Shown here: one piece after another, positions 1-64,000 of the stretch
Position numbering within the stretch: the first letter of the stretch is position 1
Layout of the letters: every line of letters starts with the position of its first letter
From: Candidatus Kaiserbacteria bacterium RIFCSPHIGHO2_01_FULL_53_29
Lineage (GTDB): Bacteria > Patescibacteriota > Minisyncoccia > Phycocordibacterales > UBA2100
DNA length: 64,000 nt
Direction: 5' to 3'
Assembly: GCA_001781125.1 (NCBI GenBank)
Contig: MFKT01000029.1
Coordinates: 4,040 to 68,039 of the forward strand
Position numbers and translations under genes: made by a program
Notes under the pieces: generated by a model
Seen by the model: the letters and a program-made list of their open reading frames with translations, nothing else
Databases searched by the model: none
Told to the model about the DNA's origin: nothing

Positions 1-289
1 TTGAAGTTGGTTCATTCCGCAATTCTCTACGCGCAGCTTCGATTCCGCTAAGTCGTTCGAAGAACATGTGAAGTTCGAATAAGAACCATCCGTAATCGAG
101 TTCCATAGCTCACTCCTCTTTCTTCATGTCAAAGAGCCGCGTATGAACGCGGCTCTTGGGTTGCGATTGAGTTGCGAGGATACTCGTCTCCCTCAAAAAT
201 TTTCCACAGCCCACGGTATTGAAACCACGTTCCATGGAAAGTTTTTGAAGAGGCTTTACCTATCCTCACTGTTTGCCATCATACACCCG

Positions 290-1141
290 CTAGGTAATAT
301 TGTCAAGTCCAAAAACACGCCTCGAGTTAGCCATAATTCGGGTAGCGACTTTCTCAAAGTCTTCGCCGCGGATGTCGGCGATCTTTTGAACGATGAGGGG
401 GATGTAGGCGGATTCGTTGCGCTTGCCGCGGTGGGGCTCGGGAGTCACATACGGCGCGTCGGTCTCGGAAAGCAACATGTCGAGCGGCGTGTTTCTGATG
501 GCTTCGTCGTAATCGTGGGTAAACGTAATGACGCCGGTGAATGAGAGAGTGAATCCGAAATCCAAGAATTTCTTTGCCGTATCCCAATCCCCCGCAAAAA
601 AGTGCACGTCGCCTTTTACTTTCGCGTGCACTTTGAGAATTTCGAGCGCATCATCGTATGCGCTTGCCTCGCTGGAGCCTTGCGGCAGCGGGTTTCTGAT
701 GTGCAACATCAACGGCTTACCGAGTTTGTTGGCGAGTTCAATCTGTTCAATAAATGCTTTCGATTGCACGTCTTTGGTGCTCTCTTCAACGCGGTAGTAA
801 TCGAGCCCGCATTCCCCGATCGCAATGACACGCGGCGATGCTCCAAGTGTTTCGTACGCGGCGAAGTCGAAGACTTCGCCGCGGGAGGTAAACTCTTTGC
901 CCCCTTCCCCGAGTTCTTTAACGTCGTGGTAAGACTTTGCGGTGTGAACGGGATGCAAGCCGATGGTCGCAAACACATTGTCGTACTTTTCTGCGAGCTC
1001 GACCGCCGCCCTCGATGTATCGAGCTGTGTCCCCACGACATTCATTCCCACTTCTGCCTCTTTGGCACGCACAATACTTGCTTCGCGGTCGTCGTTGTAC
1101 GCGACAAAGTTTACATGCGTATGTGCGTCGAAATATTTCAT
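290..1141 (-). CDS. TatD family metal-dependent hydrolase (DNase)
   Basis: ORF 290..1171; TatD-like motifs (FDAHTHVNF...HxD...SETDAPY); start placed at internal ATG (MKYF). Confidence 0.8.
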   Translation of the reverse strand: MKYFDAHTHVNFVAYNDDREASIVRAKEAEVGMNVVGTQLDTSRAAVELAEKYDNVFATIGLHPVHTAKSYHDVKELGEGGKEFTSRGEVFDFAAYETLGASPRVIAIGECGLDYYRVEESTKDVQSKAFIEQIELANKLGKPLMLHIRNPLPQGSSEASAYDDALEILKVHAKVKGDVHFFAGDWDTAKKFLDFGFTLSFTGVITFTHDYDEAIRNTPLDMLLSETDAPYVTPEPHRGKRNESAYIPLIVQKIADIRGEDFEKVATRIMANSRRVFGLDNIT

Positions 1142-1271
1142 CCCATTAGAAGTCCGTCGCTGGTTGTTCATACATCTGTCTTAAACATTACGTTTCGTTT
1201 GCTTTGCTGACTCAATAAGCTTCGCAGAAAAATTTGGATTAAATCTTTCTGCCCAGGACTTCTAACGGGAT

Positions 1272-2144
1272 TCATATGGCCAAGAGTCCTATCGCAAAGA
1301 ACGATACCACGACCGCAATGAACTTGCGCACATTGATGTGATCGCGGTACCACCACACCGAGAGGACTATCGGTATCAAAATGTAGTGGGCTTGAATGAC
1401 GTAGACGATGCTCACGAGTCCAGTGCTCAAGGCCATGAAAAGCGAGAGCGAGGAAAGGAACGAGAAAACCCCAGAGAGAGCGCTTAAATAGATATCCCGC
1501 TGATCCGCTCGCGAGAAGTTCGAGTATTTGAATCCTCGCTGCTTGACTAAAATGACCCCGGACGTAAAGGAGCCGGTGATTTGCGATATGACAAGGAACA
1601 AAATGACCGCGGATTCGTACGTAACTCCCCGCTTGCTCAAGAGGAGCGACACGGCCGAAAGGACGCCGGAAACGATGAGCAGTTTGAGTCCAAGCGATAA
1701 ATTTTTCTGGCGATGATGTTCAACGGACGTGACAAGGAGTAGCGGAACCGTAAGGCTGAGTGCGATGCCGACATATTGCGTCAGTTTCAGCGCATCGTGG
1801 AACAGCAGCACGCCACCGACGACGACAAGGAGCGGTCCGATGAGCTTATGGAGTGGAAAATAGAGAACACTATCGATGTATTTGAGTGATTCGATGCGGA
1901 CATAGTTGGAGAGGCCGTGGCCGATACCCGCCGCAATGCCGAAGAACGCTATCATTTTCCACGCAGGCGGGGCATCGCGCAGAGAAAACAATATAATAAC
2001 AGCTAATATTGCAGAGACGGCGTAAGAAAGCATCGAGAAGAACGCTGCACTGCGCCCCTCCTCGGCTACTATCTTTTGCATGAAAAGCGCGATACCGGCA
2101 AAGAAAGTCGACGCAAACGTCCACAAAAAGGTCGCCTGATCCAT
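1272..2144 (-). CDS. DMT/EamA-like multi-pass membrane transporter
   Basis: 290 aa, ~10 predicted TM helices, two-lobe EamA-like hydrophobic pattern. Confidence 0.55.
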   Translation of the reverse strand: MDQATFLWTFASTFFAGIALFMQKIVAEEGRSAAFFSMLSYAVSAILAVIILFSLRDAPPAWKMIAFFGIAAGIGHGLSNYVRIESLKYIDSVLYFPLHKLIGPLLVVVGGVLLFHDALKLTQYVGIALSLTVPLLLVTSVEHHRQKNLSLGLKLLIVSGVLSAVSLLLSKRGVTYESAVILFLVISQITGSFTSGVILVKQRGFKYSNFSRADQRDIYLSALSGVFSFLSSLSLFMALSTGLVSIVYVIQAHYILIPIVLSVWWYRDHINVRKFIAVVVSFFAIGLLAI

Positions 2145-2182
2145 GCCTTTCTATTCTAGTGTTCTTAAGAACATAGGAATAG

Positions 2183-3622
2183 TTATCCTTTCCGGGGGAA
2201 AAGATTCTCCGGTTTTTTGTTGTCGCGAATACAGTCCTTGATCTTTTCACTCGTCGTTGGCATAAAGGGTTCGAGAAGTTCGGCAATGACTCCTAGCCGG
2301 CTTACTAATGTACCGATAACTTTTATTGCTTTCTCTCGATCACTTGAAATCAACTTGAATGGCTGCTCCTTTTGAATAACTTCATCGGCGAGGGTTACGA
2401 ATTCCCACACGACACTAATAGCACGATTTATATCAAATTGATCGAGGGCCTTATTGTAAGTAACTGACACGAGTTTTTCTCGGGTCACAGGAGTTGTTAC
2501 GTGGTCAGAGGCCATCTTCATAACTCGAGAAACCAGATTTCCAAGACCGTTCGCAAGATCGGCGTTATAGGCTCCCTTGAATTTTTCTATCGTAAAATCG
2601 GAATCCTCAAAGGGGTGGATATGCCGCGCAAGATAGTAGCGAAGCGCATCGACGCCGTACTCATCGACGATTGCGATAGGATCTATCACGTTCCCGACCG
2701 ATTTGGACATCTTTTCACCACCTATCGTAATAAATCCGTGAATGATTATCTGCTTCGTCGGTGGAAGTCCTGCCGACATGAGCATTGCTTGCCACATCGC
2801 CGTCTGCTGGCGTATTTGGTCCTTGCCTGCCATTTGTATAGCATTTGGGGCATTCTTTGTCCCCCAGAATTTTTCGAAGTTCGCTGTGTTTTCAGGCCAT
2901 CCCAAAGTCGAGATGTAATTAATGAGGGCGTCGAACCATACGAACATGACGTGTTCTTGGTCATCGGGTACTGGAACCCCCCACGGCATCTTTGATTTGA
3001 GCCGAGAAATAGAAAAGTCTTCGAGCCCTTCTTCGACGAACCGTTTTATCTCATTGAACCGGAAATCTGGCACAACGAGCGTGGGATTTTTTTGATAGAG
3101 ATCAAGAAGTTTCTCCCGGTACTTCGAGAACTTGAAGAAATAATTTTCTTCCTCTCTGATTTCAATTTCAAGATTCGGGTGGATGGGGCAGCACCCGTCG
3201 ATAAGCTCTGAATCCGTCTTTTCCAGCTCACATCCAACACAGTATTTGGTCTTGTAGAACTTCTTTTCGATATCGCCGTTAGATTTACAGCGCTTCCAGA
3301 ACTCCTGCGCTGCCGCTTTATGATGCGGATCGGTCGTGCGGATAAAATGCAGGCCGGGAGATAAGCCCAGCTTATCTTTCAGGTCGCGGAATTTCGCAGC
3401 GTATTCGTCCACGTACGCCTGTGTGTCCTTCCCCTCCTCCTGCGCCTTGCGATAGATCTTGAGTCCATGCTCGTCGGTACCGGTATTGAAGAAAACATCG
3501 TCACCAAGAAGTGCATGGTAGCGCGCGACGATATCGGCCTGCACGATCTCAAGCGCGAAGCCAATATGCGGATCGGAGTTCACATATGGGAGAGTTGTCG
3601 TTAAATAAAAAGGCTTCCCCAT
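2183..3622 (-). CDS. metG: methionyl-tRNA synthetase (short form, no C-terminal tRNA-binding domain)
   Basis: class I HIGH-like motif (PYVNSDPHIGF) and KMSKS (KMSKSVGN); zinc knuckle CVGC...CCPIH. Confidence 0.9.
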   Translation of the reverse strand: MGKPFYLTTTLPYVNSDPHIGFALEIVQADIVARYHALLGDDVFFNTGTDEHGLKIYRKAQEEGKDTQAYVDEYAAKFRDLKDKLGLSPGLHFIRTTDPHHKAAAQEFWKRCKSNGDIEKKFYKTKYCVGCELEKTDSELIDGCCPIHPNLEIEIREEENYFFKFSKYREKLLDLYQKNPTLVVPDFRFNEIKRFVEEGLEDFSISRLKSKMPWGVPVPDDQEHVMFVWFDALINYISTLGWPENTANFEKFWGTKNAPNAIQMAGKDQIRQQTAMWQAMLMSAGLPPTKQIIIHGFITIGGEKMSKSVGNVIDPIAIVDEYGVDALRYYLARHIHPFEDSDFTIEKFKGAYNADLANGLGNLVSRVMKMASDHVTTPVTREKLVSVTYNKALDQFDINRAISVVWEFVTLADEVIQKEQPFKLISSDREKAIKVIGTLVSRLGVIAELLEPFMPTTSEKIKDCIRDNKKPENLFPRKG

Positions 3623-3626
3623 GAGA

Positions 3627-4694
3627 CTATTCTGTGGCCTTGCCCAAGCGGCCGGTCTCTATGTCGCGTGCAAGTTCCTGTATCGCCGCCGCCACGGGCA
3701 CAGAGAGAATGACGCCGAGGAAACCGGCGAGTTCGGCACCTATGATGAGCGCGAGGATCACGAGAAGTGGCGGCACGCCGACCACGCGCGTGACGACCAA
3801 CGGGTAAATGAGGTGATTCTCAAATTGCTGGAATATGACATAAAGCGCGACCACCAGAAGGCCGATCGTAACGCCGCCGTCTACAAATCCGATCATGACA
3901 GCGGGCACCGCAGCCAAGGTGGGCCCAAAGACAGGAATAATCTCGAAAACCGCGGCAATAACGGCCAAGACGAGGGCATGCTTCACTCCAAGAATCGTGA
4001 GCCCGAGATAGACCAAAACGCCCATGACGAGCGCCAAGATAAGCTGCCCCTGCATCCACAATCCGATCTTGTGCTGTGCTCTTCGCCACAGATCGAGAAT
4101 ATAGCTTTGGTACTTTTTTGGAGCGATAATGTGCAGGAAATCATCAACTCCCGTCTCCAATACCGCAAAGTAGAAAGAGAAGACGATGATCAAAATGAGA
4201 GAGAAGACTCCTCCGAAGATCGTCGAGATGGTGGTGAAAGCGTCGCCGAAAATGCTGCTGACGTCGAGCGCGCTCCTGATACTCGCCATAATGTCGTTGG
4301 ACGAGACCAGTGATGGCGCAGGAACGCCCAGTATGTTGGCATAGGTATCAAAGGCGCCACTGCGGCTGAAGGCATCAAGATACGTTGGAAGTGTTGCAAC
4401 GAACGTTGCGAAATCTTCGAGGATCGAGGGAAAGAAGAAGTAGAAGAGAACGAAAAAGAGAACGAATAACAAAAGATACACGGTGATAACGGCGAGAGTG
4501 CGCGGCAACCTCCAACGCATAAGCGCCCGTACTCCCGGCTCGATGGCTGAAGCGATCACGACGGCCGCAAGTACGTCCAAGACGATGCCACGAAGTGTGA
4601 AAAGAAGCCACGCAGCTACCAAGATGACGATGGCTTTGACCACCGTCCCCGCCGTGATAGACACATTGATGGAGCGGTCTTCCATTCCCCGCAT
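3627..4694 (-). CDS. AI-2E family (PerM/UPF0118) membrane transporter
   Basis: ORF 3627..4787 trimmed to internal Met to avoid overlap with glyQS; 8 TM helix pattern typical of AI-2E family. Confidence 0.55.
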   Translation of the reverse strand: MRGMEDRSINVSITAGTVVKAIVILVAAWLLFTLRGIVLDVLAAVVIASAIEPGVRALMRWRLPRTLAVITVYLLLFVLFFVLFYFFFPSILEDFATFVATLPTYLDAFSRSGAFDTYANILGVPAPSLVSSNDIMASIRSALDVSSIFGDAFTTISTIFGGVFSLILIIVFSFYFAVLETGVDDFLHIIAPKKYQSYILDLWRRAQHKIGLWMQGQLILALVMGVLVYLGLTILGVKHALVLAVIAAVFEIIPVFGPTLAAVPAVMIGFVDGGVTIGLLVVALYVIFQQFENHLIYPLVVTRVVGVPPLLVILALIIGAELAGFLGVILSVPVAAAIQELARDIETGRLGKATE

Positions 4695-4728
4695 CGTAAC
4701 ATAGCACCTGTAAACGGCTAGCCAGAAG

Positions 4729-6057
4729 TCATTTTTGAGCCCCAACAACGGACAAGAGTTCGGCAACTGCGATGCGTTGCTGCTCACCCGTATCGCGGTC
4801 GCGTATCGTCACCGTGTCTTTCCCGCCAGAGGCGGACCCGCCTCCGGCGGGGAGTTCTCCCAATGTTTCGAAATCAATGGTGATGCAGTAGGGTGTGCCG
4901 ATCTCGTCCTGCCGGCGGTAGCGTTTGCCGATGTTACCGTTATCGTCCCACATTATTTGCGGTACGGATTTTTTGAGCATCTGGTACACCTCGCGTGCCT
5001 TTGCGACGAGCTCGGGTTTATTTTTGAGAAGCGGGAAAACGGCGGCCTTGATAGGCGCGACCGCTTTATTGAATTTTAGATATGTGCGAACATCTTTATC
5101 CGCGCCGTCTTCCCTATAGGCGCTTGCGAGAATGGCAAGAATGGTGCGGTCAACACCGAACGACGGTTCTATCACATGCGGAATGAAACGCTGTCCTCCA
5201 CCTTCCGGCGAATCGTCGAGATATGAAAGCTCCACGCCCGAGGCCGCTGAATGGGCAAAGAGATCGAAATCGGTGCGATATGCGAGCCCGTACAATTCTT
5301 TGCGACCGAATGGGAAATCGAACTCGAAATCTATCGTGCGCTTGGAATAGTGTGCGCGATCACCGTCTGCGACTTCGAGTTCGTGTACCGATTCGCGACT
5401 AATACCCACAGCCTCGTTGAATGAGTGAATGTTTTCCCTCCACATTTCAAATGAACCCTTCCATTGCGTGGGATGAACAAAATATTCGATCTCCATCTGC
5501 TCGAATTCACGTGAACGAAAAAGAAAATCGCGCGGCGCGATCTCGTTCCTAAACGCTTTGCCGATCTGCGCGATGCCGAAAGGCAATTTCGGATGGAATG
5601 AATCGATAATATTCTTGAAATTCACGAAAATCCCGCCGGCTGTCTCGGGCCGCAAATAAGAAATCGATGATTCATCTTCAGTCGCGCCGATCTGAGTCTT
5701 AAACATCATATTGAACTGCCGCACGTCGCCAAACAGTCCGCCGCATTCCGGACACGCCTCGCCTGCCTGATCGGCGCGGAATCTTCGCTTGCATTTTTTG
5801 CATTCGACGAGCGGATCGGAAAATCCGCTCACGTGCCCGCTCGCTTCCCACGCCCTTGGGTTCATGAGGATTGCGGCGTCCAATCCGCACATGTCGTCGC
5901 GATCCTGCACGAACATCCTCCACCAGAGCTGTTTGACATTATTTTTCAACTCGACTCCCAAGGGGCCATAGTCCCACGTACCGGAGAGCCCACCGTAGAT
6001 CTCCGAGCCGGGATAAATAAAGCCGCGACGTTTTGCGAGAGAGACTATTCTTTCCAT
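4729..6057 (-). CDS. glyQS: glycyl-tRNA synthetase (dimeric class II type)
   Basis: ORF 4729..6087; conserved MERIVSLAKRRGFIYPGSEIYGG N-terminus and class II motifs; ATG at 6057 with GAGGT RBS; track start is a TTG. Confidence 0.9.
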   Translation of the reverse strand: MERIVSLAKRRGFIYPGSEIYGGLSGTWDYGPLGVELKNNVKQLWWRMFVQDRDDMCGLDAAILMNPRAWEASGHVSGFSDPLVECKKCKRRFRADQAGEACPECGGLFGDVRQFNMMFKTQIGATEDESSISYLRPETAGGIFVNFKNIIDSFHPKLPFGIAQIGKAFRNEIAPRDFLFRSREFEQMEIEYFVHPTQWKGSFEMWRENIHSFNEAVGISRESVHELEVADGDRAHYSKRTIDFEFDFPFGRKELYGLAYRTDFDLFAHSAASGVELSYLDDSPEGGGQRFIPHVIEPSFGVDRTILAILASAYREDGADKDVRTYLKFNKAVAPIKAAVFPLLKNKPELVAKAREVYQMLKKSVPQIMWDDNGNIGKRYRRQDEIGTPYCITIDFETLGELPAGGGSASGGKDTVTIRDRDTGEQQRIAVAELLSVVGAQK

Positions 6058-6215
6058 GGGTACCTCGCTCATACCCGGCGAGTACAATTTCGAATAATTC
6101 CTGCCGCGGTTTCAACAGCGAAAATATTGCAAAATGTCTGCGTCATGCTTTCTCCCGTACGCTGATTCATACTCATACAAGGCGATTCGAAATTGTCCTG
6201 CCGGGCATAGGACGC

Positions 6216-8180
6216 TCACTTTACCACAGTGGCATTGACCGCACTAAATCCAGGATCGCCGAGAATATTCGTCGTGACGTCCTTCACGTTGCGCGTTATC
6301 GGGGCATTCGTCGACGCATCAGTACCGCTCAAAGAAATATTCTGCAGAAGCGGCGGCTCCTGACCGATCTGGCTCGTGGAGGGGGTGAAGCCGATCGCGA
6401 TCGCGACCTGTCGTGGTTGGGTCCCATTCAATCCCACCCCCGGCGCGATATCGCCCATGTTCCATGTGACGGTGCCATTGCTTTGGTTGAACGTCAGCTT
6501 CCCTGTGTCCGGATCACATTCCGAACGAGGACTGCAGATCCCTACATAGCGCACATAGGGCGGCAGATGCGCGGTGACCTTTGCATCAGAAATTTTATTC
6601 GTGGTGTTCGTGACCGTAAAGACAATGGCGTAGGTGGTTTCCGTCCCCGCCTTCGACGGCATTGGCCCGACACTGCCGAATGGATTCGCATAGTAGAGTC
6701 CCTGTGCCGTGAGCGATAGATCGCTTGCAAGTGAGACTTTTTGGCTCGCTGTGGCCTGTAAGTTTTCCGGCACACCCGATTCTGATACGCGCTTGCCGGC
6801 GGCATTAACAGAAATATTCAGGCGCGGATTGATTATTGTTTTGAGAGTGTCGCTCGTAGGCATTTTGAATGAGAATCCGACCGTTCCGTGGGCATTCGGA
6901 GACAAATTTGTCAGGACACCTCCCGTCGTGGTCTTATCCCAAAGCAGCGTCCCGTCGCTGGATCGATAGAAGCCATCGCTTGTGTGGAGTGTGCTTCCAT
7001 CTATTTCAAATCCAGAGAGCCGCGCCACAATGACCGCATCGAGAATGCTCGTGGGAAGATTATTTTGCCACGCGATCGAGACGGTGACATTGTCCCCGGG
7101 AGAAACGACGACACCAGGCCCCGAAGCGCCATTGATAGAAACGGCGAGACCGAGAAAGGGTCTGGATACCGATATCTTGAATATATTGTCTGCCAAGAAC
7201 CTCTGGATCACCGTGGAAGTCGCGTCGTGGCGCGTGCCAGCGCTAAAGTGAAAGACCCGATCATCGCCTTCTTGTCCGGAGAGCGTACCGTTGATCGTGA
7301 CCGTGCGTTTTTGCCCCGGTGCCAAGTCCCCGATCCACCACAGGTTGCCACTTGAAGGTGGGGGTAGCGCGGAGGAGAATTTGAAGCCGAACGGATACTG
7401 TGCACTTAAGAGCACGTCTTTGACCGGAGCATTCGCGTTGGAAGTGACAGAAACGGTGAGCTCCACCGGCTGGCCGGAAATGGTGTCGTTATTGCCCTCG
7501 ACCACAAGCGAGAGGGGCGAGGAACTGAAAGTAACACTGTAATCCGATGACGCAAGAAAGATCGCACTGGATCCATCGATACGATATTCAAGCTCGACTT
7601 TGATGTCGGCATGTTCGCCCTCGTTCCCGGCAAAGACCGCCGAGACCGTGCCCTGTCTCGTGCCTCCCGACTCGATCGTGCCGAGCGAGATACGCTGACT
7701 CTGAAGTGTCGTCGCAAAATCGGTCGGTGATCGTGTCCCCGAAGGATACGTGATCACAAGATCCGCGAGCTCCAATTCTACTTTGTTCCTGTTCTCAACA
7801 ACGATCTGAAGCTCCGTGGGAAGCCCTCCTTCGATCTGCGGCGGGCCTGAAATGGAAATGCCGATATTATTCGGTGAAGCGACGCTACTCCCTCCACCGA
7901 AAAGAAAAAAGTATCCGAAAAATCCCACTGCACCGATAAAAAAGACGATGGCAATGCCCAAAAACCACCAGAGCGCCGATCGCGCAAGCCCCATCGCGCG
8001 TGGCGCAACAATGATGCCCGCAATTTTCTCTTGCGTCTCGACAAAATCCTCCCCCACAGTTCTCTGCGATGTCCCCAGTGGGCGGCGCGTGCGATCCTGG
8101 ATCTTCGGCGAGAGCGAGCGCGAGTACATTGCACGCCTCAAACGCTCGATCTTTTCCTTCTCATGTTCCGAGAGGTCCAT
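6216..8180 (-). CDS. hypothetical single-pass membrane/surface protein (654 aa)
   Basis: N-terminal cytoplasmic segment, one TM helix, long beta-rich extracellular region; no recognisable catalytic motif. Confidence 0.5.
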   Translation of the reverse strand: MDLSEHEKEKIERLRRAMYSRSLSPKIQDRTRRPLGTSQRTVGEDFVETQEKIAGIIVAPRAMGLARSALWWFLGIAIVFFIGAVGFFGYFFLFGGGSSVASPNNIGISISGPPQIEGGLPTELQIVVENRNKVELELADLVITYPSGTRSPTDFATTLQSQRISLGTIESGGTRQGTVSAVFAGNEGEHADIKVELEYRIDGSSAIFLASSDYSVTFSSSPLSLVVEGNNDTISGQPVELTVSVTSNANAPVKDVLLSAQYPFGFKFSSALPPPSSGNLWWIGDLAPGQKRTVTINGTLSGQEGDDRVFHFSAGTRHDATSTVIQRFLADNIFKISVSRPFLGLAVSINGASGPGVVVSPGDNVTVSIAWQNNLPTSILDAVIVARLSGFEIDGSTLHTSDGFYRSSDGTLLWDKTTTGGVLTNLSPNAHGTVGFSFKMPTSDTLKTIINPRLNISVNAAGKRVSESGVPENLQATASQKVSLASDLSLTAQGLYYANPFGSVGPMPSKAGTETTYAIVFTVTNTTNKISDAKVTAHLPPYVRYVGICSPRSECDPDTGKLTFNQSNGTVTWNMGDIAPGVGLNGTQPRQVAIAIGFTPSTSQIGQEPPLLQNISLSGTDASTNAPITRNVKDVTTNILGDPGFSAVNATVVK

Positions 8181-8221
8181 CGCGAAATTATATCACGGTG
8201 ATGGTGTGCCCTCGCGGAACA

Positions 8222-8656
8222 TTAGAATCTCAATTTATATGGATTTGTTTCGACAATTTCAAATCCGAGCTTTTTATACAATACGTTCGCGGCGGCGCGG
8301 TCGGAGGCACTTGTCAAAAAAAGGCTTCCGACTTTTTTCTTGCGTGCTTCCGCAATTATCGAACGCATAAGTTTTTCACCAAGTCCTTGGCCGCGGTATT
8401 CCTTACCCACAACGACATCTTCGACACACCCGACGCGCTTGCCGACTTTCGGCATCACGTACAGTGTAGCCATGCCGACGATTTTCCCGTCATCCTTGGC
8501 AACCATCAAAATTGCATGTTTATTCTTAACGACTTCGCGCAAATCGGAAAGGGATCCTGAACGTTCTGAAGGTTTCCTGCGCAATTGTGATAACAAATGA
8601 CAAATATCTTTGAGTGCACTCGCGGAGGATACCGTCAGTGGCGCGATCCGAATCAT
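8222..8656 (-). CDS. GNAT family N-acetyltransferase
   Basis: acetyl-CoA binding motif V..GKEYRGQGLGEKLM. Confidence 0.75.
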   Translation of the reverse strand: MIRIAPLTVSSASALKDICHLLSQLRRKPSERSGSLSDLREVVKNKHAILMVAKDDGKIVGMATLYVMPKVGKRVGCVEDVVVGKEYRGQGLGEKLMRSIIAEARKKKVGSLFLTSASDRAAANVLYKKLGFEIVETNPYKLRF

Positions 8657-8671
8657 AGCTAGAGCCTACAC

Positions 8672-9244
8672 TTAGAGGTGCGTTTCCGCAATTGCGCGAT
8701 TGATGGATGAGAGCAGTTTGTCTTTCATCGTCTCCGCTTCGACGAGACTCTCGCCAGTGTATGCGGTGTGGGTGAAAAGCGCGGTCGAAAGCGCTTCGGT
8801 CGAGATGTAGCCGAGCGCAAAGAGGACTCGTGCGACACACACGATCTCGATGGTCGCGAGCGCCTCGCGTTTCGGTCGCATCAGTGCATCGTGCCCTTCG
8901 GCAAGTGCGGCAAAGAGATACGGATTTGCTTCTTCACCCTGGACGAGCCGCGACACGAGAAGTGCGATGCGCGCAAATGCGGCAACGCCTCTCGGATCAC
9001 CGTGCGCCGTTTGGGTTGCAGCTGCGCCAGCAAGGCGCCAGCCACGTTTGCCGCGCACGAGCCCCGTATTTGCGCGCGAATAGTTCTGGAGAGCATAACG
9101 CATCCGCGACGTTTCCTTCCTCACCGCGCTTGCGCGTGCGCGCACGAGCCCGAAATCCTTCGTGTAGAGCGCGAACACCCGATCATTCTCCCCGCTCTCG
9201 CGGCTCCCAAGCACTAACGCGTCTGTTTGATATTTTTGGTACAT
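8672..9244 (-). CDS. recO: DNA repair protein RecO
   Basis: ORF 8672..9307; N-terminal OB-fold signature (DALVLGSRESGENDRVFALYTKDFGLVRARA); start at ATG 9244. Confidence 0.7.
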   Translation of the reverse strand: MYQKYQTDALVLGSRESGENDRVFALYTKDFGLVRARASAVRKETSRMRYALQNYSRANTGLVRGKRGWRLAGAAATQTAHGDPRGVAAFARIALLVSRLVQGEEANPYLFAALAEGHDALMRPKREALATIEIVCVARVLFALGYISTEALSTALFTHTAYTGESLVEAETMKDKLLSSINRAIAETHL

Positions 9245-9248
9245 GTAT

Positions 9249-12080
9249 TTACTCGAATTCAATCGTCGTATGTGTCGATTTCTGGATATGCTCCAAATAC
9301 TTCTCAACGATGACGCGTTCGTTCGGAGAAACTTTCGCCACGTACGTCCCCGTCTCGCCCGGCTTCATTCCTTTCTCCTTCCGGAACGCCTGGACCGCAC
9401 GAATGGTATCGCGCACAAACCCCTCTTCTTTCAATTCCGGTGTAATCGCAGTGTCGAGTGCAAACTGATTGCCTGCGACCACTTGTTTAACGTTCACTTC
9501 ACTGGCAATGACCATGAGGTACTCTTGACCGAGCATCGCACCACCGGGGATGGACAATGACGCAAGCGGCTGGCGCACCTTGATACCCGCCTTGTCGCGC
9601 GCTTCGAGCGCTTGGGTAACGATGAGGCGCGCAGCAAACATGCTCACGAGAGCGTTTTCCATATCAAATCCGAGCTTTGGCATCTCCGGCCACATCGCGA
9701 GATGCACGCTTTCCTCGTCTTCTTCTTCGCGTACGGCTTGGAATAAGTGTTCGGCAAAAAATGGCATCGCGGGAGCCATCACGCGCGAGAGCGTGTGAAG
9801 CACGTACCGCAGCGTGGCAAGTGCAGCCACTTTATCCTCGGTATTTTCCTTAAACCTGTCTCTGGACCTCCGTACGTACCATACGGATAAGTCGTCAACG
9901 AAAAGTGCGAGGGGCCGCACTGCCTTGTCGAGCTGGTATTTTTCATATCCCTCGGTCGTTTCCCCTATGAGTGCTGCGAGGCGCGCGAGTATCCATTGGT
10001 CGAGAATATTCTCACTCTTCCAGTCGCGCTGCGTCCCACCATCGTAAAGTTTCCAAAACGCGAGGACGTTGCCAAGTCGCCCGATATTCTTCTTTTGTAT
10101 TTCGTCAACACCATTCTCCGAGAAACTGAGATTCTCCGCTTGCATCACAGGAGATGAAAGGAGGTAAAGCCGGAGCGCATCGGCGCCATATTTGTCGACG
10201 ACCTCCATCGGATCGGGATAATTCTTCAGCTTTTTAGCCATTTTCTTGCCATCCTCGGCCAAGACGATGCCGTTCACAATGACGTTTTGGAACGCATTTT
10301 TATTGAAAAGCGCAGTGCTAAAAACATGGAGGTAGTAGAACCACGCGCGAGTCTGGTCCAGACCCTCGGCAATGAATTGTGCGGGAAATGCAGCATCAAA
10401 TTCTTGTTTGTGTTCAAAAGGATAATGTTTTTCACCATAGGGCATCGAGCCAGAATCGAACCATGTGTCCAATACGTCGGGGACGCGCCGCATTTCTCCG
10501 CCGCACTCGCAGGCAACAGTAATTTCATCAACGATGTGTTTGTGGAGGTCATTAACCTTTTTGCTACTCGCTGCCTCGAGGTCTGCGACACTACCGAATA
10601 CTTTTTCTTTTTTGCACGTCTCGCAGCGCCATACCGGAATGACGCTCGCCCAAAAACGCTGGCGCGAGATAGACCAGTCGCGCGCGCCCTCGAGCCATTT
10701 TCCGAAACGGCCCTCTTTTATGTGTTCGGGTGACCAGTTGACAGCTTCTGCATTCTTGAGTAAATCTTCTTTTATTTTCGTGACAGACACGAACCACGAT
10801 GTCGTCGCGTAGTTGAGAAGGGGCGTATCGCACCGCCAGCAGTGCGGATATGAGTGGACAATATTCTCTTTCGAGAAAAGTTTTCCGTGTTCCTGCAGGT
10901 ATTTCAATATCGCAATATCAGTTCCGAGCCGGATCTTGTCGTCATCAGAAAGAGGCTTTAGCTCCATTCCCGAAAAACCTTTTACTTCAGGCTTAAATGT
11001 GCCGTTCATGTTGACGTGTTGGATGAACGGAAGATTCTCTTTTTTGCCGAGCTGCATGTCATCTTCACCAAAGGCCGGGGTGATGTGAACGACCCCCGTT
11101 CCCGTATCGGTAGTTACAAAATCCGCCGCGTATACTTTCCATCCATTCTTGTGATTTTTCAGCGTTGCGTCGTCAGTGTAGTAATCAAAAAGCGGTTTGT
11201 ATTTTTTGCCAACAAGTTCGGCCCCTTTTTTCTCTTCAATAATTTCTGCGCCCGGCGCGACCGACGTTAGCCTATCTTTCGCGATCCAAAACATTCCGTC
11301 TGTTGTTCGTGCTTTTACGTACGAGATACTTGGTCCTACCGCAAGCGCGACATTGCCCGGTAGTGTCCACGCAGTTGTCGTCCATGCCAAGAAATATGTT
11401 CCCGGCTCATCAACGAGCTCGAACTTCGCGGTTACCGCAATATCTTTTACATTCTTGTACCCTTCGGCAACTTCCTGCTGACTAAGCGTTGTCTCGCAGC
11501 GCGGGCAGATGTGCATTGAGCGGTAATCCTCGTAGACGAGTCCTTTGTCATAGATCTCTTTGAATACCCACCACACACTCTCCATGAATGGTTTGTCCAT
11601 CGTGCGGTAGGCATGCTTCATATCCGCCCATCGTCCGATGCGTGGGATTATTTTTTCCCAGTCCGCTGCAAATGTGAGCACGCGCGCACGGCAAGTTTCG
11701 TTGAATTTATCAACGCCGTACGCGAGAATATCTTTTTTATGTTTAAAGCCGAGCTCTTTCTCGACGATGTTCTCTATCGGGAGCCCGTGGCAATCCCATC
11801 CCCACACGCGCGGCACACGGTAGCCGCGCATCGTCCAGTAGCGCGGCACAACGTCTTTGATGACCGAGGCGACGATGTGGCCGTAGTGCGGGAGCCCGGT
11901 CGCAAAAGGCGGACCGTCATAGAACACATAATCACCGTTGAGCGCCTCTTTCTCTACGGATTTTTTGAAAATATCCTTCTCGCGCCAAAAATCCAAAATT
12001 GCCTCCTCCCGCAGGGCTGTTTCTGACTTTGCCTCGCCAGAGCCTTGTGCGACGGCAGGTTTTTGCGGTTTTTCAGCCAT
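9249..12080 (-). CDS. ileS: isoleucyl-tRNA synthetase (type 2)
   Basis: PPFATGLPHYGH class I signature, KMAKK (KMSKS-like), editing domain; start at MAEKPQKP. Confidence 0.9.
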   Translation of the reverse strand: MAEKPQKPAVAQGSGEAKSETALREEAILDFWREKDIFKKSVEKEALNGDYVFYDGPPFATGLPHYGHIVASVIKDVVPRYWTMRGYRVPRVWGWDCHGLPIENIVEKELGFKHKKDILAYGVDKFNETCRARVLTFAADWEKIIPRIGRWADMKHAYRTMDKPFMESVWWVFKEIYDKGLVYEDYRSMHICPRCETTLSQQEVAEGYKNVKDIAVTAKFELVDEPGTYFLAWTTTAWTLPGNVALAVGPSISYVKARTTDGMFWIAKDRLTSVAPGAEIIEEKKGAELVGKKYKPLFDYYTDDATLKNHKNGWKVYAADFVTTDTGTGVVHITPAFGEDDMQLGKKENLPFIQHVNMNGTFKPEVKGFSGMELKPLSDDDKIRLGTDIAILKYLQEHGKLFSKENIVHSYPHCWRCDTPLLNYATTSWFVSVTKIKEDLLKNAEAVNWSPEHIKEGRFGKWLEGARDWSISRQRFWASVIPVWRCETCKKEKVFGSVADLEAASSKKVNDLHKHIVDEITVACECGGEMRRVPDVLDTWFDSGSMPYGEKHYPFEHKQEFDAAFPAQFIAEGLDQTRAWFYYLHVFSTALFNKNAFQNVIVNGIVLAEDGKKMAKKLKNYPDPMEVVDKYGADALRLYLLSSPVMQAENLSFSENGVDEIQKKNIGRLGNVLAFWKLYDGGTQRDWKSENILDQWILARLAALIGETTEGYEKYQLDKAVRPLALFVDDLSVWYVRRSRDRFKENTEDKVAALATLRYVLHTLSRVMAPAMPFFAEHLFQAVREEEDEESVHLAMWPEMPKLGFDMENALVSMFAARLIVTQALEARDKAGIKVRQPLASLSIPGGAMLGQEYLMVIASEVNVKQVVAGNQFALDTAITPELKEEGFVRDTIRAVQAFRKEKGMKPGETGTYVAKVSPNERVIVEKYLEHIQKSTHTTIEFE

Positions 12081-12165
12081 ATTCTGTCCATCGTAACAAA
12101 CGAAAAGGTCTACAGCGAGCCCCACACCAAAGTCTTTTGGTGTGGGGCGAGGCCGAGCCCCGTTT

Positions 12166-13770
12166 TTACCTCTTCGGCTTCCAGTAACTCGGAATGAGGC
12201 CGAGATGCCCGAGGCGGGCGCGGATGGCGCCGGGTTTGCGGCCGAAATGTTTTGCTACTTCAGCGTTGGGTTTTTTCTCATTGAACATCACGGTCAAGAG
12301 CGCATCATCCTCTTTGCTCCATGATCTGCCGACATTGGGATACTTTTCGCGCAACCCATCCAACGTAACCTTACTTGTGATGGGGACCTGCCCCGTAGTG
12401 AGCTTCGCTCTACTACTGGGGTCTTTTGCTCCAATGGCGCGCAGAAAATTCTTTTCAAGTTTCTGTTTCTCGCTCTCGGGCAAGACGGCAAATTTTCTTC
12501 GCACCGCATCCGAGTATCCCCGGAAATGCCGGTCGGCTGCAGCGACCTTGGGATGCAGCTCGAGGGCACGCTCGTTGAATCCTTCGAGAAATAATCCCGC
12601 GAGTGTACGCACGCGCGAAATGGCGACGTACCCTTGACCAAACTCGAACGCTTGCGAGAGATCGATAATCGCCGCATCGAGCGACATACCCTGGCTTTTG
12701 TGCACGGTAATTGCCCACGCGAGCCGCAAGGGCACCTGCGTTATCTTCGCAAGAATTCTATTCCCGTCTTGTATCGCCCATTCGGCTGGTTCCGCGGTGA
12801 TCGTCGCACCAGAGCGCGTTTGCACGACGGGTGCACCGAGCACGGAAAACCCGGTCAAAGTCCCCAGCGTGCCGTTAACGTATCCGGCATCGAAGTTATT
12901 GCGGGTGAACATGACCGATGCGCCCTCCTTGAGCTCGAGGGTCTCCGGCGAAAGACATTGCGCTTTGAGCGACTCGACGAGCGCTCGCGCGCCACGCGAG
13001 GACATCTCGAAGACGCGACTCTTTCCTTCGATTTGCCCGAGCGACTCCATATTGATGCGGTCCACATTTTCATTGTGCGTGTAGAGCCGGGTGGCGACTG
13101 TCTGCTTGGAGAGGATGCCGATGCGCGAAGAGAGGCGCGTGCGATGCGCGCTCGTAAACGCTCCGCGGCGCATCGCGGAGAGCAGATCAAGAAAGTCGCC
13201 GTCTTCCTGACGGTGTTGCTCGGAGAGATAACAAATCACCGGATTCGCTTCCTTCCATGCAGGAGATTCGAATGCGAATTTCGCCTGCTCGTTCCGACCG
13301 CCTTCGCCAAGGCTTCGGCGTGTCACAGGCGGGAGCTGGAAGAAATCGCCGACGAAAATAACTTGCAAACCACCAAACGGCTGCTCCGGCATCAGGGGCT
13401 GACGGCGCAGCGTGCGCAATACCCTATCGACACCTGCGAGGGTCGCGGCATCGAGCATTGATATCTCGTCGATGATAAGAACCTTCGTGTAGACGATACG
13501 TTTGGCGGTTTTCTCGCGGCTCTGGATCATTTCGATATCGTAGTCATTGACCTCGCGCTTAATGCCGATACCACTCCACGAATGGATGGTCATGCCGTTG
13601 ATGTGTGTAGCGGCAATACCCGTCGACGCGGTGACGGCGGGCTCGATACCACGCTCGCGGAGCCACTCGACATATCGATTGATGGTGTGTGTCTTCCCGC
13701 TCCCCGGCTCGCCAGTGAGGAAAACATTGAGTCCTGTTTTCAATATCGCGAGCGCTTCATCTTGCGTCAT
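12166..13770 (-). CDS. PIF1/RecD-like ATP-dependent DNA helicase with C-terminal HTH-like extension
   Basis: Walker A GEPGSGKT, DEISM Walker B, SF1 helicase motifs; ORF 12166..13836 trimmed to MTQDEAL. Confidence 0.75.
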   Translation of the reverse strand: MTQDEALAILKTGLNVFLTGEPGSGKTHTINRYVEWLRERGIEPAVTASTGIAATHINGMTIHSWSGIGIKREVNDYDIEMIQSREKTAKRIVYTKVLIIDEISMLDAATLAGVDRVLRTLRRQPLMPEQPFGGLQVIFVGDFFQLPPVTRRSLGEGGRNEQAKFAFESPAWKEANPVICYLSEQHRQEDGDFLDLLSAMRRGAFTSAHRTRLSSRIGILSKQTVATRLYTHNENVDRINMESLGQIEGKSRVFEMSSRGARALVESLKAQCLSPETLELKEGASVMFTRNNFDAGYVNGTLGTLTGFSVLGAPVVQTRSGATITAEPAEWAIQDGNRILAKITQVPLRLAWAITVHKSQGMSLDAAIIDLSQAFEFGQGYVAISRVRTLAGLFLEGFNERALELHPKVAAADRHFRGYSDAVRRKFAVLPESEKQKLEKNFLRAIGAKDPSSRAKLTTGQVPITSKVTLDGLREKYPNVGRSWSKEDDALLTVMFNEKKPNAEVAKHFGRKPGAIRARLGHLGLIPSYWKPKR

Positions 13771-13829
13771 CGCGAAAGTGTACCACTGCCGCGTAGAGCA
13801 TTTTGGAAATGCTCTGCGTGATTCTCCTG

Positions 13830-13920
13830 ATTCCATTGGATGGAATGATAATCTACGTCGAATCCTTTGGAAGGATTCGACGTGATTTCCTAAATCCCAT
13901 TGGATGGGATTTAGGAAATC
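13830..13920. repeat. array of three perfect hairpins sharing a TGG loop (stems 7, 8 and 17 bp)
   Basis: ATTCCAT-tgg-ATGGAAT (13830..13846); GAATCCTT-tgg-AAGGATTC (13860..13878); GATTTCCTAAATCCCAT-tgg-ATGGGATTTAGGAAATC (13884..13920), directly 3' of argS. Confidence 0.6.
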
Positions 13921-15577
13921 ACATTCGCTCTGGAGCCGGAATGCCCAAAATCCAGAGACCGTTTTTCAATGTTTTTCGCACCGCATCCACGAGCGCGACT
14001 CTGTGGGCTGCTTCGGGAGTACCATCGAGAATATGTACCTGCGCGTACCAGCTGTTGAACGCGCTCGCGAATTCAAGAAGGTAGTTCGTTAGCAGATGCG
14101 GTTCGTTGTGTGATGATGCATATTCGACCGCTTCCGGGAAGCGGTGCAAAAACCGAGTAAGATCATCCGAGGCTCTATTGCTACCTACCTTAGAGGCGAC
14201 GCCTCTAAGGTTAGCTTGCTCGACGACCGCGCAGGCACGGGCGTGCGCATACTGCAGGTACGGACCAGAATCACCTTCGAGCGAGAGCGCGCGGTCGCGA
14301 TCAAAAATGATGTCTTTCCCCGATGCTTGCTTTAATATCTGATATTTGATCGCCGCTACCGCAACCTGCTGCGCGAGTACCTCGTGATCCTCCGCCCTGC
14401 TTTCCGCCCCCCGAACCTTCGCCGCTTCGGTAAGATCTACGAGCAATGATTCTCCTGTAATAACATTGCCGGTGCGCGAAGACATCTTGCCTTCAGCAAA
14501 ACGCATCATCCCGTGAGAAACATGCTGGATTTTAGGGGCAATATCCGGCAACACATCTTCCATCGCAGCTTTAACGACAGCAAAATAATCAGCCTGCTCG
14601 TGCGCAGTCACGGTAATTGAAGTATCGAAGCCCCAAGTTTCCGCTTTCAACTCGGCAAGCCCAAGATCTTTTGCCTCGTACGTCGGCAGTCCCTTTGATG
14701 TAACGAACACGCGTGTGTGCAACTCCTTCTTCTCACCCTTGTACACAATCGCCCCGTCGCTTTTTTCAAACACTCCCGGATTCTTCTCAACGAGCTTCAG
14801 GCCGCGCGGAGCCGTCTCGCTCTCAAAAAAGTAATGATCGAATTTTGTACCCAACATTTTGTACAACTCCTCAAAATGATCGAGCGATGCTTTCCGGCCT
14901 GCTGCGTAGACGGCATTTATTTCCGCGTCAGACTTGTCGTAGACTTTTGTGTTTATGGCATCTACCTCTGCTTTGGCAGCAATATCGTTTTCATATGCCT
15001 GTGCTCCCGTCGCATAAGCTTTTCCAAGCTGCGCGGCATCATTCGGGTCAACGCCAAGCTTCATTACGCCCCAAATCGCTTTTGCCACATGCGGCCCGAT
15101 GTCACCCTGATAATTCGCACGCCTCACTTCCGCGCCGGAGAATTGCAAAAGCCGCGAGATGGATTCTCCTATCGCATTGCTCATCAAATGGCCGATGTGG
15201 AATTCCTTGAATGGGTTGGGGTCGGTGTACTCAACCATTATTTTCTTCCTCGCGAGATTTTTGTTAGCCCCCCACATATCCTCCGTACGCGCTTCCTCTA
15301 CCGCCTCGGCGAGCGCAGCGGATGCGAGATAAAAATTGATGAAGCCCGGCCCAGCGATCTCAATTTTCGCAATACCTTTAATGTCTCCAAGTGCGGCAAC
15401 GATTTTCTCCGCAAGCATTTTGGGCGCAACACCCGCTTGCTTCGTATACTGCAGTGCAACGCCGGAAGAATAATCTCCATTTTTCAACTCTGCCGGATGT
15501 TCGAGAGAAACATTTACACCATAAACACTCGCCCTCGCGAGTGCTTCCGAAATAGCCTTTTTTAGAGTCTCTGGCAT
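13919..15577 (-). CDS. argS: arginyl-tRNA synthetase
   Basis: class I HIGH (FKEFHIGH), C-terminal DALR anticodon-binding domain ending ...RM. Confidence 0.9.
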   Translation of the reverse strand: MPETLKKAISEALARASVYGVNVSLEHPAELKNGDYSSGVALQYTKQAGVAPKMLAEKIVAALGDIKGIAKIEIAGPGFINFYLASAALAEAVEEARTEDMWGANKNLARKKIMVEYTDPNPFKEFHIGHLMSNAIGESISRLLQFSGAEVRRANYQGDIGPHVAKAIWGVMKLGVDPNDAAQLGKAYATGAQAYENDIAAKAEVDAINTKVYDKSDAEINAVYAAGRKASLDHFEELYKMLGTKFDHYFFESETAPRGLKLVEKNPGVFEKSDGAIVYKGEKKELHTRVFVTSKGLPTYEAKDLGLAELKAETWGFDTSITVTAHEQADYFAVVKAAMEDVLPDIAPKIQHVSHGMMRFAEGKMSSRTGNVITGESLLVDLTEAAKVRGAESRAEDHEVLAQQVAVAAIKYQILKQASGKDIIFDRDRALSLEGDSGPYLQYAHARACAVVEQANLRGVASKVGSNRASDDLTRFLHRFPEAVEYASSHNEPHLLTNYLLEFASAFNSWYAQVHILDGTPEAAHRVALVDAVRKTLKNGLWILGIPAPERM

Positions 15578-15605
15578 GGACGCATTGTACCAAGCGCCCA
15601 GAAGG

Positions 15606-16028
15606 TTAGAGATCTGAATCAATCCCCATCGAGCGGGCGGTGCCGGCGATTATCTTTCGCGCTTGCTCTATATCATTGGCATTCAGGTCTTCCATCTTTT
15701 CGGTCGCGATGTCGGTGAGCTGCTGCTTGGAAAGCTTGCCGACTTTGTCTTGCGCCTTGTGCGAACCCTTTTCCATATTCATGGATTTGAGGATGAGGCG
15801 CGAAGCTGGCGGCTTCTTGACGATGAATGAGAACGTGCGGTCTTTGTAGACAGTGAGCACGACCGGCACGACGTTGCCTGCCATCGCCTTGGTCTGCGTG
15901 TTGAATTGGTTGACGAATTCGCCGATATTCACGCCGGCCGGGCCCAGCGCGGTACCTACCGGCGGCGCAGGTGTGGCCTTACCGGCCTCTATCTGGAGCT
16001 TTATCATTTTTGTGATTTCTTTTGCCAT
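15606..16028 (-). CDS. rplK: 50S ribosomal protein L11
   Basis: near-identical to L11 consensus ([22 protein letters not shown]). Confidence 0.95.
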
Positions 16029-16068
16029 ACGTGAAATAGGTTTCAGGTTCTGGGTGTCAGGTTACAGG

Positions 16069-16611
16069 TTAAACTCTTTGGACTTGATCGGCTTCGAGCT
16101 CTACCGGAGTCTCGCGGCCGAACATCGGAACTAAGACTTTAACCTTTCCGCGCTCTTCGTCAATCTCCCCGACTTTTCCTTCAAGATCCTTGAAGGGGCC
16201 ATCGATGATGATGACTGCATCGCCCTCGGAGAGATCTATTGCGTGGCGCACGGTGTCGCCGCCCGCACGCTTCAAGATCTTCTCCACCTCGTCGGGCTCG
16301 AGCGGTACTGCTTGATTGGCGGTGCCCACGAATCCGGTGACCTGCGGCGTGTTGCGCACAACGCTCCACGCGTCGTCCGAGGCTATCATGTCCACCAAGA
16401 CGTAGCCGGGGAACGTCTTTTCGCGCATCTCGGTCTTGCGGCCGTTCTTTATTTTTATCTTATTTTCCGTCGGCACCACGACATTGAATATCTTCTCTTT
16501 CATGCCGAACGACTCCACGCGCTGCTTCAGATTGCGCGCCACGGCATCTTCGTAGCCGGAATAGGTGTGTATCGCATACCACTGCCGCTCTTCGCCGTGT
16601 GTTTGTTTCAT
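16069..16611 (-). CDS. nusG: transcription termination/antitermination factor NusG
   Basis: NGN domain (WYAIHTYSGYE) plus KOW motif (GDAVIIIDGPFKDLEGKV). Confidence 0.9.
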   Translation of the reverse strand: MKQTHGEERQWYAIHTYSGYEDAVARNLKQRVESFGMKEKIFNVVVPTENKIKIKNGRKTEMREKTFPGYVLVDMIASDDAWSVVRNTPQVTGFVGTANQAVPLEPDEVEKILKRAGGDTVRHAIDLSEGDAVIIIDGPFKDLEGKVGEIDEERGKVKVLVPMFGRETPVELEADQVQRV

Positions 16612-16612
16612 A

Positions 16613-16909
16613 TTAGATCTTGAACTGTGGGCTGTTGTCTGTCGGAAGTGTCGACGTGGCTTCTATCACCGGCATGGTACCTGTTGCAATCCCCGGTATT
16701 TCAACAAGAGGAGCTTGGAACGCCGGAAAAACTTGTAGAAAGCGTGAGAGACCAGTCGTGAAAAGGTAATCAAAAAGTCCGAGATAAAGTGAAACTGCAA
16801 TAGAAATGAGGGCGACAAGCACCGTGTACACGATGGTCTGCAGGCGCGTGGGCCATGCGACGTGCCGCAGCTCGCCTCGTGTGTCTTTGAGATATAGGAA
16901 GAAGCTCAT
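16613..16909 (-). CDS. secE: preprotein translocase subunit SecE (with C-terminal extension)
   Basis: N-terminal ELRHVAWPTRLQ + TM helix; conserved secE-nusG-rplK order. Confidence 0.7.
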   Translation of the reverse strand: MSFFLYLKDTRGELRHVAWPTRLQTIVYTVLVALISIAVSLYLGLFDYLFTTGLSRFLQVFPAFQAPLVEIPGIATGTMPVIEATSTLPTDNSPQFKI

Positions 16910-16934
16910 AGTTTAGTCCTAATCAAAAACCCCT

Positions 16935-17011
16935 TGCGGGGCTTTATCGCTGTGCATGATAGCTGAATGGAAACGGAAGTCAAGCGCCGCCCCTTCGGGG
17001 CGGCGCTTGTT
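16935..17011 (-). terminator. two GC-rich hairpins between the SIMPL gene and the secE operon
   Basis: CCCCTTGCGGGG and GCGCCGCCCC-ttc-GGGGCGGCGC (10 bp stem) followed by T-rich run on minus strand. Confidence 0.5.
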
Positions 17012-17016
17012 GATTG

Positions 17017-17826
17017 CTACCGTATCTCGTACGTTACCGATACATTCGATGTGATCTTGTTCTGACCGACAGGAATTTCGGGAGATGGTGCGGATGCGGA
17101 ATCTGCCATGCCGGCACTCATCGCTTTGGCATAGTAGATCGGCTCACCGCCTCCGCCCTCGCTGAATCCGACGACACGCACGAGCGAGACGCCAAGCTGA
17201 CCAGCCAGAGCCTCGGCTTTGGCGCGCGCATCATCTATCGCCTTGCCGCGTGCCTGCGCTTCGAGCCCCTTCTGGTCATCGATCGTAAATGAAAGTCCCG
17301 AGACCGATGTCGCGCCCTTTGAGCCGACGCCCGCGAGTAGATCGCCTGCTTTTTTCGTATCGCGCACTTTCACGGTCAATGTTTGCGAGACCTGAAAACC
17401 GCGTAGTGTTTGTTTGCCGGGTGGGCAATAACCCTGTGTGCAGACCGTGTTGGTGTAGTCGTATTGCGGGTAGACATTGTAATCGGTGGTCTGAATATCT
17501 TTCTCATCAATGCCCTGCGATTTGAGATAGGCGATGATGTCATTGCCTTTCTTCGTCGCCACATCCTGCGCAGCTTTCACATCTTTCGCTTCTTCCTGAA
17601 TAGTCACCGAAAAAGTGGCCGTATCAGGGACCGCAAAGACCTCGCCGTCGCCGGAAACGCTGATCGTATTGGTCGCGGTAACACCTGAGCCGATAAAGCG
17701 GTATTCCTTCAGAGCAGAGATAGTAAGGATAAAGAGAAAAACCCCGAGCATACTAAGCGCGAACATCCCCGCGATCTGCATCCTCTGCGGCGGCACGATG
17801 TGGATCTCTTTCTTTTCAATATCCAT
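17017..17826 (-). CDS. SIMPL/DUF541 domain secreted protein
   Basis: N-terminal TM/signal anchor; DUF541-like pattern (GFQVSQTLTVKVRD...LAGQLGVSLVRVV). Confidence 0.65.
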   Translation of the reverse strand: MDIEKKEIHIVPPQRMQIAGMFALSMLGVFLFILTISALKEYRFIGSGVTATNTISVSGDGEVFAVPDTATFSVTIQEEAKDVKAAQDVATKKGNDIIAYLKSQGIDEKDIQTTDYNVYPQYDYTNTVCTQGYCPPGKQTLRGFQVSQTLTVKVRDTKKAGDLLAGVGSKGATSVSGLSFTIDDQKGLEAQARGKAIDDARAKAEALAGQLGVSLVRVVGFSEGGGGEPIYYAKAMSAGMADSASAPSPEIPVGQNKITSNVSVTYEIR

Positions 17827-17891
17827 GGCAAATAGTTAGTAGTTAGTAGTAATTAGTTAGTAGACCAGTAGACGGATTGTACTATGAAAAC

Positions 17892-18107
17892 TTACTGAAG
17901 CAGGTCGCCTACCTCACTGTATGTGGAGAGGAACGACGGAATGGCAAAGAGGAAGCCGACGAGCGGCAGCACGAAGGCGACCACGGAGACGATGACTACC
18001 GCAAGGAAATACTTCCGTGTCTTCTCGGCAGAAGTGTACACTTCGGCGATCTTCGCCTCGAGAGCATCCAGCTTCTGCCGTAATTCCGCATCTTCCATGC
18101 ACTTCAC
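17892..18107 (-). CDS. small membrane protein (71 aa), hypothetical
   Basis: coiled N-terminus followed by one TM helix; no homology recognised. Confidence 0.3.
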   Translation of the reverse strand: MKCMEDAELRQKLDALEAKIAEVYTSAEKTRKYFLAVVIVSVVAFVLPLVGFLFAIPSFLSTYSEVGDLLQ

Positions 18108-18122
18108 AGTACCATGTTCTTG

Positions 18123-18818
18123 CTATTCATCAGCCAGGAACATCGCGCGGTCTTTCGGGAAGAGCCATTCGGCAACGTGAAAGATGCCGTAGGTGATGAA
18201 AAATGCGGACAAGACGTCGATCGAATAGTGCACGTGCCCCAAAAGAACGATGGTCGCAAAAAATGCGGAACCGAGAAGATACAGATTGCGTATGCCCTTT
18301 TCCTTCCAGAACGCGAGCGCGCCCAAAAATGGCATGCCGGTGTGTGCGGAGAAGAAAAGATCTCCCCCGAAGAACATGCTGTTGATGGTCGGTCCGAAAT
18401 CGCTCATGTATGAAGCTTCGAACGGTGCGATATGCGTAAGCGACGCAAAAATAGAGCGAATAATCCAAAATAAGGCGACTGCCTTGAACGCAAAGGGGAT
18501 GCGCTTTGGATGCAAAAGTACTGTCGTAAACGAAAGCAGCGCAAATACGAATGTGCCGTATACAAACAGCGCATCGACTTCGAAAACCGGGATATTGGAG
18601 AGTACGATATCCGTCACCGAATTACTTGCGCGCTCCGTTGCGAATTGGATAGCAAAATAATTCACGGACCAGCCGATGATCAAGAGAGCCGATGCCATTA
18701 CGATCGAAAGACGAAATTCGCGCTGTGCGGCATAGTGCCGATAGCGGCGCCAGAGCTCACGGTGGGGCCGAGGATGACGGTGAAGCGGGGTCGGGGTGGG
18801 CTGGCTCATTACAGCCAT
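18123..18818 (-). CDS. PAP2 superfamily membrane protein (sphingomyelin-synthase-like PAP2_C motifs)
   Basis: GGDLFFSAHTG and HYSIDVLSAFF match PAP2 C2/C3 motifs; ORF 18123..18911 trimmed at internal Met to avoid divergent overlap. Confidence 0.5.
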   Translation of the reverse strand: MAVMSQPTPTPLHRHPRPHRELWRRYRHYAAQREFRLSIVMASALLIIGWSVNYFAIQFATERASNSVTDIVLSNIPVFEVDALFVYGTFVFALLSFTTVLLHPKRIPFAFKAVALFWIIRSIFASLTHIAPFEASYMSDFGPTINSMFFGGDLFFSAHTGMPFLGALAFWKEKGIRNLYLLGSAFFATIVLLGHVHYSIDVLSAFFITYGIFHVAEWLFPKDRAMFLADE

Positions 18819-18853
18819 ACTACTACGTACGGGGCCCGTGATAAACTTCTCCC

Positions 18854-19309
18854 ATGACAGACCCGACGACTCTCCAGACGCTTCTCGTTTTTGTACTTGT
18901 CTGGGGAGCATTCATCGCATCGGGGTTCTGGGAGTCGTACGTCGAGGGAAGGAATGCGTGGGATAAGGCCAAGCTCGGCTGGAAGCTTCGTGTCGGTTCA
19001 TACGTTCTCTCGGGATACCATTTTTATCTTTTTTTCATCATGTACCCTGCTCTCCTTGCACTGCCGTTCGTTTTTACCGGCTGGAACTACAAGCTCTTCG
19101 GCATTATTGTGAGCGCATACGCTTCCGGCGTCATCCTCGAGGACTTCGTCTGGTACCTCGCAAATCCGGTTGTGCGCTTTCGAGAATGGTTCACGCCTTT
19201 CTCTGATTACTACCCCTGGATCAAGATCGGCGGCCGCAAGATGATTCCGCTCGGATACGTCGTCTACCTCGGCATCGCAGTCCTCTCGTGGTATTTCATC
19301 TGGAGGTAA
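18854..19309 (+). CDS. hypothetical membrane protein
   Basis: 4 TM helices, aromatic-rich; no family recognised. Confidence 0.45.
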   Translation: MTDPTTLQTLLVFVLVWGAFIASGFWESYVEGRNAWDKAKLGWKLRVGSYVLSGYHFYLFFIMYPALLALPFVFTGWNYKLFGIIVSAYASGVILEDFVWYLANPVVRFREWFTPFSDYYPWIKIGGRKMIPLGYVVYLGIAVLSWYFIWR

Positions 19310-19316
19310 AGATCAT

Positions 19317-19919
19317 ATGAGTCCCGAACAACTCACGCAACTCATCGTCGATTACCGCTACTGGATACTCGTTCCCCTTTCAATAATCGAGGGTCCGGTC
19401 GTCGCCTTTGTGGCGGGCACACTTGCCTCTCTCGGATATTTCAACATCTATGTGCTCCTGCTCTTTTTCTTCGCGCGCGACATGATCATGGACGCTTTCT
19501 ACTACGCGCTTGGCTACTACGGCGGCCGCACCGCAACAGCGCAGAAATTGCTTCGAAAGATCGGGGTCAGAGAAGACCACCTCGACGACATCCGCAAGCT
19601 CTGGGAGAAAAATGCGGGTAAGACGATGTTCCTCGGCAAGCTCTCCTATGGAATCGCATCGAGCTTCATCGCGCTCGCGGGGACCGTACGAATGCCGCTC
19701 AAGAAATTCTTCGGCTGGGGAGCGGTGGTGGCGATAGTGCAATTTTGGGGTCTCATATTCTTGGGCTACTTTTTCGGTGAATCCTTCGGCAGTATCGAGA
19801 ACGTCATTAACGGCATCCACTATGTGATACTCGGTATTACCATCGTAGGCATTCTCTACTACATCCTCACGCGCTATATGCGCAAGGAGCTCACCCGCGA
19901 AGCGAGCGGCGAGAAATAA
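19317..19919 (+). CDS. DedA/SNARE-associated (VTT domain) membrane protein
   Basis: characteristic DedA re-entrant pattern (GPVVAFVAGTLASLGYFNIYVLL...KFFGWGAV). Confidence 0.7.
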   Translation: MSPEQLTQLIVDYRYWILVPLSIIEGPVVAFVAGTLASLGYFNIYVLLLFFFARDMIMDAFYYALGYYGGRTATAQKLLRKIGVREDHLDDIRKLWEKNAGKTMFLGKLSYGIASSFIALAGTVRMPLKKFFGWGAVVAIVQFWGLIFLGYFFGESFGSIENVINGIHYVILGITIVGILYYILTRYMRKELTREASGEK

Positions 19920-19943
19920 CGTGGGAATCAGGAGAACCGCAAG

Positions 19944-19972
19944 TTGACATGTGTGCAATAAAATGCTATTAT
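19944..19972 (+). promoter_or_regulatory. sigma70-like promoter (TTGACA-17-TATTAT) upstream of 20083 gene
   Basis: perfect -35 hexamer, 17 nt spacer, near-consensus -10; GGAGG RBS before GTG at 20083. Confidence 0.4.
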
Positions 19973-20082
19973 TATAGGCCTTTTCTCTAGTTTTCTGCGC
20001 GTCAAAATGCTGCGGAGGAAACTGGAGGAAAGCTTGTTCCTTCAGTCATCAACCCCAGATCCACAACTGACAGGAGGGCGTC

Positions 20083-20709
20083 GTGCGCCGACACTTTCTT
20101 CTCTATCTCGCCTGCCTGACGGTCTACGTCCTCACGACTTCCGTGGGAGCGTACAAAGAGGGCTACGCCTTCGCCTATCAGGTACTGGAACTCTCGGATC
20201 CGCCGCAAAAGTTCCTCACCTTCTGGGGAAATGCGGCGAACTGGAGTGATCTCTTCATCGTGAATGTCGTACTCGCATACGTGCTGAGTACGCATACACG
20301 GTCGTGGTCGCTCAAGCGGTTCGTGCCGATCTTCACGGTCGTCGCGATCGTCGGCATCTTCGGCTACCTCGAGCCGCTGCTCAAGGATAGCCTCACGACA
20401 CCGTCGGCGTTTTTCCGCGAAGGACGTGCGTCGATTGCTGGAGTGACGCATCAGATATATTGGACCGTTGGGGTTTCGATCTCACTGTCCTATTATCTGC
20501 TCACTCCACGTAAAGGCGTGGCTACGCGGGAGGTCGTCACCATTACGGCGCTGCTCATGGTGCATCACGCGATCAGCGTAATGCACCCGCCGTATGCCGT
20601 GCACGGAAGCGTGCATTGGCCGGCGATATGGGCAACCACCGCCGGGTGGATCGTACTGCCGCTGCTTGCGGCCTATCGTGCTGGTCTTGGATCAGTGGCC
20701 CGCCGGTAG
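20083..20709 (+). CDS. hypothetical membrane protein, paralog A of tandem pair
   Basis: shares TFxGNAxNW, LLxDSxTTPSAxFR, VTxTALLM, VHG blocks with 20939..21538. Confidence 0.55.
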   Translation: MRRHFLLYLACLTVYVLTTSVGAYKEGYAFAYQVLELSDPPQKFLTFWGNAANWSDLFIVNVVLAYVLSTHTRSWSLKRFVPIFTVVAIVGIFGYLEPLLKDSLTTPSAFFREGRASIAGVTHQIYWTVGVSISLSYYLLTPRKGVATREVVTITALLMVHHAISVMHPPYAVHGSVHWPAIWATTAGWIVLPLLAAYRAGLGSVARR

Positions 20710-20744
20710 ACAGGTTTGCGGCCTGAGAACTCGCACAACAAAAA

Positions 20745-20782
20745 AGCCCGTCCGGTTTCTTCAACCGGACGGGCCTTCGTTT
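20745..20782 (+). terminator. rho-independent terminator
   Basis: GCCCGTCCGGTT-tcttc-AACCGGACGGGC 12 bp stem followed by CTTCGTTTTG. Confidence 0.65.
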
Positions 20783-20938
20783 TGAGCCCGAAGATACCGC
20801 GCTTGACATGATGGCTAGAAAATGCCACTATTTTTTCACTTTCGTCCCGGCGCATCCCCGTAGGATGTGGAAAATATCTGGAGGAAGGTAGTTCTTTCAG
20901 ATTCCGGTTCAATGCTACCCAACTGAAGGAGTTCCTCG

Positions 20939-21538
20939 ATGAACATGTGGCTGCTGTTATCCGAAATCAGCATGTTGCTCATCTTTCGGATCGCGTTGAG
21001 CGACAAGTACGCGTTCGATGGTCAGGTACGTGAACAACCGAACCCGCCGAGAACGTATCTGACGTTCCTCGGCAACGCCACCAACTGGTTGGCCTTTTTC
21101 GTCGCGAATCCGCTCGCGGCGGTGCTCATTGAGTGGCATGCGAGCTCGTGGCGAGCGGCGGACTTGGGTATCATCTCGGGCATCGTCTTCGTGGTTGGGC
21201 TCCTGATGATCATCCCGCTTCTCCAAGACAGCAAGACGACGCCTTCCGCGTATTTTCGAAACGGATGGCTGACGCAAGCTGGGGCGATCTACCAACTCGT
21301 GGTGTGGCCCTACCAAGTCTCGGTCTTCGTCGCGTTCTACGTGCTGACACCTGCGGCTCAGGTTACGACGGCAGAGGGCGTAATCGTCACAGCGCTCCTG
21401 CTCATGACCTGGGGCGTGAGCACGTTGCAGCCTCCGAAAAAGGTGCATGGCGAGACCAACGGAATGGCCTGGGCGGGCGCGATCGCAGGTTGGATCGTCA
21501 TCGTGGTGGGCGTCGTCTACCAGCTCAAGTTCGCTTGA
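20939..21538 (+). CDS. hypothetical membrane protein, paralog B of tandem pair
   Basis: AAGGAG RBS; paralogous to 20083..20709. Confidence 0.55.
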   Translation: MNMWLLLSEISMLLIFRIALSDKYAFDGQVREQPNPPRTYLTFLGNATNWLAFFVANPLAAVLIEWHASSWRAADLGIISGIVFVVGLLMIIPLLQDSKTTPSAYFRNGWLTQAGAIYQLVVWPYQVSVFVAFYVLTPAAQVTTAEGVIVTALLLMTWGVSTLQPPKKVHGETNGMAWAGAIAGWIVIVVGVVYQLKFA

Positions 21539-21622
21539 TACGAAGACAAGCCGGCCTAGCCGTCTTGTCGAGGAAGAACTGCCTTACCGCACTTCTCCCT
21601 CGGCGAGGCGGCTCTTTCTTTT

Positions 21623-22345
21623 TTATGACCGCTTGAGGTCGTGATGACCGGGAGTGTAGGGGCGGTGGAAGAGGACCGGCCACCAATAGTTGATCATGTA
21701 TTTGAGGCACATCTGGGCAAGACCCTCTTGATCGAAACGCCGCGCCGATGAGTAGTTGTTGAATCGCATGCGCCATAATGTTTTACCGACCGTGTGGAAA
21801 CGGCGCGCGAGGTCGGTATCGTCGCCGTAAAACGCGAGTGCGCGATCGTGTCCGCCGATTTTTTTGAGCGCGTCGGCGCGCATCGCGCAATTGCCCGCGT
21901 TGCCTATATAGCCGACGATCCAGTACACCGGTGGAGTGAACCACCAGATAGCATCTAGAAGCCATGCGGGATAACGGCCGCTTTCGTGGCGATGATACCG
22001 ATACGCACCGCTTAGAAATACGACCTTCGGATCGCGCTCGAAGGTGCGTTCGATGTACTCTACCCAGCCCTCGGGTATGAGCGCGTCTGCATCGATGTAC
22101 GCGAGGATCTCTCCGCTTGCGTGTTCGGCGCCCGTCTGCCGTGCGTGGCCAGTGCCTTTGCGCATTTCCGTAACAACGCGAACTCCGGGATATCGGCTCG
22201 CAACTTCTACAGTTTTATCGGTTGAGGCATTGTTGACGACGATGATCTCTTTGAATTTTCCGTGCGAATTTTCTATCGCGGTATCAAGGCACAGACCGAT
22301 CGAGGCCTCTTCGTTGTACGCAGGGATGACGAGGGAGATGTCCAT
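21623..22345 (-). CDS. family 2 glycosyltransferase
   Basis: VIPAYNEE...DAD motifs; ORF 21623..22483 trimmed because its first 46 codons are the antisense of tRNA-His. Confidence 0.75.
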   Translation of the reverse strand: MDISLVIPAYNEEASIGLCLDTAIENSHGKFKEIIVVNNASTDKTVEVASRYPGVRVVTEMRKGTGHARQTGAEHASGEILAYIDADALIPEGWVEYIERTFERDPKVVFLSGAYRYHRHESGRYPAWLLDAIWWFTPPVYWIVGYIGNAGNCAMRADALKKIGGHDRALAFYGDDTDLARRFHTVGKTLWRMRFNNYSSARRFDQEGLAQMCLKYMINYWWPVLFHRPYTPGHHDLKRS

Positions 22346-22407
22346 ATCATCCGTAGTATATCCTCTTTGGGCGATCGTCGAGAGTTGAACTCGAATCGAG
22401 ATTTCGG

Positions 22408-22481
22408 GGTGATCGACGGGGATCGAACCCGTAACCGCCAGATCCACAATCTGGAGCTCTACCAATTGAGCTACGACCACC
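22408..22481 (-). tRNA. tRNA-His (GTG)
   Basis: cloverleaf read by eye: extra G-1 pairing with C73, D-stem GCTC/GAGC, anticodon loop TTGTGGA, T-arm ACGGG-TTCGATC-CCCGT. Confidence 0.85.
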
Positions 22482-22482
22482 A

Positions 22483-22989
22483 TCAGGACCGTGGTTTCAA
22501 TAAACCACGTTCACGCCCCACATCATAATGGTGAACGAGAAAATGGCAATTGTGACAGAGCCATGCGAGGTTGTCTGCTGCATTGTTGGTACGGTCGCGG
22601 TCGATATGATGGACGGCGAGAACACGAGTGTCTACGGTGCGACAAACTTCGCATACTTTTTCTTTACCCGAGCGCCTCAACGCACTCCTGCTTGCAGCGC
22701 TTGAACGTCCGTGTTTCCAACTTTTATGATTTGGGCCAGCGTAAACCTGATTCCGCCAAACTGTTTGACACGACTTATCGCAAAAATAATTTTTTGTCTT
22801 TGCTACTCGAAGTGAGCGCAGTTTTCGGTATACCTCCTTCCCACACGTGCCGCAGTGAACGACTTTGCCAGTTTTCATTGACCGGAAGTGGCACGTGTTC
22901 GAGCAAAATCTGCCCTGGCCGCGTCGAATGAAGTACGGTTTTGTTTGAAATTCTTTGCCGCAAAGTACGCACTTTCTCAGCACTGCCAT
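22483..22989 (-). CDS. HNH endonuclease with Cys-rich N-terminal zinc-finger-like region
   Basis: C-terminal HHIDRDRTNNAADNLAWLCHNCHFLVHH HNH motif; 4 CxxC pairs N-terminally; stop abuts tRNA-His. Confidence 0.7.
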   Translation of the reverse strand: MAVLRKCVLCGKEFQTKPYFIRRGQGRFCSNTCHFRSMKTGKVVHCGTCGKEVYRKLRSLRVAKTKNYFCDKSCQTVWRNQVYAGPNHKSWKHGRSSAASRSALRRSGKEKVCEVCRTVDTRVLAVHHIDRDRTNNAADNLAWLCHNCHFLVHHYDVGRERGLLKPRS

Positions 22990-23093
22990 GCCTTAATTAT
23001 AAATAGGCAACCTTCAAAGTAAAGGCAGCCGCTTGTGGATTGTCATCCAGAACCTCCGGTGACAACCAGATCTTCAAGTGCGAGCAGTGTATT

Positions 23094-24197
23094 TTATTTG
23101 GTGGTCTCAACTACTGGAGTCGGGGTCGCGCCGTCAATGACGGTGAATGAGATCCGCCCAATGAGCTGACCGTGTAGCGTGATGACGTTGACGCGCCATC
23201 TTCCGGCTGTCGGATCTGTTTTTATCGAATACCCGCGATATCCCCCGTCGCGCCCACCGAGAATAGAAAAACGAAGCGTGTCGGTCGTTACCCACCGCTT
23301 CGTCGGCACGTCGTAGCGCTGCCACTCATGGAGAACGAGGGTGGAAAGTCCTGAGGGCGCAAAGATAGCGCTGTAAGCGTAGGCGCTTTCCCCCGGCGCA
23401 TGGTGGAAGAGCGTGTTGTAGCGCAGGTATGCCTCATACCACGGCACCGGCTCCGCAAGAAGGTGGTAGCTGCCATCTGCTGCGCGCGCGACATTGTGAT
23501 AGACACCTGCGTCTTTGAGTGCCAGCGGCAAAGGGGGGATGAGGTTTGAGAAATAGAGGATGTTGAACGCAATAAAAATAATCGCGATCGCGCGGGCGAC
23601 GGTCGTTCGGTTGGCACGGACGAGCTCCGGCACAAGCGCGAAAAGAAGATAGAGAAACGCGGAAACGACCGCGAGGCTTATGACGCCGCTCAAGACGAAC
23701 ATGTACGGACCGATCGCGTGAAAGACGACTGGCAGGAAGAAAATAAAGAACGACATGAGCACGATGAAGAATATGCTCATTTGGAATGAGAAGCGCATGT
23801 AGAAGCGCACGAATCGTTCATTGCCCAAAAGTAAGGCGGCCAAGAGCAACACAAAGACAGCGCTTCCGGCGAAGGCGGCGCTCCGGCTGTAGAGCGAGAG
23901 ATAGCCCGAGAAAAGTCCCCCGAACGCGAACTGCGCAACAACGGGGATCAGAGGAGTTATTTTCAGGATCCACGGGTGCCGCAGGCGACCCGTTTCGATA
24001 AGATTCATCGCCACGATACTTCCTGCTGCGATCACAAGATAGGAAAAGAGGAGCAGATTTCCTGTCCATAGATCGACGCGACGCAAAAGAACAAAATAGT
24101 CCAAAAGAAGCGCTGCAATAAGAGCGGGCGGCGATAGGTAGCGCATGTACCAGTGCGCGAGCTCCTCGACACTTTTCGGAAGGTACCGGCGAATCAC
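23094..24197 (-). CDS. hypothetical polytopic membrane protein with C-terminal extracytoplasmic beta domain
   Basis: ~8 TM helices then soluble 130 aa tail; no motif recognised. Confidence 0.45.
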   Translation of the reverse strand: MIRRYLPKSVEELAHWYMRYLSPPALIAALLLDYFVLLRRVDLWTGNLLLFSYLVIAAGSIVAMNLIETGRLRHPWILKITPLIPVVAQFAFGGLFSGYLSLYSRSAAFAGSAVFVLLLAALLLGNERFVRFYMRFSFQMSIFFIVLMSFFIFFLPVVFHAIGPYMFVLSGVISLAVVSAFLYLLFALVPELVRANRTTVARAIAIIFIAFNILYFSNLIPPLPLALKDAGVYHNVARAADGSYHLLAEPVPWYEAYLRYNTLFHHAPGESAYAYSAIFAPSGLSTLVLHEWQRYDVPTKRWVTTDTLRFSILGGRDGGYRGYSIKTDPTAGRWRVNVITLHGQLIGRISFTVIDGATPTPVVETTK

Positions 24198-24225
24198 ACC
24201 TCAATGATACTGCAAAAGATTTTTT

Positions 24226-24306
24226 TGCGCAGGGGGGGACTCGAACCCCCAAGCCGTAAGGCATACGCCCCTCGAACGTACGTGTATACCATTCCACCAC
24301 CTGCGC
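24226..24306 (-). tRNA. tRNA-Leu (class II; anticodon read as GAG)
   Basis: long variable arm, A73, T-arm GGGGG-TTCGAGT-CCCCC; anticodon loop TCGAGGG (C33 unusual), so anticodon assignment tentative. Confidence 0.6.
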
Positions 24307-24376
24307 ATTACAGATGCTCGCCTACTATAGCTAACATCTTCACTACCTTCAAATGCTTGCGTGAAAGATTGACGCA

Positions 24377-24814
24377 TTATTCGCTTTTCACTTCCGCTTC
24401 CGGCTCAATGACCACCGGCACTTCCTCCTTCGCAACGACTTTCGTCACTCCAGACACATTCACCATCATGCGCGTACGGCGAAGTTGTCTGCGCGCTTCG
24501 CGCGCAACTTTATCACGGATGAAATACAGCTTTGCGCGCCGCACGCGGGAACGTTTCACGATCTCGATTTTGTCTATCATGGGAGAATAGAGCGGGAATA
24601 TCTTCTCGACACCCACACCGCTTGCCACACGCCGCACGGTGAATGTGCCGCCCGCTTCGAGCCCATGTTTGCGGGCAAGAACCAATCCTTCAAACGCCTG
24701 AAGGCGCGTCTTCCCTTTTTCCTCGATCTTCTGCCAGACGCGCACGGTATCCCCCGGCCGGAGGTCGAGATTTTTGCGCGCGTCCATGTCTATTGGTGAA
24801 GTCTTGATTGTCAT
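24377..24814 (-). CDS. rplS: 50S ribosomal protein L19
   Basis: LRPGDTVRV...QAFEGLVLARK...GVGVEKIFPLYSP...RRAKLYFIRD conserved L19 blocks. Confidence 0.9.
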   Translation of the reverse strand: MTIKTSPIDMDARKNLDLRPGDTVRVWQKIEEKGKTRLQAFEGLVLARKHGLEAGGTFTVRRVASGVGVEKIFPLYSPMIDKIEIVKRSRVRRAKLYFIRDKVAREARRQLRRTRMMVNVSGVTKVVAKEEVPVVIEPEAEVKSE

Positions 24815-24942
24815 ACAAAATTTGTCGCGCCTGCCTGCCGAAGCCTTGGCGCAGGCAGGGCACTATACCATTCACACCGTCAGAAAACAACTTCCGATAA
24901 AGTGCGGAGTGCTTGAATTAGCGCGGACCAACACCACCGCTT

Positions 24943-25016
24943 TGCGCGCTGAGGGATTCGAACCCCCGACCCTCTCAGTGTAAATGAGATGCTCTAACCA
25001 ACTGAGCTAAGCGCGC
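24943..25016 (-). tRNA. tRNA-Val (TAC)
   Basis: GCGCGCT acceptor, D-arm GCTC-AGTTGGTTA-GAGC, anticodon loop TTTACAC, A73. Confidence 0.85.
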
Positions 25017-25019
25017 ATA

Positions 25020-25091
25020 TGCCCTCGGTTGGAATCGAACCAACATTGACGGCTTAGAAGTCCGCAGTTCTGTCCATTGAACTACGAGGGC
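25020..25091 (-). tRNA. tRNA-Arg (TCT), anticodon stem with mismatches
   Basis: good acceptor/D/T arms, loop CTTCTAA; anticodon stem only 4 pairs incl. G-T. Confidence 0.55.
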
Positions 25092-25129
25092 GATGCGCTT
25101 CCCAATCCTAGCTGCGCAACACGTTATGG

Positions 25130-25471
25130 TCAACGCGACGGGTCCGATATTCCCGCTGATGGATTCTTTCGTAGTGCATCGAACTGCACCTGCCGCGTTT
25201 CAAATCCCTGAATTACCTTGTTGAGGGCCGCGCGATCGAGGGCAGGTGGGGGCGGAGCGGATGTATCCAAGGATGCCGAGAGTGCATTCAGTACATTCAG
25301 CAGATCCCATACGCCGTAGAAAATGACGAGTGTGATGATACAAAACGCGATAGAAAGAAGGCCGCGCCAGTAGAGATCGGCGAGCGAGCGTAGCGACTCG
25401 GGCTCATGCCGATTTGCTAGCATTTCGCGTACACCTTTCATTGTGTCGGGGCCGAATTTCATATTCATCAT
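25130..25471 (-). CDS. hypothetical small membrane protein in pilM-N cluster
   Basis: one TM helix; operonic with pilM/N-like genes. Confidence 0.4.
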   Translation of the reverse strand: MMNMKFGPDTMKGVREMLANRHEPESLRSLADLYWRGLLSIAFCIITLVIFYGVWDLLNVLNALSASLDTSAPPPPALDRAALNKVIQGFETRQVQFDALRKNPSAGISDPSR

Positions 25472-25475
25472 TGAC

Positions 25476-26030
25476 TTAAGAAGAGATGTCCGCAGTGGTT
25501 AAGACTCTGATAGAGGCATTCATATGCCACAAAGTTGCCGGGCCTGAAGGAGTCGGGTTTGGCGCATGCTCGATGTCGAGGCTCTTCAGGGTCGAGGGAA
25601 TGGGAAGTGTCTCGAACATATGCGCGACGCGCATAAGTGCGGCAAACGATCCTTGCGCCTGGACATTGAATCCGATCACCTTGATCGGAGTGCCTCCGGC
25701 TATACCAGCTCCCCCACTTTCGGGCAGGGCACTGCTCAATGTTACCGCAGCACCGCCTGCTTTCCCGACACCTTCGATCATGTCAACGATCGAACTCACG
25801 TCGATATCAAGAAGCTCTCCAAGCTGTGTACGCTCCCGTGCCGTACCAAGAGCAAGCGCGCGTGTGCGGATCGCCGAAGCTTCTTTGGTCGATGATTTTT
25901 GGGCGTTTTCTATCTGTGTGGCAATATCGTGCTCACTTCCCGCAATACTCCATGCGAAAAATCCGACCATGGCCCAAGCGAGAAGGACTGCTCCGAGCGC
26001 AAACCATTGTACGAAGGAGTGGTGTCTCAT
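25476..26030 (-). CDS. hypothetical membrane-anchored protein (PilO-like position)
   Basis: N-terminal TM anchor, operon position after pilN-like gene. Confidence 0.4.
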   Translation of the reverse strand: MRHHSFVQWFALGAVLLAWAMVGFFAWSIAGSEHDIATQIENAQKSSTKEASAIRTRALALGTARERTQLGELLDIDVSSIVDMIEGVGKAGGAAVTLSSALPESGGAGIAGGTPIKVIGFNVQAQGSFAALMRVAHMFETLPIPSTLKSLDIEHAPNPTPSGPATLWHMNASIRVLTTADISS

Positions 26031-26031
26031 G

Positions 26032-26556
26032 TTAGAGATCCTTAGCGAGTACTAGGGTGACAGAAAATTGTCCGCCGACGGCTCCCGCAAGATCGCCCAC
26101 GGGGACCGAAACCGACTTCCAATGCGGATCGCTCTGAAGCGCCTGACGATATGCATTGATAGCTTCGCGCGCCGCAGAACCAACTATCATGATAGTGCTT
26201 GGACTTCCCGAAGTGTAGCTGACATGGTCGACCGTAACATGGGCGGGGCGCAGAGAGAGCGCAAGAGCGATCGTTTCTGTGGGAGTCGTTGTCGCCGCAA
26301 GAAGCGGGGAGAGTGCGGCAAGCAATGACTGCGTGTGAATGATCCCCTCCCGATCCGCCTGATCCACGCTGCCGCGCGAGGAGATCTCGGGAGATGAGTC
26401 CCTCTGCCCAACCTGAAGGGCAAGGTACGTCGGCAAAAGTGCAAGGCCCGAAAGCGCCGCAGCAGCAAGCCCCACGAGTGAGCCCGCGACGACGAATCGC
26501 GCCCGATACATGCCCCATACAACTTTTTGCGCTTCGTGTGGAAGGACGTTGCTCAT
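26032..26556 (-). CDS. PilN-like pilus assembly protein (hypothetical)
   Basis: ORF 26032..26742 trimmed at internal Met to clear pilM; N-terminal TM anchor. Confidence 0.4.
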   Translation of the reverse strand: MSNVLPHEAQKVVWGMYRARFVVAGSLVGLAAAALSGLALLPTYLALQVGQRDSSPEISSRGSVDQADREGIIHTQSLLAALSPLLAATTTPTETIALALSLRPAHVTVDHVSYTSGSPSTIMIVGSAAREAINAYRQALQSDPHWKSVSVPVGDLAGAVGGQFSVTLVLAKDL

Positions 26557-26578
26557 AAGAAGTTGTGATCCACTTCGT

Positions 26579-27703
26579 TCATACAATTTCCAAAGACCGC
26601 AACGCGAGTCCTGCGGCGGTGGCGTATTGAAGCGATGTCCGACGATTGATAGGAGGAATGTACTGATCGAATGTACAAATATGTTGCCAGATATCTCCGA
26701 TTGTGGTTGGCGCTTGTACGCGCCCCGCAATGTAATCCGCAAGACCGTTCAGATTTGAGCTGCCCCCGACCAAGATCACAGCCCCCACGGGCGTCATGCG
26801 ATCGCCCCGTTCATTTCTGCGCGTGTCCCAGTAGTGATAATGGCGCGTGACCTCATCCGCAAGTGCAGAAGCAATTCCCATGATCGCGTCGAGGCCGGGA
26901 GATTTGGTGCCGCCCTCGGGGAGAAGTCCCTGATCGTTGCGAAAGGCCATGGCAGATTCAGCGGACATGGAAAGCTTCTCCATCAGCGCACGAGTGATCC
27001 CGTCGCCTCCCACCTCGACCGTCGATGTGAAAATAGGAATACCGCGCTTGAGGACCGCAAAGCCGGTGCGCGCCCGCCCGAAATCCACGAGCAACGTGAC
27101 GGGCTCATCGGATTTTCCTGATGAGACGGTGCGCGCGATGGAGCGCGCTTCGATCTCAAGCGAAAGAAGTCCGATGCCTGCCGCACCGAATGCGGCAATG
27201 TAATTTTCAGCGAGTTCGCGGGGAAAGACCGCAACGCCGATCTCTTGTCCTTCCCCTTCGTCACGCTCTTCTATGACATCAAAATCAAAGATCGCCGCGG
27301 AAGGCGCGATCGGGACCCGGCCTTCAAATCCGAATTCGATCATCTGCAACACGTCCTCGCGGGTCGTGGCATCCGGTACATGCATCTCGAAAACGTATGC
27401 GGCTTCCTCGGGAAGCGCTGCGTGTGCATACTCGACCCCTCCGAGATTTTTCTTGACTCTGTTGAGAGATTGCGCAAGCGCAGGAATATCTTTGATCGTT
27501 CCATTGACGACGACACCCTCGTGCAGAGGCTCTTCTCCGTATGTTTGCACGCGATACGCGTTGCTGGATGGCGAGAGGACAAGCCATTTGATCGATGCAT
27601 CAGAAATATCGATGCCGGCAGCACGGGGAAAGAGCCGTACGGGTGTCGGGAACCACCGCGCGAGCGCGTTTGAAAAGTTATGCAATCCGCCTGAAAGCTG
27701 CAT
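26579..27703 (-). CDS. pilM: type IV pilus assembly protein PilM (actin-like ATPase fold)
   Basis: GIDISDASIKWLVL start, DFG.A.TGFAV, ILVGGSSNLNGL motifs typical of PilM. Confidence 0.75.
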   Translation of the reverse strand: MQLSGGLHNFSNALARWFPTPVRLFPRAAGIDISDASIKWLVLSPSSNAYRVQTYGEEPLHEGVVVNGTIKDIPALAQSLNRVKKNLGGVEYAHAALPEEAAYVFEMHVPDATTREDVLQMIEFGFEGRVPIAPSAAIFDFDVIEERDEGEGQEIGVAVFPRELAENYIAAFGAAGIGLLSLEIEARSIARTVSSGKSDEPVTLLVDFGRARTGFAVLKRGIPIFTSTVEVGGDGITRALMEKLSMSAESAMAFRNDQGLLPEGGTKSPGLDAIMGIASALADEVTRHYHYWDTRRNERGDRMTPVGAVILVGGSSNLNGLADYIAGRVQAPTTIGDIWQHICTFDQYIPPINRRTSLQYATAAGLALRSLEIV

Positions 27704-27733
27704 TCTCTGAATTATAGCGCATCTGCAGGCTCG

Positions 27734-28108
27734 CTATTTTAATTTTGAACCATTGGGAAGTTGGCGTTCCGGCACAAGAAGAACTACGCCGCTCTCATCG
27801 CTTGCCCCGTTAGAGGCATCGCCTCTAACGGGGCTTGCCGCGAGCAACATCCCCTGGCTTTCTACTCCGCGCAAGCTCCGCGGAGCGAGGTTTACGATGT
27901 AGGGAAGCTGTCTGCCGACTAATTCTTCAGGTTTTTTCCATTGTGCGATGCCGGAAACTATTGTGCGTTGCCCCAACTCTCCAAAATCTACCGTGCATTT
28001 GATGAGTTTGTCGGTCTCGGGCACGAGCTCTGCCGCTACAACAGTCCCCATCCGTATATCGAGCTTCGCAAAATCATCGTATTGAATTTCTGGCATTTGT
28101 TCTCCCAT
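27734..28108 (-). CDS. stand-alone tRNA-binding protein (CsaA/EMAP-II-like OB fold)
   Basis: KLDIRMGTVV...LRGVESQGMLLAA...VVLLVPER...PNGSKL resembles MetRS C-terminal/CsaA domain; contains in-frame palindrome insert. Confidence 0.7.
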   Translation of the reverse strand: MGEQMPEIQYDDFAKLDIRMGTVVAAELVPETDKLIKCTVDFGELGQRTIVSGIAQWKKPEELVGRQLPYIVNLAPRSLRGVESQGMLLAASPVRGDASNGASDESGVVLLVPERQLPNGSKLK

Positions 28109-28112
28109 GTGA

Positions 28113-28508
28113 CTACTCTACCTCACCGCCTTTCATTTCTAAATACCTCTGGAGGATAATCGCTGCAGCGGCACCATCGTCGTGGGCCTTATTCTCCGGC
28201 GCGTAGCGCGAAGCTTCGATCGAGCTCCACATTTCTGACGCGAATTCGATCGGTACGGACGTCGCTTTTGTGAGTTCTTCGACGAACGCCTGCGCCTCGA
28301 ACGTAATCGGGTTTTCTGCGCCACCGGAGGCGCGCGTGTCACCAACAACGATTCTGCCAATTTTTTCATTTTGAATGAGTTTCAGGAGACCCGACAAAAG
28401 TTTATCGTCATTCGTCACGGTCGTACGCGGGAATGCGATCTTCCCTTCGGCATCAGAGACCGCAACCCCTACGCGCTTCCTTCCGTAATCAATACCGAGG
28501 TATTTCAT
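28113..28508 (-). CDS. ruvX: Holliday junction resolvase-like protein RuvX/YqgF
   Basis: [19 protein letters not shown] RNase H-like start, conserved acidic residues. Confidence 0.8.
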
Positions 28509-28912
28509 ATAAGTTTCGATGTTTTATATTTCTCCGGCTCGAATGCTTTGAGCCGTACGATTTTTATCTTAAGCTTTGTTCTTTCTATATCCCGCTCAAG
28601 ACGATCAACATACTCTCCTTTTTGATCGTAGCCAAGCGCGATGATATCCGGTTTCGCCTCAATGATGTGTTCGATGTATCCCTCCTCCTGCCCCAAGACC
28701 ACTTCGTCGACGAGCGTATTGCGCTCGAGCAGCGCTCTGCGCTCGCGCTCATTGCGCCGCGAGTGCTCTCCCTTGATGCGCTTGACCACCGCATCGCGCG
28801 CAATCGAAACGATCAGATGTGGTTTCTTGGCAAGCGATCGCGCTTGTCGGAAAAAATCCACATGCCCGATGTGGACCATGTCGAACGTCCCGAAGACCAT
28901 AATGCGAGTCAT
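28505..28912 (-). CDS. cytidylyltransferase-fold nucleotidyltransferase, RibL-like FMN adenylyltransferase
   Basis: [10 protein letters not shown] HxGH motif, ...KGEHSRRNE...GYDQ pattern close to archaeal RibL. Confidence 0.6.
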
Positions 28913-28949
28913 ACGTCTTACTTTGTACTATAGTACGGGTATTGGAGCT

Positions 28950-29735
28950 ATGAACAACAGACGGGGAAACGCCGTGTTCTTCACCCTCCCTGAGATTTGG
29001 GACCTCTGCCTTGATAAAATTTATAATAAACCCAAATATATCCAGGGCTTTATTGATGCGTTGAAACAATACGGCATCACTTCCGAGTCGAAGATTCTCG
29101 ACGCAGGGTGCGGATCCGGATTCCCCGCGCTCGACCTTATCGAGCGAGGCTATCATGTCGTTGCGGCTGACAAAAGCAGTGAAATGGTCCGCCAGATCGG
29201 ACTCAATGCAAAAAAACGCGGGCTGGAGGTTCAGGCAATCCACGCAACATGGTCAGAACTTCAGAGATTTGTAGGACAAGGAGAATTCGATCTCGTATAT
29301 TGCCGCGGCAACTCCCTTGTGTATGCTGCCTCATGGGAACAGAATTGGATTGTGCCTGCCCGATCGATGGAAGAGATCCAGACTGCGCTTCGCAATTTTC
29401 ATTCTGTCCTTAAACCCGGAGGAGTCTTATACCTCGACGTCACCAACAAAAAAGAGAAGCCTCACGTGGAAAACATCGGCACTATCGCGACACGACACGG
29501 TGACGCGCGGCTTACCTGGCAGATTGAACACAATGTCGTGACCAAGGTTCGCACCTGGACCATGCGGCTGATCTTTCTCGAAACCGGCGACGTCAAAACC
29601 TATCCATCCTATAGCTATCTTCTGAGCCACGAAGAGTTGATAGAATGCCTGACAAAAATCGGGTTTTCAAAAGTAAGATTGGAGGTCAAGGTGAAAGGCG
29701 AAAACAATTACGACGTATTCATCGCGAGGAAATAA
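28950..29735 (+). CDS. class I SAM-dependent methyltransferase
   Basis: ILDAGCGSGFPALDL motif I, VAADKSSEM motif II; ORF 28641..29735 trimmed to MNNRRG. Confidence 0.7.
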   Translation: MNNRRGNAVFFTLPEIWDLCLDKIYNKPKYIQGFIDALKQYGITSESKILDAGCGSGFPALDLIERGYHVVAADKSSEMVRQIGLNAKKRGLEVQAIHATWSELQRFVGQGEFDLVYCRGNSLVYAASWEQNWIVPARSMEEIQTALRNFHSVLKPGGVLYLDVTNKKEKPHVENIGTIATRHGDARLTWQIEHNVVTKVRTWTMRLIFLETGDVKTYPSYSYLLSHEELIECLTKIGFSKVRLEVKVKGENNYDVFIARK

Positions 29736-29914
29736 GTGCCCGGACGCCACCACGCGCTACGCGTCCCAGGTTTTTTATGTCCTGGCGGCGGGGAGCTCGA
29801 TGATTTTTTTCTGGTTCACGCGGCTCACCATCACACCATCAACAGGGCGAAGAGGAGGAGTGCGATGCCGGGCCATGGTACTGCGCCGACCCGTCGCACC
29901 ATGGAGCTAATCTT

Positions 29915-30664
29915 TTACGCAGAGCGTAGCTGACCCTTGAGCGCCTCGTTCTCCTCCTTTACTCCGATTACTTCAGTATTTTTCCCCGCAATTGCCACTT
30001 CAAGATCTCGTTTCACCTTTTCAAGTTCAGCAGTTCTTTCTTCCAGGCCCTTTTGCGCCGTCCTGAGTGAGACGATAGATTTCCGTGCTATCTCACACAA
30101 TACCGTGGCAAACACAGCAGCCACAAGAATTGGCACAGAATGGGCGATGACAGAAAAATCATTTCGCCCATAGAAGTATACCCACCCCGGCTCAATATAA
30201 TTCAGGATACCGTGGTGAAGAACCGTAACACCAGCTACGACCCAACCAAGCCGCCAGTCGGCGAAAACCATAAGAAGTGCGATGATGATAAAAAAGTGAA
30301 AGTGCATCTCAATGGAGCCGCCGCTGATGAAAACAAACAAGTAGGAATAGATCGAGAGCGCCACAGTCACCGTAAGCCTCCACAAATAGTGATTTTGTAT
30401 CGTACCGGCCAGAAATGCGGGAACGAGCGTGACCGCAAGTGCGATCAACACCGTAGCAACTGCTTCGGGGATGCTGACGACCCGCCATGCAAGCGGACTC
30501 GGATAAAAAGAGGCGAGCTTTATTATGGAATTTGTGAACGCGAGAAGCGAAAAGACGGCAAAGTGACCCCAGAGCACTTTCAGTATGAAGCGATCCGTCG
30601 CCTCATAGTTGAACGCCGCCTCATATCCCCTATTAATGTCAGAAATGAAATCTATACGCATCAT
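29915..30664 (-). CDS. hypothetical membrane protein with C-terminal coiled coil
   Basis: 6 TM helices then ELEKVKRDLE...ALKGQL coiled coil; ORF 29915..30976 trimmed to Met pair before first TM. Confidence 0.4.
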   Translation of the reverse strand: MMRIDFISDINRGYEAAFNYEATDRFILKVLWGHFAVFSLLAFTNSIIKLASFYPSPLAWRVVSIPEAVATVLIALAVTLVPAFLAGTIQNHYLWRLTVTVALSIYSYLFVFISGGSIEMHFHFFIIIALLMVFADWRLGWVVAGVTVLHHGILNYIEPGWVYFYGRNDFSVIAHSVPILVAAVFATVLCEIARKSIVSLRTAQKGLEERTAELEKVKRDLEVAIAGKNTEVIGVKEENEALKGQLRSA

Positions 30665-30721
30665 TACCAGTGTAACACCACGCTTCGGTACGCAACATTT
30701 CGTACGGTATAGTGAAAGCGT

Positions 30722-31168
30722 ATGACGATCGATATGAAAAATTCCCTTCTCCTTACTGCTGTCCTGTTTCTCGTCATTACGATCGGCCTCTATGTTCCTT
30801 ACCAAAGAAACCAGAGTGTAGACATCGGAATTGAGGCGACTTCCACTATTGACCATCTGACCATCCTCTACACAAACGGCGGATTCGAGCCGCAAAGCCC
30901 AAGGATCCCTGTCGGCACAACGGTTGAATGGATCAATGTATCGGAAAAGCCGCTGTGGGTCGCTTCGGATCCGCACCCATCACACACGAATCTCCCTGGA
31001 TTTGATCAAAAAGGGATCGAGAGCTCTCCAGACATCTCTCTCTATCTCGTGCCCGCACATGCGCATACACGAGCATCGACCTATCTCTACACATTTAAGG
31101 CTTCTGGTCAATGGAAATATCACAACCACCTCGTACCGACCGATCGCGCGCTCATCATTGTGGATTGA
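30722..31168 (+). CDS. secreted cupredoxin-like fold protein (no Cys ligand)
   Basis: signal anchor; VGTTVEWINVSEKPLWVASDPHPSH...YHNHL resembles Cupredoxin_1 domain; His-rich. Confidence 0.45.
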   Translation: MTIDMKNSLLLTAVLFLVITIGLYVPYQRNQSVDIGIEATSTIDHLTILYTNGGFEPQSPRIPVGTTVEWINVSEKPLWVASDPHPSHTNLPGFDQKGIESSPDISLYLVPAHAHTRASTYLYTFKASGQWKYHNHLVPTDRALIIVD

Positions 31169-31231
31169 GTGCCAGAGTGATGTGTGAACTGCAGGTATTG
31201 CGTAGTAAAAGTAGTCTATACTGTGGAGAAT

Positions 31232-31879
31232 ATGAACATTGATACGCGTCTCGTCGCCTTAGTGGTCCTCGTCCTCGGTATTGTTGGGTTTGGCACCTAC
31301 CTGTGGATATCGCCATCCCCATCCGCAACGACCAGTGCTCTACCCACGACACAGCCCCGAATAGAACTCTCTCCCGAAGTTGAAGCCGTTCTCGCACAAA
31401 AAATGGCAATACTTGAGGGGCTCTCGCGTGAAAATGTCGTTCTCGCTGACGTCATGATCTCAAACAACAATAACCGTGCTCTCGCACAAACAGATATCAA
31501 ACGCCTCGACGACGAGTGGCAAACATCCGAGGGGGTCACTCCATTTATCCAGCAATTCCTGTCCAATGATTCCGCCAGACGCCTTCTCGCTTTCCAGAAG
31601 GAGTACCCTGGATTCAAAGAGATCTTCGTCACCGATATGTATGGCTTAAATGTAAGCCAGACCGACAAGACGAGTGATTACTATCAGGCAGACGAAGCGT
31701 GGTGGCAAAACAGCTTCAATGGCGGGGCGGGGGAAAAACTCCACGGTCAAATCGAGTTCGACGAAAGTTCACAGACAGAGGCCATATCGCTGTATGTTCC
31801 TATCATCGACACCTCCTCAAAAGCAATCGGCGTATTAAAAGGCGTTCTCGACCTGGCTGTTATTAAACGCGAGCTCTAG
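31232..31879 (+). CDS. membrane-anchored periplasmic sensor (Cache/PDC-like) domain protein
   Basis: TM anchor then ~190 aa domain with Cache-like pattern (FVTDMYGLNVSQTDKTSDYYQADEAWW). Confidence 0.5.
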   Translation: MNIDTRLVALVVLVLGIVGFGTYLWISPSPSATTSALPTTQPRIELSPEVEAVLAQKMAILEGLSRENVVLADVMISNNNNRALAQTDIKRLDDEWQTSEGVTPFIQQFLSNDSARRLLAFQKEYPGFKEIFVTDMYGLNVSQTDKTSDYYQADEAWWQNSFNGGAGEKLHGQIEFDESSQTEAISLYVPIIDTSSKAIGVLKGVLDLAVIKREL

Positions 31880-31892
31880 CGCGTATATTTTT

Positions 31893-33686
31893 GTGGAGAA
31901 TTTTACTCGAACCACACTTGGATTCTCGAGTATACAGCAAAAGCTACTTCTCGTGTTGGTCGTAATCGCTGCGTTTCCCCTTATTCTTGCCGGTACCTCG
32001 ATCCTCGGTATCGAACGCATCGCACAAAATTCCGATGTCATCGTCGAGAGGGAAATGCCACTCTTGCGTAGCATTCAGGAAGCGCTGAGTGCGATGGTAA
32101 GTGGTCAGTCCAGTGCGGAAAGAATCCTCGACGTCGAAGAGTTTGAAATGCTCGCCGATGCTGCGCAAGAAAAAACGACGTTTCAAGAGTCGATTGTACG
32201 TTTCCAGATGTTTTTGGCGGCAATCACATGGGGCAGTGAGAGCGAGGCATTCAGGCATTCGGCGGAAGGAAAAAACTATGCTGCATGGACGGCAGCTGGC
32301 CTCAAGGACGCACTGGTCGTGCAGGGCTCGTCACCTGAAGAAATTGAGCTCGCGGGACGAACGAGCATCTACTATGAAGGATTCGTCAACAACACACTTC
32401 GCGCGATCGACACGCGCGAAGAATACCTCACTCTAAAAAAAGCCGGTCAGGTCAAAGAAGCCGAGCTCGCGAAGGCGGCCTCAAAAGAATACGTCGAAAA
32501 AGCGCGCCATTTTGCGGACTTGAGTTCGGCACACTTGGCCGAGATGACGCAGCGGTCGAATGAAACAGCACAGGAGAGCGGCAAAATTCTTAAAACGACT
32601 GAGGGTGATGTTTGGTCTGCGACCATCTTCGTACTGATGACCGGTCTCTTCATATCAGCGATCGTCAGCGTACTCTTCATTCAGCGCATTATCATTCGTC
32701 CTATCAGCGCACTGGCGGCGACCGCAGAGAGTTTTGGTGCAGGTAAGCTTGATACCCGCGCGACATACTTCGCAAAAGACGAGATAGGGCTTCTTGGTGT
32801 CGCATTCAACGAGATGGCCGCACACCTTGCCGAATATACCGGGCGTCTTGAGAAAGAAGTCGCCGCACGCACAAAGGACCTCCAAGACAAACTTCAGGAA
32901 CTCGACCGTGGCAACGAACTCTTAAAGAAGCGCGAGGGAGAGCTCACGCTCGCAAACGAGCGCCTCACGGGACTCGACAAGGCGAAGTCCGAATTCATTT
33001 CGGTCGCCGCGCACCAGCTGCGCACACCGCTCTCGGCAATCAAATGGACCCTCTCGCTTCTCATCGATGAGAACACCGAGAACCTCTCTGCCGAGCAGAA
33101 GAGCCTTCTCATGAAAGGATACGAAAGCAACGAACGCATCATCAACCTCATCAATGAAATGCTCGTGGTGACACGCATCGAATCCGGAAAAATACAATTT
33201 AAGCTCTCTCCTCTGCACCTTGAAGATATGGTCGAGAGCGTGCTTCTGGATTTCTCCGGCCAAGCGCATGTGCGGCGCATGGCGCTTACATTCAAGCGGC
33301 CGAGCCCGCAATCGCCCTATGTGAACGCCGATCCGGATATGATGCGCTCCGTGATACAAAATCTCGTGGAAAATGCGATGCGCTACACGCCGGATGGCGG
33401 CACGATCGCGCTTTCCGTCACCTCTTCCCCGACCGAGGTGCAGGTAGCTATCACCGACAGCGGTATCGGCATTCCCCTGCAGCAGCAATCGGGCATTTTC
33501 AACAAATTTTTCCGAGCTGATAACGCCACCAAATTCCGCACCGACGGCTCGGGTCTCGGCCTCTATATCGTTAAAAGCTTTGTGGAAAAACACGGGGGAA
33601 GGATCTGGTTTGAGAGCGTCGAGAACAAAGGAACCAGCTTTTTCTTCACGGTCCCCCCTTCACCGGTTGTCCCTCAATCTGCATAG
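31893..33686 (+). CDS. sensor histidine kinase (TM-sensor-HAMP-HisKA-HATPase)
   Basis: two TM, HAMP, H-box VAAHQLRTPLSAI, N/G1/G2 boxes (NAMRYTP, DSGIGIP, GSGLGL). Confidence 0.85.
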   Translation: MENFTRTTLGFSSIQQKLLLVLVVIAAFPLILAGTSILGIERIAQNSDVIVEREMPLLRSIQEALSAMVSGQSSAERILDVEEFEMLADAAQEKTTFQESIVRFQMFLAAITWGSESEAFRHSAEGKNYAAWTAAGLKDALVVQGSSPEEIELAGRTSIYYEGFVNNTLRAIDTREEYLTLKKAGQVKEAELAKAASKEYVEKARHFADLSSAHLAEMTQRSNETAQESGKILKTTEGDVWSATIFVLMTGLFISAIVSVLFIQRIIIRPISALAATAESFGAGKLDTRATYFAKDEIGLLGVAFNEMAAHLAEYTGRLEKEVAARTKDLQDKLQELDRGNELLKKREGELTLANERLTGLDKAKSEFISVAAHQLRTPLSAIKWTLSLLIDENTENLSAEQKSLLMKGYESNERIINLINEMLVVTRIESGKIQFKLSPLHLEDMVESVLLDFSGQAHVRRMALTFKRPSPQSPYVNADPDMMRSVIQNLVENAMRYTPDGGTIALSVTSSPTEVQVAITDSGIGIPLQQQSGIFNKFFRADNATKFRTDGSGLGLYIVKSFVEKHGGRIWFESVENKGTSFFFTVPPSPVVPQSA

Positions 33687-33721
33687 ACGGCTCCTTTTTC
33701 CGGCGTAGAATACCCATACTA

Positions 33722-34534
33722 GTGTCTATGGCGCAAAAACAAAAGATCCTGCTTCTGGAAGATGAACAAGTGCTGGGCGAGATCCTCCTCAACAAGCTCA
33801 TGAGCAGCGGATACGATGCGTCATGGGAAATGGACGGAGAGAGCGGCATCCAGAAAATGCGCGCCATGAAGCCCGACCTCGTGCTTCTCGATATCGTCAT
33901 GCCCAAGAAAGACGGCTATGAGGTATTGGAGGAAATGCACAAAGATGCGGAGCTAAAGAAGATCCCTGTTGTCGTTATCTCAAATTCAGGACAACCCGTC
34001 GAGATCAGCCGCATTCTCGAGCTGGGCGCAAAAGATTACATCATCAAGGCGCAATTCAGCCCTGACGAGGTGTTGGAAAAAATACAGAAATTCATCGGCA
34101 AAGCGGCGGAATCGGACGACGCGAGTGTGGTGGATCCGCAGACAAAACAGGAAGGGAAGGTCTGGATAGTAGAAGACGACCAATTTCTCTCCACTCTTTC
34201 TTCCACACGCCTCGCAAAAGAAGGCTACGCGATAAAGACTGCGACCGACGGTGCACAGGCGCTCAAACTATTGGATACGGAAATCCCTGACCTGGTCCTC
34301 CTCGACGTGATGATGCCGGGTATGAACGGGTTCGATGTATTGAAAGCAATGCGAGCAGATCCCCGGTGTAAGGACGTCATTATCGTAATGTTCTCGAATC
34401 TTGGTCAGGAACATGAGATCGAAGAAGCGCGAAAGAACGGCGCGGATGATTTTCTGGTAAAAGCAAAATTCACGTTGCCCGAAGTTGTCGAAAGAGTGAA
34501 CGCCATGATCGCCAAAAAGAGACGTAAGTCCTGA
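33722..34534 (+). CDS. response regulator with two tandem receiver domains and no output domain
   Basis: two REC units each with DD..D phospho-acceptor (LLDIVMP; LLDVMMP) and K pocket. Confidence 0.8.
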   Translation: MSMAQKQKILLLEDEQVLGEILLNKLMSSGYDASWEMDGESGIQKMRAMKPDLVLLDIVMPKKDGYEVLEEMHKDAELKKIPVVVISNSGQPVEISRILELGAKDYIIKAQFSPDEVLEKIQKFIGKAAESDDASVVDPQTKQEGKVWIVEDDQFLSTLSSTRLAKEGYAIKTATDGAQALKLLDTEIPDLVLLDVMMPGMNGFDVLKAMRADPRCKDVIIVMFSNLGQEHEIEEARKNGADDFLVKAKFTLPEVVERVNAMIAKKRRKS

Positions 34535-35497
34535 CTACCGGGCTTGTGTACTTTCTCCCTCCTCACGGTTCACACGAGAGAGCATGAGCATGGCAAAAAG
34601 AAGAAGCGCGGTGCCGAGCCACTGGCCGGCGACAAGTCCTAAGAACGCTCCGGGAACGGGGGTACCTTGAATGAAATATGCATTCACGAATACGGCGGCG
34701 AGCGGAAAACCGAGCTCGGCGATGGTTGCGATAGATGCTTTCGTGTACTGCAGACCGTAATAGTAGATAAAAAGAGAAACGACACCGGAAGTAATGGCGA
34801 TAATGCCAATGAAAAGCCAGTCGGTCGATGTGAGCGTGCCTGTCACCGGGAACGAATGTTGTGCGGTCGTAAGAATTGCCAAGAATACGAAAGCGCCGAC
34901 GAATCGGAGACTCGTCATCATTTGGAAAGAAACTTTACGCAATACGAATTTGCCGAACACAGTGGAGGCTCCCCAGAGAACCGCGGCCGTGAGCGCGAGG
35001 AGCGCTCCAACAGTATTGGGATTGAACGCCTCGCCTTCGTAGAGCTGCGGCACGAGATTGGGGAAGCTCACAAGGTAGGCACCGAAAAGCGCCGTGGCCG
35101 TCCACACCCAAAAATTCTTGCTCAAGCGCTCGCCGAGAAAAAACCACGCGAGCGCGATAGCGATAAGGGGCTGCACTTTTTGCAAAAGAATTGAGACCGA
35201 CGGATTCACGTAGTGGAACGATTGGGTGAACGCGACAGAAGCAAGTGCCGAGCCGCCGACCGCGATGAAGACGACGGCGAGCCATTCACGCCTTGTGAGA
35301 TTCCGAAGCTCACGCCAACCCCACACGAGTATCGGTAAGGCTATCAGGAGGTCCACCGCGTGCTCGGCAAGCACAATGAAATTCGACGAGAGCGTTTGCG
35401 TGAGATGTACGCGGAACGGTGCATCGGTCGCCCAGAGAGCCGCAGCGATAAAGACGAGAGAGGGGCCGAAGATAGTAATGGAGCGCTGGGGGCTCAT
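34535..35497 (-). CDS. DMT/EamA family transporter
   Basis: 10 TM, duplicated EamA-like halves. Confidence 0.65.
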   Translation of the reverse strand: MSPQRSITIFGPSLVFIAAALWATDAPFRVHLTQTLSSNFIVLAEHAVDLLIALPILVWGWRELRNLTRREWLAVVFIAVGGSALASVAFTQSFHYVNPSVSILLQKVQPLIAIALAWFFLGERLSKNFWVWTATALFGAYLVSFPNLVPQLYEGEAFNPNTVGALLALTAAVLWGASTVFGKFVLRKVSFQMMTSLRFVGAFVFLAILTTAQHSFPVTGTLTSTDWLFIGIIAITSGVVSLFIYYYGLQYTKASIATIAELGFPLAAVFVNAYFIQGTPVPGAFLGLVAGQWLGTALLLFAMLMLSRVNREEGESTQAR

Positions 35498-35841
35498 AAC
35501 AGATGTGCGAAGTATTCTCGCACAGAAGTAACATCATGCGCAATCGCCTCGCGTAATACCTTGTCGTTCCCAAACTTTTTGGCCTCCCGTATCTTTTTCA
35601 ATAACTCTATGGTCACGTTCCACCCATACAAATCTCTCGAAAAATCCAGCAGGTGTGCTTCGAGAACTTTTCTTTTTTGATCGGCATACGCTGCAGCTTC
35701 GTATTCTTCCTCGCCCACTTTTACACGCGCGGCATAAATCCCTGACACATTCGCGTCGTCGAGCGGAATATTTATTGTGGGAAATCCGAGCGCCGTCCCG
35801 CGCTTCGAGCCCTTTTGAACAATTCCTTTGTACGTTTGCAT
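35494..35841 (-). CDS. riboflavin kinase (monofunctional, RibF C-terminal-type)
   Basis: GFPTINI flavokinase motif; ORF 35494..35985 trimmed (upstream codons are antisense of tRNA-Ser). Confidence 0.65.
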   Translation of the reverse strand: MQTYKGIVQKGSKRGTALGFPTINIPLDDANVSGIYAARVKVGEEEYEAAAYADQKRKVLEAHLLDFSRDLYGWNVTIELLKKIREAKKFGNDKVLREAIAHDVTSVREYFAHLL

Positions 35842-35914
35842 ATTGTATATTTCCCGCTTTCGCTCGTCTTGTCGGACCTCGTCACGACGAAGCCGAGCTA
35901 CAGCGAGGCGAAGT

Positions 35915-35999
35915 CGGAGGGGGTGAGATTCGAACTCACGAGACCTTGCGGTCTGGCGCATTTCAAGTGCGCTGGAATGAACCACTATCCGACCCCTCC
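35915..35999 (-). tRNA. tRNA-Ser (TGA)
   Basis: class II tRNA, acceptor GGAGGGG/CCCCTCC, anticodon loop CTTGAAA, long variable arm, G73. Confidence 0.8.
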
Positions 36000-36490
36000 C
36001 TCTGATTGTTCAGACTACCACTAAGCCAACTATTTTCTAAATAGTGTTCCTCGTAATGACAGTTCGGACAAATCAGTTCCAGATTTTCTAACGCATTATT
36101 GTTCCGGTTTCTATCCCTATGATGCACATGCAATATTTCGACTTTCTTATACCCGCATCGTTCGCACTTTGTCCCCCGCTGATCGATTAAACGAATTTTC
36201 AAGGCTCGCTGACTTTTAACTTTATCTTTTGATGGCCTGCCCAGCTTATATTTGATACCCACCCTATATTTGTTCGCGCAGCTTCTACTGCACGTCCCTG
36301 CGTTTTTATTGGCAAGAATTGGGATACCACACACAGCACACGGGGTTTCCTTTCTCGATGAAATCCCGTAACAAAGCATGCTACAAAATGCCCGTCCCTT
36401 GCTGGCCTGAAGTTGAATAGGTCTTCTGTAAACAGACTTATTACAGACAGCGCAGTTCACATTCGGCTTTCTTGTGTAGGACTCAGACAC
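35963..36490 (-). CDS. HNH endonuclease with Cys-rich N-terminal region (paralog of 22483..22989)
   Basis: HHRDRNRNNNALENLELICPNCH HNH motif, CxxC pairs; 3' end overlaps tRNA-Ser 5' half by ~37 nt. Confidence 0.65.
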   Translation of the reverse strand: MSESYTRKPNVNCAVCNKSVYRRPIQLQASKGRAFCSMLCYGISSRKETPCAVCGIPILANKNAGTCSRSCANKYRVGIKYKLGRPSKDKVKSQRALKIRLIDQRGTKCERCGYKKVEILHVHHRDRNRNNNALENLELICPNCHYEEHYLENSWLSGSLNNQREGSDSGSFQRT

Positions 36491-36528
36491 TCATCCAGTA
36501 TACCACTTGAGATGTGCACACCCACCCC

Positions 36529-36556
36529 TTGAGCGCTTCATGATGCAAGTTACAAT
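36529..36556 (+). promoter_or_regulatory. candidate promoter TTGAGC-16-TACAAT immediately upstream of pilin ATG
   Basis: -10 ends 8 nt before ATG 36565, implying near-leaderless transcript. Confidence 0.3.
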
Positions 36557-36564
36557 GCCAGCAT

Positions 36565-36981
36565 ATGAAAAAACTCACCAAGAGGGGTTTTACCCTTATC
36601 GAATTACTCGTTGTTATCGCTATTATTGGGATTCTTGCGTCGATCGTGCTCGCCTCGCTCAACACAGCTCGTGTAAAAGCCCGCGACGCGCGGCGCCTTG
36701 CTGACGTAGATGCGATCAAGAAAGCTCTCGCCCTCTACAACAACGACAATAATGTCTATCCGGTGTTTGCGGCGAGCACAACCATCACGGGAGCAGATGC
36801 CGTCTCAACGGCACTCGTCGAAGCTGGTTCTATCTCCACGGTACCGTCAGATCCGCAGGGGGGAACGAATACATACCACTACAAGAGCGATGCCACAGGA
36901 GGCACTTACTGGATCGGATTCTGTATGGAGAATGCCAATAATAACCACGTACAGGGCTGCAACAACTTCACTACTCCGTAA
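36565..36981 (+). CDS. type IV pilin / pseudopilin with prepilin N-methylation site
   Basis: KRGFTLIELLVVIAIIGILASIVL class III signal, Cys pair near C-terminus. Confidence 0.8.
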   Translation: MKKLTKRGFTLIELLVVIAIIGILASIVLASLNTARVKARDARRLADVDAIKKALALYNNDNNVYPVFAASTTITGADAVSTALVEAGSISTVPSDPQGGTNTYHYKSDATGGTYWIGFCMENANNNHVQGCNNFTTP

Positions 36982-37064
36982 CGGCAAGCGTGAAAGCCCC
37001 TCTACCGCGTTTAGCCGCGGTGGAGGAGCTTTCGTTTCCGAGCTGATGTTACAATGGGAGCGTT

Positions 37065-37535
37065 ATGCCCCCACAGAGAGTGGTCTTGCGCTGGAGCGCG
37101 TATGAACACGAGCATATCGAGCGCGGGAGCGATTGGTTTTGGGCTCTTGGCATCGTGGCCATCTCAGCCGCTCTCACGAGCATACTTTTCCACGACGTGC
37201 TCTTCGCGGTACTGATACTCATTGCCGCAACAGTGCTGGGCATGCTCGCCAATGCGCCACCGGATCTTATGCGGTTCGAGATCTCCGACCGCGGCATACG
37301 CGTCGGCGATACCATGCATCGTTTTGAGGAGGTCATTTCGTTTTGGGTGGAAGAGGAAGGGCACGAGCGACCGCTCCTTCTGGTAGACACCACCAAATTC
37401 ATGGCACCGAATCTGATCATTCCTCTTGAGAACATCGACCCGCATGTGGTGCGAACCTATCTGCGCGCTCACACCGACGAAGTCCCGATGAAAGAACCGG
37501 TCGCACATAAGATTTTAGAGTTCTTCGGACTCTAA
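37065..37535 (+). CDS. hypothetical membrane protein
   Basis: two TM helices then soluble domain; no motif. Confidence 0.45.
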   Translation: MPPQRVVLRWSAYEHEHIERGSDWFWALGIVAISAALTSILFHDVLFAVLILIAATVLGMLANAPPDLMRFEISDRGIRVGDTMHRFEEVISFWVEEEGHERPLLLVDTTKFMAPNLIIPLENIDPHVVRTYLRAHTDEVPMKEPVAHKILEFFGL

Positions 37536-37537
37536 AA

Positions 37538-37572
37538 TAGCTACTAGCCACTAGGGTTTAGCCACTAGTGAA
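37538..37572. repeat. left arm of imperfect inverted repeat (TAGCCACTAG x2)
   Basis: tagctactagccactagggtttagccactagtgaa; same arm recurs at 50719..50750. Confidence 0.7.
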
Positions 37573-37910
37573 GAGAGTAATTTGTTCAGCATTCGCATCG
37601 TCTCATTCAATAGACCAGCCGTTTTCGAGACTTCAACGCGGCTTACAAATTGTAACTTCTCGGCAAGTATTAGATGGGTCTCCAATTCCGCACCGGAACC
37701 GAACGCTACCCTTAGAAATTGCACATACTCTGCACGATGCTTGCGTGCAAAACCTTCGGCAATGTTTGCGGGAATCGAGACCGCAGCTCGCCGCATCTGA
37801 CTTATAAGTCCGAACATTTCTTCTTTTGGGAATTTTCGCGTGAGTCGATACACTTCAGCAACAAGTTCTACGCCACGTTGCCATACAATTAAATCTTGGT
37901 ATGACTGCAT
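37551..37910 (-). CDS. four-helix-bundle protein of the 23S rRNA intervening-sequence protein family (PF05635/TIGR02436-like)
   Basis: MQSYQDLIVWQRGVELVAEVYRLTRKFPKEE...IAEGFARK...AFGSGAELETHLILA signature; C-terminus LVAKP-stop encoded by the left repeat arm. Confidence 0.8.
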   Translation of the reverse strand: MQSYQDLIVWQRGVELVAEVYRLTRKFPKEEMFGLISQMRRAAVSIPANIAEGFARKHRAEYVQFLRVAFGSGAELETHLILAEKLQFVSRVEVSKTAGLLNETMRMLNKLLSSLVAKP

Positions 37911-37916
37911 TTTCCA

Positions 37917-37948
37917 GTCGCTAGTGGCTATTGGCTAGTTACTACCAC
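37917..37948. repeat. right arm of imperfect inverted repeat (CGCTAGTGGCTATTGGCTAG)
   Basis: approximate reverse complement of left arm; recurs at 50765..50791; overlaps stop of giant gene A. Confidence 0.7.
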
Positions 37949-40585
37949 GGTTGCATCTTTCGTCCCGCCTGCGAGCGTCTGGCAGTGCAGGAGGAATGTC
38001 GCCTGCGAGAAAACCGGCGACGTGACAGCCGTGCCGCTCACGCTTGTGTTGTAGGAGTTGGCCGCGGTGAAATCCGCCTGATCGGGGCTCGAGATGACAC
38101 ATGATTGCATGCCGGTCGTGACCCAGCCCAAAAGCGCGGTCTTGCCCGAGGCAACGGTCTTGGGGTTGGCGACAAGGATAGTAGAAGGTTTGTTGACTTG
38201 GACGGAGCACTGCGCGCCTGCGGTACGTCCCTGGTCGGTGCAGGTGAGAGCGTAGGTGGCGGTGTTGGCTCCTGCGGGAGGACTACCTATCGTTGTGCTT
38301 GCCACACCTGATTGCGCGCCTGCGGTATCGAAGCCCGAACCCTTGCTCGTGCCTACAGAGCAGGAATACGCGAAGGCTACCATCATGCCGACATCGGCGA
38401 GCTGGGGCTGGCAGGATAATTCGGCCCTGAGCGGAACGAGTGGCGGGGTAGGTGGGGTGGAAGTCGCCGTGCCGGAAGTTACGGTGATGGTTATACTACT
38501 GATAACGTTGCCGTTGGAGGTGAGTTGCACTTGGTACGGGCCGGCAGCTGCGTAGGTATGCGTCTTCGTAAGATTGGCGGGAGGGCAGGTAGCAGCGCCG
38601 CATCCCGAGCCCACGAAATTGGTGCCGTCACCAAAATCAATCGTTGATGGGACCGGTACCATGCCGGTAAAGGTGACCGTAAGGGGTGCGGGACCGGAGG
38701 TTGGATTAGCAGTGAAGTTCGTGTTGGTCGGATTCGGAACGCACTGCCAATTGGTGACGCACTGACCATTCATGACCGGCTGCCACTGTCCGACAGAGCA
38801 GTTTGCAGCAGGTGGAGTCTGCTGCAACTGGAGTTGGCATTGATTGCCGGTGGAGGGCGTGCATTGCTGTGGCTGTTGGGGCGGTGCCGTGATTTGCTGC
38901 TGTTGAACTGGAGCCTGCGGCGCGTACCCCTGCTGCGCGTAGTACTGATTGAGCTGTTGTTGATATTGCTGCTGCTGTTGTTGTTGCTGCTGCTGGTATT
39001 GATACTGCTGCAGTTGGAAATTATATTGTTGCAGCTGCTGCTGGTATTGCTGCTGCCATTGCGCATACGCCTGTGGATCGCTCGGACATTGTTGCGGGGG
39101 CGGAAGAGGCTGCGGGGGCGGTGGTTGATTCAACCCGAGCGCTTTGCCGATCGAGTTCATCATCGAACTCATCGGATTGCCGCCACCGCTACTCGCCGGA
39201 GGACGCGGTGGTTGCTGCTGTTGCTGCGGTTGTTGGAAGGTGCTGTTTATCCTGCAGTCCGGAGGATTGCCACCGTTTGAACATACGGACTGTATCTTAC
39301 AGCCGTTGGCGGGATCGCCGCCGTTCGCGCATTGTTTGGGTGGCTCATTACCCGGCTTGCAGGGAGGCGCGGTACGATCCCTACATATTGTTCCGGGTGG
39401 CGCTTCAGATGACCCCTTTGTGCAGAGGCCAGATGCATCGCATTTGAATCCCAGACTTTCAATATATTTGCGTTCTGCTTCGTTGGCAGGTCTTGCCTCC
39501 CATTTATTATCTTCTATTCGAGAAATGTCTGTCTTGGTTGTCTCCGATGTTATACCACCCGACACCACTGGGCGTTCCGGAGGAGTAAGTGGTGTCGGGC
39601 TCGTGCACCACTCTGGAGGTGAATCCCTCTTACATGCATCAGCAATCGCAGTGTCGACATCTTTAGAATCCTTGTCCGCGTCCGGATCGGGACTGTACGC
39701 GGCGATTTCTTTGATTTTTACCCCATCGGGGGCCTTAAGCGTGCCGTCTGAATCCACAAGCATTTCATTCGTTGAATTCGTAGGGTCCTTACCGAATGCA
39801 CTATTAATGATATCTTGCTGAGTTTGATCGATGCCACAACCCACGAGGCATGAGGGTTCCCACTTGCCCGTCAAGAAATTTTTTCGCACAGTAAAACCAT
39901 CGCTCGACAATTTATCTACGACCAGTGCCTTGTTTATTCCTTTCGAAATGATAGGGACACATCTCATAACCGAACTTATGGGTGAATATGAAGTTGTTGT
40001 GTCAACGCACGCAGTCGTTTTACACGTACCTGGCGATACCTTCGGATTCGGTTCAGCTTTGATCTTAAGGGTGCCGTCTGGCTTAACAGTGACAGTGGCG
40101 GATTTCCCAACGCATTTGAAATTGCCCGGTTTTGCCGGATCGGGGGCAGCAGCAACACAGTCATCGGAGTTGGGGTCCGTTGGTTTAGCAGCTACCTTCG
40201 TCGTAGCTGCAGTTTTTGCTGTAGCAATCGCAATCCCACATTTATTCAAGATTTCCTCATCGACTTTCGCTTTGGCATCCGCTTCAGCTTTCGCTGTAGC
40301 TTCCGCATCAGCCTTTGCTTTGGCATCTGGCGGAGGAGCTGTGGCGGTAGCTGCTGGTGTCGCTGCGGGAGCTGGAAGCAGGTAGGGGACACCACCAGTC
40401 GACGGCATCGCTTGCGTTCTTGGGGGGGGGATGTCTGCGGCAAGAATGGCTCCGGCAGCCTGCTGCGGTTGATTGCCCGTTGGCATAGGAGTAAAAGATT
40501 GGAGCGCTATCGCCGTGACCGCGAGGGCGGCGAGCAGACCTATCACGGGCAAAACAGCAAAACCCCGGGACGCGGATCGGAACAT
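37928..40585 (-). CDS. giant secreted surface protein A (885 aa): A/K-rich, Cys-containing modules, Q/P-rich low complexity, PKD domain
   Basis: signal peptide; PKD signature FTANPTSGPAPLTVTFTG...DFGDGT...HTY; C-terminal 250 aa near-identical to giant B. Confidence 0.7.
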   Translation of the reverse strand: MFRSASRGFAVLPVIGLLAALAVTAIALQSFTPMPTGNQPQQAAGAILAADIPPPRTQAMPSTGGVPYLLPAPAATPAATATAPPPDAKAKADAEATAKAEADAKAKVDEEILNKCGIAIATAKTAATTKVAAKPTDPNSDDCVAAAPDPAKPGNFKCVGKSATVTVKPDGTLKIKAEPNPKVSPGTCKTTACVDTTTSYSPISSVMRCVPIISKGINKALVVDKLSSDGFTVRKNFLTGKWEPSCLVGCGIDQTQQDIINSAFGKDPTNSTNEMLVDSDGTLKAPDGVKIKEIAAYSPDPDADKDSKDVDTAIADACKRDSPPEWCTSPTPLTPPERPVVSGGITSETTKTDISRIEDNKWEARPANEAERKYIESLGFKCDASGLCTKGSSEAPPGTICRDRTAPPCKPGNEPPKQCANGGDPANGCKIQSVCSNGGNPPDCRINSTFQQPQQQQQPPRPPASSGGGNPMSSMMNSIGKALGLNQPPPPQPLPPPQQCPSDPQAYAQWQQQYQQQLQQYNFQLQQYQYQQQQQQQQQQYQQQLNQYYAQQGYAPQAPVQQQQITAPPQQPQQCTPSTGNQCQLQLQQTPPAANCSVGQWQPVMNGQCVTNWQCVPNPTNTNFTANPTSGPAPLTVTFTGMVPVPSTIDFGDGTNFVGSGCGAATCPPANLTKTHTYAAAGPYQVQLTSNGNVISSITITVTSGTATSTPPTPPLVPLRAELSCQPQLADVGMMVAFAYSCSVGTSKGSGFDTAGAQSGVASTTIGSPPAGANTATYALTCTDQGRTAGAQCSVQVNKPSTILVANPKTVASGKTALLGWVTTGMQSCVISSPDQADFTAANSYNTSVSGTAVTSPVFSQATFLLHCQTLAGGTKDATVVVTSQ

Positions 40586-40662
40586 GCCTCAATCATGCGC
40601 CCCAGCGAGCGCGAGCGCAATGTGAAAATGTGGAAAAGACTGGGTTATGTTATGATGGGGTC

Positions 40663-40854
40663 ATGACAGATGAGGCTCTTACGGACATTGAGCATGCGAT
40701 TGAGAAAGCCACGCCGGATCAGCAGCGACGTTTTCTCGCGCGCCTGCCGCACGTGCTACATCTCGCGCCTGACCAGTATGCTCGAATGAAAGCTGCTGAG
40801 CCGTCATTCGCGTTCTGGAATAATGCCGCTGATGCGGTCTATGACAACCTATAA
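40663..40854 (+). CDS. putative antitoxin of MazEF-like pair
   Basis: small acidic ORF overlapping the toxin start by 14 nt; no direct family match. Confidence 0.4.
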   Translation: MTDEALTDIEHAIEKATPDQQRRFLARLPHVLHLAPDQYARMKAAEPSFAFWNNAADAVYDNL

Positions 40855-41203
40855 GCGCGGACAGATCGTGCTCGTTCCGTTCCCCTTCACTGATTTCTCG
40901 ACGCTCAAACAGCGCTCCGCGCTCGTACTTTCTCCGACCGCATACAATCGCAAACAAAACGACGTCATAATTGTCGCAATCACCTCGCAACTTGAGTCGT
41001 ACAAGAACCGGAAAGACGTTTACCGCATCGACGGACAAGAACAACGTGACTCCGGACTCCCACGACCCGGGATCGTGCGTCCGGACAAAATCACTGTCGT
41101 CGACCAGCGGCTTATCCGTCGCATTCTCGGAACACTTCCGCAGCCGACCGTTGATCGTATCGCGGAGTTGACCGCGCGTGCCATCGGCTACATGCGGGCC
41201 TGA
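40841..41203 (+). CDS. MazF/PemK family endoribonuclease toxin
   Basis: GQIVLVPFPFTD...RSALVLSP...VIIVAITS PemK fold signature. Confidence 0.7.
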   Translation: MTTYKRGQIVLVPFPFTDFSTLKQRSALVLSPTAYNRKQNDVIIVAITSQLESYKNRKDVYRIDGQEQRDSGLPRPGIVRPDKITVVDQRLIRRILGTLPQPTVDRIAELTARAIGYMRA

Positions 41204-41209
41204 TATTCA

Positions 41210-41281
41210 TGCCCTCGCCGGGAATCGAACCCAGATTACGAGCTCCGCAAGCTCGCGTTCTATCCGTTGAACTACGAGAGC
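41210..41281 (-). tRNA. tRNA-Arg (anticodon read as GCG)
   Basis: acceptor GCTCTCG/CGAGGGC, D-arm GTTC-AACGGATA-GAAC, stem CGAGC/GCTCG with loop TTGCGGA; sequence-similar to tRNA-Arg at 25020. Confidence 0.6.
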
Positions 41282-41483
41282 CCTACTACGCTCCGGAAAA
41301 TCCCGGAGCTTCGAAGGACAAGTAATGGTACAAAAAACCACTGCTCGCCCGCCGAAGCTCAAAGACACTTTGAGCGAAGGAGGGAACGACGAGAGCCAAC
41401 GAGAGAAATGTAGCACGTTTGGCCCGCTTGCGCAGGCGCAGGCTTTTTTATTGTTTCTGTAACCACAGACTTCAGCTCCAAAC

Positions 41484-44400
41484 TTACGGCATCACGGTAA
41501 TCACTCCCGACATACCGACTCCTCCCGGAGCGCCATGGAAGCGACAGTAATACGGGTAGGTGCCCGCAGTCGTGAAGGTCCGCGAGAAATTTGCCCCCGG
41601 AGAAAGGCCGGTATCGAAACTTCCGCCATCGGCCGTCACGGTATGTTGCATCGCGCCCGTATTGGTCCATGTCACCGTACTCCCTTTTGCGATAGTTATT
41701 GTGCGGGGTGAAAAGGAGTCGTCCGCCGCGGAGATATTGATGAGGGCCGGACTTGAGCTCGTGTTGGATGTGCTCGATGTGGTTGGCGTGGATGATGTGC
41801 TCCCCGCCCCTGCCGTACCCGTGCTTGCACCAAGCGTGACCGTCACACTCGCGCGCTTGCTCGCTCCCCCCTGCGTCGTGCAATCCAATTGGAACGTCGC
41901 GTTGGATGTGATGGGAGAGGTCGCCGCGGCACCGGTCGTACTTGTGTTGTACGCATTGTCCGCCGTGAAGTCGGCCTGATCGGGGCTCGAGATGACGCAG
42001 GATCGCATGCCGGTCGTGATCCAGCCGAGAAGTGTGGTCTTGCCCGAGGCAACGGTCTTGGGGTTGGCGACGAGGACGATCGAGGATCTGTTGACTTGAA
42101 CGGAGCATTGAGCGCCTGCGGTGCGTCCCTGGTCGGTGCACGTGAGAGCGTAGGTGGCGGTGTTGGCGCCTGCCGGAGGCGCCCCAAGGGTGGCCGTTGC
42201 GGAGCCCGACTGGTCTCCACCCGTATCGAAGCCGGAACCCTTGCTCGTCCCTGTCGAGCAGGAGTACGCAAGAGCGAGAGTCATGCCAACATCAGCGAGC
42301 TGGGGCTGGCATGCGAGATGGGCAGTGAGGGGAATGACCGCGGGAGCGGTGGTGGAAGTTGGGGTGGGATCCGACGTATCCGGAACACATCGCCAATTCG
42401 TGAGACAACTCAAACCTGCGACGGTCGAGCTCGCCGGCTTCCACGAGCCATTCCGGCATTCCGATGCATCGGGTTGGTCGGGTCGTGCGGGACACTGCGC
42501 ATTATTGCGCACGCACTGCCAACTCGTGAGACAACTCGATCCTGCGACGGTCGAGGTCGCCGGTTTCCACGAGCCATTTAGGCATGTCGCGGGATTAGGC
42601 TCCGCCGGCTGCGCGGGGCATTGCGGGGTGGGGTTGGGCACACACTGCCAGGCAGTGATGCACGCGCCATTCATCGTCGGCTTCCATGAACCGACGTTGC
42701 AGCTGGACGCCGGAGGTTGCTGTTGCAATTGCTGCTGACACTGACCGCCCGTCGCGGGCTTACACGGCAAGGGCTGCACGGGCGCCGTTGTTTGTGATGG
42801 TGGCGGAGGCGTCAAGCCCTGTTGTGCGTAATACCGACTCAACTGTTGCTGGTACTGTTGCTGTTGCTGATACTGCTGCAGCTGATAATTGTATTGCTGC
42901 AACTGCTGCTGATATTGCTGCTGTTGTTGGGCGTAAATTTGTGGATCGGTGGAACAAACGGGAGCTTCCGGCTGGGGCGTGAGGCCCTTGGCCAAACCCT
43001 CAAGGAACGATGCCAGTGGATTGCCCGGCGGCTTCTTCTGCGACTGCGGAATCTCCGGCATCTTCGGCGCTCCGCCTCCTCCGCCAGCTCCTTTTCCATC
43101 ACCTCCCGCTCCACCTCCCCCTTTACCAGTTCCGCCTTTTTCGGCTCCGGCTTTTGCGGCTTTTGCGTCCGCTGCATCTTTCGCGGTTTTTGCCTCCTTC
43201 GCAGCTTTTGCGTCTGCCGCGTCTTTTTCTGTTTTTGTTTTGGTGGTATCTGGGGGCTCTTTACCCTCATCTTTGACACAACTCCCGTCCGAAGCACATG
43301 TGTATTCGTTATCCTCAAGATACTTTTTCTGCTCCTCCGAGTCCGCCTTGGCTTTCCATTTACCTTCTTCGTCTCTCGTTGCGATTATGTCGTCAACTGA
43401 TCCTTTTGAACAACTTCCATCGGAGCCGCAAGTGTACCCGCTGGCCTCAAGGTATTGCTTCTGCTCGGCAGATTCAGCGCGGGCCGTCCATTTTCCATTC
43501 CCATCGGAGCGAGCGACAATGTCATCAACCGAACCTTTGGAGCAGGCGCCGCTAGAGCTGCATGTATATCCATTGTCTTCGAGGTACCTCTGTTGCTCTG
43601 TTGTTTCTGCTTGTGCGGTCCAGTTACCATTCCCTTCAGAGTGGGCGACGATATCATCGACGCTTACAGGTTCTGACGGCGCGACCGAGGGTTCGATGGC
43701 AGCTGGCATATCTGTCGCACGAAGCCCGGGATCCCGCACTCCTGCGACGTCCCGTCCCCAAAAACTATCCCGCCAGTTAGAGTCAGACGCTCCAGTACAC
43801 GAGCCTCCCGACAAGCATGGATACTGGTTCTCCATTGCATACAGATCATTTTTAATCTGCCCAAGTACAGCATCTCTTTCGGGGTTTGGCGCTCCCCCAC
43901 CATTCATGAAGCCACGCTGATCTGAGAGCATTTTTTCTCGAAAAACAAGTTCGTTATATTTGCCGACATCGCTCACGGTGGGATTTTGCGCAAGCGCTGC
44001 AGAATACGCGGCGTTGATATCCTCTCCGTAGTTGGCATGCAGCGTTTGCTTTTCCGAATCTGAAAGTCCGGTATACCAATTTAAACCTCTGTCGGGCGAC
44101 CCTGCGGAGTATCCTTGGAGCTCTGAACCGCTCTGCGCGTCCCATGTGGCAGCGGGAAGCTGTTGCCCAGGCAGAGGATTTTCCTGTATCGTGGCGGATC
44201 GATCAGGAAAGGAACCTTCGGCCGGCGGAGGGGAATTAAAATCAAACGCTGGAGCTTGTGTCATGGCTCCCGGCAAATTCTGTGCCCATGTATCGAAGGT
44301 CGTTGCCGCGGCGACACCTGGCTCGAGAGCGGCAGGCGGTGGGTCGGCCGCAGACGAGAGCGGGAATCCGTCGTCGCTACGAGTTGGTGAGATGGGGAGA

Positions 44401-46676
44401 TTGATAGATTGATCACGTGTAATCAACGCCCCAATCTTTTCATCACCGAACTGATCGACGGTACCGTTGTAGCGGCCGGTTAGAGGATCTCGGATACTAA
44501 AGTTATCTCCGTCTCTTGTGATCTCAAGATTCGGTGCCGGCCGATATGTACCGTCTGTTATATCGTTCAGCTTCGAATCGTAGTTCCATCCGTCCTTTGC
44601 CTGTTGGACTGCCTGTTCGACGGTCTGGCCAGACTCGACTGGGATACGCGCGTACTCATCATTGGGTCCGTAGACTGACACCACCGTAGTACCGTCGCGG
44701 AAAGTAGTGCTGCGCACCCCCACGCCGTCGGCGTCGTACCTCGTAAAAGGGTCCATGTGAGATATAGGTATTGAGGTGTCTATTGGATAAGGTGGTCTTG
44801 CTTCACCACCATCCTCGAGCCCGAGGCTAGCAAGCTGTGGAGTAGTGGCGAGAAGCGCATTCATGCGCGCGAGGTCGTCTCGCTGGTTGGAAAGCGAATA
44901 ATCAGAGTCGCCTAATTCTTGCAGTTGTTTCTCCTCAGCAGGAGTCGGGTCTCGATTTTCTGACCTTATCGTGGCGTCAAGCTGGTCGCTTCTGATTTCA
45001 TTCGCATTGATAGTATCATCCAACGCATCAAGCCGAGCAGCATTCTCGCGGTAGCTTGCCGCGGGATCTTGAAGAGCTGTTGCGAGCTCTCCAATGGTAC
45101 CGGAATAGTTGTTTACATTGATCCGATCTCCCGCGGGCGTGATCAGGTAATCGCTATTCTCACCATCACTACCAGTGCGATCAAGGGTGTATCCGTCGGC
45201 AAAGGGGTATGCTTGTCCGTCATCAAAATCGCGAATGTTCAGGTTTCTGTACGCTGCGCTGTCTGGCCCTGCATCAAAATCGGTCGGGCTTGGGTTCACC
45301 CAGCCACCGTTCGCATTTGCTGCAGCGCTGGCTACACTCGGATCAAGTGCGGAGGATGGTTCTGGGGGCAAAATGCTGTCTGTGCCTGGTGCCGGTAAAC
45401 TGCCGGATGACGTCTGTTCGCCCGGCTGTACCAACATAACAGGTCCATCAAAACTATACGGCGCAGTTCCAGGTCCGTTCACTGCTTCGACTGCAGCATT
45501 ATACGCTTGCTGTGATGCGCGATAGCCGAGCTTGGCTTGATTCCATGCCGCTCGAGCTGCCGGATCGGTGGGGTTTTCTTCGAATGCTCGTTGTGCAGCA
45601 TCATATGTTGCGGCCGCTTCAACCGCGCTGCGCTGCGTGTCGGCGATGGTCGGAGCATTTGTGTCCGCAGTCTGTGGCGAAGGCGTTGTAGGCCAACTGC
45701 CATTGAACACCGGAGGTTCTGCGCTGTTTATGTAATCCTGCGTGCTTTGCGCCACCGTCTGCCCAAAACCGCCCTGTGGTTGAGTAGCCGGATTTTCACC
45801 CAAAGACCCGGTGTTTCCGGTCGGATTCTCGAAAGCCGATTGATCGAACGTCGCGTCAGTCCGCTGGTACTCTGTTGTTTGAAATAACGCTGGGTCCGGT
45901 ACCGGAGTTCCCTGGACCGTGGGACTTTGCGGCTGCAGCGTGGCGGTGTCGGTGCGCAACGCATCATTGAGCAGCGCGCTTTCACCCCGCAGCCGTGTAA
46001 GCTGACTTTCTTGTTCCGCAGTAAAGTCCCCGCTTCCCGATTTCGATTGCTCCAGTATTTGTTCGAGCTCGGATATTTCGTTGTTGACTCGGGTGAGCTC
46101 TCTTTGCTTTTCGTCGAGCGCGTTATCAATTTGAGTGTTCGCAGGACCACTCGGAGTCTTCGGCACTGCTGGATCTTCTTCATCAGGAATTTTTGGCATA
46201 CTCGGAATGCCTCCTCCGCCTGACCCGCTCTCTGAGCCTGCACCGGACTTCGGAGTCTGTGTTGCTTTCCATTCTCCATCCGCATCCCTATACTCATCGC
46301 CATGAGCAACGTCTTGGCTAACGCAATGCCCTTTTACATTGCTCGTTCCTACCTCCAACCCCTCGCCGCATAATTTACCGGATTCGCTGTAATTCGGATA
46401 TTTGCATGAGTAGTCGTATGACGATGAGCATAGAGCATCTAGTGATTTATCTCCCCCTGCTTGCGCCAGCTGCGAGCGCGCATCGTATGCATATGAAGCG
46501 GCAGCCGCGTCGCGAAATGCCTCCGGAGTTTGCGCGAGCGGCGAGGGGAAGGCATCGCTCATGCTTGCGGAGACGCCGAGAATCGCCGCAAGAATGAGTA
46601 TAAACAGAGAAGAAGCTCCGCGATTTTGAGGACGCCGAGAGTCGGCCGAAGTTTTCTTATGGGGCATGTAGCCCAA
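41484..46676 (-). CDS. giant secreted surface protein B (1730 aa) with repeated Cys modules and C-terminal type-1 copper cupredoxin domain
   Basis: signal peptide; 4x ~35 aa repeat (SVDDIVARSDGNGKWTARAE..EQKQYLE..GYTC..G.CSKG); C-terminus TVTWTNTGAMQHTV...YYCRFHGAPGGVGMSGVITV (His, Cys, His, Met ligands). Confidence 0.7.
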   Translation of the reverse strand: MGYMPHKKTSADSRRPQNRGASSLFILILAAILGVSASMSDAFPSPLAQTPEAFRDAAAASYAYDARSQLAQAGGDKSLDALCSSSYDYSCKYPNYSESGKLCGEGLEVGTSNVKGHCVSQDVAHGDEYRDADGEWKATQTPKSGAGSESGSGGGGIPSMPKIPDEEDPAVPKTPSGPANTQIDNALDEKQRELTRVNNEISELEQILEQSKSGSGDFTAEQESQLTRLRGESALLNDALRTDTATLQPQSPTVQGTPVPDPALFQTTEYQRTDATFDQSAFENPTGNTGSLGENPATQPQGGFGQTVAQSTQDYINSAEPPVFNGSWPTTPSPQTADTNAPTIADTQRSAVEAAATYDAAQRAFEENPTDPAARAAWNQAKLGYRASQQAYNAAVEAVNGPGTAPYSFDGPVMLVQPGEQTSSGSLPAPGTDSILPPEPSSALDPSVASAAANANGGWVNPSPTDFDAGPDSAAYRNLNIRDFDDGQAYPFADGYTLDRTGSDGENSDYLITPAGDRINVNNYSGTIGELATALQDPAASYRENAARLDALDDTINANEIRSDQLDATIRSENRDPTPAEEKQLQELGDSDYSLSNQRDDLARMNALLATTPQLASLGLEDGGEARPPYPIDTSIPISHMDPFTRYDADGVGVRSTTFRDGTTVVSVYGPNDEYARIPVESGQTVEQAVQQAKDGWNYDSKLNDITDGTYRPAPNLEITRDGDNFSIRDPLTGRYNGTVDQFGDEKIGALITRDQSINLPISPTRSDDGFPLSSAADPPPAALEPGVAAATTFDTWAQNLPGAMTQAPAFDFNSPPPAEGSFPDRSATIQENPLPGQQLPAATWDAQSGSELQGYSAGSPDRGLNWYTGLSDSEKQTLHANYGEDINAAYSAALAQNPTVSDVGKYNELVFREKMLSDQRGFMNGGGAPNPERDAVLGQIKNDLYAMENQYPCLSGGSCTGASDSNWRDSFWGRDVAGVRDPGLRATDMPAAIEPSVAPSEPVSVDDIVAHSEGNGNWTAQAETTEQQRYLEDNGYTCSSSGACSKGSVDDIVARSDGNGKWTARAESAEQKQYLEASGYTCGSDGSCSKGSVDDIIATRDEEGKWKAKADSEEQKKYLEDNEYTCASDGSCVKDEGKEPPDTTKTKTEKDAADAKAAKEAKTAKDAADAKAAKAGAEKGGTGKGGGGAGGDGKGAGGGGGAPKMPEIPQSQKKPPGNPLASFLEGLAKGLTPQPEAPVCSTDPQIYAQQQQQYQQQLQQYNYQLQQYQQQQQYQQQLSRYYAQQGLTPPPPSQTTAPVQPLPCKPATGGQCQQQLQQQPPASSCNVGSWKPTMNGACITAWQCVPNPTPQCPAQPAEPNPATCLNGSWKPATSTVAGSSCLTSWQCVRNNAQCPARPDQPDASECRNGSWKPASSTVAGLSCLTNWRCVPDTSDPTPTSTTAPAVIPLTAHLACQPQLADVGMTLALAYSCSTGTSKGSGFDTGGDQSGSATATLGAPPAGANTATYALTCTDQGRTAGAQCSVQVNRSSIVLVANPKTVASGKTTLLGWITTGMRSCVISSPDQADFTADNAYNTSTTGAAATSPITSNATFQLDCTTQGGASKRASVTVTLGASTGTAGAGSTSSTPTTSSTSNTSSSPALINISAADDSFSPRTITIAKGSTVTWTNTGAMQHTVTADGGSFDTGLSPGANFSRTFTTAGTYPYYCRFHGAPGGVGMSGVITVMP

Positions 46677-46723
46677 TCATGCGGCAATTGTGCCGCATCT
46701 GCAAAGGCCAAAAGTGGAGAGTG

Positions 46724-46990
46724 CTAGGCTGCGAGCGCGCGGAGCTGCCTGGCAGCGCGGGATTTCATACGAGCGGCCGTGTTGCGGTGGATGGTGCCGT
46801 TCTTGGTAGCCTTGTCGACGGCCTGATAGAGCACTTTGAGCTGCCCCTCCGCGTCCCCCGAGTTTTTTCCGCCCACAAATCTGTCCATCTGCTTCACTGC
46901 CATTTTCATCGCCCCTTTGCGCCGCACGTTGTGCACGCGACGGCGAAGCGCGACGCGCTGTGCTTTCTTTGCCGACCTCGTGTTTGCCAT
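46724..46990 (-). CDS. rpsT: 30S ribosomal protein S20
   Basis: MANTRSAKKAQR...basic helical S20 pattern. Confidence 0.9.
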   Translation of the reverse strand: MANTRSAKKAQRVALRRRVHNVRRKGAMKMAVKQMDRFVGGKNSGDAEGQLKVLYQAVDKATKNGTIHRNTAARMKSRAARQLRALAA

Positions 46991-47138
46991 TGGACCGGAT
47001 GCTACCGCATCTTCCCCTTCGGCGCAACAATGCGAACTGTTTGCTCTGCGTGCACCAATCGCCCCAAAAGTGATATTCCGTAACGTGCGCTACCGCGCAA
47101 TCTGGGAATATGAGATATGTACACCCTGGAAAACAACT

Positions 47139-47729
47139 TCATCTTTCCTTACGCAAACGAAAGCGCTCTCGTACCCACCCATCGTTTTCTATGGATTCAA
47201 CAACTACATAGAGCACGTCTTTCCCGATCTGCAACTCCGCTTTCGCGAGTATAATAAACTCCTCACAATCGTATGGATACACCCAGACACTGTCCTGCAA
47301 GCGCAAAAAGCCGCACTCTTGCATGAGGCGTCGAATACGATCGCGTGTCGCTCTTCTTTGCTGCGGGATATCAAACATCACGATGCGGTATCGCCCATCC
47401 CATCGCTTCGGTTGATGCGCCGTGAGCTTTGCTTTCTCCTGCTCCAGCAGAAGCGCCTGCCGACCTGCACTAGTAAGCTCAATATATTTCTTACCGTTGC
47501 GCTGTACGAACCGGACATGCCCCTTGACGATAAGACGCGAAACCGCAGTCCGAGCTTGGAATGCAAGTTTGTAACGTTTCTTGCCAATGATATGCGGAAG
47601 GATTTGAAAGACGTTTGGTGCGAGCGCCGCCACGGCAATAATGCCCGCGGCTCCTATCACAGAGAGTACCGCATCTTTCACGTACCGCTTTCTTCGCACC
47701 CCACGAGCGTGAGATTCCGTCTTCCCCAT
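47139..47729 (-). CDS. PaaX-like protein (winged-helix + Cas2/VapD-fold C-domain) with N-terminal hydrophobic segment
   Basis: WDGRYRIVMFDIPQQRRATRDRIRRLMQECGFLRLQDSVWVYP resembles PaaX C-domain/Cas2 fold; no cas genes or array nearby. Confidence 0.4.
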   Translation of the reverse strand: MGKTESHARGVRRKRYVKDAVLSVIGAAGIIAVAALAPNVFQILPHIIGKKRYKLAFQARTAVSRLIVKGHVRFVQRNGKKYIELTSAGRQALLLEQEKAKLTAHQPKRWDGRYRIVMFDIPQQRRATRDRIRRLMQECGFLRLQDSVWVYPYDCEEFIILAKAELQIGKDVLYVVVESIENDGWVRERFRLRKER

Positions 47730-47765
47730 ATTCCCTATTGTACGCTATGGCGCAATGTAGGGAAT
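47729..47765. promoter_or_regulatory. inverted repeat TATTCCCTA-N19-TAGGGAATA at start of PaaX-like gene (candidate operator)
   Basis: 9 bp perfect arms in divergent region between 47139..47729 and ruvA. Confidence 0.3.
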
Positions 47766-47844
47766 ATCGAATACGGAAATTGTGTCGTGGACAATGCGCG
47801 GGAGAGCGTTTCGCGCGAGTCGTTGATGCACTATACTTGGGTTT

Positions 47845-48417
47845 ATGATAGGACAACTTACCGGCATGGTCTTTGCAGTGCGCATTGGACATGCAATCAT
47901 CTCTGCAGGTGGTGTGGGGTACAAAGTATTTGCAACACGCGAATTGCTCGCGACACTCCGGCCCCAGAAAGAGGTGGCGCTCTGGACTCACTTGGCGGTG
48001 CGCGAGACCATCCTCGATCTGTACGGTTTTTCCACCGAAGAAGAGTTGCGGCTGTTCGAACTTCTCCTCACGGTCTCCGGCATCGGGCCCCGTTCCGGTC
48101 TCGCTATCCTCGATATTGCATCGGTCGAGACGCTGCGCTCTGCGATCGCGGGAGGGAACGCATCGTATCTCACCAAAGTCTCCGGTATCGGCAGGAAAAC
48201 AGCTGAAAAAATCGTGCTCGAGTTGAAGGACAAAGTCGGCATCGGAGGGGAAGGAGGTGCCTCAGCGCTCCGTCATGACGAAGAGGCCCTCGAAGCAATG
48301 AAAGCACTGGGCTATTCGCAAGGAGAGGCACGCGATGCGCTTAGAAAAGTACCACAAGACGTAGAGCGATCAAGTGATCGATTACGTGAGGCACTTCGAA
48401 TTTTGGGCAGACAGTAA
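47845..48417 (+). CDS. ruvA: Holliday junction helicase subunit RuvA
   Basis: MIGQLTG...SGIGPRSGLAIL HhH motifs, C-terminal domain III. Confidence 0.9.
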   Translation: MIGQLTGMVFAVRIGHAIISAGGVGYKVFATRELLATLRPQKEVALWTHLAVRETILDLYGFSTEEELRLFELLLTVSGIGPRSGLAILDIASVETLRSAIAGGNASYLTKVSGIGRKTAEKIVLELKDKVGIGGEGGASALRHDEEALEAMKALGYSQGEARDALRKVPQDVERSSDRLREALRILGRQ

Positions 48418-48447
48418 ATGCGATAATGATCAAGCGCCAATTAATTC

Positions 48448-49722
48448 TTGATGCTTGAAAATTCCATGAATCGTCTTAAGAAAATGCTGCTGCAAGTAAC
48501 ACCCGGAGTGCTCCTGTCCCTCTATCATTTCGCGCTGGCGCACCTCGGGGCTCTTTGGTACGGCCATCCCTCGCGCGAATTCCTCGTCATCGGCGTCACC
48601 GGCACGAAAGGAAAATCTTCGACGACCGAATACATCAACGCGATATTCGAAGAAGCGGGATACGCCACGGCGCTCCTGAATTCTATCCGCATCAAAGTGG
48701 GCGACGTATCCACTCCGAACAACATGGGCAGGTCGATGCCGGGAAGATCTTTCATCCAGCGATTCCTGCGCAGAGCGGTAACTGCAAAGTGCTCTCTCGC
48801 GATCCTCGAAATGACGTCCGAGGGCGCTCGGCAACACCGGCATCGCGCCATCGAACTCGACGCATTGGTATTTACGAATCTCGAGCCGGAGCATATCGAA
48901 TCGCACGGTTCATATGAGAATTATGCTGATGCGAAGTTTGAAATAGGCCTCCAACTCCTTCGCTCGAAAAAGCGTCCCCGGTATATGATCGCCAACGCCG
49001 GAGACGCCGAGAGTGCGCGCTATTTTCTGCTTCCGGTGGAGCATGTACTTCCCTTTTCACTTTCTGCGAACAAGCCCTGGTCGGCAGACTCAAAAGGCGG
49101 GTACTTCACACAGGATGACGGAAAAATATCCGTTCAGCTTCCCGGAGAATTCTCGCTCAAAAACGCTCTTGCTGCTGCGACCGTAGCGCGCGCGTTCGGC
49201 ATCGAGACCGCGACGATCGCGCGGGCTCTTGAAAAAGTGACCCATATTCCCGGACGTACCGAGGAGATCCGGGAGGGACAAGATTTTGCCGTCGTCGTTG
49301 ATTACGCGCACACGCCGAATTCTCTGCAAGCGCTCTTCGATGCGTATCGTGCGCACAAAAAGATCTGCATACTGGGTTCGGCTGGTGGAGGGCGCGACAC
49401 GTGGAAGCGCCCCGTCGTAGGAAAAATTGCCGAAGAATCGTGCGCATATGTCATCTTGACGAATGACGACCCCTACGATGAAGACCCGCAAAAAATAATC
49501 GAAGAGATAGCCGCAGGCATGGAAGAGAGGCCCGAGATCATTCTGGGCCGTCGTGATGCCATACGAAAAGGACTCCAGATAGCAAAGTCGGGAGATGTTG
49601 TTTTGATAACGGGCAAAGGAGTGGATGCGATGGCGGGCAAGGATGGCATCAAAACGAAGTGGAGTGACGCCGAGGTCGCGCGCGAGGAGCTCTTGAAGCT
49701 GCTCGCAACGCACGCGTTATAA
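48448..49722 (+). CDS. Mur ligase family protein (MurE/MurF-like, short N-terminus)
   Basis: GVTGTKGKSST P-loop, DYAHTP, Mur ligase C-domain. Confidence 0.7.
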   Translation: MMLENSMNRLKKMLLQVTPGVLLSLYHFALAHLGALWYGHPSREFLVIGVTGTKGKSSTTEYINAIFEEAGYATALLNSIRIKVGDVSTPNNMGRSMPGRSFIQRFLRRAVTAKCSLAILEMTSEGARQHRHRAIELDALVFTNLEPEHIESHGSYENYADAKFEIGLQLLRSKKRPRYMIANAGDAESARYFLLPVEHVLPFSLSANKPWSADSKGGYFTQDDGKISVQLPGEFSLKNALAAATVARAFGIETATIARALEKVTHIPGRTEEIREGQDFAVVVDYAHTPNSLQALFDAYRAHKKICILGSAGGGRDTWKRPVVGKIAEESCAYVILTNDDPYDEDPQKIIEEIAAGMEERPEIILGRRDAIRKGLQIAKSGDVVLITGKGVDAMAGKDGIKTKWSDAEVAREELLKLLATHAL

Positions 49723-49734
49723 TATAATGAACGC

Positions 49735-50718
49735 ATGATAAAGAGAGTCCTCATCATCTCCCTTGTGTTCTTCATCATCGGGCTCATCCTCTTTTGGTTG
49801 ATAAGCGGAGGTCTAAGTGCTTCTGCGCGCACCGCGCGCACGCTCGGCAATCCGATCGATTATATTTTCGGCAGTGGCACCTCGCCCGGCATATCATTCC
49901 GGCTGCCGTGGCAGCCAGCATCTCTCCCTCAAGGACCGGATATTTCAGGTGATGCGGAAGTCGACGCGCAAAACGATGCTCCCGGAAATGAAGAACGAGG
50001 ATCAAATGCGAGCCCGCAGCCTTCCGAGCTCCGCACATTCGGCAATCCCTCACCCTCTGCGGGTAAGATCACGCTCACGGACAATTCGGCGACCGAGAGC
50101 GATGCTACAGCGGAATATATCAAGATCGAGGCATCCGGAAGTAACACCGCGCCGATCGCTATCACGAATTGGTCCCTGCAAAGTGCGATTTCCGGACTTC
50201 GGACATACATTCCGCAAGGCGCGCCACTGTTCGTGATGGGCGTCATCAACAACGTGGAGAAGGTATATCTTGAGCCGGGAGCCTCTGCGATCGTCACCAC
50301 GAGCGCCTCCCCCGTCGGAGTCTCATTCCGCGAAAATATCTGCAGCGGCTACCTCGGCGAACTGCAAACATTCACTCCGGAGATAGGAAATGCGTGCCCC
50401 CACGCCTCAGAGACCCTCGCGAAGAATCCGCAGAACCTGCAGACCTATAGTGGCGCCTGCTTCGACTATCTGGATACTCTTCCTTCGTGCCACTTCCCTA
50501 CCGATCTTCCTTCAGAACTCTCGTCGACGTGCCGATCATTCATTGCAAACACGATGTCGTACAACGGCTGTGTAAATACCTCTCGCAACGATCCAACATT
50601 CGCACTCCACTCGTGGCGACTCTTTCTCAACATGCGCACCGAACTCTGGTACAACACGCACGATGTGATCCGGCTCTTGGACGACCAGGGGCGGACCGTG
50701 GACGTACTCACATATTAG
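49735..50718 (+). CDS. hypothetical secreted protein with lamin-tail-like (LTD) region
   Basis: signal anchor; EYIKIEASGSNTAPIAITNWSL LTD-like strand pattern. Confidence 0.45.
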   Translation: MIKRVLIISLVFFIIGLILFWLISGGLSASARTARTLGNPIDYIFGSGTSPGISFRLPWQPASLPQGPDISGDAEVDAQNDAPGNEERGSNASPQPSELRTFGNPSPSAGKITLTDNSATESDATAEYIKIEASGSNTAPIAITNWSLQSAISGLRTYIPQGAPLFVMGVINNVEKVYLEPGASAIVTTSASPVGVSFRENICSGYLGELQTFTPEIGNACPHASETLAKNPQNLQTYSGACFDYLDTLPSCHFPTDLPSELSSTCRSFIANTMSYNGCVNTSRNDPTFALHSWRLFLNMRTELWYNTHDVIRLLDDQGRTVDVLTY

Positions 50719-50791
50719 TGATTAGCCACTAGGGTTTAGCCACTAGTGAATCCTGAATTCATCTAATCGCTAGTGGCTATTGGCTAACATC
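50719..50791. repeat. second, cargo-free copy of the 37538/37917 inverted-repeat hairpin
   Basis: tgattagccactagggtttagccactagtgaa - 14 nt - aatcgctagtggctattggctaacatc; sits at convergent gene ends. Confidence 0.7.
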
Positions 50792-51273
50792 TGAAACAAT
50801 ACAATTCCGGCTGCGACGGAAACATTCAGTGATTCTTTTTTGCCGTGCATCGGTATTTCGATAAGGACATCGCATTTCGCACGCAACTCATGGGAGAGTC
50901 CGCGCACTTCATTACCGAAAATAAAAAGTGTCGGGGCTTTGACCCTGTATTTCCGATAGTCGCGAGATCGGCGATCCTGCTCAACGCCAACGATTCCCCA
51001 CTTCTGTTTCTTTCCTCCGGAGGAGGATCCGCCTCCGGCGGATAATTTTGAAATGAGCGGCACGGGCGACTTGAAATATTCCCATGGCAGAGATCTCTCC
51101 GCGCCGAGCGCTGTCTTTGCGATTTCTTTTTGTGGCCGACCGAACCTGTCGATCGGCACCGGCGTATATCCGCAGAGGTAGATCTTCGCAACACCCGCCG
51201 CATCGGCGGTGCGGAATATCGAGCCCACATTATGTGCGCTCCGGATATTGTGCAATAAAATAGCGATAGGCAT
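50770..51273 (-). CDS. SpoU/TrmH family RNA 2'-O-methyltransferase
   Basis: LLHNIRSAHNVGSIFRTADAAGV and IFGNEVRGLS...IPMHG SPOUT motifs; Gly/Ser-rich insert; C-terminus encoded in repeat arm. Confidence 0.8.
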   Translation of the reverse strand: MPIAILLHNIRSAHNVGSIFRTADAAGVAKIYLCGYTPVPIDRFGRPQKEIAKTALGAERSLPWEYFKSPVPLISKLSAGGGSSSGGKKQKWGIVGVEQDRRSRDYRKYRVKAPTLFIFGNEVRGLSHELRAKCDVLIEIPMHGKKESLNVSVAAGIVLFQMLANSH

Positions 51274-51338
51274 ATGAACACCATATGCTCTTGTTGTATT
51301 TGCTACAAGCTGTAAGCTACAAGCTACAAGCTTTATTT

Positions 51339-51737
51339 ATGCTTTCCCTTTTCCCCCAGCTGCTCTTTCTTGCGCCCTTCTCGGCAACACTCCTGCGCAT
51401 CGCGGCAGCTGTGGTCTTCTTCTCGATCGCGTGGACGCACTGGCAGAAGCGCGAGCAACTTGGGGACATAGAATTCATCGTCGTCGGTAAAGGAACGTGG
51501 ATCCCGACTTTCGCCGCAGCCCTGGAATTTCTCATCGCGGTTGGTTTATTCCTCGGCATGTATGTCCAGCTCGTCGCGATCCTCGGCGCACTTGCGGCGC
51601 TCAAAGCGCTGATCTGGAAACGTCGCTACAGCGTCATGATCCCTATCTCGCGCACCGCGAGCGCATTAGTTTTTGTCATCTGCCTCTCGCTCGTCTTCAC
51701 CGGCGCGGGCGCATTCGCCTTCGACCTGCCGCTTTAA
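51339..51737 (+). CDS. DoxX-like small membrane protein
   Basis: 4 TM helices; ORF 51285..51737, start uncertain. Confidence 0.4.
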   Translation: MLSLFPQLLFLAPFSATLLRIAAAVVFFSIAWTHWQKREQLGDIEFIVVGKGTWIPTFAAALEFLIAVGLFLGMYVQLVAILGALAALKALIWKRRYSVMIPISRTASALVFVICLSLVFTGAGAFAFDLPL

Positions 51738-51867
51738 ATAGCTTCCGGCTTTGAGCTTTAGCCGCAAGGGCGGTATAGTTTCGTTTACCCCTCGTAGCCC
51801 GACGTTTCGGTCGGGGTCCCGACAGCAAGGCTCGTCGGGACTCAATGGTTACCGGGTGGTGCAGTAG

Positions 51868-51938
51868 CCCCTCGTAGCTCAATGGTAGAGCATGTGCCTT
51901 TTAAGCACGTGACGGAGGTCCGATTCCTCCCGGGGGGA
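51868..51938 (+). tRNA. tRNA-Lys (TTT) with C1:G72
   Basis: D-arm GCTC-AATGGTA-GAGC, anticodon loop CTTTTAA, T-arm GGAGG-TCCGATT-CCTCC, A73; aligns position-by-position with E. coli tRNA-Lys. Confidence 0.65.
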
Positions 51939-51949
51939 CACGTGAGTAA

Positions 51950-52999
51950 TTAATCGCTGATGACCATGTAGTTATAATGGATGAGCGCACGCGCTCCTTT
52001 TTTGCCCACGAGAATTCCCGCCTCATCCGCGCCATATTGGGCGACACCGTATCCGAGCTTCTTACCCGCTTCGTTGCGTATCTCTATGGTGTCCCCTTTT
52101 TTGAATTCTCCCTCAATTTTTCTGACTCCCACGGGCAGCAAGCTGTTCGATTTCCCGGAACGAAGGACTTTCTCGGCTCCTGCGTCAACGTACACCACGC
52201 CGACCGAAAGTCCTTCGGAGTACGCGAGGCGACGCTTCACCGCCGATATCTTCTTCGTCGGTACGAATTTCGTACCCAAAGGTTTACCCTCAACAATATC
52301 AATAAGAACATGTCCACGTTTTCCGCTCACGACGTGGACCGTGATACCGTGCGCCATGAGCCTGCGTGCGATCGCGAATTTCGTGAGCATTCCCCCGCGC
52401 CCGCCGGTGGATTTCGTATCGGTCACATATCGTTCAAATGAAGCAATATCTTCCTCCCGTATCTCTGGAATGGTCACTTCTTCCTTTAATACCCCATTGA
52501 CGCTTGAGAGAAATATGACAGCATCGACATCAAGTTGGGAAGCGATGAGACCCGCGAGTTCGTCGTTGTCGGTAAAAACAAGTTTGCTGATAGAAATGGC
52601 ATCATTCTCATTGACGACCGGGATGATGTTCTCGCGAAGCAGATTCTCAAAACAACTTTTCATATTGGCATAGTGCTGCTTGTCTCTGAAATCTCCTTTG
52701 GTGACCAAAACTTGGCCGCACCGATGTCCTTTAGCGTCAAAGAACTTTGAGTAGAGGGACATGAGCCCGATTTGCCCTACGGCGGCAAAAACCTGCCTTT
52801 CGGCTGTCGCAGAAGCACCGTGAAGCGCGACAAGCCCCTTCCCTGTAGCTATCGCACCGGAAGTGATGAGCAACACTTCGATGCCCTGCGCACGGAGTCC
52901 GACGACCTGATTGACGATGTCCTGTACAACATCCTCAGCAAGTCGGTCGTTGCGAGAGATAACATTCGTACCTATTTTTACAACGAGGCGTTTGTACAT
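51950..52999 (-). CDS. proB: glutamate 5-kinase with PUA domain
   Basis: VVKIGTNVI...AA kinase motifs, C-terminal PUA. Confidence 0.9.
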   Translation of the reverse strand: MYKRLVVKIGTNVISRNDRLAEDVVQDIVNQVVGLRAQGIEVLLITSGAIATGKGLVALHGASATAERQVFAAVGQIGLMSLYSKFFDAKGHRCGQVLVTKGDFRDKQHYANMKSCFENLLRENIIPVVNENDAISISKLVFTDNDELAGLIASQLDVDAVIFLSSVNGVLKEEVTIPEIREEDIASFERYVTDTKSTGGRGGMLTKFAIARRLMAHGITVHVVSGKRGHVLIDIVEGKPLGTKFVPTKKISAVKRRLAYSEGLSVGVVYVDAGAEKVLRSGKSNSLLPVGVRKIEGEFKKGDTIEIRNEAGKKLGYGVAQYGADEAGILVGKKGARALIHYNYMVISD

Positions 53000-53003
53000 A
53001 CAT

Positions 53004-53774
53004 TTAGCTGTGAATGCCTTTTATTTTCTTATAGCCGCTTTGCATCGCACGCGCGAATATTTTTTCGAAACCACCGCGTCGAAGTTCTTTGAGTATTGCC
53101 TCAGTCACACCACCCTTGGTGGCCACCGAATCGATAAGCTTTTCAGGAGCTGTGCCCGACCGCTCAAGATACGCGAGCGCTCCCTTGAAGGTCTGGAGCG
53201 CGATTGCTTCGGCATTGCGCGAGAGACCGAGCGTCCGGGCACGCTTGCCATAGGCGGAAACAAAGGAAGAGACAATGGCCGGCCCGCATCCCGCTATGAG
53301 GGTGATGGTATCGAGATTGCTCTCTTTTTTCACTTCGACGAGAAGTCCGAGGTTTCCGAGTACGCTCTTTAGCTCACGCTTGTTCTTAGCAGCGATATCT
53401 CCCGAATAAAATCCGATCACTCCTTCGCCGTAGGCAACGGGAATGTTGGGCATGATGCGAGCGATAGAGCAGTTCACGCCATGAAGGCGCTTTTTCATCG
53501 CCTTGACACTAACACCTGCGGCAAGAGATATGATAGTTTTTCCTTCAAGAGTGCCCGTAATATCTGCAAGAACGCTGACGACCACAGAAGGTTTGACTGC
53601 GAGAAAGATCCAGTCGGCACTCTTTGCCGCGGCAAGATTCCCGCGGGAGTTATCGGAGACCGTGATGCGCGAACGAGGTACGCCCGCATTCACGAGTCCC
53701 TGTGCCAAGGCAGAGCCCATGTGGCCCCCGCCGATGACGGTTATTCTCTTACGCGCGAATGTGTCCTTTGCCAT
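53004..53774 (-). CDS. proC: pyrroline-5-carboxylate reductase
   Basis: ITVIGGGHMGSALAQGL Rossmann start, P5CR C-terminal dimerisation domain. Confidence 0.85.
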   Translation of the reverse strand: MAKDTFARKRITVIGGGHMGSALAQGLVNAGVPRSRITVSDNSRGNLAAAKSADWIFLAVKPSVVVSVLADITGTLEGKTIISLAAGVSVKAMKKRLHGVNCSIARIMPNIPVAYGEGVIGFYSGDIAAKNKRELKSVLGNLGLLVEVKKESNLDTITLIAGCGPAIVSSFVSAYGKRARTLGLSRNAEAIALQTFKGALAYLERSGTAPEKLIDSVATKGGVTEAILKELRRGGFEKIFARAMQSGYKKIKGIHS

Positions 53775-54978
53775 ATATTTGCCACTTATAGGTTGTTAAT
53801 TCTTTTAATCCGACCGGCCCGCGTGCATGCAACTTCCCTGCGGCAATGCCCATTTCCGAACCGAGTCCGAACACGTATCCATCGTGCAGGCGTGTGGAAG
53901 CATTAACGAAGATCGCCGCCGCATCGACTGAATCCGTGAACTGGCGAATGATCTTTTTATTTGAAGCGACGATTCCCTCGGAATGCCGTTTGCTGTGATG
54001 ATTGATGAACGTAATTGCTTCCGCGACATCGCTGACGACCTTGATCCCGACCGTCGGGCCCAAAAATTCCGTATCCCAGTCTTTTTCGGTCATCGTTCCC
54101 ACTGCCGAAAATTTTCGCGAGAGCGCATCGCCCAATACACGAACGCCGCGCGCGCGAAGCATGTCGGTGATGCGCGGGATGAAACGAGAAGCAATTTTCT
54201 TGTGTACGACAATGGTGTCGAGCGAATTGCACGCGGCGGGTTTGCTGATCTTCGCATTCACGAGTATTTTTTCGGCCATCTTGAGGTCGGCGCTTTGATC
54301 AATGTAGATCCGCGCACCCCCCGCGGCGTGCGCTAATACCGGAATGGTGGAGTCACTCAGGACGGCTTTCACGAGACTGTATCCCCCACGTGCGATGACT
54401 AGATCAATGTGCGTGTGTTGTTTCAGCAGTTTTGAAACGGCGCTCCGATCTTGGACGTAACTGACCGTGTCTTTTGCAAATCCGGACTTCTTGAGCGCAT
54501 TTTGTATACAATGATAAAGAGCTTGATTGGAATGCTTTGCCTCGCTGCCGCCTTTAAGTATTGCGACATTGCCGGATTTGATACACAACGCGGCGACGTC
54601 GATCGTCACCTCCGGACGTGATTCGTAGATAATCAGTATGACGCCAAGAGGGGTGCGCACTTTGTCTAGCACAAGACCGGTGCGATCTTTTTTGTGCTCG
54701 ATAATTTCTCCGAGTCCGCTTTTTAATTTTTGCACGTCGCGAAGTTTTTTGTTCAGTGTTTCCAAACCATGGGCATCCACGACAAGTCGTTGTACGAATG
54801 CTTCGGGAAGTTCATTTCTTTGCGCGTCTGCGACGTCTTTTTGATTCGCAGCAAGCAAATCCTTTTTTCGTGTCCGAAGTTCTTTCGCGAGCGCGCCTAA
54901 AAAGGCGTTCCTTTTTTTCTCGGAAGTCTTCGCGAGGTCGATCGCGGCCTGTCGTATGTTGTCTAGGTGGACTTTCAT
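53749..54978 (-). CDS. proA: gamma-glutamyl phosphate reductase
   Basis: ALDH-fold ProA with catalytic Cys (AACNSLDT); start moved to ATG (MKVHL). Confidence 0.9.
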   Translation of the reverse strand: MKVHLDNIRQAAIDLAKTSEKKRNAFLGALAKELRTRKKDLLAANQKDVADAQRNELPEAFVQRLVVDAHGLETLNKKLRDVQKLKSGLGEIIEHKKDRTGLVLDKVRTPLGVILIIYESRPEVTIDVAALCIKSGNVAILKGGSEAKHSNQALYHCIQNALKKSGFAKDTVSYVQDRSAVSKLLKQHTHIDLVIARGGYSLVKAVLSDSTIPVLAHAAGGARIYIDQSADLKMAEKILVNAKISKPAACNSLDTIVVHKKIASRFIPRITDMLRARGVRVLGDALSRKFSAVGTMTEKDWDTEFLGPTVGIKVVSDVAEAITFINHHSKRHSEGIVASNKKIIRQFTDSVDAAAIFVNASTRLHDGYVFGLGSEMGIAAGKLHARGPVGLKELTTYKWQIYGKGHIRA

Positions 54979-54985
54979 GCCGTGC

Positions 54986-55226
54986 AAAATGAAAACTCGC
55001 CTCTGCTATCCTACCAGTAAACTACCGGAGGATAACAAGGGCGAGATTTCCCGCGTACCACCTTGTATTCATATGCGCATCGCTGCGCAGATCTCTGTAG
55101 CTGGCTGACACCAGCGTCCCTGTTTTACGGTTGGGCTTCCGTCGCTCCTTATCGGGCGCAGCTCCGAGGCCGGTTCCCTATCTTGCGACAGGTACTATTC
55201 CTCTTCATTGCTTTTCGTGGCTAATA
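54986..55226 (-). promoter_or_regulatory. T-box-like leader: antiterminator (AAGG-UGGUAC-GCGGG...CUCGC-CCUU) competing with intrinsic terminator; candidate Pro specifier
   Basis: mRNA-sense AAGGUGGUACGCGGG (plus-strand 55050..55064) vs T-box consensus AGGGUGGNACCGCGG; terminator CUCGCC...GGCGAG + UUUUCAUUUU (54986..55045); loop GAAGCCCAAC (55131..55138). Confidence 0.45.
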
Positions 55227-56444
55227 CTATCGTTTCTTTGGCGTTTTGTCAAGGGTAGCATCCAATCGCTCCAGTGCCACCGAAAAGGCAGCGCGGCGCA
55301 AGTCGGTCTTCAGCTTTGTACTACGTTTCCAGACATTCTTCGCTTCCCGCTCAAGAAGTTTCCGTAGTTTGCCGAGGACTTTCTTTTCGGTCCAATGTTC
55401 GTTCTTGAGATTCTGTTCCCATTCGTAGGTGGACACAACGACTCCGCCGGCGTTGGCGAGAACATCCGGTACGACGTGGATCTCTTTCTTGAACAAAATG
55501 TCATCTGCTTCAGTTGTCGTCGGGCCGTTCGCCATTTCGAGTACAATGTGTGCTTTGATCTTCGCGGCATTACTCTTGGTGATCGCATTCTCAAGAGCAG
55601 CAGGGACAACAATGTCACATGTGAGCTCGAGTAGTTTCTCGTTGCTGATATTTTTAGTTCCCGGAAATCCTTCGAGGCTACCGTTTTTCTTTTTGTAGGT
55701 TTCCGCAGCATCCGGATCTAAGCCTTTTTCAGTGTAAATACCACCTTTAGAATCCGAGAGACCGATGATCTTGAACCCTTCGGCGACCAAGTTCCTCGCG
55801 AGAAAACTTCCAACATTGCCGAAGCCTTGTATGGCAACGGTCAGTTGGCTCGGCTTTTTCCTGGTGAGATGCGGAAGGAGCGCCATTAATACGTACATGC
55901 CCCCGATGCCTGTCGATTCGCTTCGTCCTTCCGAGCCGCCCTGATCAAGCGGTTTTCCCGTCGCAACCGCTGGAGTTGCTTTGCCGACGATCTTGGAATA
56001 CTCGTCAGCAATCAATCCCATGATGGTCGCGTTGGTTCCGACGTCCGGTCCGGGAACATCTCTTTGGGGCCCCAGAACGGGAGCGAGCTTGCGGACAAAC
56101 CCGCGCGTGAGGCGTTCCAATTCTTTTATAGAAAGTTCCTTGGGGTCTACTGTAACGCCGCCCTTACCACCTCCCATCGGTATCCCCGCGACTGCGCATT
56201 TCATCGTCATCCAGAATGCGAGCGCGCGTACTTCATTGATGTCAGCATCGGGGTGATAACGTACTCCGCCTTTGTAGGGACCGCGCAGGGACGAGTATTG
56301 GACACGATAGCCTTCGAATACCTTGAGCGAGCCGTCGTCCATCCTGACCGGTATCGAGACCTTCACTTCCCGCTCGGGTGCCGAGAGGCGCACTCGCAAA
56401 TCGTCAGATATTTTTTGCACCGCGGTCGCTCGCGTAAGTTGCAT
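55227..56444 (-). CDS. gdhA: NAD(P)-dependent glutamate dehydrogenase
   Basis: K-box GGGKGG, Rossmann GFGNVG; ELFV dehydrogenase family. Confidence 0.9.
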   Translation of the reverse strand: MQLTRATAVQKISDDLRVRLSAPEREVKVSIPVRMDDGSLKVFEGYRVQYSSLRGPYKGGVRYHPDADINEVRALAFWMTMKCAVAGIPMGGGKGGVTVDPKELSIKELERLTRGFVRKLAPVLGPQRDVPGPDVGTNATIMGLIADEYSKIVGKATPAVATGKPLDQGGSEGRSESTGIGGMYVLMALLPHLTRKKPSQLTVAIQGFGNVGSFLARNLVAEGFKIIGLSDSKGGIYTEKGLDPDAAETYKKKNGSLEGFPGTKNISNEKLLELTCDIVVPAALENAITKSNAAKIKAHIVLEMANGPTTTEADDILFKKEIHVVPDVLANAGGVVVSTYEWEQNLKNEHWTEKKVLGKLRKLLEREAKNVWKRSTKLKTDLRRAAFSVALERLDATLDKTPKKR

Positions 56445-56493
56445 CTGTGCCTGCTCGTATGGATTCACGCGCACGAGTATACAGGACAATTGC

Positions 56494-58161
56494 CTAAATC
56501 GACAAATTCACCGTCACGTAGTTTGTCACGTGCGAACCGTCGGGCGCCAGACACGAAATCGTAAAGACGGTTGTGCTCGTGAGAGCCACTGTGGCAGCGC
56601 CGCCTGAAAGCGACGATTGGTTGAAGCTGCCGTCAGGAGAGGTTTCGGTGCAGTTGGTAACGCCTTTTGTACTCCAAAAGATCGAGGTGCGTGCGCCAAG
56701 CGGGACAGAAGCAGGCACTGCCCAGATGTCTACTTTCGGCGTGACCGCAGGAGTTGTCGTTGCCGCCGGCGCAGGTACTGTGGGAGTAGGCTGCTTTCGT
56801 ACTGGAGTCTGTTGGAGAACAGGTTTTTGCGGCACAGGGGCGGGAGGTGGAGGCGGGGTGCCGACAGGATAGCCGCGCCATGAGCAAAGTCCGTCGAAGA
56901 AAGACGGGGTGACGATCTTTGAGAGGAAATTAGTTGCCCATGGACGCGCCCGGCACCACTGCCCGACGATTCCCTGAGGCTGCGCGCCACCGAACGCATC
57001 AGTACCGTAGAAACCCGCGACTTCGATGTTGTTTTGTATATCACGCGTACCGGCTATCACGGTCGCACCTCTGTCCGTCGCCAAAATATCGCCTCGAGCC
57101 CCACCCTGCGGGGGCGCACTACTGTACACGTACGTCGACGTTGCAAAAACGATACGGGGATTTTTCGTGGTATCGAGCACCGGAGTTGTGTCGGCAACTT
57201 CCGCGTTCGTGGGAGCTGGCACGACGCTGCCTGATGAGACGGAAACACTAGGAGCGATCGTACCGGTGAAAGAACTGCCGGTCAAAGAGAGGCCAGTGTC
57301 GCCCGACGAAACACCATTACTGACTGAAGTCTCGGCATTGGTCGACGCCCCGACGCCGACAGCGCTGGGCGCGCCGGAAAGAATGGGTGAGCCGCCTGTG
57401 AGGCTTGAGCCTCCCGTAAGAGAGTTCGTATTCGCGAACGGATTCAGATCGGCGCTCGTATTTGTATTCGCTGCTGTGTTCAGAGCTGGATTCGTGTTCG
57501 CGGCCGGATTTATTGCTCCGCTCAGATCGGGAGATTGCGTGCCCCCTAAGAGCGAACCGAGGATGCTGTTCGAGCCACCCAAACCGGTGAGCCCCCCAAG
57601 GGGATTTGTTGTCGGCGCCACATACTGGGCACAGGGATTTCCGTTGATCTGCGAGATATCGGATGTTTGGAACGTTTGCGTGCAGCCTTGGGCGCCTGTC
57701 GGTGGTTGCGGTGGTTGTTTCTGGTCGTCTTTCTTGCTTTGCTGCATGAGCTTGCCCACAAGATCGCCCAAGGCTTTCATGAGCTGATCCATGCCGGCTG
57801 CATTTCCTCCCTTACCTTTCTCGTCGGTGAACGAAACTCCCTTGCACGTATTAGTATGCGAGCAAAAGCCTGTTACGCCCCGCGGATCCTTACAAGGACA
57901 CAGCCACGCACTTTTTGTCGGCGCATCGCATTTCTTCGTTTTGGGGTTGAAGTCAGGTCCGCAAGGACATGGCGCTTCAGCTTTGGGCACACACGCCAAG
58001 TCAGCCGTTTTTGGATTTGCCCAATTAAGTCCCTTTGCGGCCGCTTCAGGCAGTCCAGCCTGAATTGCGCCCTGCATCGCAGTTTGCGCATTCGTGTGAG
58101 TTGGAAATATAAACAAAACCGCAACAAGAACCACAGCAAAGGAGATTCGCCGACTCACCAT
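56494..58161 (-). CDS. hypothetical secreted protein, Cys-rich N-domain, Ser/Thr/Gly/Asn low-complexity middle, Pro-rich linker
   Basis: cleavable signal peptide (...THTNA-QT); no catalytic motif. Confidence 0.5.
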   Translation of the reverse strand: MVSRRISFAVVLVAVLFIFPTHTNAQTAMQGAIQAGLPEAAAKGLNWANPKTADLACVPKAEAPCPCGPDFNPKTKKCDAPTKSAWLCPCKDPRGVTGFCSHTNTCKGVSFTDEKGKGGNAAGMDQLMKALGDLVGKLMQQSKKDDQKQPPQPPTGAQGCTQTFQTSDISQINGNPCAQYVAPTTNPLGGLTGLGGSNSILGSLLGGTQSPDLSGAINPAANTNPALNTAANTNTSADLNPFANTNSLTGGSSLTGGSPILSGAPSAVGVGASTNAETSVSNGVSSGDTGLSLTGSSFTGTIAPSVSVSSGSVVPAPTNAEVADTTPVLDTTKNPRIVFATSTYVYSSAPPQGGARGDILATDRGATVIAGTRDIQNNIEVAGFYGTDAFGGAQPQGIVGQWCRARPWATNFLSKIVTPSFFDGLCSWRGYPVGTPPPPPAPVPQKPVLQQTPVRKQPTPTVPAPAATTTPAVTPKVDIWAVPASVPLGARTSIFWSTKGVTNCTETSPDGSFNQSSLSGGAATVALTSTTVFTISCLAPDGSHVTNYVTVNLSI

Positions 58162-58176
58162 ATCAGCTCTATGATA

Positions 58177-58821
58177 TCACACTGCTGTCAACACAAACCG
58201 CTCAAGCGTATACTCTAATTCTTCTCCGCGGCGGCGGGCTTCATGAGGAAGTTCGGCGAGGCGGGCGATGAGTTCAGCCCCTCGACGTTGCTCGGGGCTC
58301 CTCGCTTTCGCTCGGAGCAGCATGTCCTTGGCACCCCAAAAAAGCACACCGTGGATAGCTTCGGGAGCAGAATCCCCCGCAAGTTGGCGCTGATATCCGA
58401 CCCAGAGCGCTTTCTTGTCGCCGCGCTTCAGAGCATTGGCGAGTGCGAAAATGCCTCCTTCTTTTTTCTTGGCTGATGCATCGAAACGCTCGGATTTTTC
58501 CGCATATTTTTCTATCTGCTTGCGCGCCGCCGCATCAGGCTTTTCTTCGAGAATAAAAAACGCGTCGGGAGATCCTTTCATCGCAGAAAGGGACCTGAGA
58601 GCGAGCGTTTTCATTTCTTCATTCGCACACACACCATCGAGCACAACCGTGTGCGATGTATCGAACATGCCGCCGCCTTGAAGCGCCGAGGTAAGATCGG
58701 CAAGCGCATTTGCATCGCTGATCCGAACAACTTGTGTCCCCTTTCCCGAAAGTTTCTTTATTGCCGCATCCATCGCCCCGCGCGCTTTTTTTCTGTCGGT
58801 TCCGACGTAGAAGTAGAGCAT
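58177..58821 (-). CDS. holA: DNA polymerase III delta subunit-like protein (short)
   Basis: N-terminal MLYFYVGTDRKKARGAMDAAIKKL resembles HolA start; immediately downstream of polA. Confidence 0.45.
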   Translation of the reverse strand: MLYFYVGTDRKKARGAMDAAIKKLSGKGTQVVRISDANALADLTSALQGGGMFDTSHTVVLDGVCANEEMKTLALRSLSAMKGSPDAFFILEEKPDAAARKQIEKYAEKSERFDASAKKKEGGIFALANALKRGDKKALWVGYQRQLAGDSAPEAIHGVLFWGAKDMLLRAKARSPEQRRGAELIARLAELPHEARRRGEELEYTLERFVLTAV

Positions 58822-58823
58822 GG

Positions 58824-61223
58824 TTATCGAGGTATTTTCTTCACTTCTCCCCAATTCTGCCCTATCGAGACTTCTACGACAATAGGAACTCCCGAGAGCT
58901 CGTCTGCCGAGACGACCGATTCCATAACATGTCGGATTTTTTGTGCTGCTTCTTCTGCGATCTTTTCATCAAGTTCGTATACGAGTTCGTCGTGGACTTG
59001 CAACACAAGCTCCGCCCTCCCCCGCCAGCCTTCTTTTTCTATGAGCGAATCCGCCTCAACCATCGCGAGCTTGATGATGTCGGACTGTGTCCCTTGTATC
59101 GGTGCGTTTATCGCCATGCGCTCGGCTTGTGCGCGCAATCCTGGGATCGAGGATTGGAAACCCGAAAAATAGCGGCGGCGGCCAAAGAGTGTCTCTGTGT
59201 AGCCTTTGAGGGCCGCTTCGGCTTTCGTGTGCTCGATGTAGCGCGCAAGACCGGAGAAATTCTTGAAATACTCGGAGAGGAATTGTGCCGCTTCGTCACG
59301 CGGGACAGTCTCGCCTAAGTTCGCGCGCAGCGCGTTTACGCCCATCCCGTAGAGAATGCCGAAATTAATAACCTTCGCACGCCGGCGCATTTCATGATCC
59401 ACTAACTCCCCCGGCACATTGAATACTTCTGCAGCCACGGCAGCGTGTACATCTCCCCCGCTTTGGAATACATGTATCAACTTCTCATCAGCCGAAAGCC
59501 CCGCCGCGATGCGAAGCTCTATCTGTGAATAGTCGAGTGCTGCGAGCACGCGCCCCTTCGGAGCCGAAAAAGCGGAGCGTATCCGCCGACCCAGCTCGGT
59601 CTTGATAGGAATATTCTGTAAGTTCGGATTCTGGCACCCCATGCGACCCGTCACCGTGCCGGTCTGCAAGAATTCTGCGCGCAAGCGGCTGTCGGCGCCG
59701 AGCAGTGCCGGCATTTTGTCGATGTAGGTGGAGAGAAGTTTTTGAAGTTCCCGATACGCGAGGATGTCTGCAATGATCGGGTGCAGCCGAGAAAGCTTTT
59801 CGAGTTCACTTTCTTTTGTCGTACGCGCGCCGCCCGCTGTTTTCTTCTGACGCACCGGATTTATTTTCAATTCGTCATACAGAACAACACCGAGCTGTTT
59901 TGGCGAGTTGATATTGAATTCGTGGCCCGCGTGTGTGTATATCTTGCCCGCAAGACGCCCGAGTTCTGTGCGATATTCTTTTGCAAGCTCCTTCAAATGC
60001 GATGCATCGATGTAGACCCCTGCTGCATTCATACGCTGCACGATGGGGATGAGCGGCTTTTCTATCTTTTCATATACATCATTGAGACGACCAGTTGTTC
60101 GGATTTCCTGAAAGATATTTTCTCGCGCTTTCTCGAAATCTTCCGTCTTCGCTTCCCGCAAAATATCTTCAAGCGTGGGGTTCGTTGTGTCGGAGTGCAA
60201 AAGCCAGAGCGCCACCGATGTTTCGCGAAGCGCCTCCGCGTCGACATGCTGCTTTTCTTGTTCGGGAGCGATTGTTTCATCCATCTTTGAGCCGACGAGC
60301 CTGCCGACGCGTTCTTTCAATGACTTGAATTCCAATTCGTCGCACAGCGCTTGAATGGTCTCTGTGTGGTCGGTAAGATGCCAGTGTTGCCGTGGCAATT
60401 CAAAGGAAATCGGAACGTTCGGATGTATCGTCGCAAGTGTTTTCGAGAACGCCGCATCCGCCTTGCCCTCTTTTAGTAGTTCGACGATACGCGGTCTCAC
60501 TTTTTTTGCGAACGATTCCGAGTCGCTTTCAAGGGCCGCATAGATATCATCAAGCGAGCCGAATTCTTTGATAAGTTCTGTTGCCGTCTTCTCACCGATG
60601 CCTCTGATGCCGGGAATATTATCCGACGGATCACCGCGCAGCGCTTTGTAATCAACAACGCGCTCGGGCCCGAAGCCATATCGCTCGTGCACCGCATCAG
60701 TGTCGTAGATAACAGTGTCGTTCATTCCCTTGCGCATGGTGAAAACGCGCACACGATCAGAGACCAACTGCAGGGTATCCATATCCCCCGATGCAATGAT
60801 GGTCTCGATATCACGGCGTGCCGAAACTTCGCGCACGATCGTCCCTACCACGTCATCGGCCTCAAATCCTGCATGGCTGTACATCGGAATGCCGAACGCT
60901 TCGAAGATCTTTGGTGCGCGCTCAAGTTGTGCCACAAGTTCGTCCTCGGTTTTCACGCGCGTCGCTTTGTATGTCTCAAAGAGCTCGTGCCGATATGTGG
61001 CTCCCGGCAAATCGCGCGCCGCGACGAGATAATCTGGCTTGAGCGTCTCGACGATCTTGAGAAGCATGGTGATAAGCCCGTACAAGGCGCCCGTCGGCTC
61101 TCCGCTGCTCGATGAAAAATCCGGCAGCGCGTGGTATGCGCGATGGATTATCGCGTGCGAATCCAAGAGCACGAGTTGCAGAGGTTTCTCTCCCTCTTTT
61201 TCTTCAGATTTTTTCTTCGCCAT
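58824..61223 (-). CDS. polA: DNA polymerase I (5'-3' exonuclease + polymerase; reduced 3'-5' exo region)
   Basis: 5'-nuclease motifs, motif A DYSQIELR, motif B RRRAKVINFGILYG, motif C VHDEL. Confidence 0.9.
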   Translation of the reverse strand: MAKKKSEEKEGEKPLQLVLLDSHAIIHRAYHALPDFSSSSGEPTGALYGLITMLLKIVETLKPDYLVAARDLPGATYRHELFETYKATRVKTEDELVAQLERAPKIFEAFGIPMYSHAGFEADDVVGTIVREVSARRDIETIIASGDMDTLQLVSDRVRVFTMRKGMNDTVIYDTDAVHERYGFGPERVVDYKALRGDPSDNIPGIRGIGEKTATELIKEFGSLDDIYAALESDSESFAKKVRPRIVELLKEGKADAAFSKTLATIHPNVPISFELPRQHWHLTDHTETIQALCDELEFKSLKERVGRLVGSKMDETIAPEQEKQHVDAEALRETSVALWLLHSDTTNPTLEDILREAKTEDFEKARENIFQEIRTTGRLNDVYEKIEKPLIPIVQRMNAAGVYIDASHLKELAKEYRTELGRLAGKIYTHAGHEFNINSPKQLGVVLYDELKINPVRQKKTAGGARTTKESELEKLSRLHPIIADILAYRELQKLLSTYIDKMPALLGADSRLRAEFLQTGTVTGRMGCQNPNLQNIPIKTELGRRIRSAFSAPKGRVLAALDYSQIELRIAAGLSADEKLIHVFQSGGDVHAAVAAEVFNVPGELVDHEMRRRAKVINFGILYGMGVNALRANLGETVPRDEAAQFLSEYFKNFSGLARYIEHTKAEAALKGYTETLFGRRRYFSGFQSSIPGLRAQAERMAINAPIQGTQSDIIKLAMVEADSLIEKEGWRGRAELVLQVHDELVYELDEKIAEEAAQKIRHVMESVVSADELSGVPIVVEVSIGQNWGEVKKIPR

Positions 61224-61656
61224 ATTCGTTAATCAGAGTGATGATACGCCCGTCATCCACAATGTCGAATCTGATATTAGTGGCGTGTGGCGGGATCGCA
61301 CCCACTACCCGCTCGGGCCACTCCAGAACAATGAGATTCCCCGAATCCTGAAGCAGCTTTTCCCAACCTAACACCTCAAGCTCGTGTGCGCTTTTCAAGC
61401 GATATGCATCAATATGAATTAAACGCTGAAATTTCTGTCCTTCGAGCTTATATATCTTTTCGAGCACAAAAGTCGGGCTCGTCACCACTTCCTCAACTCC
61501 GAGAGCCTTCGCGATTCCCTGCGCAAAAGTGGTCTTCCCCGCACCGAGCTCACCGGAAAGCGTTGCGACCACGGCTTGTTGCCGAGGCTGCAGATGAGAA
61601 ACAAATTCTGCCGCATGAGCCTGCAATTCTTCAGCTGAATTGGAACGAAGTTCCAT
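61204..61656 (-). CDS. tsaE: tRNA threonylcarbamoyladenosine biosynthesis ATPase TsaE
   Basis: Walker A LSGELGAGKTTFAQG, TSPTF motif. Confidence 0.8.
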   Translation of the reverse strand: MELRSNSAEELQAHAAEFVSHLQPRQQAVVATLSGELGAGKTTFAQGIAKALGVEEVVTSPTFVLEKIYKLEGQKFQRLIHIDAYRLKSAHELEVLGWEKLLQDSGNLIVLEWPERVVGAIPPHATNIRFDIVDDGRIITLINEYGEEKI

Positions 61657-61694
61657 ATGCAGAGTGTACCAAAGGCGCGCTGAGATACGTTACA

Positions 61695-63401
61695 ATGGTG
61701 GGAATGGCTACTCAGTTCAATGAGAAGAAGCAGGATGAGCGACTGCATGACCTGCGCGGGCGCGAGGAAGAGCAGCTCGCTGAAATGCTGTCGGGCAAAT
61801 ACGGCGTCGAGTACGCCGATCTCACATCCAAGGCGATCGACACCGATGCGCTGCGGCTCGTCGAAGAAAAGATCGCGCGTGCAGCGGAAGTGGCAGCCTT
61901 TCACAAGGTCAACAAAAATCTTTTTCTCGCGATGCGCTCCCCCGAGCGCCCCGATGCCGTGCAGGTGATACAGAATCTGGAGCACTTGGGCTACGAGGTG
62001 CGCCGCTTCATCGTATCGCGTGCATCGCTCGATCACGCATGGGATCGCTACCACGACATTTCCTACGCGACCGAGACAGAGGCCGGTATCTTGACGCTCT
62101 CCAACAAAACCATTCAGGAGATGCTGCAAAAATTGAAGAAGCTCGAAGATGTGCGGCTCGAGATCCAATCGCACGCAGGTTCTAAAGACACGCACCGCAT
62201 CTCGCGCGTGCTGGAGATCATCATGGGGGGTGCCTTATCCTTGGGCGCATCCGACATTCACCTGGAGCCCGAGGAAGAGGCCGTGCGCATGCGCTATCGC
62301 CTGGACGGCGTCTTGATAGAGGCCACGATGTTCGATGCTCCGACCTATGCGCTCATCTCGTCGCGCATCAAATTACTCTCCGGTCTCAAACTCAACATAA
62401 AAAGCGCAGCACAAGACGGCCGCTTCTCAATTGTCGTCAACGAAAAAGAGATCGAGATACGCACAAGCGTCCTCCCCGGTGCCTACGCCGAGACGATCGT
62501 CATGCGTGTCTTGGATCCGACGACGATCGCGCTTCCCATGGAAGCGCTCGGCTTCGACAAATACCTCATGGAAATATTCAATAAGGAAATTGCGAAACCC
62601 AACGGCATGATATTGAACACCGGTCCGACGGGCTCCGGGAAGACGACGACTCTCTATGCTTTCTTGCGGCAGGTGCACAATCCGGGAATAAAGATAGTGA
62701 CTATCGAAGACCCGATAGAGTATCACTTGCCGGGTATCGTGCAGACGCAAGTGTCCAAGGACTATTCTTTCGCGCTTGGGCTCCGCTCGACACTGCGCCA
62801 AGACCCGGATGTCATCATGGTCGGCGAGATCCGTGATGCTGAAGTGGCATCAACCGCCGTGCACGCATCGCTCACCGGTCACCTCGTATTCTCGACACTC
62901 CACACCAACGATGCCGCCGGTACTTTCCCCCGCCTTATCGACATGGGCGTGAATGCCGACATCCTGGGCGCGGCGGTCACGGTGGCAATGGCACAACGCC
63001 TCGTGCGCCGCTTATGTCCGCACTGCCGCGTCTCGCAGCCCTTGAGCGCAGAAGATAAAAAACTGATGGAGCCGCTTCTGCGCAACATTCCCCACGCCGA
63101 TGAATTGCCCGCCAATCGCGACACGATGTGGCTACCCAAGGGCTGCGAGAAATGCGGCGGGCTCGGATACAAAGGCCGCATCGCGGTCGTCGAGGTCGTG
63201 CTCATGGATCACGAGATCGAAGATTGTGTACGACACACCTCAAGCGAGCGCGACATTTGGAAAGCGGCGACGCACCAAAAGATCCGGCGCATGGGACAAG
63301 ATGGTATCGTGAAAGTATTGCAGGGCGTGACCTCGCTCGAAGAACTCGGTCGCGTTGTTGACCTACATGACGAAGTCATGTTGGAAACTATCGGTAACTA
63401 A
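61695..63401 (+). CDS. pilB: type IV pilus assembly ATPase PilB (GspE family)
   Basis: Walker A GPTGSGKTT, Asp box, His box, tetracysteine CPHC...CEKC; ORF 61386.. trimmed to Met after tsaE. Confidence 0.85.
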   Translation: MVGMATQFNEKKQDERLHDLRGREEEQLAEMLSGKYGVEYADLTSKAIDTDALRLVEEKIARAAEVAAFHKVNKNLFLAMRSPERPDAVQVIQNLEHLGYEVRRFIVSRASLDHAWDRYHDISYATETEAGILTLSNKTIQEMLQKLKKLEDVRLEIQSHAGSKDTHRISRVLEIIMGGALSLGASDIHLEPEEEAVRMRYRLDGVLIEATMFDAPTYALISSRIKLLSGLKLNIKSAAQDGRFSIVVNEKEIEIRTSVLPGAYAETIVMRVLDPTTIALPMEALGFDKYLMEIFNKEIAKPNGMILNTGPTGSGKTTTLYAFLRQVHNPGIKIVTIEDPIEYHLPGIVQTQVSKDYSFALGLRSTLRQDPDVIMVGEIRDAEVASTAVHASLTGHLVFSTLHTNDAAGTFPRLIDMGVNADILGAAVTVAMAQRLVRRLCPHCRVSQPLSAEDKKLMEPLLRNIPHADELPANRDTMWLPKGCEKCGGLGYKGRIAVVEVVLMDHEIEDCVRHTSSERDIWKAATHQKIRRMGQDGIVKVLQGVTSLEELGRVVDLHDEVMLETIGN

Positions 63402-63902
63402 GACGCTTTCACAGCATAAAACCCGATTATGTGATTGCAAACGAGCCTGCCCCGTTAGAAATATACTCTCACAATTTACGACACATCAATTGCCAAGAAG
63501 AAACATTCTCTGCGCAGTGGAAAAACGCTTCCTAATTTCTTTTGGGGTGCTATCGTTCAAACAGGAAGGGCTTGCCCTTCGAAGTTTTAGCGAAGAAGGG
63601 AGGTGCACACTATCGGGCGATGCTTTTGTAAAAAAGTTGCAACCAGGCCCTGAGGATGGCGGCAGCCGTCCCGCCAAGGCGGGAAACCGCCGCGTCCTTG
63701 GAAAAGTTACCATCGCCCGATACTGTGCATCTCTATGAAAGGCTTGCCGATGCCACGGGTGTGGCGGGCAGAGAAAAAGCGCAAACAGCGCTTTCTGACA
63801 GAGAGTATAGCATATTAGAATGAATTGTCAACCCCATTAGAGAGCTCCGAAGTTTGCCTCTAACGGGGCATGGCCACCTCAATTCGATCCATATTGGATC
63901 CA

Positions 63903-64000
63903 GATGAGCAAAAATATGACAGACAAAGATAAAGAAGCAATAGAAAAGTCCCCCCGCTCCCTCGATCAGGCGCTCCGTCCTGCTGATTGGAAAGAGTATG
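63903..64000 (+). CDS. 5' end of an unidentified gene (MSKNMTDKDKEAIEKSPRSLDQ...), partial at window edge
   Basis: open frame to window end; too short to classify. Confidence 0.25.

Follow-up and report, generated by a model that had tools for sequence, protein, structure and literature searches.

The window, a 64,000-nucleotide stretch of a Candidatus Kaiserbacteria contig, carries on its minus strand the gene for a Trbp111/CsaA-like tRNA-binding protein. The protein contains the OB-fold domain tRNA_bind of Pfam (PF01588; E = 5e-26) and has the same sequence as a hypothetical protein from Candidatus Kaiserbacteria bacterium RIFCSPLOWO2_12_FULL_53_8. The gene contains a perfect palindrome, GCCCCGTTAGAGGC-ATC-GCCTCTAACGGGGC, with two 14-nt arms and a 3-nt loop (14+3+14). 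The original prediction had placed a 31-bp perfect palindrome in frame inside this gene. The palindrome exists and its in-frame placement was confirmed, but it lies at 27804 to 27834, 9 bases to the right of the predicted 27795 to 27825. The gene strand reads ASPVRGDASNGAS here, bounded by GMLLA and DESGVVLLVPER, which is the peptide and the neighborhood that had been claimed.

Chance does not explain the palindrome at 27804 to 27834. The window has eight perfect hairpins with a stem of at least 12, five with a stem of at least 13, and two with a stem of at least 14. First-order Markov shuffles of the window gave 0.03 hairpins with a stem of at least 12 and none with a stem of 13 or 14. The 19-nt core of the palindrome, TTAGAGGC-N3-GCCTCTAA, occurs twice in the window, at 14190 to 14208 in argS and at 27810 to 27828, with an expectation of 0. 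The sense strand is predicted to form a hairpin that is very stable as RNA or DNA (-31.8 kcal/mol, z = -7.3). Rfam searches of the window at the gathering threshold, and of the hairpin and the region 63380 to 63920 at an E-value threshold, found tRNAs only, with no match at either place. Further unique perfect hairpins occur in the window, for example at 857 to 883 and 13855 to 13922. The other perfect hairpins of the window had zero copies as dispersed families in any locus that we retrieved.

The palindrome resides in an insertion. Among the best-scoring homologs listed, most are proteins of 109 to 110 residues that read GMLLA-AS-DE at this place and have no insert; the 11 extra residues are confined to a sub-clade made up of the window protein, P0003 to P0007, and P0010. 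Of the solved structures, Trbp111 (1PYB) and the MetRS beta subunit match best, and their alignment has a gap of exactly 11 residues at the insert. Both the orthologs and 1PYB therefore bear out the earlier claim that the loop is shorter in typical CsaA proteins. Structural modeling of the loop had been proposed as a check. The AlphaFold (AF2) model of the host protein has a mean pLDDT of 84.7, and the only values below 50 are at residues 97 to 105, in or just after the insert. The model is confident elsewhere, which agrees with a loop having been grafted onto an OB-fold beta-turn.

The gene strand reads GCG G-CAAG-(CCCCGTTAGAGGC GAT GCCTCTAACGGGG)-CAAG-C GAT GAG, where the parentheses enclose the element. 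In the ortholog L271 the same codons read GCC G-CAAG-T GAC GAG, an empty site with a single copy of the target CAAG. The inserted unit is thus a small element, as predicted, but its size is 29 bp plus a 4-bp target duplication and not 31 bp. The palindrome reaches 31 bp because the duplicated CTTG by coincidence lengthens the stem by one pair: the last G of one gene-strand CAAG and the first C of the other pair across the element. The 29-bp element and the 4-bp duplication sum to 33 bp, and therefore exactly 11 codons were added. The features of the window are collected in Table 1.

Table 1. Coordinates of the host gene, the inserted element, and related features in the window
Feature	Position	Strand	Details
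Trbp111/CsaA-like tRNA-binding protein gene, 124 aa	27734..28108	-	PF01588; insert is residues 91-101, SPVRGDASNGA
Palindromic element CCCCGTTAGAGGC-ATC-GCCTCTAACGGGG	27805..27833	.	Two 13-bp perfect terminal inverted repeats (TIRs) and a 3-nt spacer
Target-site duplication, left copy CTTG (gene strand CAAG)	27801..27804	.	Single CAAG in empty-site ortholog L271
Target-site duplication, right copy CTTG	27834..27837	.	
130-bp family member (TCCCATTAGAAGT...ACTTCTAACGGGA)	1141..1270	.	Duplication TTCA at 1137-1140 and 1271-1274
Two family termini 419 bp apart	63450..63868	.	CCCCGTTAGAAAT at 63450; GCCTCTAACGGGG ending at 63868; flanks CCTG, CATG
25-bp perfect palindrome ACCTTAGAGGCG-A-CGCCTCTAAGGT in argS	14187..14211	.	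19-nt core in common with the element; outer arms differ

The 130-bp member lies directly upstream of the probable TatD start codon at 1141. The termini near the end of the window are CCCCGTTAGA at 63450 to 63459 and GCCTCTAACGGGG at 63856 to 63868. They belong either to one long member or to a solo left end and a degenerate 37-bp member at 63832 to 63868, and they pair with each other in the predicted fold of the whole region (z = -6.4 and -7.8). Half-sites had been predicted at 63449 and 63856; these are genuine family termini, and the positions were roughly right. We also considered isolated 8-mer half-sites. Their number, one, is at chance level, and the informative signal is the 10-nt terminus.

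The argS palindrome was rejected as an insertion because ArgRS orthologs have the same length at that point. It has neither CCCCG termini nor a duplication. Its core is read in the same frame as that of the element, giving NLRGVASKV, and the orthologs have KEQGVVAKV. The claim that argS has the same core holds for the shared 19 nt, but not for the idea that the argS copy was inserted. A stretch of 26 nt is identical to a hairpin in an unrelated MAG (L020). The palindrome may have arisen by conversion or by templated mutation. The argS palindrome looks like a relative of, or something resembling, the REP-type or RAYT-associated hairpins discussed below, outside the CCCCG family proper.

Elements with the termini CCCCGTTAGA...TCTAACGGGG number in the hundreds in public genomes and metagenomes. 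A genome scan for the 16-nt core, with one genome per species, found at least 118 loci. Among them were at least 49 copies of the same 29-bp element, CCCCG-TTAGAGGC-NNN-GCCTCTAA-CGGGG, of which 45 had exactly the arms of the window copy and 4 had T/A in place of the outermost C/G pair. The hosts include Patescibacteria (Kaiser-, Yanofsky-, Sungii-, and Paceibacteria, among others), Betaproteobacteria/Burkholderiales, Nitrospirae, Pirellulales, bins labeled Streptomycetaceae, and others. A metagenome scan for CCCCGTTAGA-N(0-30)-TCTAACGGGG found at least 128 elements of 25 to 50 bp. The search for further copies that had been proposed thus found the 29-bp element, with its target duplication, in frame in unrelated genes of several phyla. 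In viral contigs there were zero matches to the exact 29-mer or to the long TIR; the general pattern had 22 matches there, mostly terminator-like hairpins with inverted flanks. Literature searches by sequence, with 12-, 10-, and 9-mers, returned primer coincidences only, and searches for MITEs or in-frame insertion together with Patescibacteria returned nothing about the CCCCGTTAGA family.

The members of the family have a common architecture. The window copy and more than 170 others have a perfect 13-bp TIR (CCCCGTTAGA plus 3 nt). Its outer 10 nt are invariant; its inner 3 nt vary (AAT, AAG, AGT, GGC, GAC, TAT, and others) and are complementary between the two ends. The interior is arbitrary sequence and can be as short as 0 to 3 nt; a 40-bp subfamily has the same short interior at at least 11 loci. 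Longer members with the same ends measure 59 to 153 bp and have 4- to 5-bp duplications, and one possible member measures 419 bp, giving the family a span of 25 to about 420 bp. In 25 of 46 copies from the genome scan and in 62 of 124 from the metagenome scan, among the matches listed, the element is abutted by a perfect 4-bp direct repeat, against 0.4% expected. These perfect duplications are all YNNR, for example TAAA/TTTA, TTCA/TGAA, CAAG/CTTG, TCCA, CTCA, TCAA, and CGAG. The repeat is 5 bp long in a few copies (for example, TATGA and TGGAA), and about half of the copies have no perfect duplication. The family has features by which MITEs are recognized: perfect TIRs, many dispersed copies at unrelated loci without coding capacity (25 to 153 bp, and one possible 419-bp member), and a target duplication of fixed length (here CTTG/CTTG) with an empty site in a relative (CAAG once in L271).

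Many copies lie inside genes. In the genome scan, ORFs spanning the 29-bp element encode UvrA (two positions, in two genomes), DnaE (two positions), a ClpB-like ATPase, SecA, PurL, UvrD, and a glycosyltransferase. In metagenome contigs their products include MurG, MurD, a CDC48-like ATPase, and ArsA. The intragenic inserts always read (N/H/D)PVR...SNG(V/A) or (A/T)PLE...LTG, and the third frame has a TAG. Solved UvrA structures have gaps summing to about 12 residues at the PVRGNASNG segment. Intragenic copies have frame-preserving lengths in almost all cases. Among the matches listed, the length plus 4 was divisible by 3 in 69 of 114 distinct elements, where one third is expected (p = 3e-9). 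Also among the matches listed, and with elements at contig ends excluded, 29 of 65 frame-preserving elements lay inside long ORFs, compared with 1 of 45 others (Fisher p = 2e-7). That lone exception has a 5-bp duplication, and therefore it is in frame too. The simplest reading is that insertion is roughly random and is followed by purifying selection in genomes that are mostly coding. The in-frame copies in unrelated genes, together with the orthologs, support the proposal of a palindromic element that tolerates in-frame insertion.

The orthologous site records how the element has changed since it was inserted. Across the seven insert-bearing orthologs, synonymous third positions differ at 51% in the flanking codons but at only 3.8% in the eight arm codons. 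The loop codon changes freely: GAT, ATC, GAC, CTT, and AAA all occur. L008 and L128 differ at only 2 of 93 synonymous sites, yet their loops differ at 3 of 3 bases. In L002 and L003, GGC...GCC has become AGT...GCT, which combines a paired change of G-C to A-T with a change that gives G.U on the sense strand. L007 and L272 have a 17-bp palindrome, CCCCGCC-GAN-GGCGGGG, at the same site and with the same duplication, 6 nt having been lost symmetrically from each arm. Protein-level selection does not explain the conservation of the arms, because the synonymous positions are conserved too. The slow evolution of the arms points to a constraint on the nucleic acid hairpin or to some homogenizing process, and the retained symmetry suggests arm-to-arm templated correction. 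We also considered inversion of the loop. The ATC of L001 is the reverse complement of the GAT of the window, but the loops of the near-identical L008 and L128, CTT and AAA, are not exact inversions of each other; we keep inversion as a possibility.

From the insertion with its target duplication and empty site, the dispersed family, the bias in length and frame, and the conserved arms, we conclude that the palindrome is very probably a fixed copy of a nonautonomous, ultra-small MITE-like transposable element. A mobile element that duplicates its target and is filtered by selection for frame is well supported. We propose that the element would insert at a 4-bp (rarely 5-bp) staggered cut in a YNNR target, and that the target would then be duplicated. 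A transposase that cuts with a stagger is recognized by TIRs combined with a symmetric target duplicated at fixed length, and one with a 4-bp stagger may mobilize the element in trans. The CCC...GGG ends and the 4- to 5-bp duplication presumably fit best the DDE enzymes of the IS1380/piggyBac type in ISfinder and the piggyBac literature. The 29-bp element is open in two of three frames on either strand, giving P-V-R-G-x-A-S-N-G and P-L-E-A-x-P-L-T-G. In gene-dense genomes, selection would purge copies that are out of frame or that introduce stops, and frame-preserving copies would persist in tolerant surface loops. The persisting site here would be the beta-turn of the OB fold in the Trbp111-like protein. 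After insertion, arm-to-arm templated correction may keep the hairpin arms symmetrical under a constraint at the nucleic acid level.

Some observations sit less easily with a MITE-like element. The arm conservation at the orthologous site is counter to what is expected for a dead selfish insert. A perfect duplication is lacking in about half of the copies. Hairpins that flank and interrupt IS200-like (RAYT-like) genes of other Patescibacteria have the inner core TTAGAGGC-N3-GCCTCTAA in common with the element. No transposase gene was bounded by the termini of the family (pairs up to 5 kb apart) across about 1.8 Mb of loci, and only ordinary genes lay between them. A classical paired-end complex would need the duplex to loop, for which 25 to 29 bp is too short, and the element may plausibly move through a hairpin intermediate or an unusual complex. 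The real mechanism may differ from the classical one, for example by using a single-strand hairpin intermediate.

The shared core raises the alternative that the palindrome is a REP-type hairpin, moved or maintained by an IS200-like Y1 transposase (RAYT or TIRYT) that acts on single-stranded hairpins, and not a MITE cut by a DDE enzyme. The 16-nt core is the cognate hairpin of Y1_Tnp (PF01797) genes in L015, L050, L070, and L100, from Paceibacteria and Yanofskybacteria. There (A)CTTAGAGGC-NNN-GCCTCTAAG(T) stands on both flanks of a Y1_Tnp gene for 217 to 220 residues, and the core hairpin also occurs twice in frame within the gene, where it reads LRGSASK. Three RAYT-like genes (L023, L042, and L245) have the same architecture with hairpins of their own. 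Folding of a 29-nt hairpin would place its two termini side by side, an arrangement suited to an HUH enzyme; REPs typically combine conserved arms with variable loops, and intragenic REPs are documented in uvrA, dnaE, uvrD, and tRNA synthetase genes (PMC3733652). However, the TTAGAGGC hairpins associated with RAYT genes have no duplication in their flanks, and CCCCGTTAGA hairpins flank none of the 8 RAYT-like loci among those retrieved. RAYT-like genes are absent from the window. CCCCG copies are not clustered at any locus, and the metagenome scan for two copies at RAYT spacing gave 0 matches. The ends of the element are symmetric, CCCCG...CGGGG, with no GTAG or CGTC tag at one end of the kind that defines intragenic REPs (PMC3733652). 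Target duplications are not reported for REPs, REPINs, and IS200/IS605, and the term occurs 0 times in the core papers, whereas a 4-bp duplication is present here and half of the copies of this family duplicate 4 bp of variable sequence. Because RAYT-associated hairpins lack duplications, because none of the eight loci has CCCCG flanks, because clusters and pairs are missing, and because the REP and REPIN papers report no duplications, we rank this explanation as unlikely.

A less probable explanation still is that the hairpin was created or retained for a function in the host gene, as an mRNA structure or a protein-binding DNA site, its mobility being irrelevant. The great stability of the hairpin (-31.8 kcal/mol), the low synonymous divergence of its arms (3.8% against 51%), the one paired compensatory change and the one G.U-compatible change beside a free loop, and the viral contigs that have the same arms with terminator-like A/T-tract flanks all favor such a role. 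It does not account for the same sequence with a target duplication in unrelated genes and positions and in intergenic DNA across phyla, nor for the fact that most orthologs lack the element, and there was no Rfam match. Exaptation after insertion is possible but gives no account of the origin of the element. It is quite improbable that a full-length insertion sequence once stood here and was excised imprecisely, leaving its target duplication and two terminal repeats as a footprint. Such a footprint would be expected to look like duplication-TIR-few nucleotides-TIR-duplication, as seen here, and the spacer does vary. But many copies lie in essential genes (dnaE, secA, uvrA, and murG) that a full-length insertion would lethally disrupt, identical short interiors are found at many sites (the 40-bp subfamily at at least 11 loci, for example), the lengths are biased to frame-preserving sizes, and no full-length parent was seen. 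Farther still from the evidence is an origin by chance or by a local template-switch (quasi-palindrome) mutation confined to the host gene. The window does contain other unique perfect hairpins, and the argS palindrome swaps residues with length unchanged. However, the shuffles produced no such palindrome, the identical 29-mer is found in dozens of unrelated genomes, and the insert is not derived from neighboring DNA. These results refute such an origin for 27805 to 27833; for the argS and TatD palindromes it is possible.

The MITE-like reading has consequences for several fields. In the reduced, gene-dense genomes of the Candidate Phyla Radiation, and in other phyla, mobile DNA survives inside essential genes by preserving the frame, and its insertions add loops of 7 to 18 residues to UvrA, DnaE, SecA, and tRNA-binding proteins. 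For annotation, the family explains the recurrent PVR...SNG and PLE...LTG inserts as well as false N-terminal extensions, such as the TatD start in the window and that of protein P0007. In transposon biology, MITEs have been assumed to have a lower size limit, which an element of 25 to 29 bp with a clean 4-bp duplication calls into question. For the study of evolution, this palindrome within coding sequence is a tractable system in which arms are conserved, deletion is symmetric, and loops turn over. It also raises a testable question about the agent that moves a 29-bp transposon and the one that preserves its arms. We tentatively suggest, as a possible but doubtful extension of this reading, that these are the smallest transposable elements that generate target duplications, at 25 to 29 bp little more than two 13-bp ends. 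They would be spread over Patescibacteria, Proteobacteria, Nitrospirota, Planctomycetota, and some viral contigs, and, too short to loop as duplexes, would be mobilized as hairpins by an enzyme or mode not yet described. In this scenario the modal length is 3n-4, and therefore every insertion would preserve the frame and the essential genes of gene-dense genomes would be open to colonization; the arms would be actively maintained or exapted.

The family shares features with several known systems. IS1380 and piggyBac elements have ends that start with CC(C), short TIRs of about 13 bp, and a 4-bp (IS1380, 4- to 5-bp) duplication of a T..A-like target. The piggyBac TIR CCCTAGAAAGATA resembles CCCCGTTAGAAAG, a short similarity that serves as a lead. 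The target is YNNR here, whereas that of piggyBac is TTAA. To our knowledge, the MITEs described so far measure roughly 50 to 400 bp or longer, and a parent IS can be assigned to them. The CCCCGTTAGA family, in contrast, has a modal size of 29 bp (the TIRs plus 3 nt), too short to loop, and no parent IS was found in the loci. With bacterial MITEs such as Correia/NEMIS, RUP, ERIC, Nezha, and the Coxiella QMITE it shares TIRs, a target-site duplication, dispersed copies, and lack of coding capacity, and those elements too are occasionally fused in frame with host ORFs (PMC10969869).

The likeness to the REPIN/RAYT system (Bertels and Rainey 2011, PMC3116915; Nunvar 2010) lies in short hairpin repeats that persist at orthologous sites and have conserved stems, and in the Y1 transposase genes of other Patescibacteria that are flanked by the same 16-nt core hairpins. 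REPINs, however, are extragenic doublets of about 70 to 110 bp with no target duplication reported, and no RAYT gene flanked by a CCCCG-type element was found in the loci. The intragenic GTAG and CGTC REPs resemble the family as 20- to 40-bp palindromes in uvrA, uvrD, dnaE, recBCD, and tRNA synthetase genes (Di Nocera et al. 2013, PMC3733652). The CGTC-type repeats have no dedicated transposase, and REP stems tolerate G.T pairs (PMC3733652). One end of such a REP bears an asymmetric 4-nt tag, dimers are frequent, and a target duplication is not described (PMC3733652), whereas the CCCCGTTAGA family has symmetric ends (CCCCGTTAGA and TCTAACGGGG), single units, and a duplicated target.

Rickettsia palindromic elements (RPEs) were the analogy drawn in the original prediction, and it is apt for behavior but not for family membership, as there is no sequence similarity. 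As RPEs are portrayed in the papers that cite Ogata et al. 2002 (PMC3733652 and PMC10969869), they are palindromic mobile repeats inserted in frame in many unrelated housekeeping genes, where the added peptide segment is tolerated, and those accounts know of no transposase for them. In-frame insertion into functional ORFs is equally what we found here. The same accounts describe RPEs as about 100 to 150 bp long and restricted to Rickettsia, with no clear structure of TIRs plus duplication. The window copy, by comparison, is 29 bp long and has a Candidatus Kaiserbacteria host, and its family has sizes of 25 to 50 bp (to about 150 and possibly about 420 bp), 13-bp TIRs, a YNNR duplication, and a range of several phyla. 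In-frame palindromic repeats are established for RPEs and for GTAG- and CGTC-tagged REPs (PMC3733652; reviewed in PMC10969869). The CCCCGTTAGA family behaves likewise, and no new principle is involved; the element is unusually small and widespread, and what sets the family apart is the combination of symmetric 13-bp TIRs, a 4-bp YNNR duplication, a size of 25 to 50 bp, and a spread across phyla.

Longer members of the element family, one of 144 bp and one of 153 bp, contain nested 29-bp elements, and in the collected locus L120 two abutting family members share a single 4-bp repeat. In proteobacterial bins and in bins labelled Streptomycetaceae, the 29-bp element is embedded in other repeats, some made of GCCGCCGATGAA|...|TGAACGCCG units and others of successive TGATGAG/TGATGAA heptamers. 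The element either inserts preferentially into these enclosing repeats or is a passenger in them.

We found that the loop of the element can differ completely between close relatives. L008 and L128 carry near-identical orthologs of the tRNA-binding protein gene (2/93 synonymous differences). However, the loop codons between their identical arms, CTT and AAA, are wholly unlike. This comparison of sequences points to a 3-nt loop that either is a mutational hotspot or is flipped and re-made.

The TatD-family gene has a palindrome of its own, translated as RGEVFDFAA. Across this stretch, TatD homologs of known structure show gaps that add up to about 11 residues. The palindrome may likewise have been inserted in-frame, as a palindromic element of another, single-copy type. 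Where ORF calls overrun family members, the N-terminal extensions that result are false: MNNQRRTSNG precedes the likely start, MKYFDAHTH, in the TatD of the window, and MIDIDKKADIDSPRPISNGV precedes the conserved start in P0007, an insert-bearing protein relative.

Two further structured regions lie in the window. The four hairpins next to argS have stems of 9 to 12, 7, 13, and 19 bp, with arms that differ in every one. The loop is TGG in all four, or CCA when read on the gene strand, and the last hairpin in the row extends over the argS stop codon. The collected loci contained no match to any of the four pairs of arms. Between the two family termini, the interior sequence is predicted to form a long, very stable fold, about 120 nt of which make up one hairpin; for the full 441-nt region, z was -6.4 and -7.8, one value per strand. 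A comparison of the region with Rfam gave no match, even at an E value of ≤1. This interior may be an undescribed noncoding RNA or cargo of the element.

Coordinates of the features (in the window, unless a locus collected from other genomes or metagenomes is named)
Feature	Location	Context
27-bp perfect palindrome, CGCGGCGAAGTC-GAA-GACTTCGCCGCG	857-883	within TatD-family gene
ORF calls overrunning family members	1141-1171; L004 1460-1571	
Four hairpins in a row	13792-13922	between argS stop and PIF1-like helicase start
Structured interior	63540-63730	between two family termini
Hairpin within it	63606-63725	
144-bp member	L088 1471-1614	
153-bp member	L063 5608-5760	
Loop comparison	L008 2103-2121	
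29-bp element in other repeats	L022, L041, L071, L076, L089, L093, L114, L115, L125; L043, L045, L074, L075, L113	
IS200-like genes with cognate hairpins	L015 1481-2134; L050 1053-1715; L070; L100; L023 5624-6343; L042 5534-6199; L245 889-1500	

The IS200-like (Y1_Tnp) genes of Patescibacteria have their own cognate hairpin, both at their flanks and in-frame within the gene. Its sequence depends on the lineage (TTAGAGGC, ATTGAGGT, TTTGGGTTT, or ACAAGGG). The internal position or positions are constant among the genes that could be compared: L015 and L050 have two, the first of which is also occupied in L023 and L042. One internal position lies around the conserved YIHxNP motif.

Hairpins with the family's 10-nt arms, CCCCGTTAGA...TCTAACGGGG, also occur in 22 viral contigs (L249 to L270, from IMG/VR). 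In 8 of the 16 distinct cases, their flanks are inverted rather than duplicated (e.g., AAAAAC...GTTTT and GGAAGC...GCTTTG), and such inverted flanks resemble those of intrinsic terminators.

Follow-up and report, generated by a model that had tools for sequence, protein, structure and literature searches.

A gene for a 119-aa four-helix-bundle protein of the PF05635 family (profile match) lies on the minus strand at 37551..37910 of the window, the entire 64-kb stretch of DNA analysed here, and is enclosed by two complementary arms, in agreement with a sequence-only reading of this DNA. The arms were delimited from the sequence and by an inverted-repeat search. The 3' arm relative to the ORF (37538..37572, minus strand) comprises five 7-nt units (TAGCTAC, TAGCCAC, TAGGGTT, TAGCCAC and TAGTGAA on the plus strand) and begins 2 nt past the TAA stop codon (37533-37535) of a convergent 156-aa gene. 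The 5' arm (37917..37944, minus strand) reads TAGTAAC, TAGCCAA, TAGCCAC and TAGCGAC on the ORF strand (the reverse complement of 37917-37944), and a 6-nt spacer, TGGAAA on the ORF strand (37911..37916, minus strand), separates its last unit from the ATG (37908-37910). The 7-nt period of the arms had been overlooked in the sequence-only reading. Both arms are partly coding: the 3' arm encodes the last six codons of the ORF (SLVAKP) together with its stop codon, and the last three codons and the stop (37928-37930) of an 885-aa giant gene lie inside the 5' arm. Both the ORF tail and the giant-gene stop had rightly been placed in the repeat; however, the giant gene had been taken to lie downstream, whereas it is upstream of the ORF and co-directional with it, with its stop 17 nt before the ATG, and the convergent 3' ends proposed for the locus are found on the 3' side of the ORF only. 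The inverted-repeat search returned arms of 20-27 nt with 74-85% complementarity at this locus (locus A); across both loci described here, the inverted pairs measured 27 nt (74% complementary, 346 nt apart), 20 nt (85%) and 32 nt (78%). When 426 nt of locus A were folded, as had been suggested, the arms closed both the MFE and the centroid structures, but the overall energy was unexceptional relative to shuffles (z = -1.5). No match to rRNA was found in the 64-kb window, and both neighbours of the cassette are protein-coding ORFs.

The family membership proposed from the sequence was borne out by profile searches, in which the ORF scored 128.9 bits against PF05635 (cutoff 33.8; E = 1.1e-37), 120.7 bits against TIGR02436 (cutoff 24; E = 3e-35) and 150.8 against NF008911, named '23S rRNA intervening sequence protein' (cutoff 137); it also matched PDB 2GSC (E = 2e-21) and was 100% identical to a Candidatus Kaiserbacteria protein. 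The AlphaFold2 model (pLDDT 94.7) contains four helices (8-24, 35-55, 59-85 and 91-117), and Foldseek aligned it to 2GSC (XCC0516) with a TM of 0.93 and to 2RLD (BT_0352) with a TM of 0.82. We know of no catalytic motif in the PF05635 family, and a search of the PADLOC defence library gave no match. Across 27 relatives 35 residues are invariant; among the residues of the family motif RxxxSxxxNxxE, published as GxxRxxxSxxxNxxE (PMC3936711), S45, N49 and E52 do not vary and R41 is kept in 90% or more, all four lying in RRAAVSIPANIAEG, and residues 79-100 form a variable stretch of an otherwise highly conserved protein. The predicted fold is also that of Avd, the accessory protein of diversity-generating retroelements (DGRs), with a TM of about 0.8 (4DWL and 8UB7). 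Avd, a relative of the S23 proteins, is essential to these retroelements. Avd profiles matched the window protein weakly and far under their cutoffs (PF22296, 23.3 bits against 40; NF033474, 26.8 bits against 80), and no reverse transcriptase adjoins the gene, since the flanking genes gave no NCBIfam match; on both grounds an identity as Avd was rejected.

The arm pair recurs at a second locus of the window (locus B), as had been claimed, where it encloses no gene. Here the left arm (50716..50750) reads TAGTGAT, TAGCCAC, TAGGGTT, TAGCCAC and TAGTGAA, a 15-nt loop, TCCTGAATTCATCTA, is partly palindromic around GAATTC (50751..50765), and the right arm (50766..50787) is identical to that of locus A at 20 of 20 positions; the distance between the arm blocks is 15-18 nt rather than the 14 nt first given. 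The left-arm sequence TTAGCCACTAGGGTTTAGCCACTAGTGA occurs at 37544-37571 with one mismatch and at 50722-50749 with none (27/28 identity between the loci), and the right-arm sequence TCGCTAGTGGCTATTGGCTA is found exactly at 37918-37937 and 50767-50786; shuffles of the window gave no match to either arm. A 10-mer, TAGCCACTAG, had 10 matches at one mismatch or fewer, against 1.15 expected, nine of them in loci A and B. The hairpin of locus B has a folding energy of -29.7 kcal/mol (z = -4.6; none of 200 shuffles was equally stable). Its arms, too, reach into the neighbouring genes: the first TAG of the left arm is the stop codon of a 327-aa gene (49735..50718), and the right arm supplies the final five codons (LANSH) plus the stop (50770-50772) of a SpoU-type RNA methyltransferase of 167 aa (50770..51273, minus strand). 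Most of the methyltransferase homologues listed are shorter, at about 152-158 aa, and those that were aligned (L214 and L215) stop short of the arm-encoded tail.

Comparison with relatives bears on the origin of the locus B hairpin. At the orthologous site in two of them (L215 and L216) the convergent stop codons overlap, with no intergenic DNA and no hairpin, and on this basis we regard the locus B hairpin as an insertion. In another genome the same site carries a hairpin built of different units. Comparison of the locus B junction with the empty orthologous sites revealed no recognisable target-site duplication, the ends of the arrays being hard to delimit, and alignment of the 15-nt loop to the ORF gave no convincing similarity or remnant. 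Some gene-less copies in related genomes do keep remnants of the ORF ends, which makes them internally deleted derivatives; for this reason the gene-less copy in the window probably represents a miniature or decayed derivative, rather than a target that was never occupied. The original description of the two loci as an occupied and an empty copy of one element stands as far as one bears the gene and the other does not. The hairpins had further been proposed as bidirectional terminators. This reading was dropped because a consensus scan found no U-tract terminator match at either window hairpin; in addition, most cassettes in relatives lie between co-directional genes.

The arm-ORF-arm layout is kept in relatives that are 42-83% identical and occupy unrelated genomic sites, among them khpA-trmD, LemA-M48, accB-accC (Xanthomonas), cmr2-cmr3, cas6-cas4 and nrdB/nrdA; the khpA-trmD and LemA-M48 genes, sought for empty insertion sites, are absent from the 64-kb window. 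A census of 91 non-redundant cassettes was compiled from CPR bacteria, cyanobacteria, Xanthomonas, Riemerella, Azospirillum and viral contigs, and inverted arms were scored as present when they exceeded the 99th percentile of shuffles. By this measure 68 of the 91 cassettes have inverted heptamer arms, 7 have direct arrays and 16 have neither, and the stem is therefore not obligatory. Most arms are too short and imperfect to pass a strict lag-7 threshold (23 of 28), and a graded score with controls was used instead; arms flanked 74% and 68% of PF05635 genes, compared with a lag-7 signal in 29% of the other intergenic gaps of those loci. In the 58 cassettes used for geometry, the median stem is 32 nt long, a median of 9 nt separates the end of the 5' arm from the start codon, and the 3' arm starts inside the coding sequence at 35 loci; the gaps to the neighbouring genes have medians of 46 and 35 nt. 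The cassette fills the entire intergenic gap, with neighbouring genes ending inside the arrays, and the arm-ORF-arm architecture is conserved in several phyla. Copies are also present on viral contigs and plasmids. Individual sites have remained stable over long divergence (the window and L003; L005 and L127; accB-accC in two Xanthomonas species), which implies that any mobility must be rare.

The units of which the arms are made differ from cassette to cassette. Across 71 cassettes, the autocorrelation of the arms peaks at a lag of 7 (0.46 and 0.43, compared with about 0.25), and among 37 loci there are 36 distinct units, which differ even between two paralogues in one genome. Within a locus, the upstream unit and the reverse-complemented downstream unit agree at 5.54 of 7 positions, as opposed to 3.93 of 7 across loci; similarly, the complementarity score of a cassette's own arms averages 32.8, relative to 14.8 for shuffles and 17.4 across loci. 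Hence, the unit sequence is cassette-specific and yet matched between the two arms of each cassette. Most units (77/94) contain TAG or TAA. In the window the arrays are short, with 3-5 imperfect units, and a window-wide lag-7 scan reached its threshold only at the right arm of locus A, the other arms being too imperfect. Two further arrays occur in the window, each directly upstream of a start codon. Where the arm lies inside the ORF its nucleotide sequence is under constraint: the last six, arm-encoded codons have a synonymous-codon identity of 0.88, compared with 0.35 for the ORF body, and in a syntenic cassette of another Kaiserbacteria genome 30 of 32 nt of the arm are identical where the neighbouring protein is only 65% identical. 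Mismatches in the sense stem showed no wobble asymmetry (63 G.U against 69 A.C, P = 0.66), and in the absence of a G.U excess there is no sign that selection acts on pairing in the sense RNA in particular; arm complementarity could be a property of the DNA.

One copy links these cassettes directly to rRNA. On plasmid AZO_p2 of Azospirillum lipoferum (L211), a PF05635 ORF occupies the loop of an LSU hairpin at model positions of about 1206-1226, and it has inverted heptamer arms on which the MFE fold closes (z = -8.3). This is a genuine intervening sequence (IVS) in helix 45 of 23S rRNA with the same arm architecture, which makes the window element a cassette of this kind located outside rRNA. 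None of about 80 metagenomic relatives has an rRNA context, the only rRNA-embedded copy having come from a plasmid collection, so that a location outside rRNA is the rule for the PF05635 family. An IVS-like hairpin cassette not tied to rRNA, as the sequence-only reading had suggested, is thus supported by the layout in relatives, by the Azospirillum IVS and by the empty orthologous sites of locus B. No description of a heptamer period in IVS arms was found in the literature searched.

Heptamer arrays without a gene were also examined. Near cassettes, 28 of 42 such arrays share an exact 8-mer with the arms of their own cassette, compared with 11.6% for the arms of other loci. A scan of a genome collection with TAGCCACTAGNNNNTAGCCACTAG was too permissive for occupied and empty copies to be counted, its matches, spread over many phyla, being mostly pure (TAGCCAC)n microsatellites; of 119 blocks with (TAGCCAC)n arrays, 4 held a PF05635 gene detectable with a narrow profile. 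A PF05635 gene of Brevundimonas is flanked by (TAGCCAC)n, and gene-less arrays of this unit occur in several Brevundimonas and Caulobacteraceae genomes; likewise, orthologues of XCC0516 (the Xanthomonas gene of PDB 2GSC) are flanked by GGGAATC-type units, a heptamer that is dispersed through Xanthomonas genomes as 70-75 inverted pairs per genome (PMC4692102). Known heptameric tandem repeats include the cyanobacterial STRR, GGGAATC in Xanthomonas and GGGGAYT in Nostoc (PMC4692102) as well as TAACTGA in Beggiatoaceae (PMC4679880), and they have been viewed as microsatellites, G-quadruplex-forming sequences or regulatory leaders (PMC4692102 and PMC4679880). A term search of these two papers gave no mention of PF05635 or of an S23 gene, and no literature linking PF05635 genes to heptamer arrays was found by a search beyond which most subscription journals lie.

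Taken together, these observations are best explained, with a probability of roughly 0.55, by an IVS-type cassette living between protein genes and consisting of a PF05635 gene inside two inverted arrays of 7-nt units. Beyond the architecture itself, what we infer is the role of the protein, the mobility of the cassette and its processing by RNase III. The 5' array ends a few nucleotides before the start codon and the 3' array begins within the last codons of the ORF, which therefore owes both its tail and its stop codon to the array. Transcription would probably occur by read-through from the upstream gene, as there is no room for a promoter and a consensus scan found no promoter-like site at the window cassette. 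In the transcript the arrays may pair into a stem of about 25-30 bp to be cut by RNase III, as in characterised rRNA IVSs; in the IVS of Coxiella, whose stem is 28 bp, and in other IVSs the enzyme cuts in mid-stem (PMC4990558). Such a cut would free the loop with its ORF while the host RNA stayed functional. With TAG or TAA in nearly every unit the arrays offer stops in all three frames, and the element may thereby seal neighbouring reading frames wherever it lands. The family would spread occasionally and then persist for long periods, with locus A as the master copy and locus B as a non-autonomous or decayed member. Several points weigh against this account: the sense stems show no G.U excess, some cassettes have direct arrays or none, base pairing alone leaves the 7-nt periodicity of the arms unexplained, RNase III cutting in an operon transcript would split cistrons, cassettes stay at a site over long divergence, and the fold of locus A as a whole is unexceptional. 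No mobility enzyme was found for the cassette.

That periodicity, along with the cassettes that carry direct arrays, would be explained naturally if the arrays were the specific nucleic-acid ligand of the encoded protein, assumed to be pentameric and perhaps to engage one 7-nt unit per protomer, a possible reading to which we give less than even odds. By analogy with REPIN-RAYT, the gene would be flanked by the repeat family on which its protein acts, and the arms would be complementary because they repeat one binding unit in opposite directions. The specificity of the unit for its cassette, even between paralogues (36 distinct units at 37 loci), is in line with this, as are the sharing of units by nearby gene-less arrays (67% against 11.6%), the GGGAATC-type units around XCC0516 in genomes through which this heptamer is dispersed (PMC4692102), and the (TAGCCAC)n arrays of Brevundimonas and Caulobacteraceae with and without the gene. 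The lack of wobble asymmetry fits recognition of DNA or of either strand, Avd of the same fold acts as a pentamer within a reverse transcriptase-RNA complex, and residues 79-100 are variable in an otherwise highly conserved protein. Against it, the family has no catalytic motif that we know of, the arrays are far commoner than the gene (4 of 119 blocks by the narrow profile) and PADLOC returned no match.

The near-identity of the arms at two loci of the window, the presence or absence of the hairpin at an orthologous site, the ORF remnants in gene-less copies, the clustering of cognate copies, the symmetry of mismatch types between strands and the copies on viral contigs and plasmids are also what a MITE-like element would leave behind, its arms serving as terminal inverted repeats for a transposase or recombinase encoded elsewhere, with PF05635 as cargo and the gene-less hairpins as ordinary miniature derivatives. 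We consider this unlikely: a target-site duplication could not be recognised at locus B, there is no transposase in the vicinity, the same gene family is carried across phyla with the arms free to vary, whereas a trans-acting transposase predicts the reverse, and in most copies the arm overlaps the last codons of the ORF, which ties gene and arm together. More improbable still is that there is no element at all, heptamer microsatellites arising in place by slippage beside stop codons, hairpins stabilising or terminating transcripts, and PF05635 genes merely sitting in, or inserting into, array-rich intergenic regions. Heptamer arrays are indeed widespread without the gene, 29% of other gaps in the same loci give a lag-7 signal, two more arrays of the window lie directly upstream of start codons, and the locus B site of another genome has a hairpin of different units. 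However, arms of 28 nt and 20 nt, irregular units included, are nearly identical at the two window loci, which is not what independent slippage would give; arrays flank PF05635 genes far more often (74% and 68%), the arms are more conserved than synonymous sites, U-tract terminators are absent and an rRNA helix also harbours this package as an insert.

ORF-bearing rRNA IVSs, the widespread 'four helix bundle' or S23 genes and the excess of heptamer repeats in intergenic DNA of bacteria, hitherto regarded as separate matters, seem to be facets of a single phenomenon, in which case what the PF05635 proteins do can be tested directly. We tentatively raise the rather doubtful proposal that PF05635 proteins are sequence-specific partners of heptamer arrays, forming a pentameric ring with one unit per protomer, and that gene and arrays together are self-propagating. 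Such a partnership, if true, would explain why heptamer repeats are reported to be so frequent between bacterial genes (STRR, Xanthomonas GGGAATC), the origin of ORF-bearing rRNA IVSs, and the 'four helix bundle protein' genes wedged into accBC, cas and cmr operons and nrdAB; for XCC0516, whose structure is solved, the candidate ligand would be the (GGGAATC)n arrays on either side of that gene. A selfish cassette that settles between genes may be all that lies behind the reported link of a PF05635 gene with CRISPR-cas loci. If the phenomenon is indeed one, studies of the origin and movement of IVSs gain many examples outside rRNA, and for annotation the arrays can supply the C-terminal tails and stop codons of neighbouring genes.

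Several known systems resemble the cassette in part. As in a MITE, the inverted termini of the hairpin at 50716-50787 are shared with a larger copy that bears the gene, with which they are identical, and related gene-less copies keep remnants of internal sequence; in contrast, no target-site duplication could be recognised at locus B, and the full-length copy has no transposase. REPIN-RAYT systems consist of REP doublets and a domesticated Y1 transposase, and they were reportedly described by Nunvar (2010), Bertels and Rainey (2011) and Ton-Hoang (2012). They share with the cassette a single gene flanked by an inverted short repeat that is also dispersed as gene-less hairpins, and the association of different gene copies with different repeat families. 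Their repeats, however, are REP palindromes of 20-35 nt rather than arrays of 7-nt units, and the window gene encodes a 119-aa four-helix bundle without an HUH/Y1 motif; a RAYT (Y1/HUH transposase) identity was rejected, the gene being PF05635 by profile. The proposed gene-plus-array system would be comparable to REPIN-RAYT without any known nuclease. With respect to known heptamer repeats, which are intergenic 7-nt tandem arrays that often end just upstream of start codons, have units characteristic of the genome and in Xanthomonas often form inverted pairs, the window arms belong by definition, as tandem arrays with a 7-nt period. In relation to the rRNA IVSs, the window cassette differs in lying between protein-coding genes, to which its arms give stop codons; excision by RNase III, shown for the IVSs (PMC4990558), would be a prediction for the cassette. 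With the ORF-bearing 23S rRNA IVSs (Leptospira; S23p of Coxiella burnetii) it shares the protein family, PF05635; the arms of the Azospirillum IVS are heptamer arrays like those of the window cassette, and in both a long inverted-repeat stem carries the ORF in its loop, sense to the host transcript.

The arms that bracket the four-helix-bundle ORF of the occupied cassette (locus A, 37538..37944) recur at a gene-less hairpin (locus B, 50716..50787), as a sequence-only reading had claimed. A 28-nt left arm occurs twice in the window (37544-37571 and 50722-50749), as does a 20-nt right arm (37918-37937 and 50767-50786), with one mismatch over both arms combined and no such recurrence expected by chance; of ten near-matches to TAGCCACTAG across the window, nine fall inside these two loci. 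The arms are short arrays of 7-nt units, a periodicity which that reading had missed: one side reads TAGCTAC TAGCCAC TAGGGTT TAGCCAC TAGTGAA and the opposite arm, on the other strand, TAGTAAC TAGCCAA TAGCCAC TAGCGAC. In folding predictions the locus B hairpin, with its arms 15 nt apart, is stable relative to expectation (-29.7 kcal/mol, z = -4.6); at locus A the structure is closed by the arms, although the 426-nt fold is unexceptional overall (z = -1.5). Adjoining reading frames end within the arms, as had been noticed from the sequence for the ORF and the 885-aa gene at locus A. There, the ORF's stop and its six final codons are encoded by one arm; the arms also hold the stops of the upstream 885-aa gene (locus A) and of a SpoU-type methyltransferase gene (locus B), and the other locus B arm begins with the stop of a 327-aa gene as its first unit.

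The ORF (119 aa; 37551..37910, minus strand) was confirmed as a member of the protein family of rRNA intervening sequences (IVSs), matching PF05635 (E = 1e-37), TIGR02436 and, above cutoff, the subfamily model NF008911 in profile searches. The 64-kb window (G+C 53%) derives from a Candidatus Kaiserbacteria (CPR/Patescibacteria) genome, and a protein recorded under such a genome has 100% identity to the ORF product. This product is also similar to XCC0516 (2GSC), a solved pentameric four-helix-bundle protein (E = 2e-21), and its AlphaFold2 model (pLDDT 94.7) aligns with 2GSC at TM 0.93 and with the DGR protein Avd at TM of about 0.8. Upstream on the same strand lies the 885-aa gene (37928-40585, minus), whose stop (37928-37930) is 17 nt 5' of the ORF's ATG; a convergent 156-aa gene has its stop (37533-37535) 15 nt past that of the ORF. 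The 885-aa product has a signal-like N-terminus and long Gln/Pro-rich low-complexity stretches, and it matched no NCBIfam model. At 36565..36981 lies a type IV pilin-like ORF carrying an FTLIELLVV motif.

The arm-ORF-arm layout is a conserved package. Three relatives obtained by exact protein look-up lie at different sites (khpA/trmD, the syntenic giant-gene site and LemA/M48 peptidase), and all three carry a TAGCCAC-type array upstream, ending 4-10 nt from the ATG, and, at the 3' end, the inverse array; one relative has its 3' array beyond the stop codon, and arm conservation is therefore no by-product of protein conservation. At 80 metagenomic loci holding relatives at 49-74% identity, retrieved blind to their flanks, inverted heptamer arrays were present almost throughout, with diverse units (among them TAGGCAA/TTGCCTA, TTAGCTT/AAGCTAA, GGGAATA/TATTCCC, GCTTTCA/TGAAAGC and GTGAGTA/TACTCAC). 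Complementarity averaged 32.8 between the two arms of a locus; shuffles scored 14.8 on average and arms taken from different loci 17.4. Arm autocorrelation was maximal at lags 7 and 14. Measured against control windows, 51 of 69 upstream and 47 of 69 downstream flanks had a lag-7 score beyond the 95th percentile, a level reached by only 29% of other intergenic gaps at the same loci. A unit could be read clearly on both sides at 37 loci, which yielded 36 distinct units, the upstream unit agreeing with the reverse-complemented downstream unit at 5.54 of 7 positions within a locus and 3.93 across loci; TAG or TAA is present in 77 of 94 units. Stem length and the distance from the end of the 5' arm to the start codon have medians of 32 and 9 nt, and at 35 of 58 loci the coding sequence already contains the beginning of the 3' arm. 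Among 91 non-redundant cassettes, 68 had inverted arms scoring beyond the 99th percentile of shuffled sequences, 7 had direct arrays and 16 had neither.

A second Kaiserbacteria genome carries a cassette at the same site, with 65% identity in the neighbouring protein and 71% in the IVS-type protein; relative to the window, its 3' arm is identical at 30 of 32 nt and its 5' arm has the same units in a different order. Across five cassettes with an SLVAKP-type tail, synonymous codons were identical in 42 of 48 cases in the six arm-encoded codons versus 259 of 740 elsewhere in the gene, indicating that the conserved C-terminal tail of the protein is largely a shadow of nucleotide-level constraint; judged by such comparisons, the arms appear to be functional sequence. 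Cassettes fill the intergenic gap (median 46 nt to the upstream ORF and 35 nt to the downstream ORF), the upstream neighbour is co-directional with the cassette gene in 55 of 71 cases, and a promoter scan found no promoter-like site at the window cassette locus, all of which makes read-through transcription the likely source of expression.

The site orthologous to locus B (Mur ligase, LTD-like gene and convergent SpoU gene) has zero intergenic DNA in two relatives, the convergent stop codons overlapping, and holds a hairpin of other units (ACGTAGT/TCGTAGA and inverse) in a third. The window SpoU-type methyltransferase (167 aa, 50773-51273, minus strand; most listed homologues are about 152-158 aa) has an arm-encoded extension, MLANSH, that is absent from its homologues in L214 and L215. 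The locus B hairpin is thus an insertion exactly at the stop codons. The same protein has a Gly/Ser-rich insertion, SAGGGSSSGGKKQKW, in common with a 174-aa relative in L214. No ORF remnant is recognisable in locus B. TAGCCAC-family gene-less hairpins in other CPR genomes retain short ones (about 19 nt of the ORF 3' end in L028; in L080, 7 nt from that end plus the region around the start codon), so at least some gene-less copies are internally deleted cassettes; the proposal of one occupied and one empty copy is qualified to that extent, while holding in that locus B is gene-less and has the same arms as locus A. The 161 kb of cassette flanks contained 42 extra arrays, several of them inverted pairs, and 28 of the 42 have an exact 8-mer in common with their own cassette's arms, versus 11.6% for the arms of other loci. 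Since cognate gene-less arrays are common near cassettes, the window pair is an instance of a general pattern. Units differ between two paralogues within one genome. Besides the syntenic cassette, Kaiserbacteria nzgw465 carries a further, divergent PF05635 paralogue (L080, 7664-7999), whose downstream array consists of other units (GGAATAC/GGTATAC) and whose upstream side lies beyond the block end. Two metagenome contigs (L175 and L195) carry one cassette and 2-3 gene-less inverted GCTTTCA/TGAAAGC pairs within 3.3 kb, together with pairs of other units (AACAGT-type and GAAACCT-type), suggesting that several repeat families coexist in one genome.

Beyond CPR bacteria, inverted heptamer arms flank plasmid copies in Nostoc, Geminocystis, Picosynechococcus and Riemerella, and the arrays on the two sides are direct in Pseudanabaena and Gemmatirosa. 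XCC0516 orthologues in Xanthomonas lie between accB and accC, flanked by units of the GGGAATC type and their inverse, a heptamer reported to be dispersed in Xanthomonas genomes, each with 70-75 inverted pairs (PMC4692102). One copy, in Brevundimonas, lies between (GTGGCTA)n and (TAGCCAC)n, a Pirellulaceae copy is preceded by long direct arrays, several Caulobacteraceae genomes have (TAGCCAC)n arrays without the gene, and obvious inverted arms were seen in 8 of the 11 viral contigs with relatives. Family members also lie inside conserved operons: cmr2/cmr3 (L208), cas6/cas4 (L213), nrdB/nrdA (antisense; L206) and accB/accC (L217/L219; X. campestris and X. citri). The family's occurrence inside cas loci is known (PMC3936711), and this published CRISPR-cas 'association' may be a by-product of intergenic insertion.

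Among the matches listed (L007-L125), pure (TAGCCAC)n microsatellites occur in many phyla, among them Proteobacteria, Planctomycetota, Bacteroidota, Cyanobacteria, Firmicutes, Chloroflexota and Acidobacteriota, often accompanied by related units (TCACTAG, CCCCTAG, CCACGAG), and several loci form inverted pairs separated by about 70 nt (L024, L049). Within the window, a heptamer array at 17827-17875 (gene strand CTACTAA CTAATTA CTACTAA CTACTAA) lies directly 5' of the ATG of a 269-aa ORF (17017..17826, minus strand; gap 9 nt), has no inverse partner nearby and is similar to the TAACTGA arrays upstream of Beggiatoaceae genes. Another (51301-51336; CTACAAG CTGTAAG CTACAAG CTACAAG), in the divergent region between SpoU and the ORF at 51285..51737, stops a few nt before an in-frame ATG (51339-51341) from which that ORF could plausibly begin instead. 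Other inverted repeats have no relation to the heptamer arrays of the cassette: a perfect 19-nt palindrome with a 3-nt loop (13882-13922) and an inverted repeat at 63600-63733 (23-nt arms, 91% complementary, 88 nt apart).

The Coxiella IVS has terminal inverted repeats forming a 28-bp stem that RNase III cuts mid-stem, and RNase III also excises the IVSs of Salmonella, Leptospira and alphaproteobacteria (PMC4990558). With moderate confidence we favour a corresponding model for the cassette: it would be co-transcribed with its host operon, its arrays would pair in the transcript into a 25-30-bp stem, RNase III would cleave this stem as in rRNA, and the stop-rich units would seal the adjoining reading frames, which together would make insertion nearly harmless. 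Such a family would spread rarely, persist for long and leave miniature derivatives behind. The main rival holds that the encoded pentamer recognises the heptamer arrays, gene and arrays forming a system like REPIN-RAYT, a known combination of gene and repeat. It is favoured by stem mismatches that show no excess of G.U over A.C (63 versus 69), by cassettes with direct arrays (7/91) or neither kind (16/91) and by a 7-nt period that pairing alone does not require, all of which weaken a purely RNA-structural account, and also by the cassette-specific units with their cognate dispersed copies. The IVS model and recognition of the arrays by the protein are compatible, and both may be true. Mobilisation of a MITE-like element by an unrelated transposase fits less well, as does microsatellite growth in place.

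That the element is not tied to rRNA, as originally proposed, is borne out by the metagenomic relatives, none of the about 80 lying in an rRNA gene. One rRNA copy was found, a PF05635 ORF within the 23S rRNA gene of Azospirillum lipoferum plasmid AZO_p2 (Rfam, 2529 bits), in the loop of a hairpin at LSU model positions about 1206-1226 which, from position and flanking sequence, we take to be helix 45. Its arms are inverted heptamer arrays (GAGGACG GATGACA GAGGACG GAGGACA and inverse), and its predicted fold closes on them and greatly exceeds shuffles in stability (z = -8.3), indicating that an ORF-bearing IVS of the classical type and the cassette of the window represent one kind of element with different hosts. 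Helix 45 is the host helix of the Coxiella IVS, the origin and mobility of such IVSs having been called unresolved (PMC4990558), and ORFs of this type have been recorded within CPR 16S and 23S insertions (bioRxiv 10.1101/2024.02.27.582315). The protein family and its presence in rRNA IVSs were already known, as were its homology to Avd (PMC10053308) and heptameric arrays, inverted pairs included, in Xanthomonas, Nostoc and Beggiatoaceae (PMC4692102, PMC4679880). A term search found no PF05635 gene mentioned in the latter two papers, nor was a link between PF05635 and heptamer arrays found in the full-text literature searched, which leaves out most subscription journals. What appears to be new is the occurrence outside rRNA of IVS-type cassettes that have heptamer-array arms and are accompanied by cognate gene-less hairpins; compared with an rRNA IVS, the window cassette has the same structural features and differs in the defining one, its location.

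Follow-up and report, generated by a model that had tools for sequence, protein, structure and literature searches.

Organization of the locus

The locus is located in a window of 64,000 nt (the whole stretch of DNA that was analysed) from a groundwater Candidatus Kaiserbacteria bacterium (Paceibacterota, candidate phyla radiation). It contains two large genes, designated as A and B. The open reading frames given for them in a first-pass annotation were found in place, and both lie on the minus strand, which that annotation had not stated. Gene A (37928..40585, minus strand; ORF and translation) encodes 885 aa, and gene B (41484..46667, minus strand; ORF, translation and public contigs) encodes 1727 aa. 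The mechanical ORF of B opens at TTG 46676; translation most likely starts at ATG 46667, and the resulting length of 1727 aa is the one called in public assemblies.

As annotated before, a toxin-antitoxin pair and a tRNA were present between A and B; matches from Pfam, ARAGORN and Rfam identify them as a MazF-type pair and a tRNA-Arg(GCG). The MazF/PemK-type toxin (40823..41203, plus strand) matched PF02452 with an E-value of 8.8e-18 (64.9 bits; cut-off 23.1). The public gene call puts the start of this toxin at 40841. The putative antitoxin of 63 aa (40663..40854, plus strand; ORF and gene call) overlaps the start of the toxin and had no recognisable family in Pfam and NCBIfam scans. A toxin domain with an adjacent small overlapping ORF corresponds to a type II (MazEF) toxin-antitoxin system. 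The toxin was absent in 14 of 14 related loci; the cassette was inserted next to the tRNA in this genome only. The tRNA-Arg(GCG) itself (41210..41281, minus strand; ARAGORN; Rfam 62.7 bits) is a conserved landmark between the paralogs, its position being kept in 9 related loci.

A type IV pilin/pseudopilin gene (36565..36981, plus strand; N_methyl, T2SSG and TIGR02532) is convergent with A and syntenic in related loci, and PilM and PilB are also encoded within the window. Both giant genes had been placed next to this pilin gene; A is close to it, with two genes intervening, but B is 4.5 kb away. Just downstream of A is a solitary four-helix-bundle gene (23S rRNA IVS protein/Avd-like; 37551..37910, minus strand; PF05635, E 1e-37), which is no part of the paralog system.

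Domain architecture of A and B

Protein A was organized into an N-terminal signal/anchor, a Cys-rich variable region, one 44-aa Cys unit (aa 354-392), a Q/Y helix, one Cys hairpin, a PKD-like insert and an Ig-like pair, with 32 Cys in total. The two tandem Ig-like beta-sandwich domains (aa 720-885; 37931..38428, minus strand) were modelled by AlphaFold2 as all-beta, with a mean pLDDT of 97 and a pTM of 0.80. The second domain, Ig2, is the last of A, and the protein stops directly after it. The PKD-like domain (38504..38719, minus strand; Pfam PF00801) was present only in A; its score was borderline (23.4 bits; cut-off 23.5), and it occupies the position of the two extra hairpins of B.

Protein B was organized into a signal peptide, an orphan region of ~1000 aa, three 44-aa Cys units, a K/A/E/G-rich spacer, a Q/Y helix, three Cys hairpins, an Ig-like pair, an S/T linker and a cupredoxin. 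It contains 32 Cys and the Cu-ligand Cys. Residues 4-1192 had no homolog among 5.8 billion clusters. The three tandem 44-aa units (43266..43661, minus strand) follow the pattern VDDIVA..YLE..GYTC..G.CSKGS. The three Cys-stapled beta-hairpin modules (42372..42737, minus strand) were detected as a 126-nt tandem repeat (78%), and the model also shows three. The two tandem Ig-like domains of B (aa 1451-1614; 41835..42326, minus strand) had a pLDDT of 95-98 in the larger model.

The C-terminus of B is a plastocyanin-like type-1 copper (cupredoxin) domain (41493..41777, minus strand), matching PF13473 with 37 bits (cut-off 27) and PF00127 with 34.8 bits (cut-off 21.2). Comparison with plastocyanin 1bxu gave an E-value of 6.6e-12 with His, Cys and His aligned, and the Met sits in a conserved CxxHGxPGGxGM loop. 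The NCBIfam equivalog models scored below their cut-offs; therefore, the domain was considered a cupredoxin and no ortholog of a named plastocyanin. It would act as an extracytoplasmic one-electron carrier.

Sequences shared by A and B

BLASTP analysis bore out the paralogy of A and B (318 bits, E 1e-95, 53% identity over 445 columns). The three features that they had been said to have in common, a Q/Y-rich stretch, Cys modules and the AELSCQPQ...DQADFTA block, are all real. The Q/Y-rich stretch is conserved family-wide and predicted as one long helix (41 residues in B, pLDDT 84-91), with a Y/L spacing of 3-4 in the sequence. The Cys modules are of two kinds, the 44-aa YLExxGYxC..G.CxKGS unit and the C..GSWKP...C.T.WQC hairpin, each present in three copies in B and one in A.

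The DNA of the block, previously described as near-identical (~90%), was found by blastn (E 3.5e-104) to be 79.4% identical over 422 nt (38043..38464 in A and 41941..42359 in B, both minus strand). The codon-aligned block of 501 nt was 75% identical. Only a 240-nt core reached 86% (86.3%; 38036..38275 in A, aa 771-850, and 41934..42173 in B, aa 1502-1581, both minus strand), with single 60-nt windows of up to 95%, and exact runs were 36 nt long at most. The length of the block had also been overestimated: it was given as ~250 aa, and its well-conserved part is ~165 aa and equals the Ig pair, which is 75% identical in amino acids between A and B. The identity is not limited to low-complexity codons, since it is highest in these non-repetitive domains. 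The two repeats are direct, on the same strand and 3.9 kb apart. A second shared stretch was weaker, with 65% DNA identity over 363 nt; it contains the Q/Y helix and a Cys hairpin in A (38726..39088, minus strand; helix 38930-39079), and the Q/Y helix and the first Cys hairpin in B (42627..42956, minus strand; helix 42822-42944).

Foldseek analysis of the Ig pair against the PDB revealed 42 matches at E<=1e-3, all of them tandem Ig or MG domains, and generic in quality (E about 1e-4, TM 0.3-0.5). Two confident beta-sandwich domains together with structural matches to the Ig superfamily identify the pair as an Ig-like tandem.

Family members and related loci

A word-index search for the family returned 22 matches, all labelled 'hypothetical' or without a name, one of them from a Candidatus Paceibacterota MAG. 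Among representative proteins, the family comprised 303 at E<=1e-30, 753 at 1e-10 and 1969 at 1e-3. Most members were 600-900 aa long, with the tail module at the C-terminus. In the module of ~290 aa, a short amphipathic helix is accompanied by the Gln/Tyr-rich helix (41 residues, with Tyr and Leu in heptad-like spacing), by between one and three beta-hairpins stapled by Cys, and by the pair of Ig-like domains; no Pfam or NCBIfam model covers the module. Proteins with this tail form a family, so far undescribed, in Kaiserbacteria and related Paceibacterota. Extra end domains in relatives were a Kre9_KNH-like Ig or a subtilase S8; a cupredoxin was found in 0 of the 168 family members examined, and B alone ends in one.

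The gene order was conserved in 13 loci. Two copies were present in L001, L002, L004, L005 and L009, and one copy in L006, L010 and L012; only one was visible in L013, where the contig ends within that copy. In all nine of these loci the tRNA-Arg(GCG) was directly upstream of the A-position gene, and it lay between the copies in every two-copy genome. The N-terminus of B matched that of L001_0 (MPHKK.SADSRR..RGASSLF), those of L002_0, L004_0, L005_0 and L009_0 had MVFHESLN.ERKFS in common, and the A-position copies shared a leader of their own.

Export and N-terminal segments

The N-termini of A and B carry basic and hydrophobic segments. Judged from these segments and the many Cys, export to the cell surface or envelope would be the best explanation for both proteins. 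A membrane anchor would leave the tail distal; alternatively, the proteins may be cleaved, with the tail holding them in place. Neither has an LPXTG sortase anchor, A ending in ...VVVTSQ after Ig2 and B in ...GVITVMP in the cupredoxin. A consensus of the conserved basic-Gly-hydrophobic segment at the N-terminus, R-G-x-S-[IV]-L-A-A-L-V-x-V-A-[IL]-L-G, was obtained from 119 family members, and it was not found in the other secreted proteins of the window.

This consensus could be a class III (prepilin) signal without Glu5, in which case A and B would be giant pilin-like proteins, processed by the prepilin peptidase and carried on type IV pili. We regard this as unlikely, although several observations point to it. 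The consensus can be written as R-G/[ASTF]-S-[IV]-L-A-A-L-V-x-V-A-[IL]-L-G (the slash marking the cut), where one Gly precedes the hydrophobic stretch and another stands at +14; A reads RG/FAVLP, and ordinary signal peptides were seen in the window's other secreted proteins. The family profile was in register with the N-terminus of the cognate pilin, with a score of 25.9 at shift 0 and of no more than 9.9 at each of twelve alternative shifts, a result inflated because the test was anchored on the RG motif, which 53 of 129 members have. The pilin gene is a conserved neighbour in a window that also holds PilM and PilB; however, synteny extends over the entire region and includes housekeeping genes, which makes this neighbourhood weak evidence. 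Against the pilin-like nature, Pfam N_methyl (PF07963) and TIGR02532 missed A, B and eight relatives even at E<=10, and the true pilin of the window matched both models. With no model match and Glu5 absent, a type IV pilin/prepilin N-terminal domain was not assigned. The hydrophobic segment is followed by low-complexity Pro/Ala and no pilin globular domain, and B fits a plain Sec signal peptide as well (h-region, then SAS/M).

In its widest form, the idea would make the whole family (300 or more sequence clusters, from Kaiserbacteria and related Paceibacterota) Glu5-less giant pilin-like proteins, cleaved after Arg-Gly, that display the conserved module of Q/Y helix and Ig pair, together with their end domains, to host cells at the pilus tip, with A and B as alternative tips. 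This is slightly less probable again. If it were true, the cupredoxin, the subtilase and the Kre9-like Ig would be interchangeable end domains, and gene conversion would keep the common assembly module compatible while the rest diverges.

As exported surface or envelope proteins, A and B would serve as adhesins or display scaffolds, with the tail as a common functional or assembly module and the Q/Y helix mediating oligomerisation. Their middle region, an orphan in B, is fast evolving and very variable in length.

Duplication and gene conversion

The Ig pairs of A and B shared 75% amino acid identity, against 66% between A and L001_1 and 59% between B and L001_0, L001 being the closest genome. 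The synonymous divergence (pS) was 0.54 within the genome and 0.68-0.74 between orthologs. Paralogs within the genome were thus closer than positional orthologs between genomes, which is the pattern of concerted evolution.

Informative-site quartets of the window and L001 (unrooted) favoured 'paralogs together' by 74:26:17, a signal of which part could stem from conversion in L001 instead. Most of it came from Ig1 and the beginning of Ig2 (42:3:7), and the last 40 residues favoured orthology (1:6:2). The quartets of L005 and L004 gave 38:0:0 inside the tract, with flanks favouring orthology. The phylogenetic signal therefore switches sharply between tract and flanks, as in a mosaic.

For codons of the same amino acid, third-base identity between A and B was 53/69 (77%) in the core and 28/57 (49%) in the flanks (Fisher p=0.0015), and that of the core with any other genome was 45-60%. 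The excess was specific to the A/B pair of the window, and protein constraint cannot explain it. The dS was 0.43 in the core and 0.93 in the whole block. The longest run of synonymous-identical codons was nonsignificant alone (permutation p about 0.10). Fresher tracts were seen in relatives: about 330 nt at 95-98% in L005, and 780 nt at 100% in L009, the latter from a short-read MAG in which an assembly artefact is possible in principle. Conversion tracts differ in age and extent among the genomes, and the 240-nt core is an old, decayed one.

These results show that gene conversion is supported over evolutionary time, by the signals at this locus and by the fresher tracts of relatives. We consider it probable, with good though not full confidence, that A and B are tandem paralogs of lineage-specific disulfide-rich exported proteins, derived from an old duplication with gene conversion of the tail. 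The common tail is the product of an old tandem duplication patched by gene conversion, at a locus that looks stable today. The duplication predates the split of several Kaiserbacteria species, and the copies have stayed on either side of the tRNA-Arg(GCG) with position-specific N-termini. Gene conversion has overwritten the C-terminal module again and again from one copy to the other, leaving mosaic tracts of different freshness, old and decayed in this genome but fresh in some others; the 79-86% DNA identity of the A/B stretch is due to this history. The MazEF cassette was inserted later, in this genome only, beside the tRNA.

Proposed present-day variation and other origins

The first-pass annotation had proposed that the shared segments recombine and generate surface variants. 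Gene conversion did take place in the past, here and, repeatedly, in relatives; the ongoing production of variants did not find support. That the block is a current substrate for frequent recombination or conversion, yielding surface variants or chimeras, is improbable. In its favour, the repeats are direct, on one strand and 3.9 kb apart, conversion demonstrably occurred in the clade, and two independent assemblies break within B at window position 45954, perhaps owing to differences between strains in the 5' third of B. However, the repeats are 79% identical with exact matches of <=36 nt and a core dS of about 0.43. Public contigs from several samples carry both genes in unaltered form (A on 11, B on 10), and direct comparison of three contigs showed no difference across A, the toxin-antitoxin pair, the tRNA and the covered part of B, contig-end artefacts left aside. 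The variable regions (the N-terminal two-thirds) have no homology that could recombine, and the part exchanged is the conserved module, so conversion reduces differences and creates none.

Classification as an antigenic or phase variation locus was rejected on the 79% identity, the lack of inverted repeats and recombinase, and the identical independent assemblies. The locus showed neither an invertase nor inverted repeats, silent cassettes or out-of-frame simple repeats, and no recombinase was seen among the neighbouring genes.

The likeness within genomes could also reflect independent, recent duplications in each lineage with no conversion, which is very improbable. In favour of such duplications, L006, L010 and L012 have a single copy, and clustering by genome was seen for the paralogs of the window, L002 and L009. 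But the N-termini are position-specific and conserved across genomes, the tRNA separates the copies in every two-copy genome, and L004_0 and L005_0 group by position. Site patterns also go from orthology to paralogy and back to orthology within one gene, and duplication alone cannot produce such switches.

There is hardly any chance that the block is the template/variable repeat pair of a diversity-generating retroelement, as the PF05635/bAvd-like four-helix-bundle gene 17 nt downstream of A might suggest, since no reverse-transcriptase domain was found in the window ORFs scanned against Pfam, the mismatches fall on all bases (A 25, C 36, G 35, T 31) and mostly on third codon positions and so have no adenine specificity, the NCBIfam DGR-Avd model scored 26.8 (cut-off 80) where generic four-helix-bundle models pass, and the Avd-like gene is missing from most syntenic loci. 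For the window, such an element was refuted by the missing reverse transcriptase among the ORFs scanned, the lack of A-specific differences and the Avd score below cut-off.

As a clean example of concerted evolution in these reduced genomes, the locus shows that homologous recombination operates in them.

Comparison with known systems

The toxin-antitoxin cassette resembles type II MazEF modules in its PemK/MazF toxin with a small overlapping upstream ORF, but its antitoxin is of no recognisable family. It is a genome-specific insertion beside the tRNA without a functional link to A and B.

In plastocyanin/amicyanin-type cupredoxins, the copper ligands are placed as in the C-terminal 90 aa of B, which match plastocyanin 1bxu. 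The closest relatives of this domain were stand-alone 'plastocyanins' of 83-195 aa with the same CxxHGxPGGxGM loop, and 0 of 28 cupredoxin matches were longer than 195 aa. Unlike these single-domain proteins, the domain of B is part of a fusion, in which a Ser/Thr linker joins it to the end of a surface protein of 1727 aa. Such a fusion of a blue-copper carrier is a curiosity. Small cupredoxins have been proposed as electron donors of NirK in Kaiserbacteria (PMC5581439). The fusion could bear on this proposed extracytoplasmic NirK/cupredoxin electron path; nirK was not found in the window.

A and B resemble the Ig stalk adhesins SraP and GhpA (grappling-hook protein) in being large and exported, with low-complexity or repeat stalks and tandem Ig-like beta-sandwiches. 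However, the Foldseek matches to these were at the fold level only (E 4e-4 to 7e-4, 12-13% identity), A and B have no LPXTG/sortase signal and no C-terminal anchor, and the module of Q/Y helix, Cys hairpin and Ig pair has no Pfam or NCBIfam model.

The paralogous adhesin genes babA/babB and sabA/sabB of Helicobacter pylori undergo concerted evolution by gene conversion. The locus shares with them divergent N-terminal parts and a conserved C-terminal part exchanged between copies, mosaic tracts, and paralogs that are closer within a genome than orthologs between genomes. In contrast, the copies here are adjacent direct repeats with a tRNA between them, the tract is old (79-86% identity), no population-level switching was seen among public contigs, and the proteins belong to an unrelated, undescribed family of a monoderm-type candidate-phyla-radiation bacterium.

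The phenomenon is therefore ordinary in kind, and the family is undescribed. Attachment to other cells is the presumed way of life of candidate-phyla-radiation bacteria, and to our knowledge their surface proteins are almost entirely uncharacterised. A large family without a name can be defined from the locus, which keeps a fixed place on the chromosome next to a pilin gene; the marks of the family are a recognisable, conserved tail module and an N-terminal export segment that is both conserved and unusual. Current concepts are left unchanged by these results; their main value is a pointer to candidate adhesins and a corrected view of the supposedly near-identical repeat.

Genes of the A and B locus

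The two large neighbouring genes, A (37928–40585, 885 aa) and B (41484–46676, 1730 aa), were both located on the minus strand. The limits of B are those of a mechanical ORF; public gene calls used an ATG start at 46667, giving 1727 aa. Between the two genes were a MazF/PemK toxin gene (plus strand, 40823–41203; PF02452, E 8.8e-18), a 63-aa ORF overlapping it (plus strand, 40663–40854), and tRNA-Arg(GCG) (minus strand, 41210–41281; detected by ARAGORN, Rfam 62.7 bits). On the downstream side of A were a solitary four-helix-bundle gene at a distance of 17 nt ("23S rRNA intervening-sequence protein"/Avd-like; minus strand, 37551–37910), a DUF5673-like membrane protein gene, and a type IV pilin gene (plus strand, 36565–36981). 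The four-helix-bundle gene had a counterpart at the same spot in the related locus L003, was absent from the other loci, and had no retroelement nearby. The pilus genes PilM (26579–27703), pilin, and PilB-type ATPase (61386–63401) were dispersed across the window and formed no cluster.

A provisional neighbour of B, "orf456" (plus strand, 46836–48206, 456 aa), was rejected as a spurious antisense ORF over real genes in the public gene calls: rpsT (minus strand, 46724–46990), a PaaX-like gene (minus strand, 47139–47729), and ruvA (plus strand, 47845–48417). Its tblastn "homologs" in related loci resulted from the conservation of these underlying genes. Promoter and terminator scans of 37.4–47 kb gave the same counts as shuffled sequences, and the Rfam scan detected nothing besides tRNAs.

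Protein architecture of A and B

AlphaFold2 prediction with a 24-sequence alignment showed that the 167 residues shared by A and B formed two Ig-like beta-sandwiches (pLDDT 97). Foldseek analysis of this Ig pair against the PDB revealed only generic tandem-Ig or MG-domain matches (E about 1e-4), including Fc receptors, alpha-2-macroglobulin, SraP, and GhpA. In a larger model of B (residues 1205–1730, 74 sequences), the Gln/Tyr-rich stretch, which had appeared to be of low complexity, was predicted as one helix of 41 residues (pLDDT 84–91) with a coiled-coil-like Tyr/Leu spacing of 3–4 residues in its sequence. It was followed by three Cys-stapled beta-hairpins, the Ig pair (pLDDT 95–98), a disordered Ser/Thr linker, and a cupredoxin. 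A had one hairpin, with a borderline PKD domain at the site of the two further hairpins of B. No homolog of the N-terminal 1189 aa of B (residues 4–1192) was detected among 5.8 billion clusters.

A contained 32 cysteines and B contained 33, including one copper ligand. This content, together with the basic and hydrophobic N-terminal segments, fits exported, disulfide-bonded proteins. S-layer proteins are usually poor in cysteine, and the many cysteines of A and B made an S-layer identity seem unlikely.

The A and B protein family

Searches with the Ig-pair block matched only unnamed proteins, and the sole organism-named match was a Candidatus Paceibacterota MAG. When 1.84 billion representatives were searched with a profile, 303 proteins passed E ≤ 1e-30 and 753 passed E ≤ 1e-10; most were 600–900 aa long and carried the tail module (Q/Y-rich helix, Cys hairpins, and Ig pair) at the C-terminus. 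No description of the family was found in the literature. A and B are paralogous surface or envelope proteins of an undescribed but populous Kaiserbacteria family. Candidate functions are an adhesin or a display scaffold, and oligomerisation mediated by the helix.

The N-terminal consensus of the family was R-G-[ASTF]-S-[IV]-L-A-A-L-V-x-V-A-[IL]-L-G, which the other secreted proteins of the window did not carry. The consensus was similar, in register, to the helix at the start of the cognate pilin. Glu5 was missing and prepilin models gave no recognition; the pilin-like reading of the family has a low probability. In the family, a "QTAA" motif was located 10–15 residues past the hydrophobic segment. 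A 555-aa secreted protein with no Pfam match (minus strand, 56494–58161) had a signal peptide ending in "...THTNA|QTA"; this resemblance may reflect a local signal-peptidase site.

The shared DNA block

BLASTP (E 1e-95) confirmed that A and B were paralogous. The first-pass annotation had described a near-identical DNA block of about 90% in the two genes. This figure was too high: blastn aligned 38043–38464 with 41941–42359 at 79.4% over 422 nt, and a second stretch (38726–39088 vs. 42627–42956) at 65%. In the codon alignment, the 167-codon block had 75% identity (dS 0.93, dN 0.17), and only its core (A residues 771–850; 38036–38275 vs. 41934–42173) attained 86% (dS 0.43, dN 0.08). The longest exact match was 36 nt. 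Identity was not limited to low-complexity codon repeats; its maximum was in the Ig domains, which ruled out a low-complexity artefact. The shared block is genuine and well above chance.

Synteny and gene conversion

A scan of species-representative genomes, using an 8-sequence alignment as the query, recovered 13 syntenic loci (L001–L013) in Kaiserbacteria and related Paceibacterota MAGs. The conserved order was DoxX, SpoU, LTD, Mur ligase ... B-like gene, tRNA-Arg, A-like gene, DUF5673-like, pilin ... EamA. Two copies of the large gene were present in five genomes, and one copy, at the A position, in L006, L010, and L012; in L013, one copy was visible before the contig end. The N-terminal leaders were position-specific between genomes, and the duplication is therefore older than these species.

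Within genomes, the DNA identity of the tails was 70% in L001, 78% in L005 with a tract of approximately 330 nt at 95–98%, and 100% over 780 nt in L009. Both the matrix of identities and the tree grouped the copies of the window (W_A/W_B), L002 (L002_0/L002_1), and L009 (L009_0/L009_1) by genome, while the B-position copies L004_0 and L005_0 grouped by position. pS was lower within genomes than between orthologs. Quartet site patterns of L005 vs. L004 were 38:0:0 for "paralogs together" in the central tract, and the flanks supported orthology. For the window vs. L001, the patterns were 74:26:17 for "paralogs together" overall, 42:3:7 from Ig1 to early Ig2, and 1:6:2 in the final 40 residues. 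Third-base identity of W_A and W_B in same-residue codons was 53/69 in the core and 28/57 in the flanks (p = 0.0015); when this core was set against each of the other genomes, the values were 45–60%.

These within-genome identities and pS values, mosaic quartets, and third-base excess make episodic gene conversion, superimposed on an older tandem duplication, a well-supported reading of the alignments. Independent lineage-specific duplications instead of conversion are contradicted by the positional orthology across genomes and by the mosaic site patterns. The conversion event in the window genome is old, and the DNA similarity of A and B results from shared ancestry together with this old conversion.

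Present-day activity

The window was 100% identical to ENA contig ERZ4903055:k141_1246567. On public contigs from several samples, A was unchanged on 11 and B on 10, although these are consensus assemblies from which rare variants could escape. Two further contigs, L016 and L017, were the same as the window across A, the toxin-antitoxin pair, the tRNA, and the 3' 4.5 kb of B, barring contig-end artefacts. L016 (ERZ28563591) and L017 (ERZ4903070), which are independent assemblies, both stopped exactly at 45954, inside B at about codon 240. The Candidatus Kaiserbacteria GenBank fragment OGG52485.1 (99% identical) was restricted to the C-terminal 85 aa of B. The shared end and this partial annotation suggest that assembly broke, or that strains differ, in the 5' third of B.

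Recombination efficiency drops steeply with divergence, and the process depends on perfectly matched stretches a few tens of bases long. An identity of 79% and exact matches no longer than 36 nt make the block poorly suited to recombination. Conversion at this locus makes the conserved tail more uniform, and the variable parts have nothing to recombine with. Recombination between A and B, first proposed as a source of surface-protein variants, holds on the evolutionary scale, where mosaics and third-base excess were found, but is unsupported as a current variant generator, given the 79% identity and the unchanged contigs. A DGR, considered because of the Avd-like gene, was excluded: there was no reverse transcriptase among the window ORFs scanned, the differences were not adenine-specific, and the Avd model score was under the cut-off.

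The tRNA and the MazEF cassette

The GCG anticodon of tRNA-Arg is unusual in bacteria. At every locus, tRNA-Arg(GCG) was immediately upstream of the A-position gene. It was co-directional with the large genes in the window, L001, L005, L009, L010, and L013, and opposite to them in L002, L004, L006, and L012; L004 and L005 had an identical tRNA in opposite orientations.

MazEF had no counterpart among the 13 syntenic loci and is an insertion specific to the window genome. The spacer beside the tRNA (window 40586–41209; L004 7269–7552; L005 7460–8311) was a hotspot for small insertions: in L004, 17 nt of the tRNA 3' end were present a second time as an att-like scar, and L005 had about 700 nt of additional sequence. 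In the window, 6 nt separated the end of the cassette from the 3' end of the tRNA. The far side of the cassette showed no att-like repeat of this 3' end, and integration of MazEF at the tRNA by an integrase-type mechanism was therefore rejected.

The C-terminal cupredoxin of B

Some family members had an extra domain after the tail module, a Kre9/KNH-like Ig or a subtilase. The domain at this position was interchangeable within the family, with cupredoxin in B, subtilase in family member P0123, Kre9/KNH-like Ig in the B-position genes of L001 (about 7590–7956), L004, and L005, and no domain in the A-position genes. Cupredoxin was found in 0 of the 168 retrieved family members.

The cupredoxin domain of B (41493–41777) scored above the Pfam thresholds. 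In its alignment with plastocyanin 1bxu (E 6.6e-12), the ligand residues His, Cys, and His were matched. It may serve as an extracytoplasmic copper electron carrier, and such a carrier on B would bear on the NirK/cupredoxin proposal for Kaiserbacteria (PMC5581439). The domain resembled small stand-alone cupredoxin relatives, with which it shared the CxxHGxPGGxGM loop.
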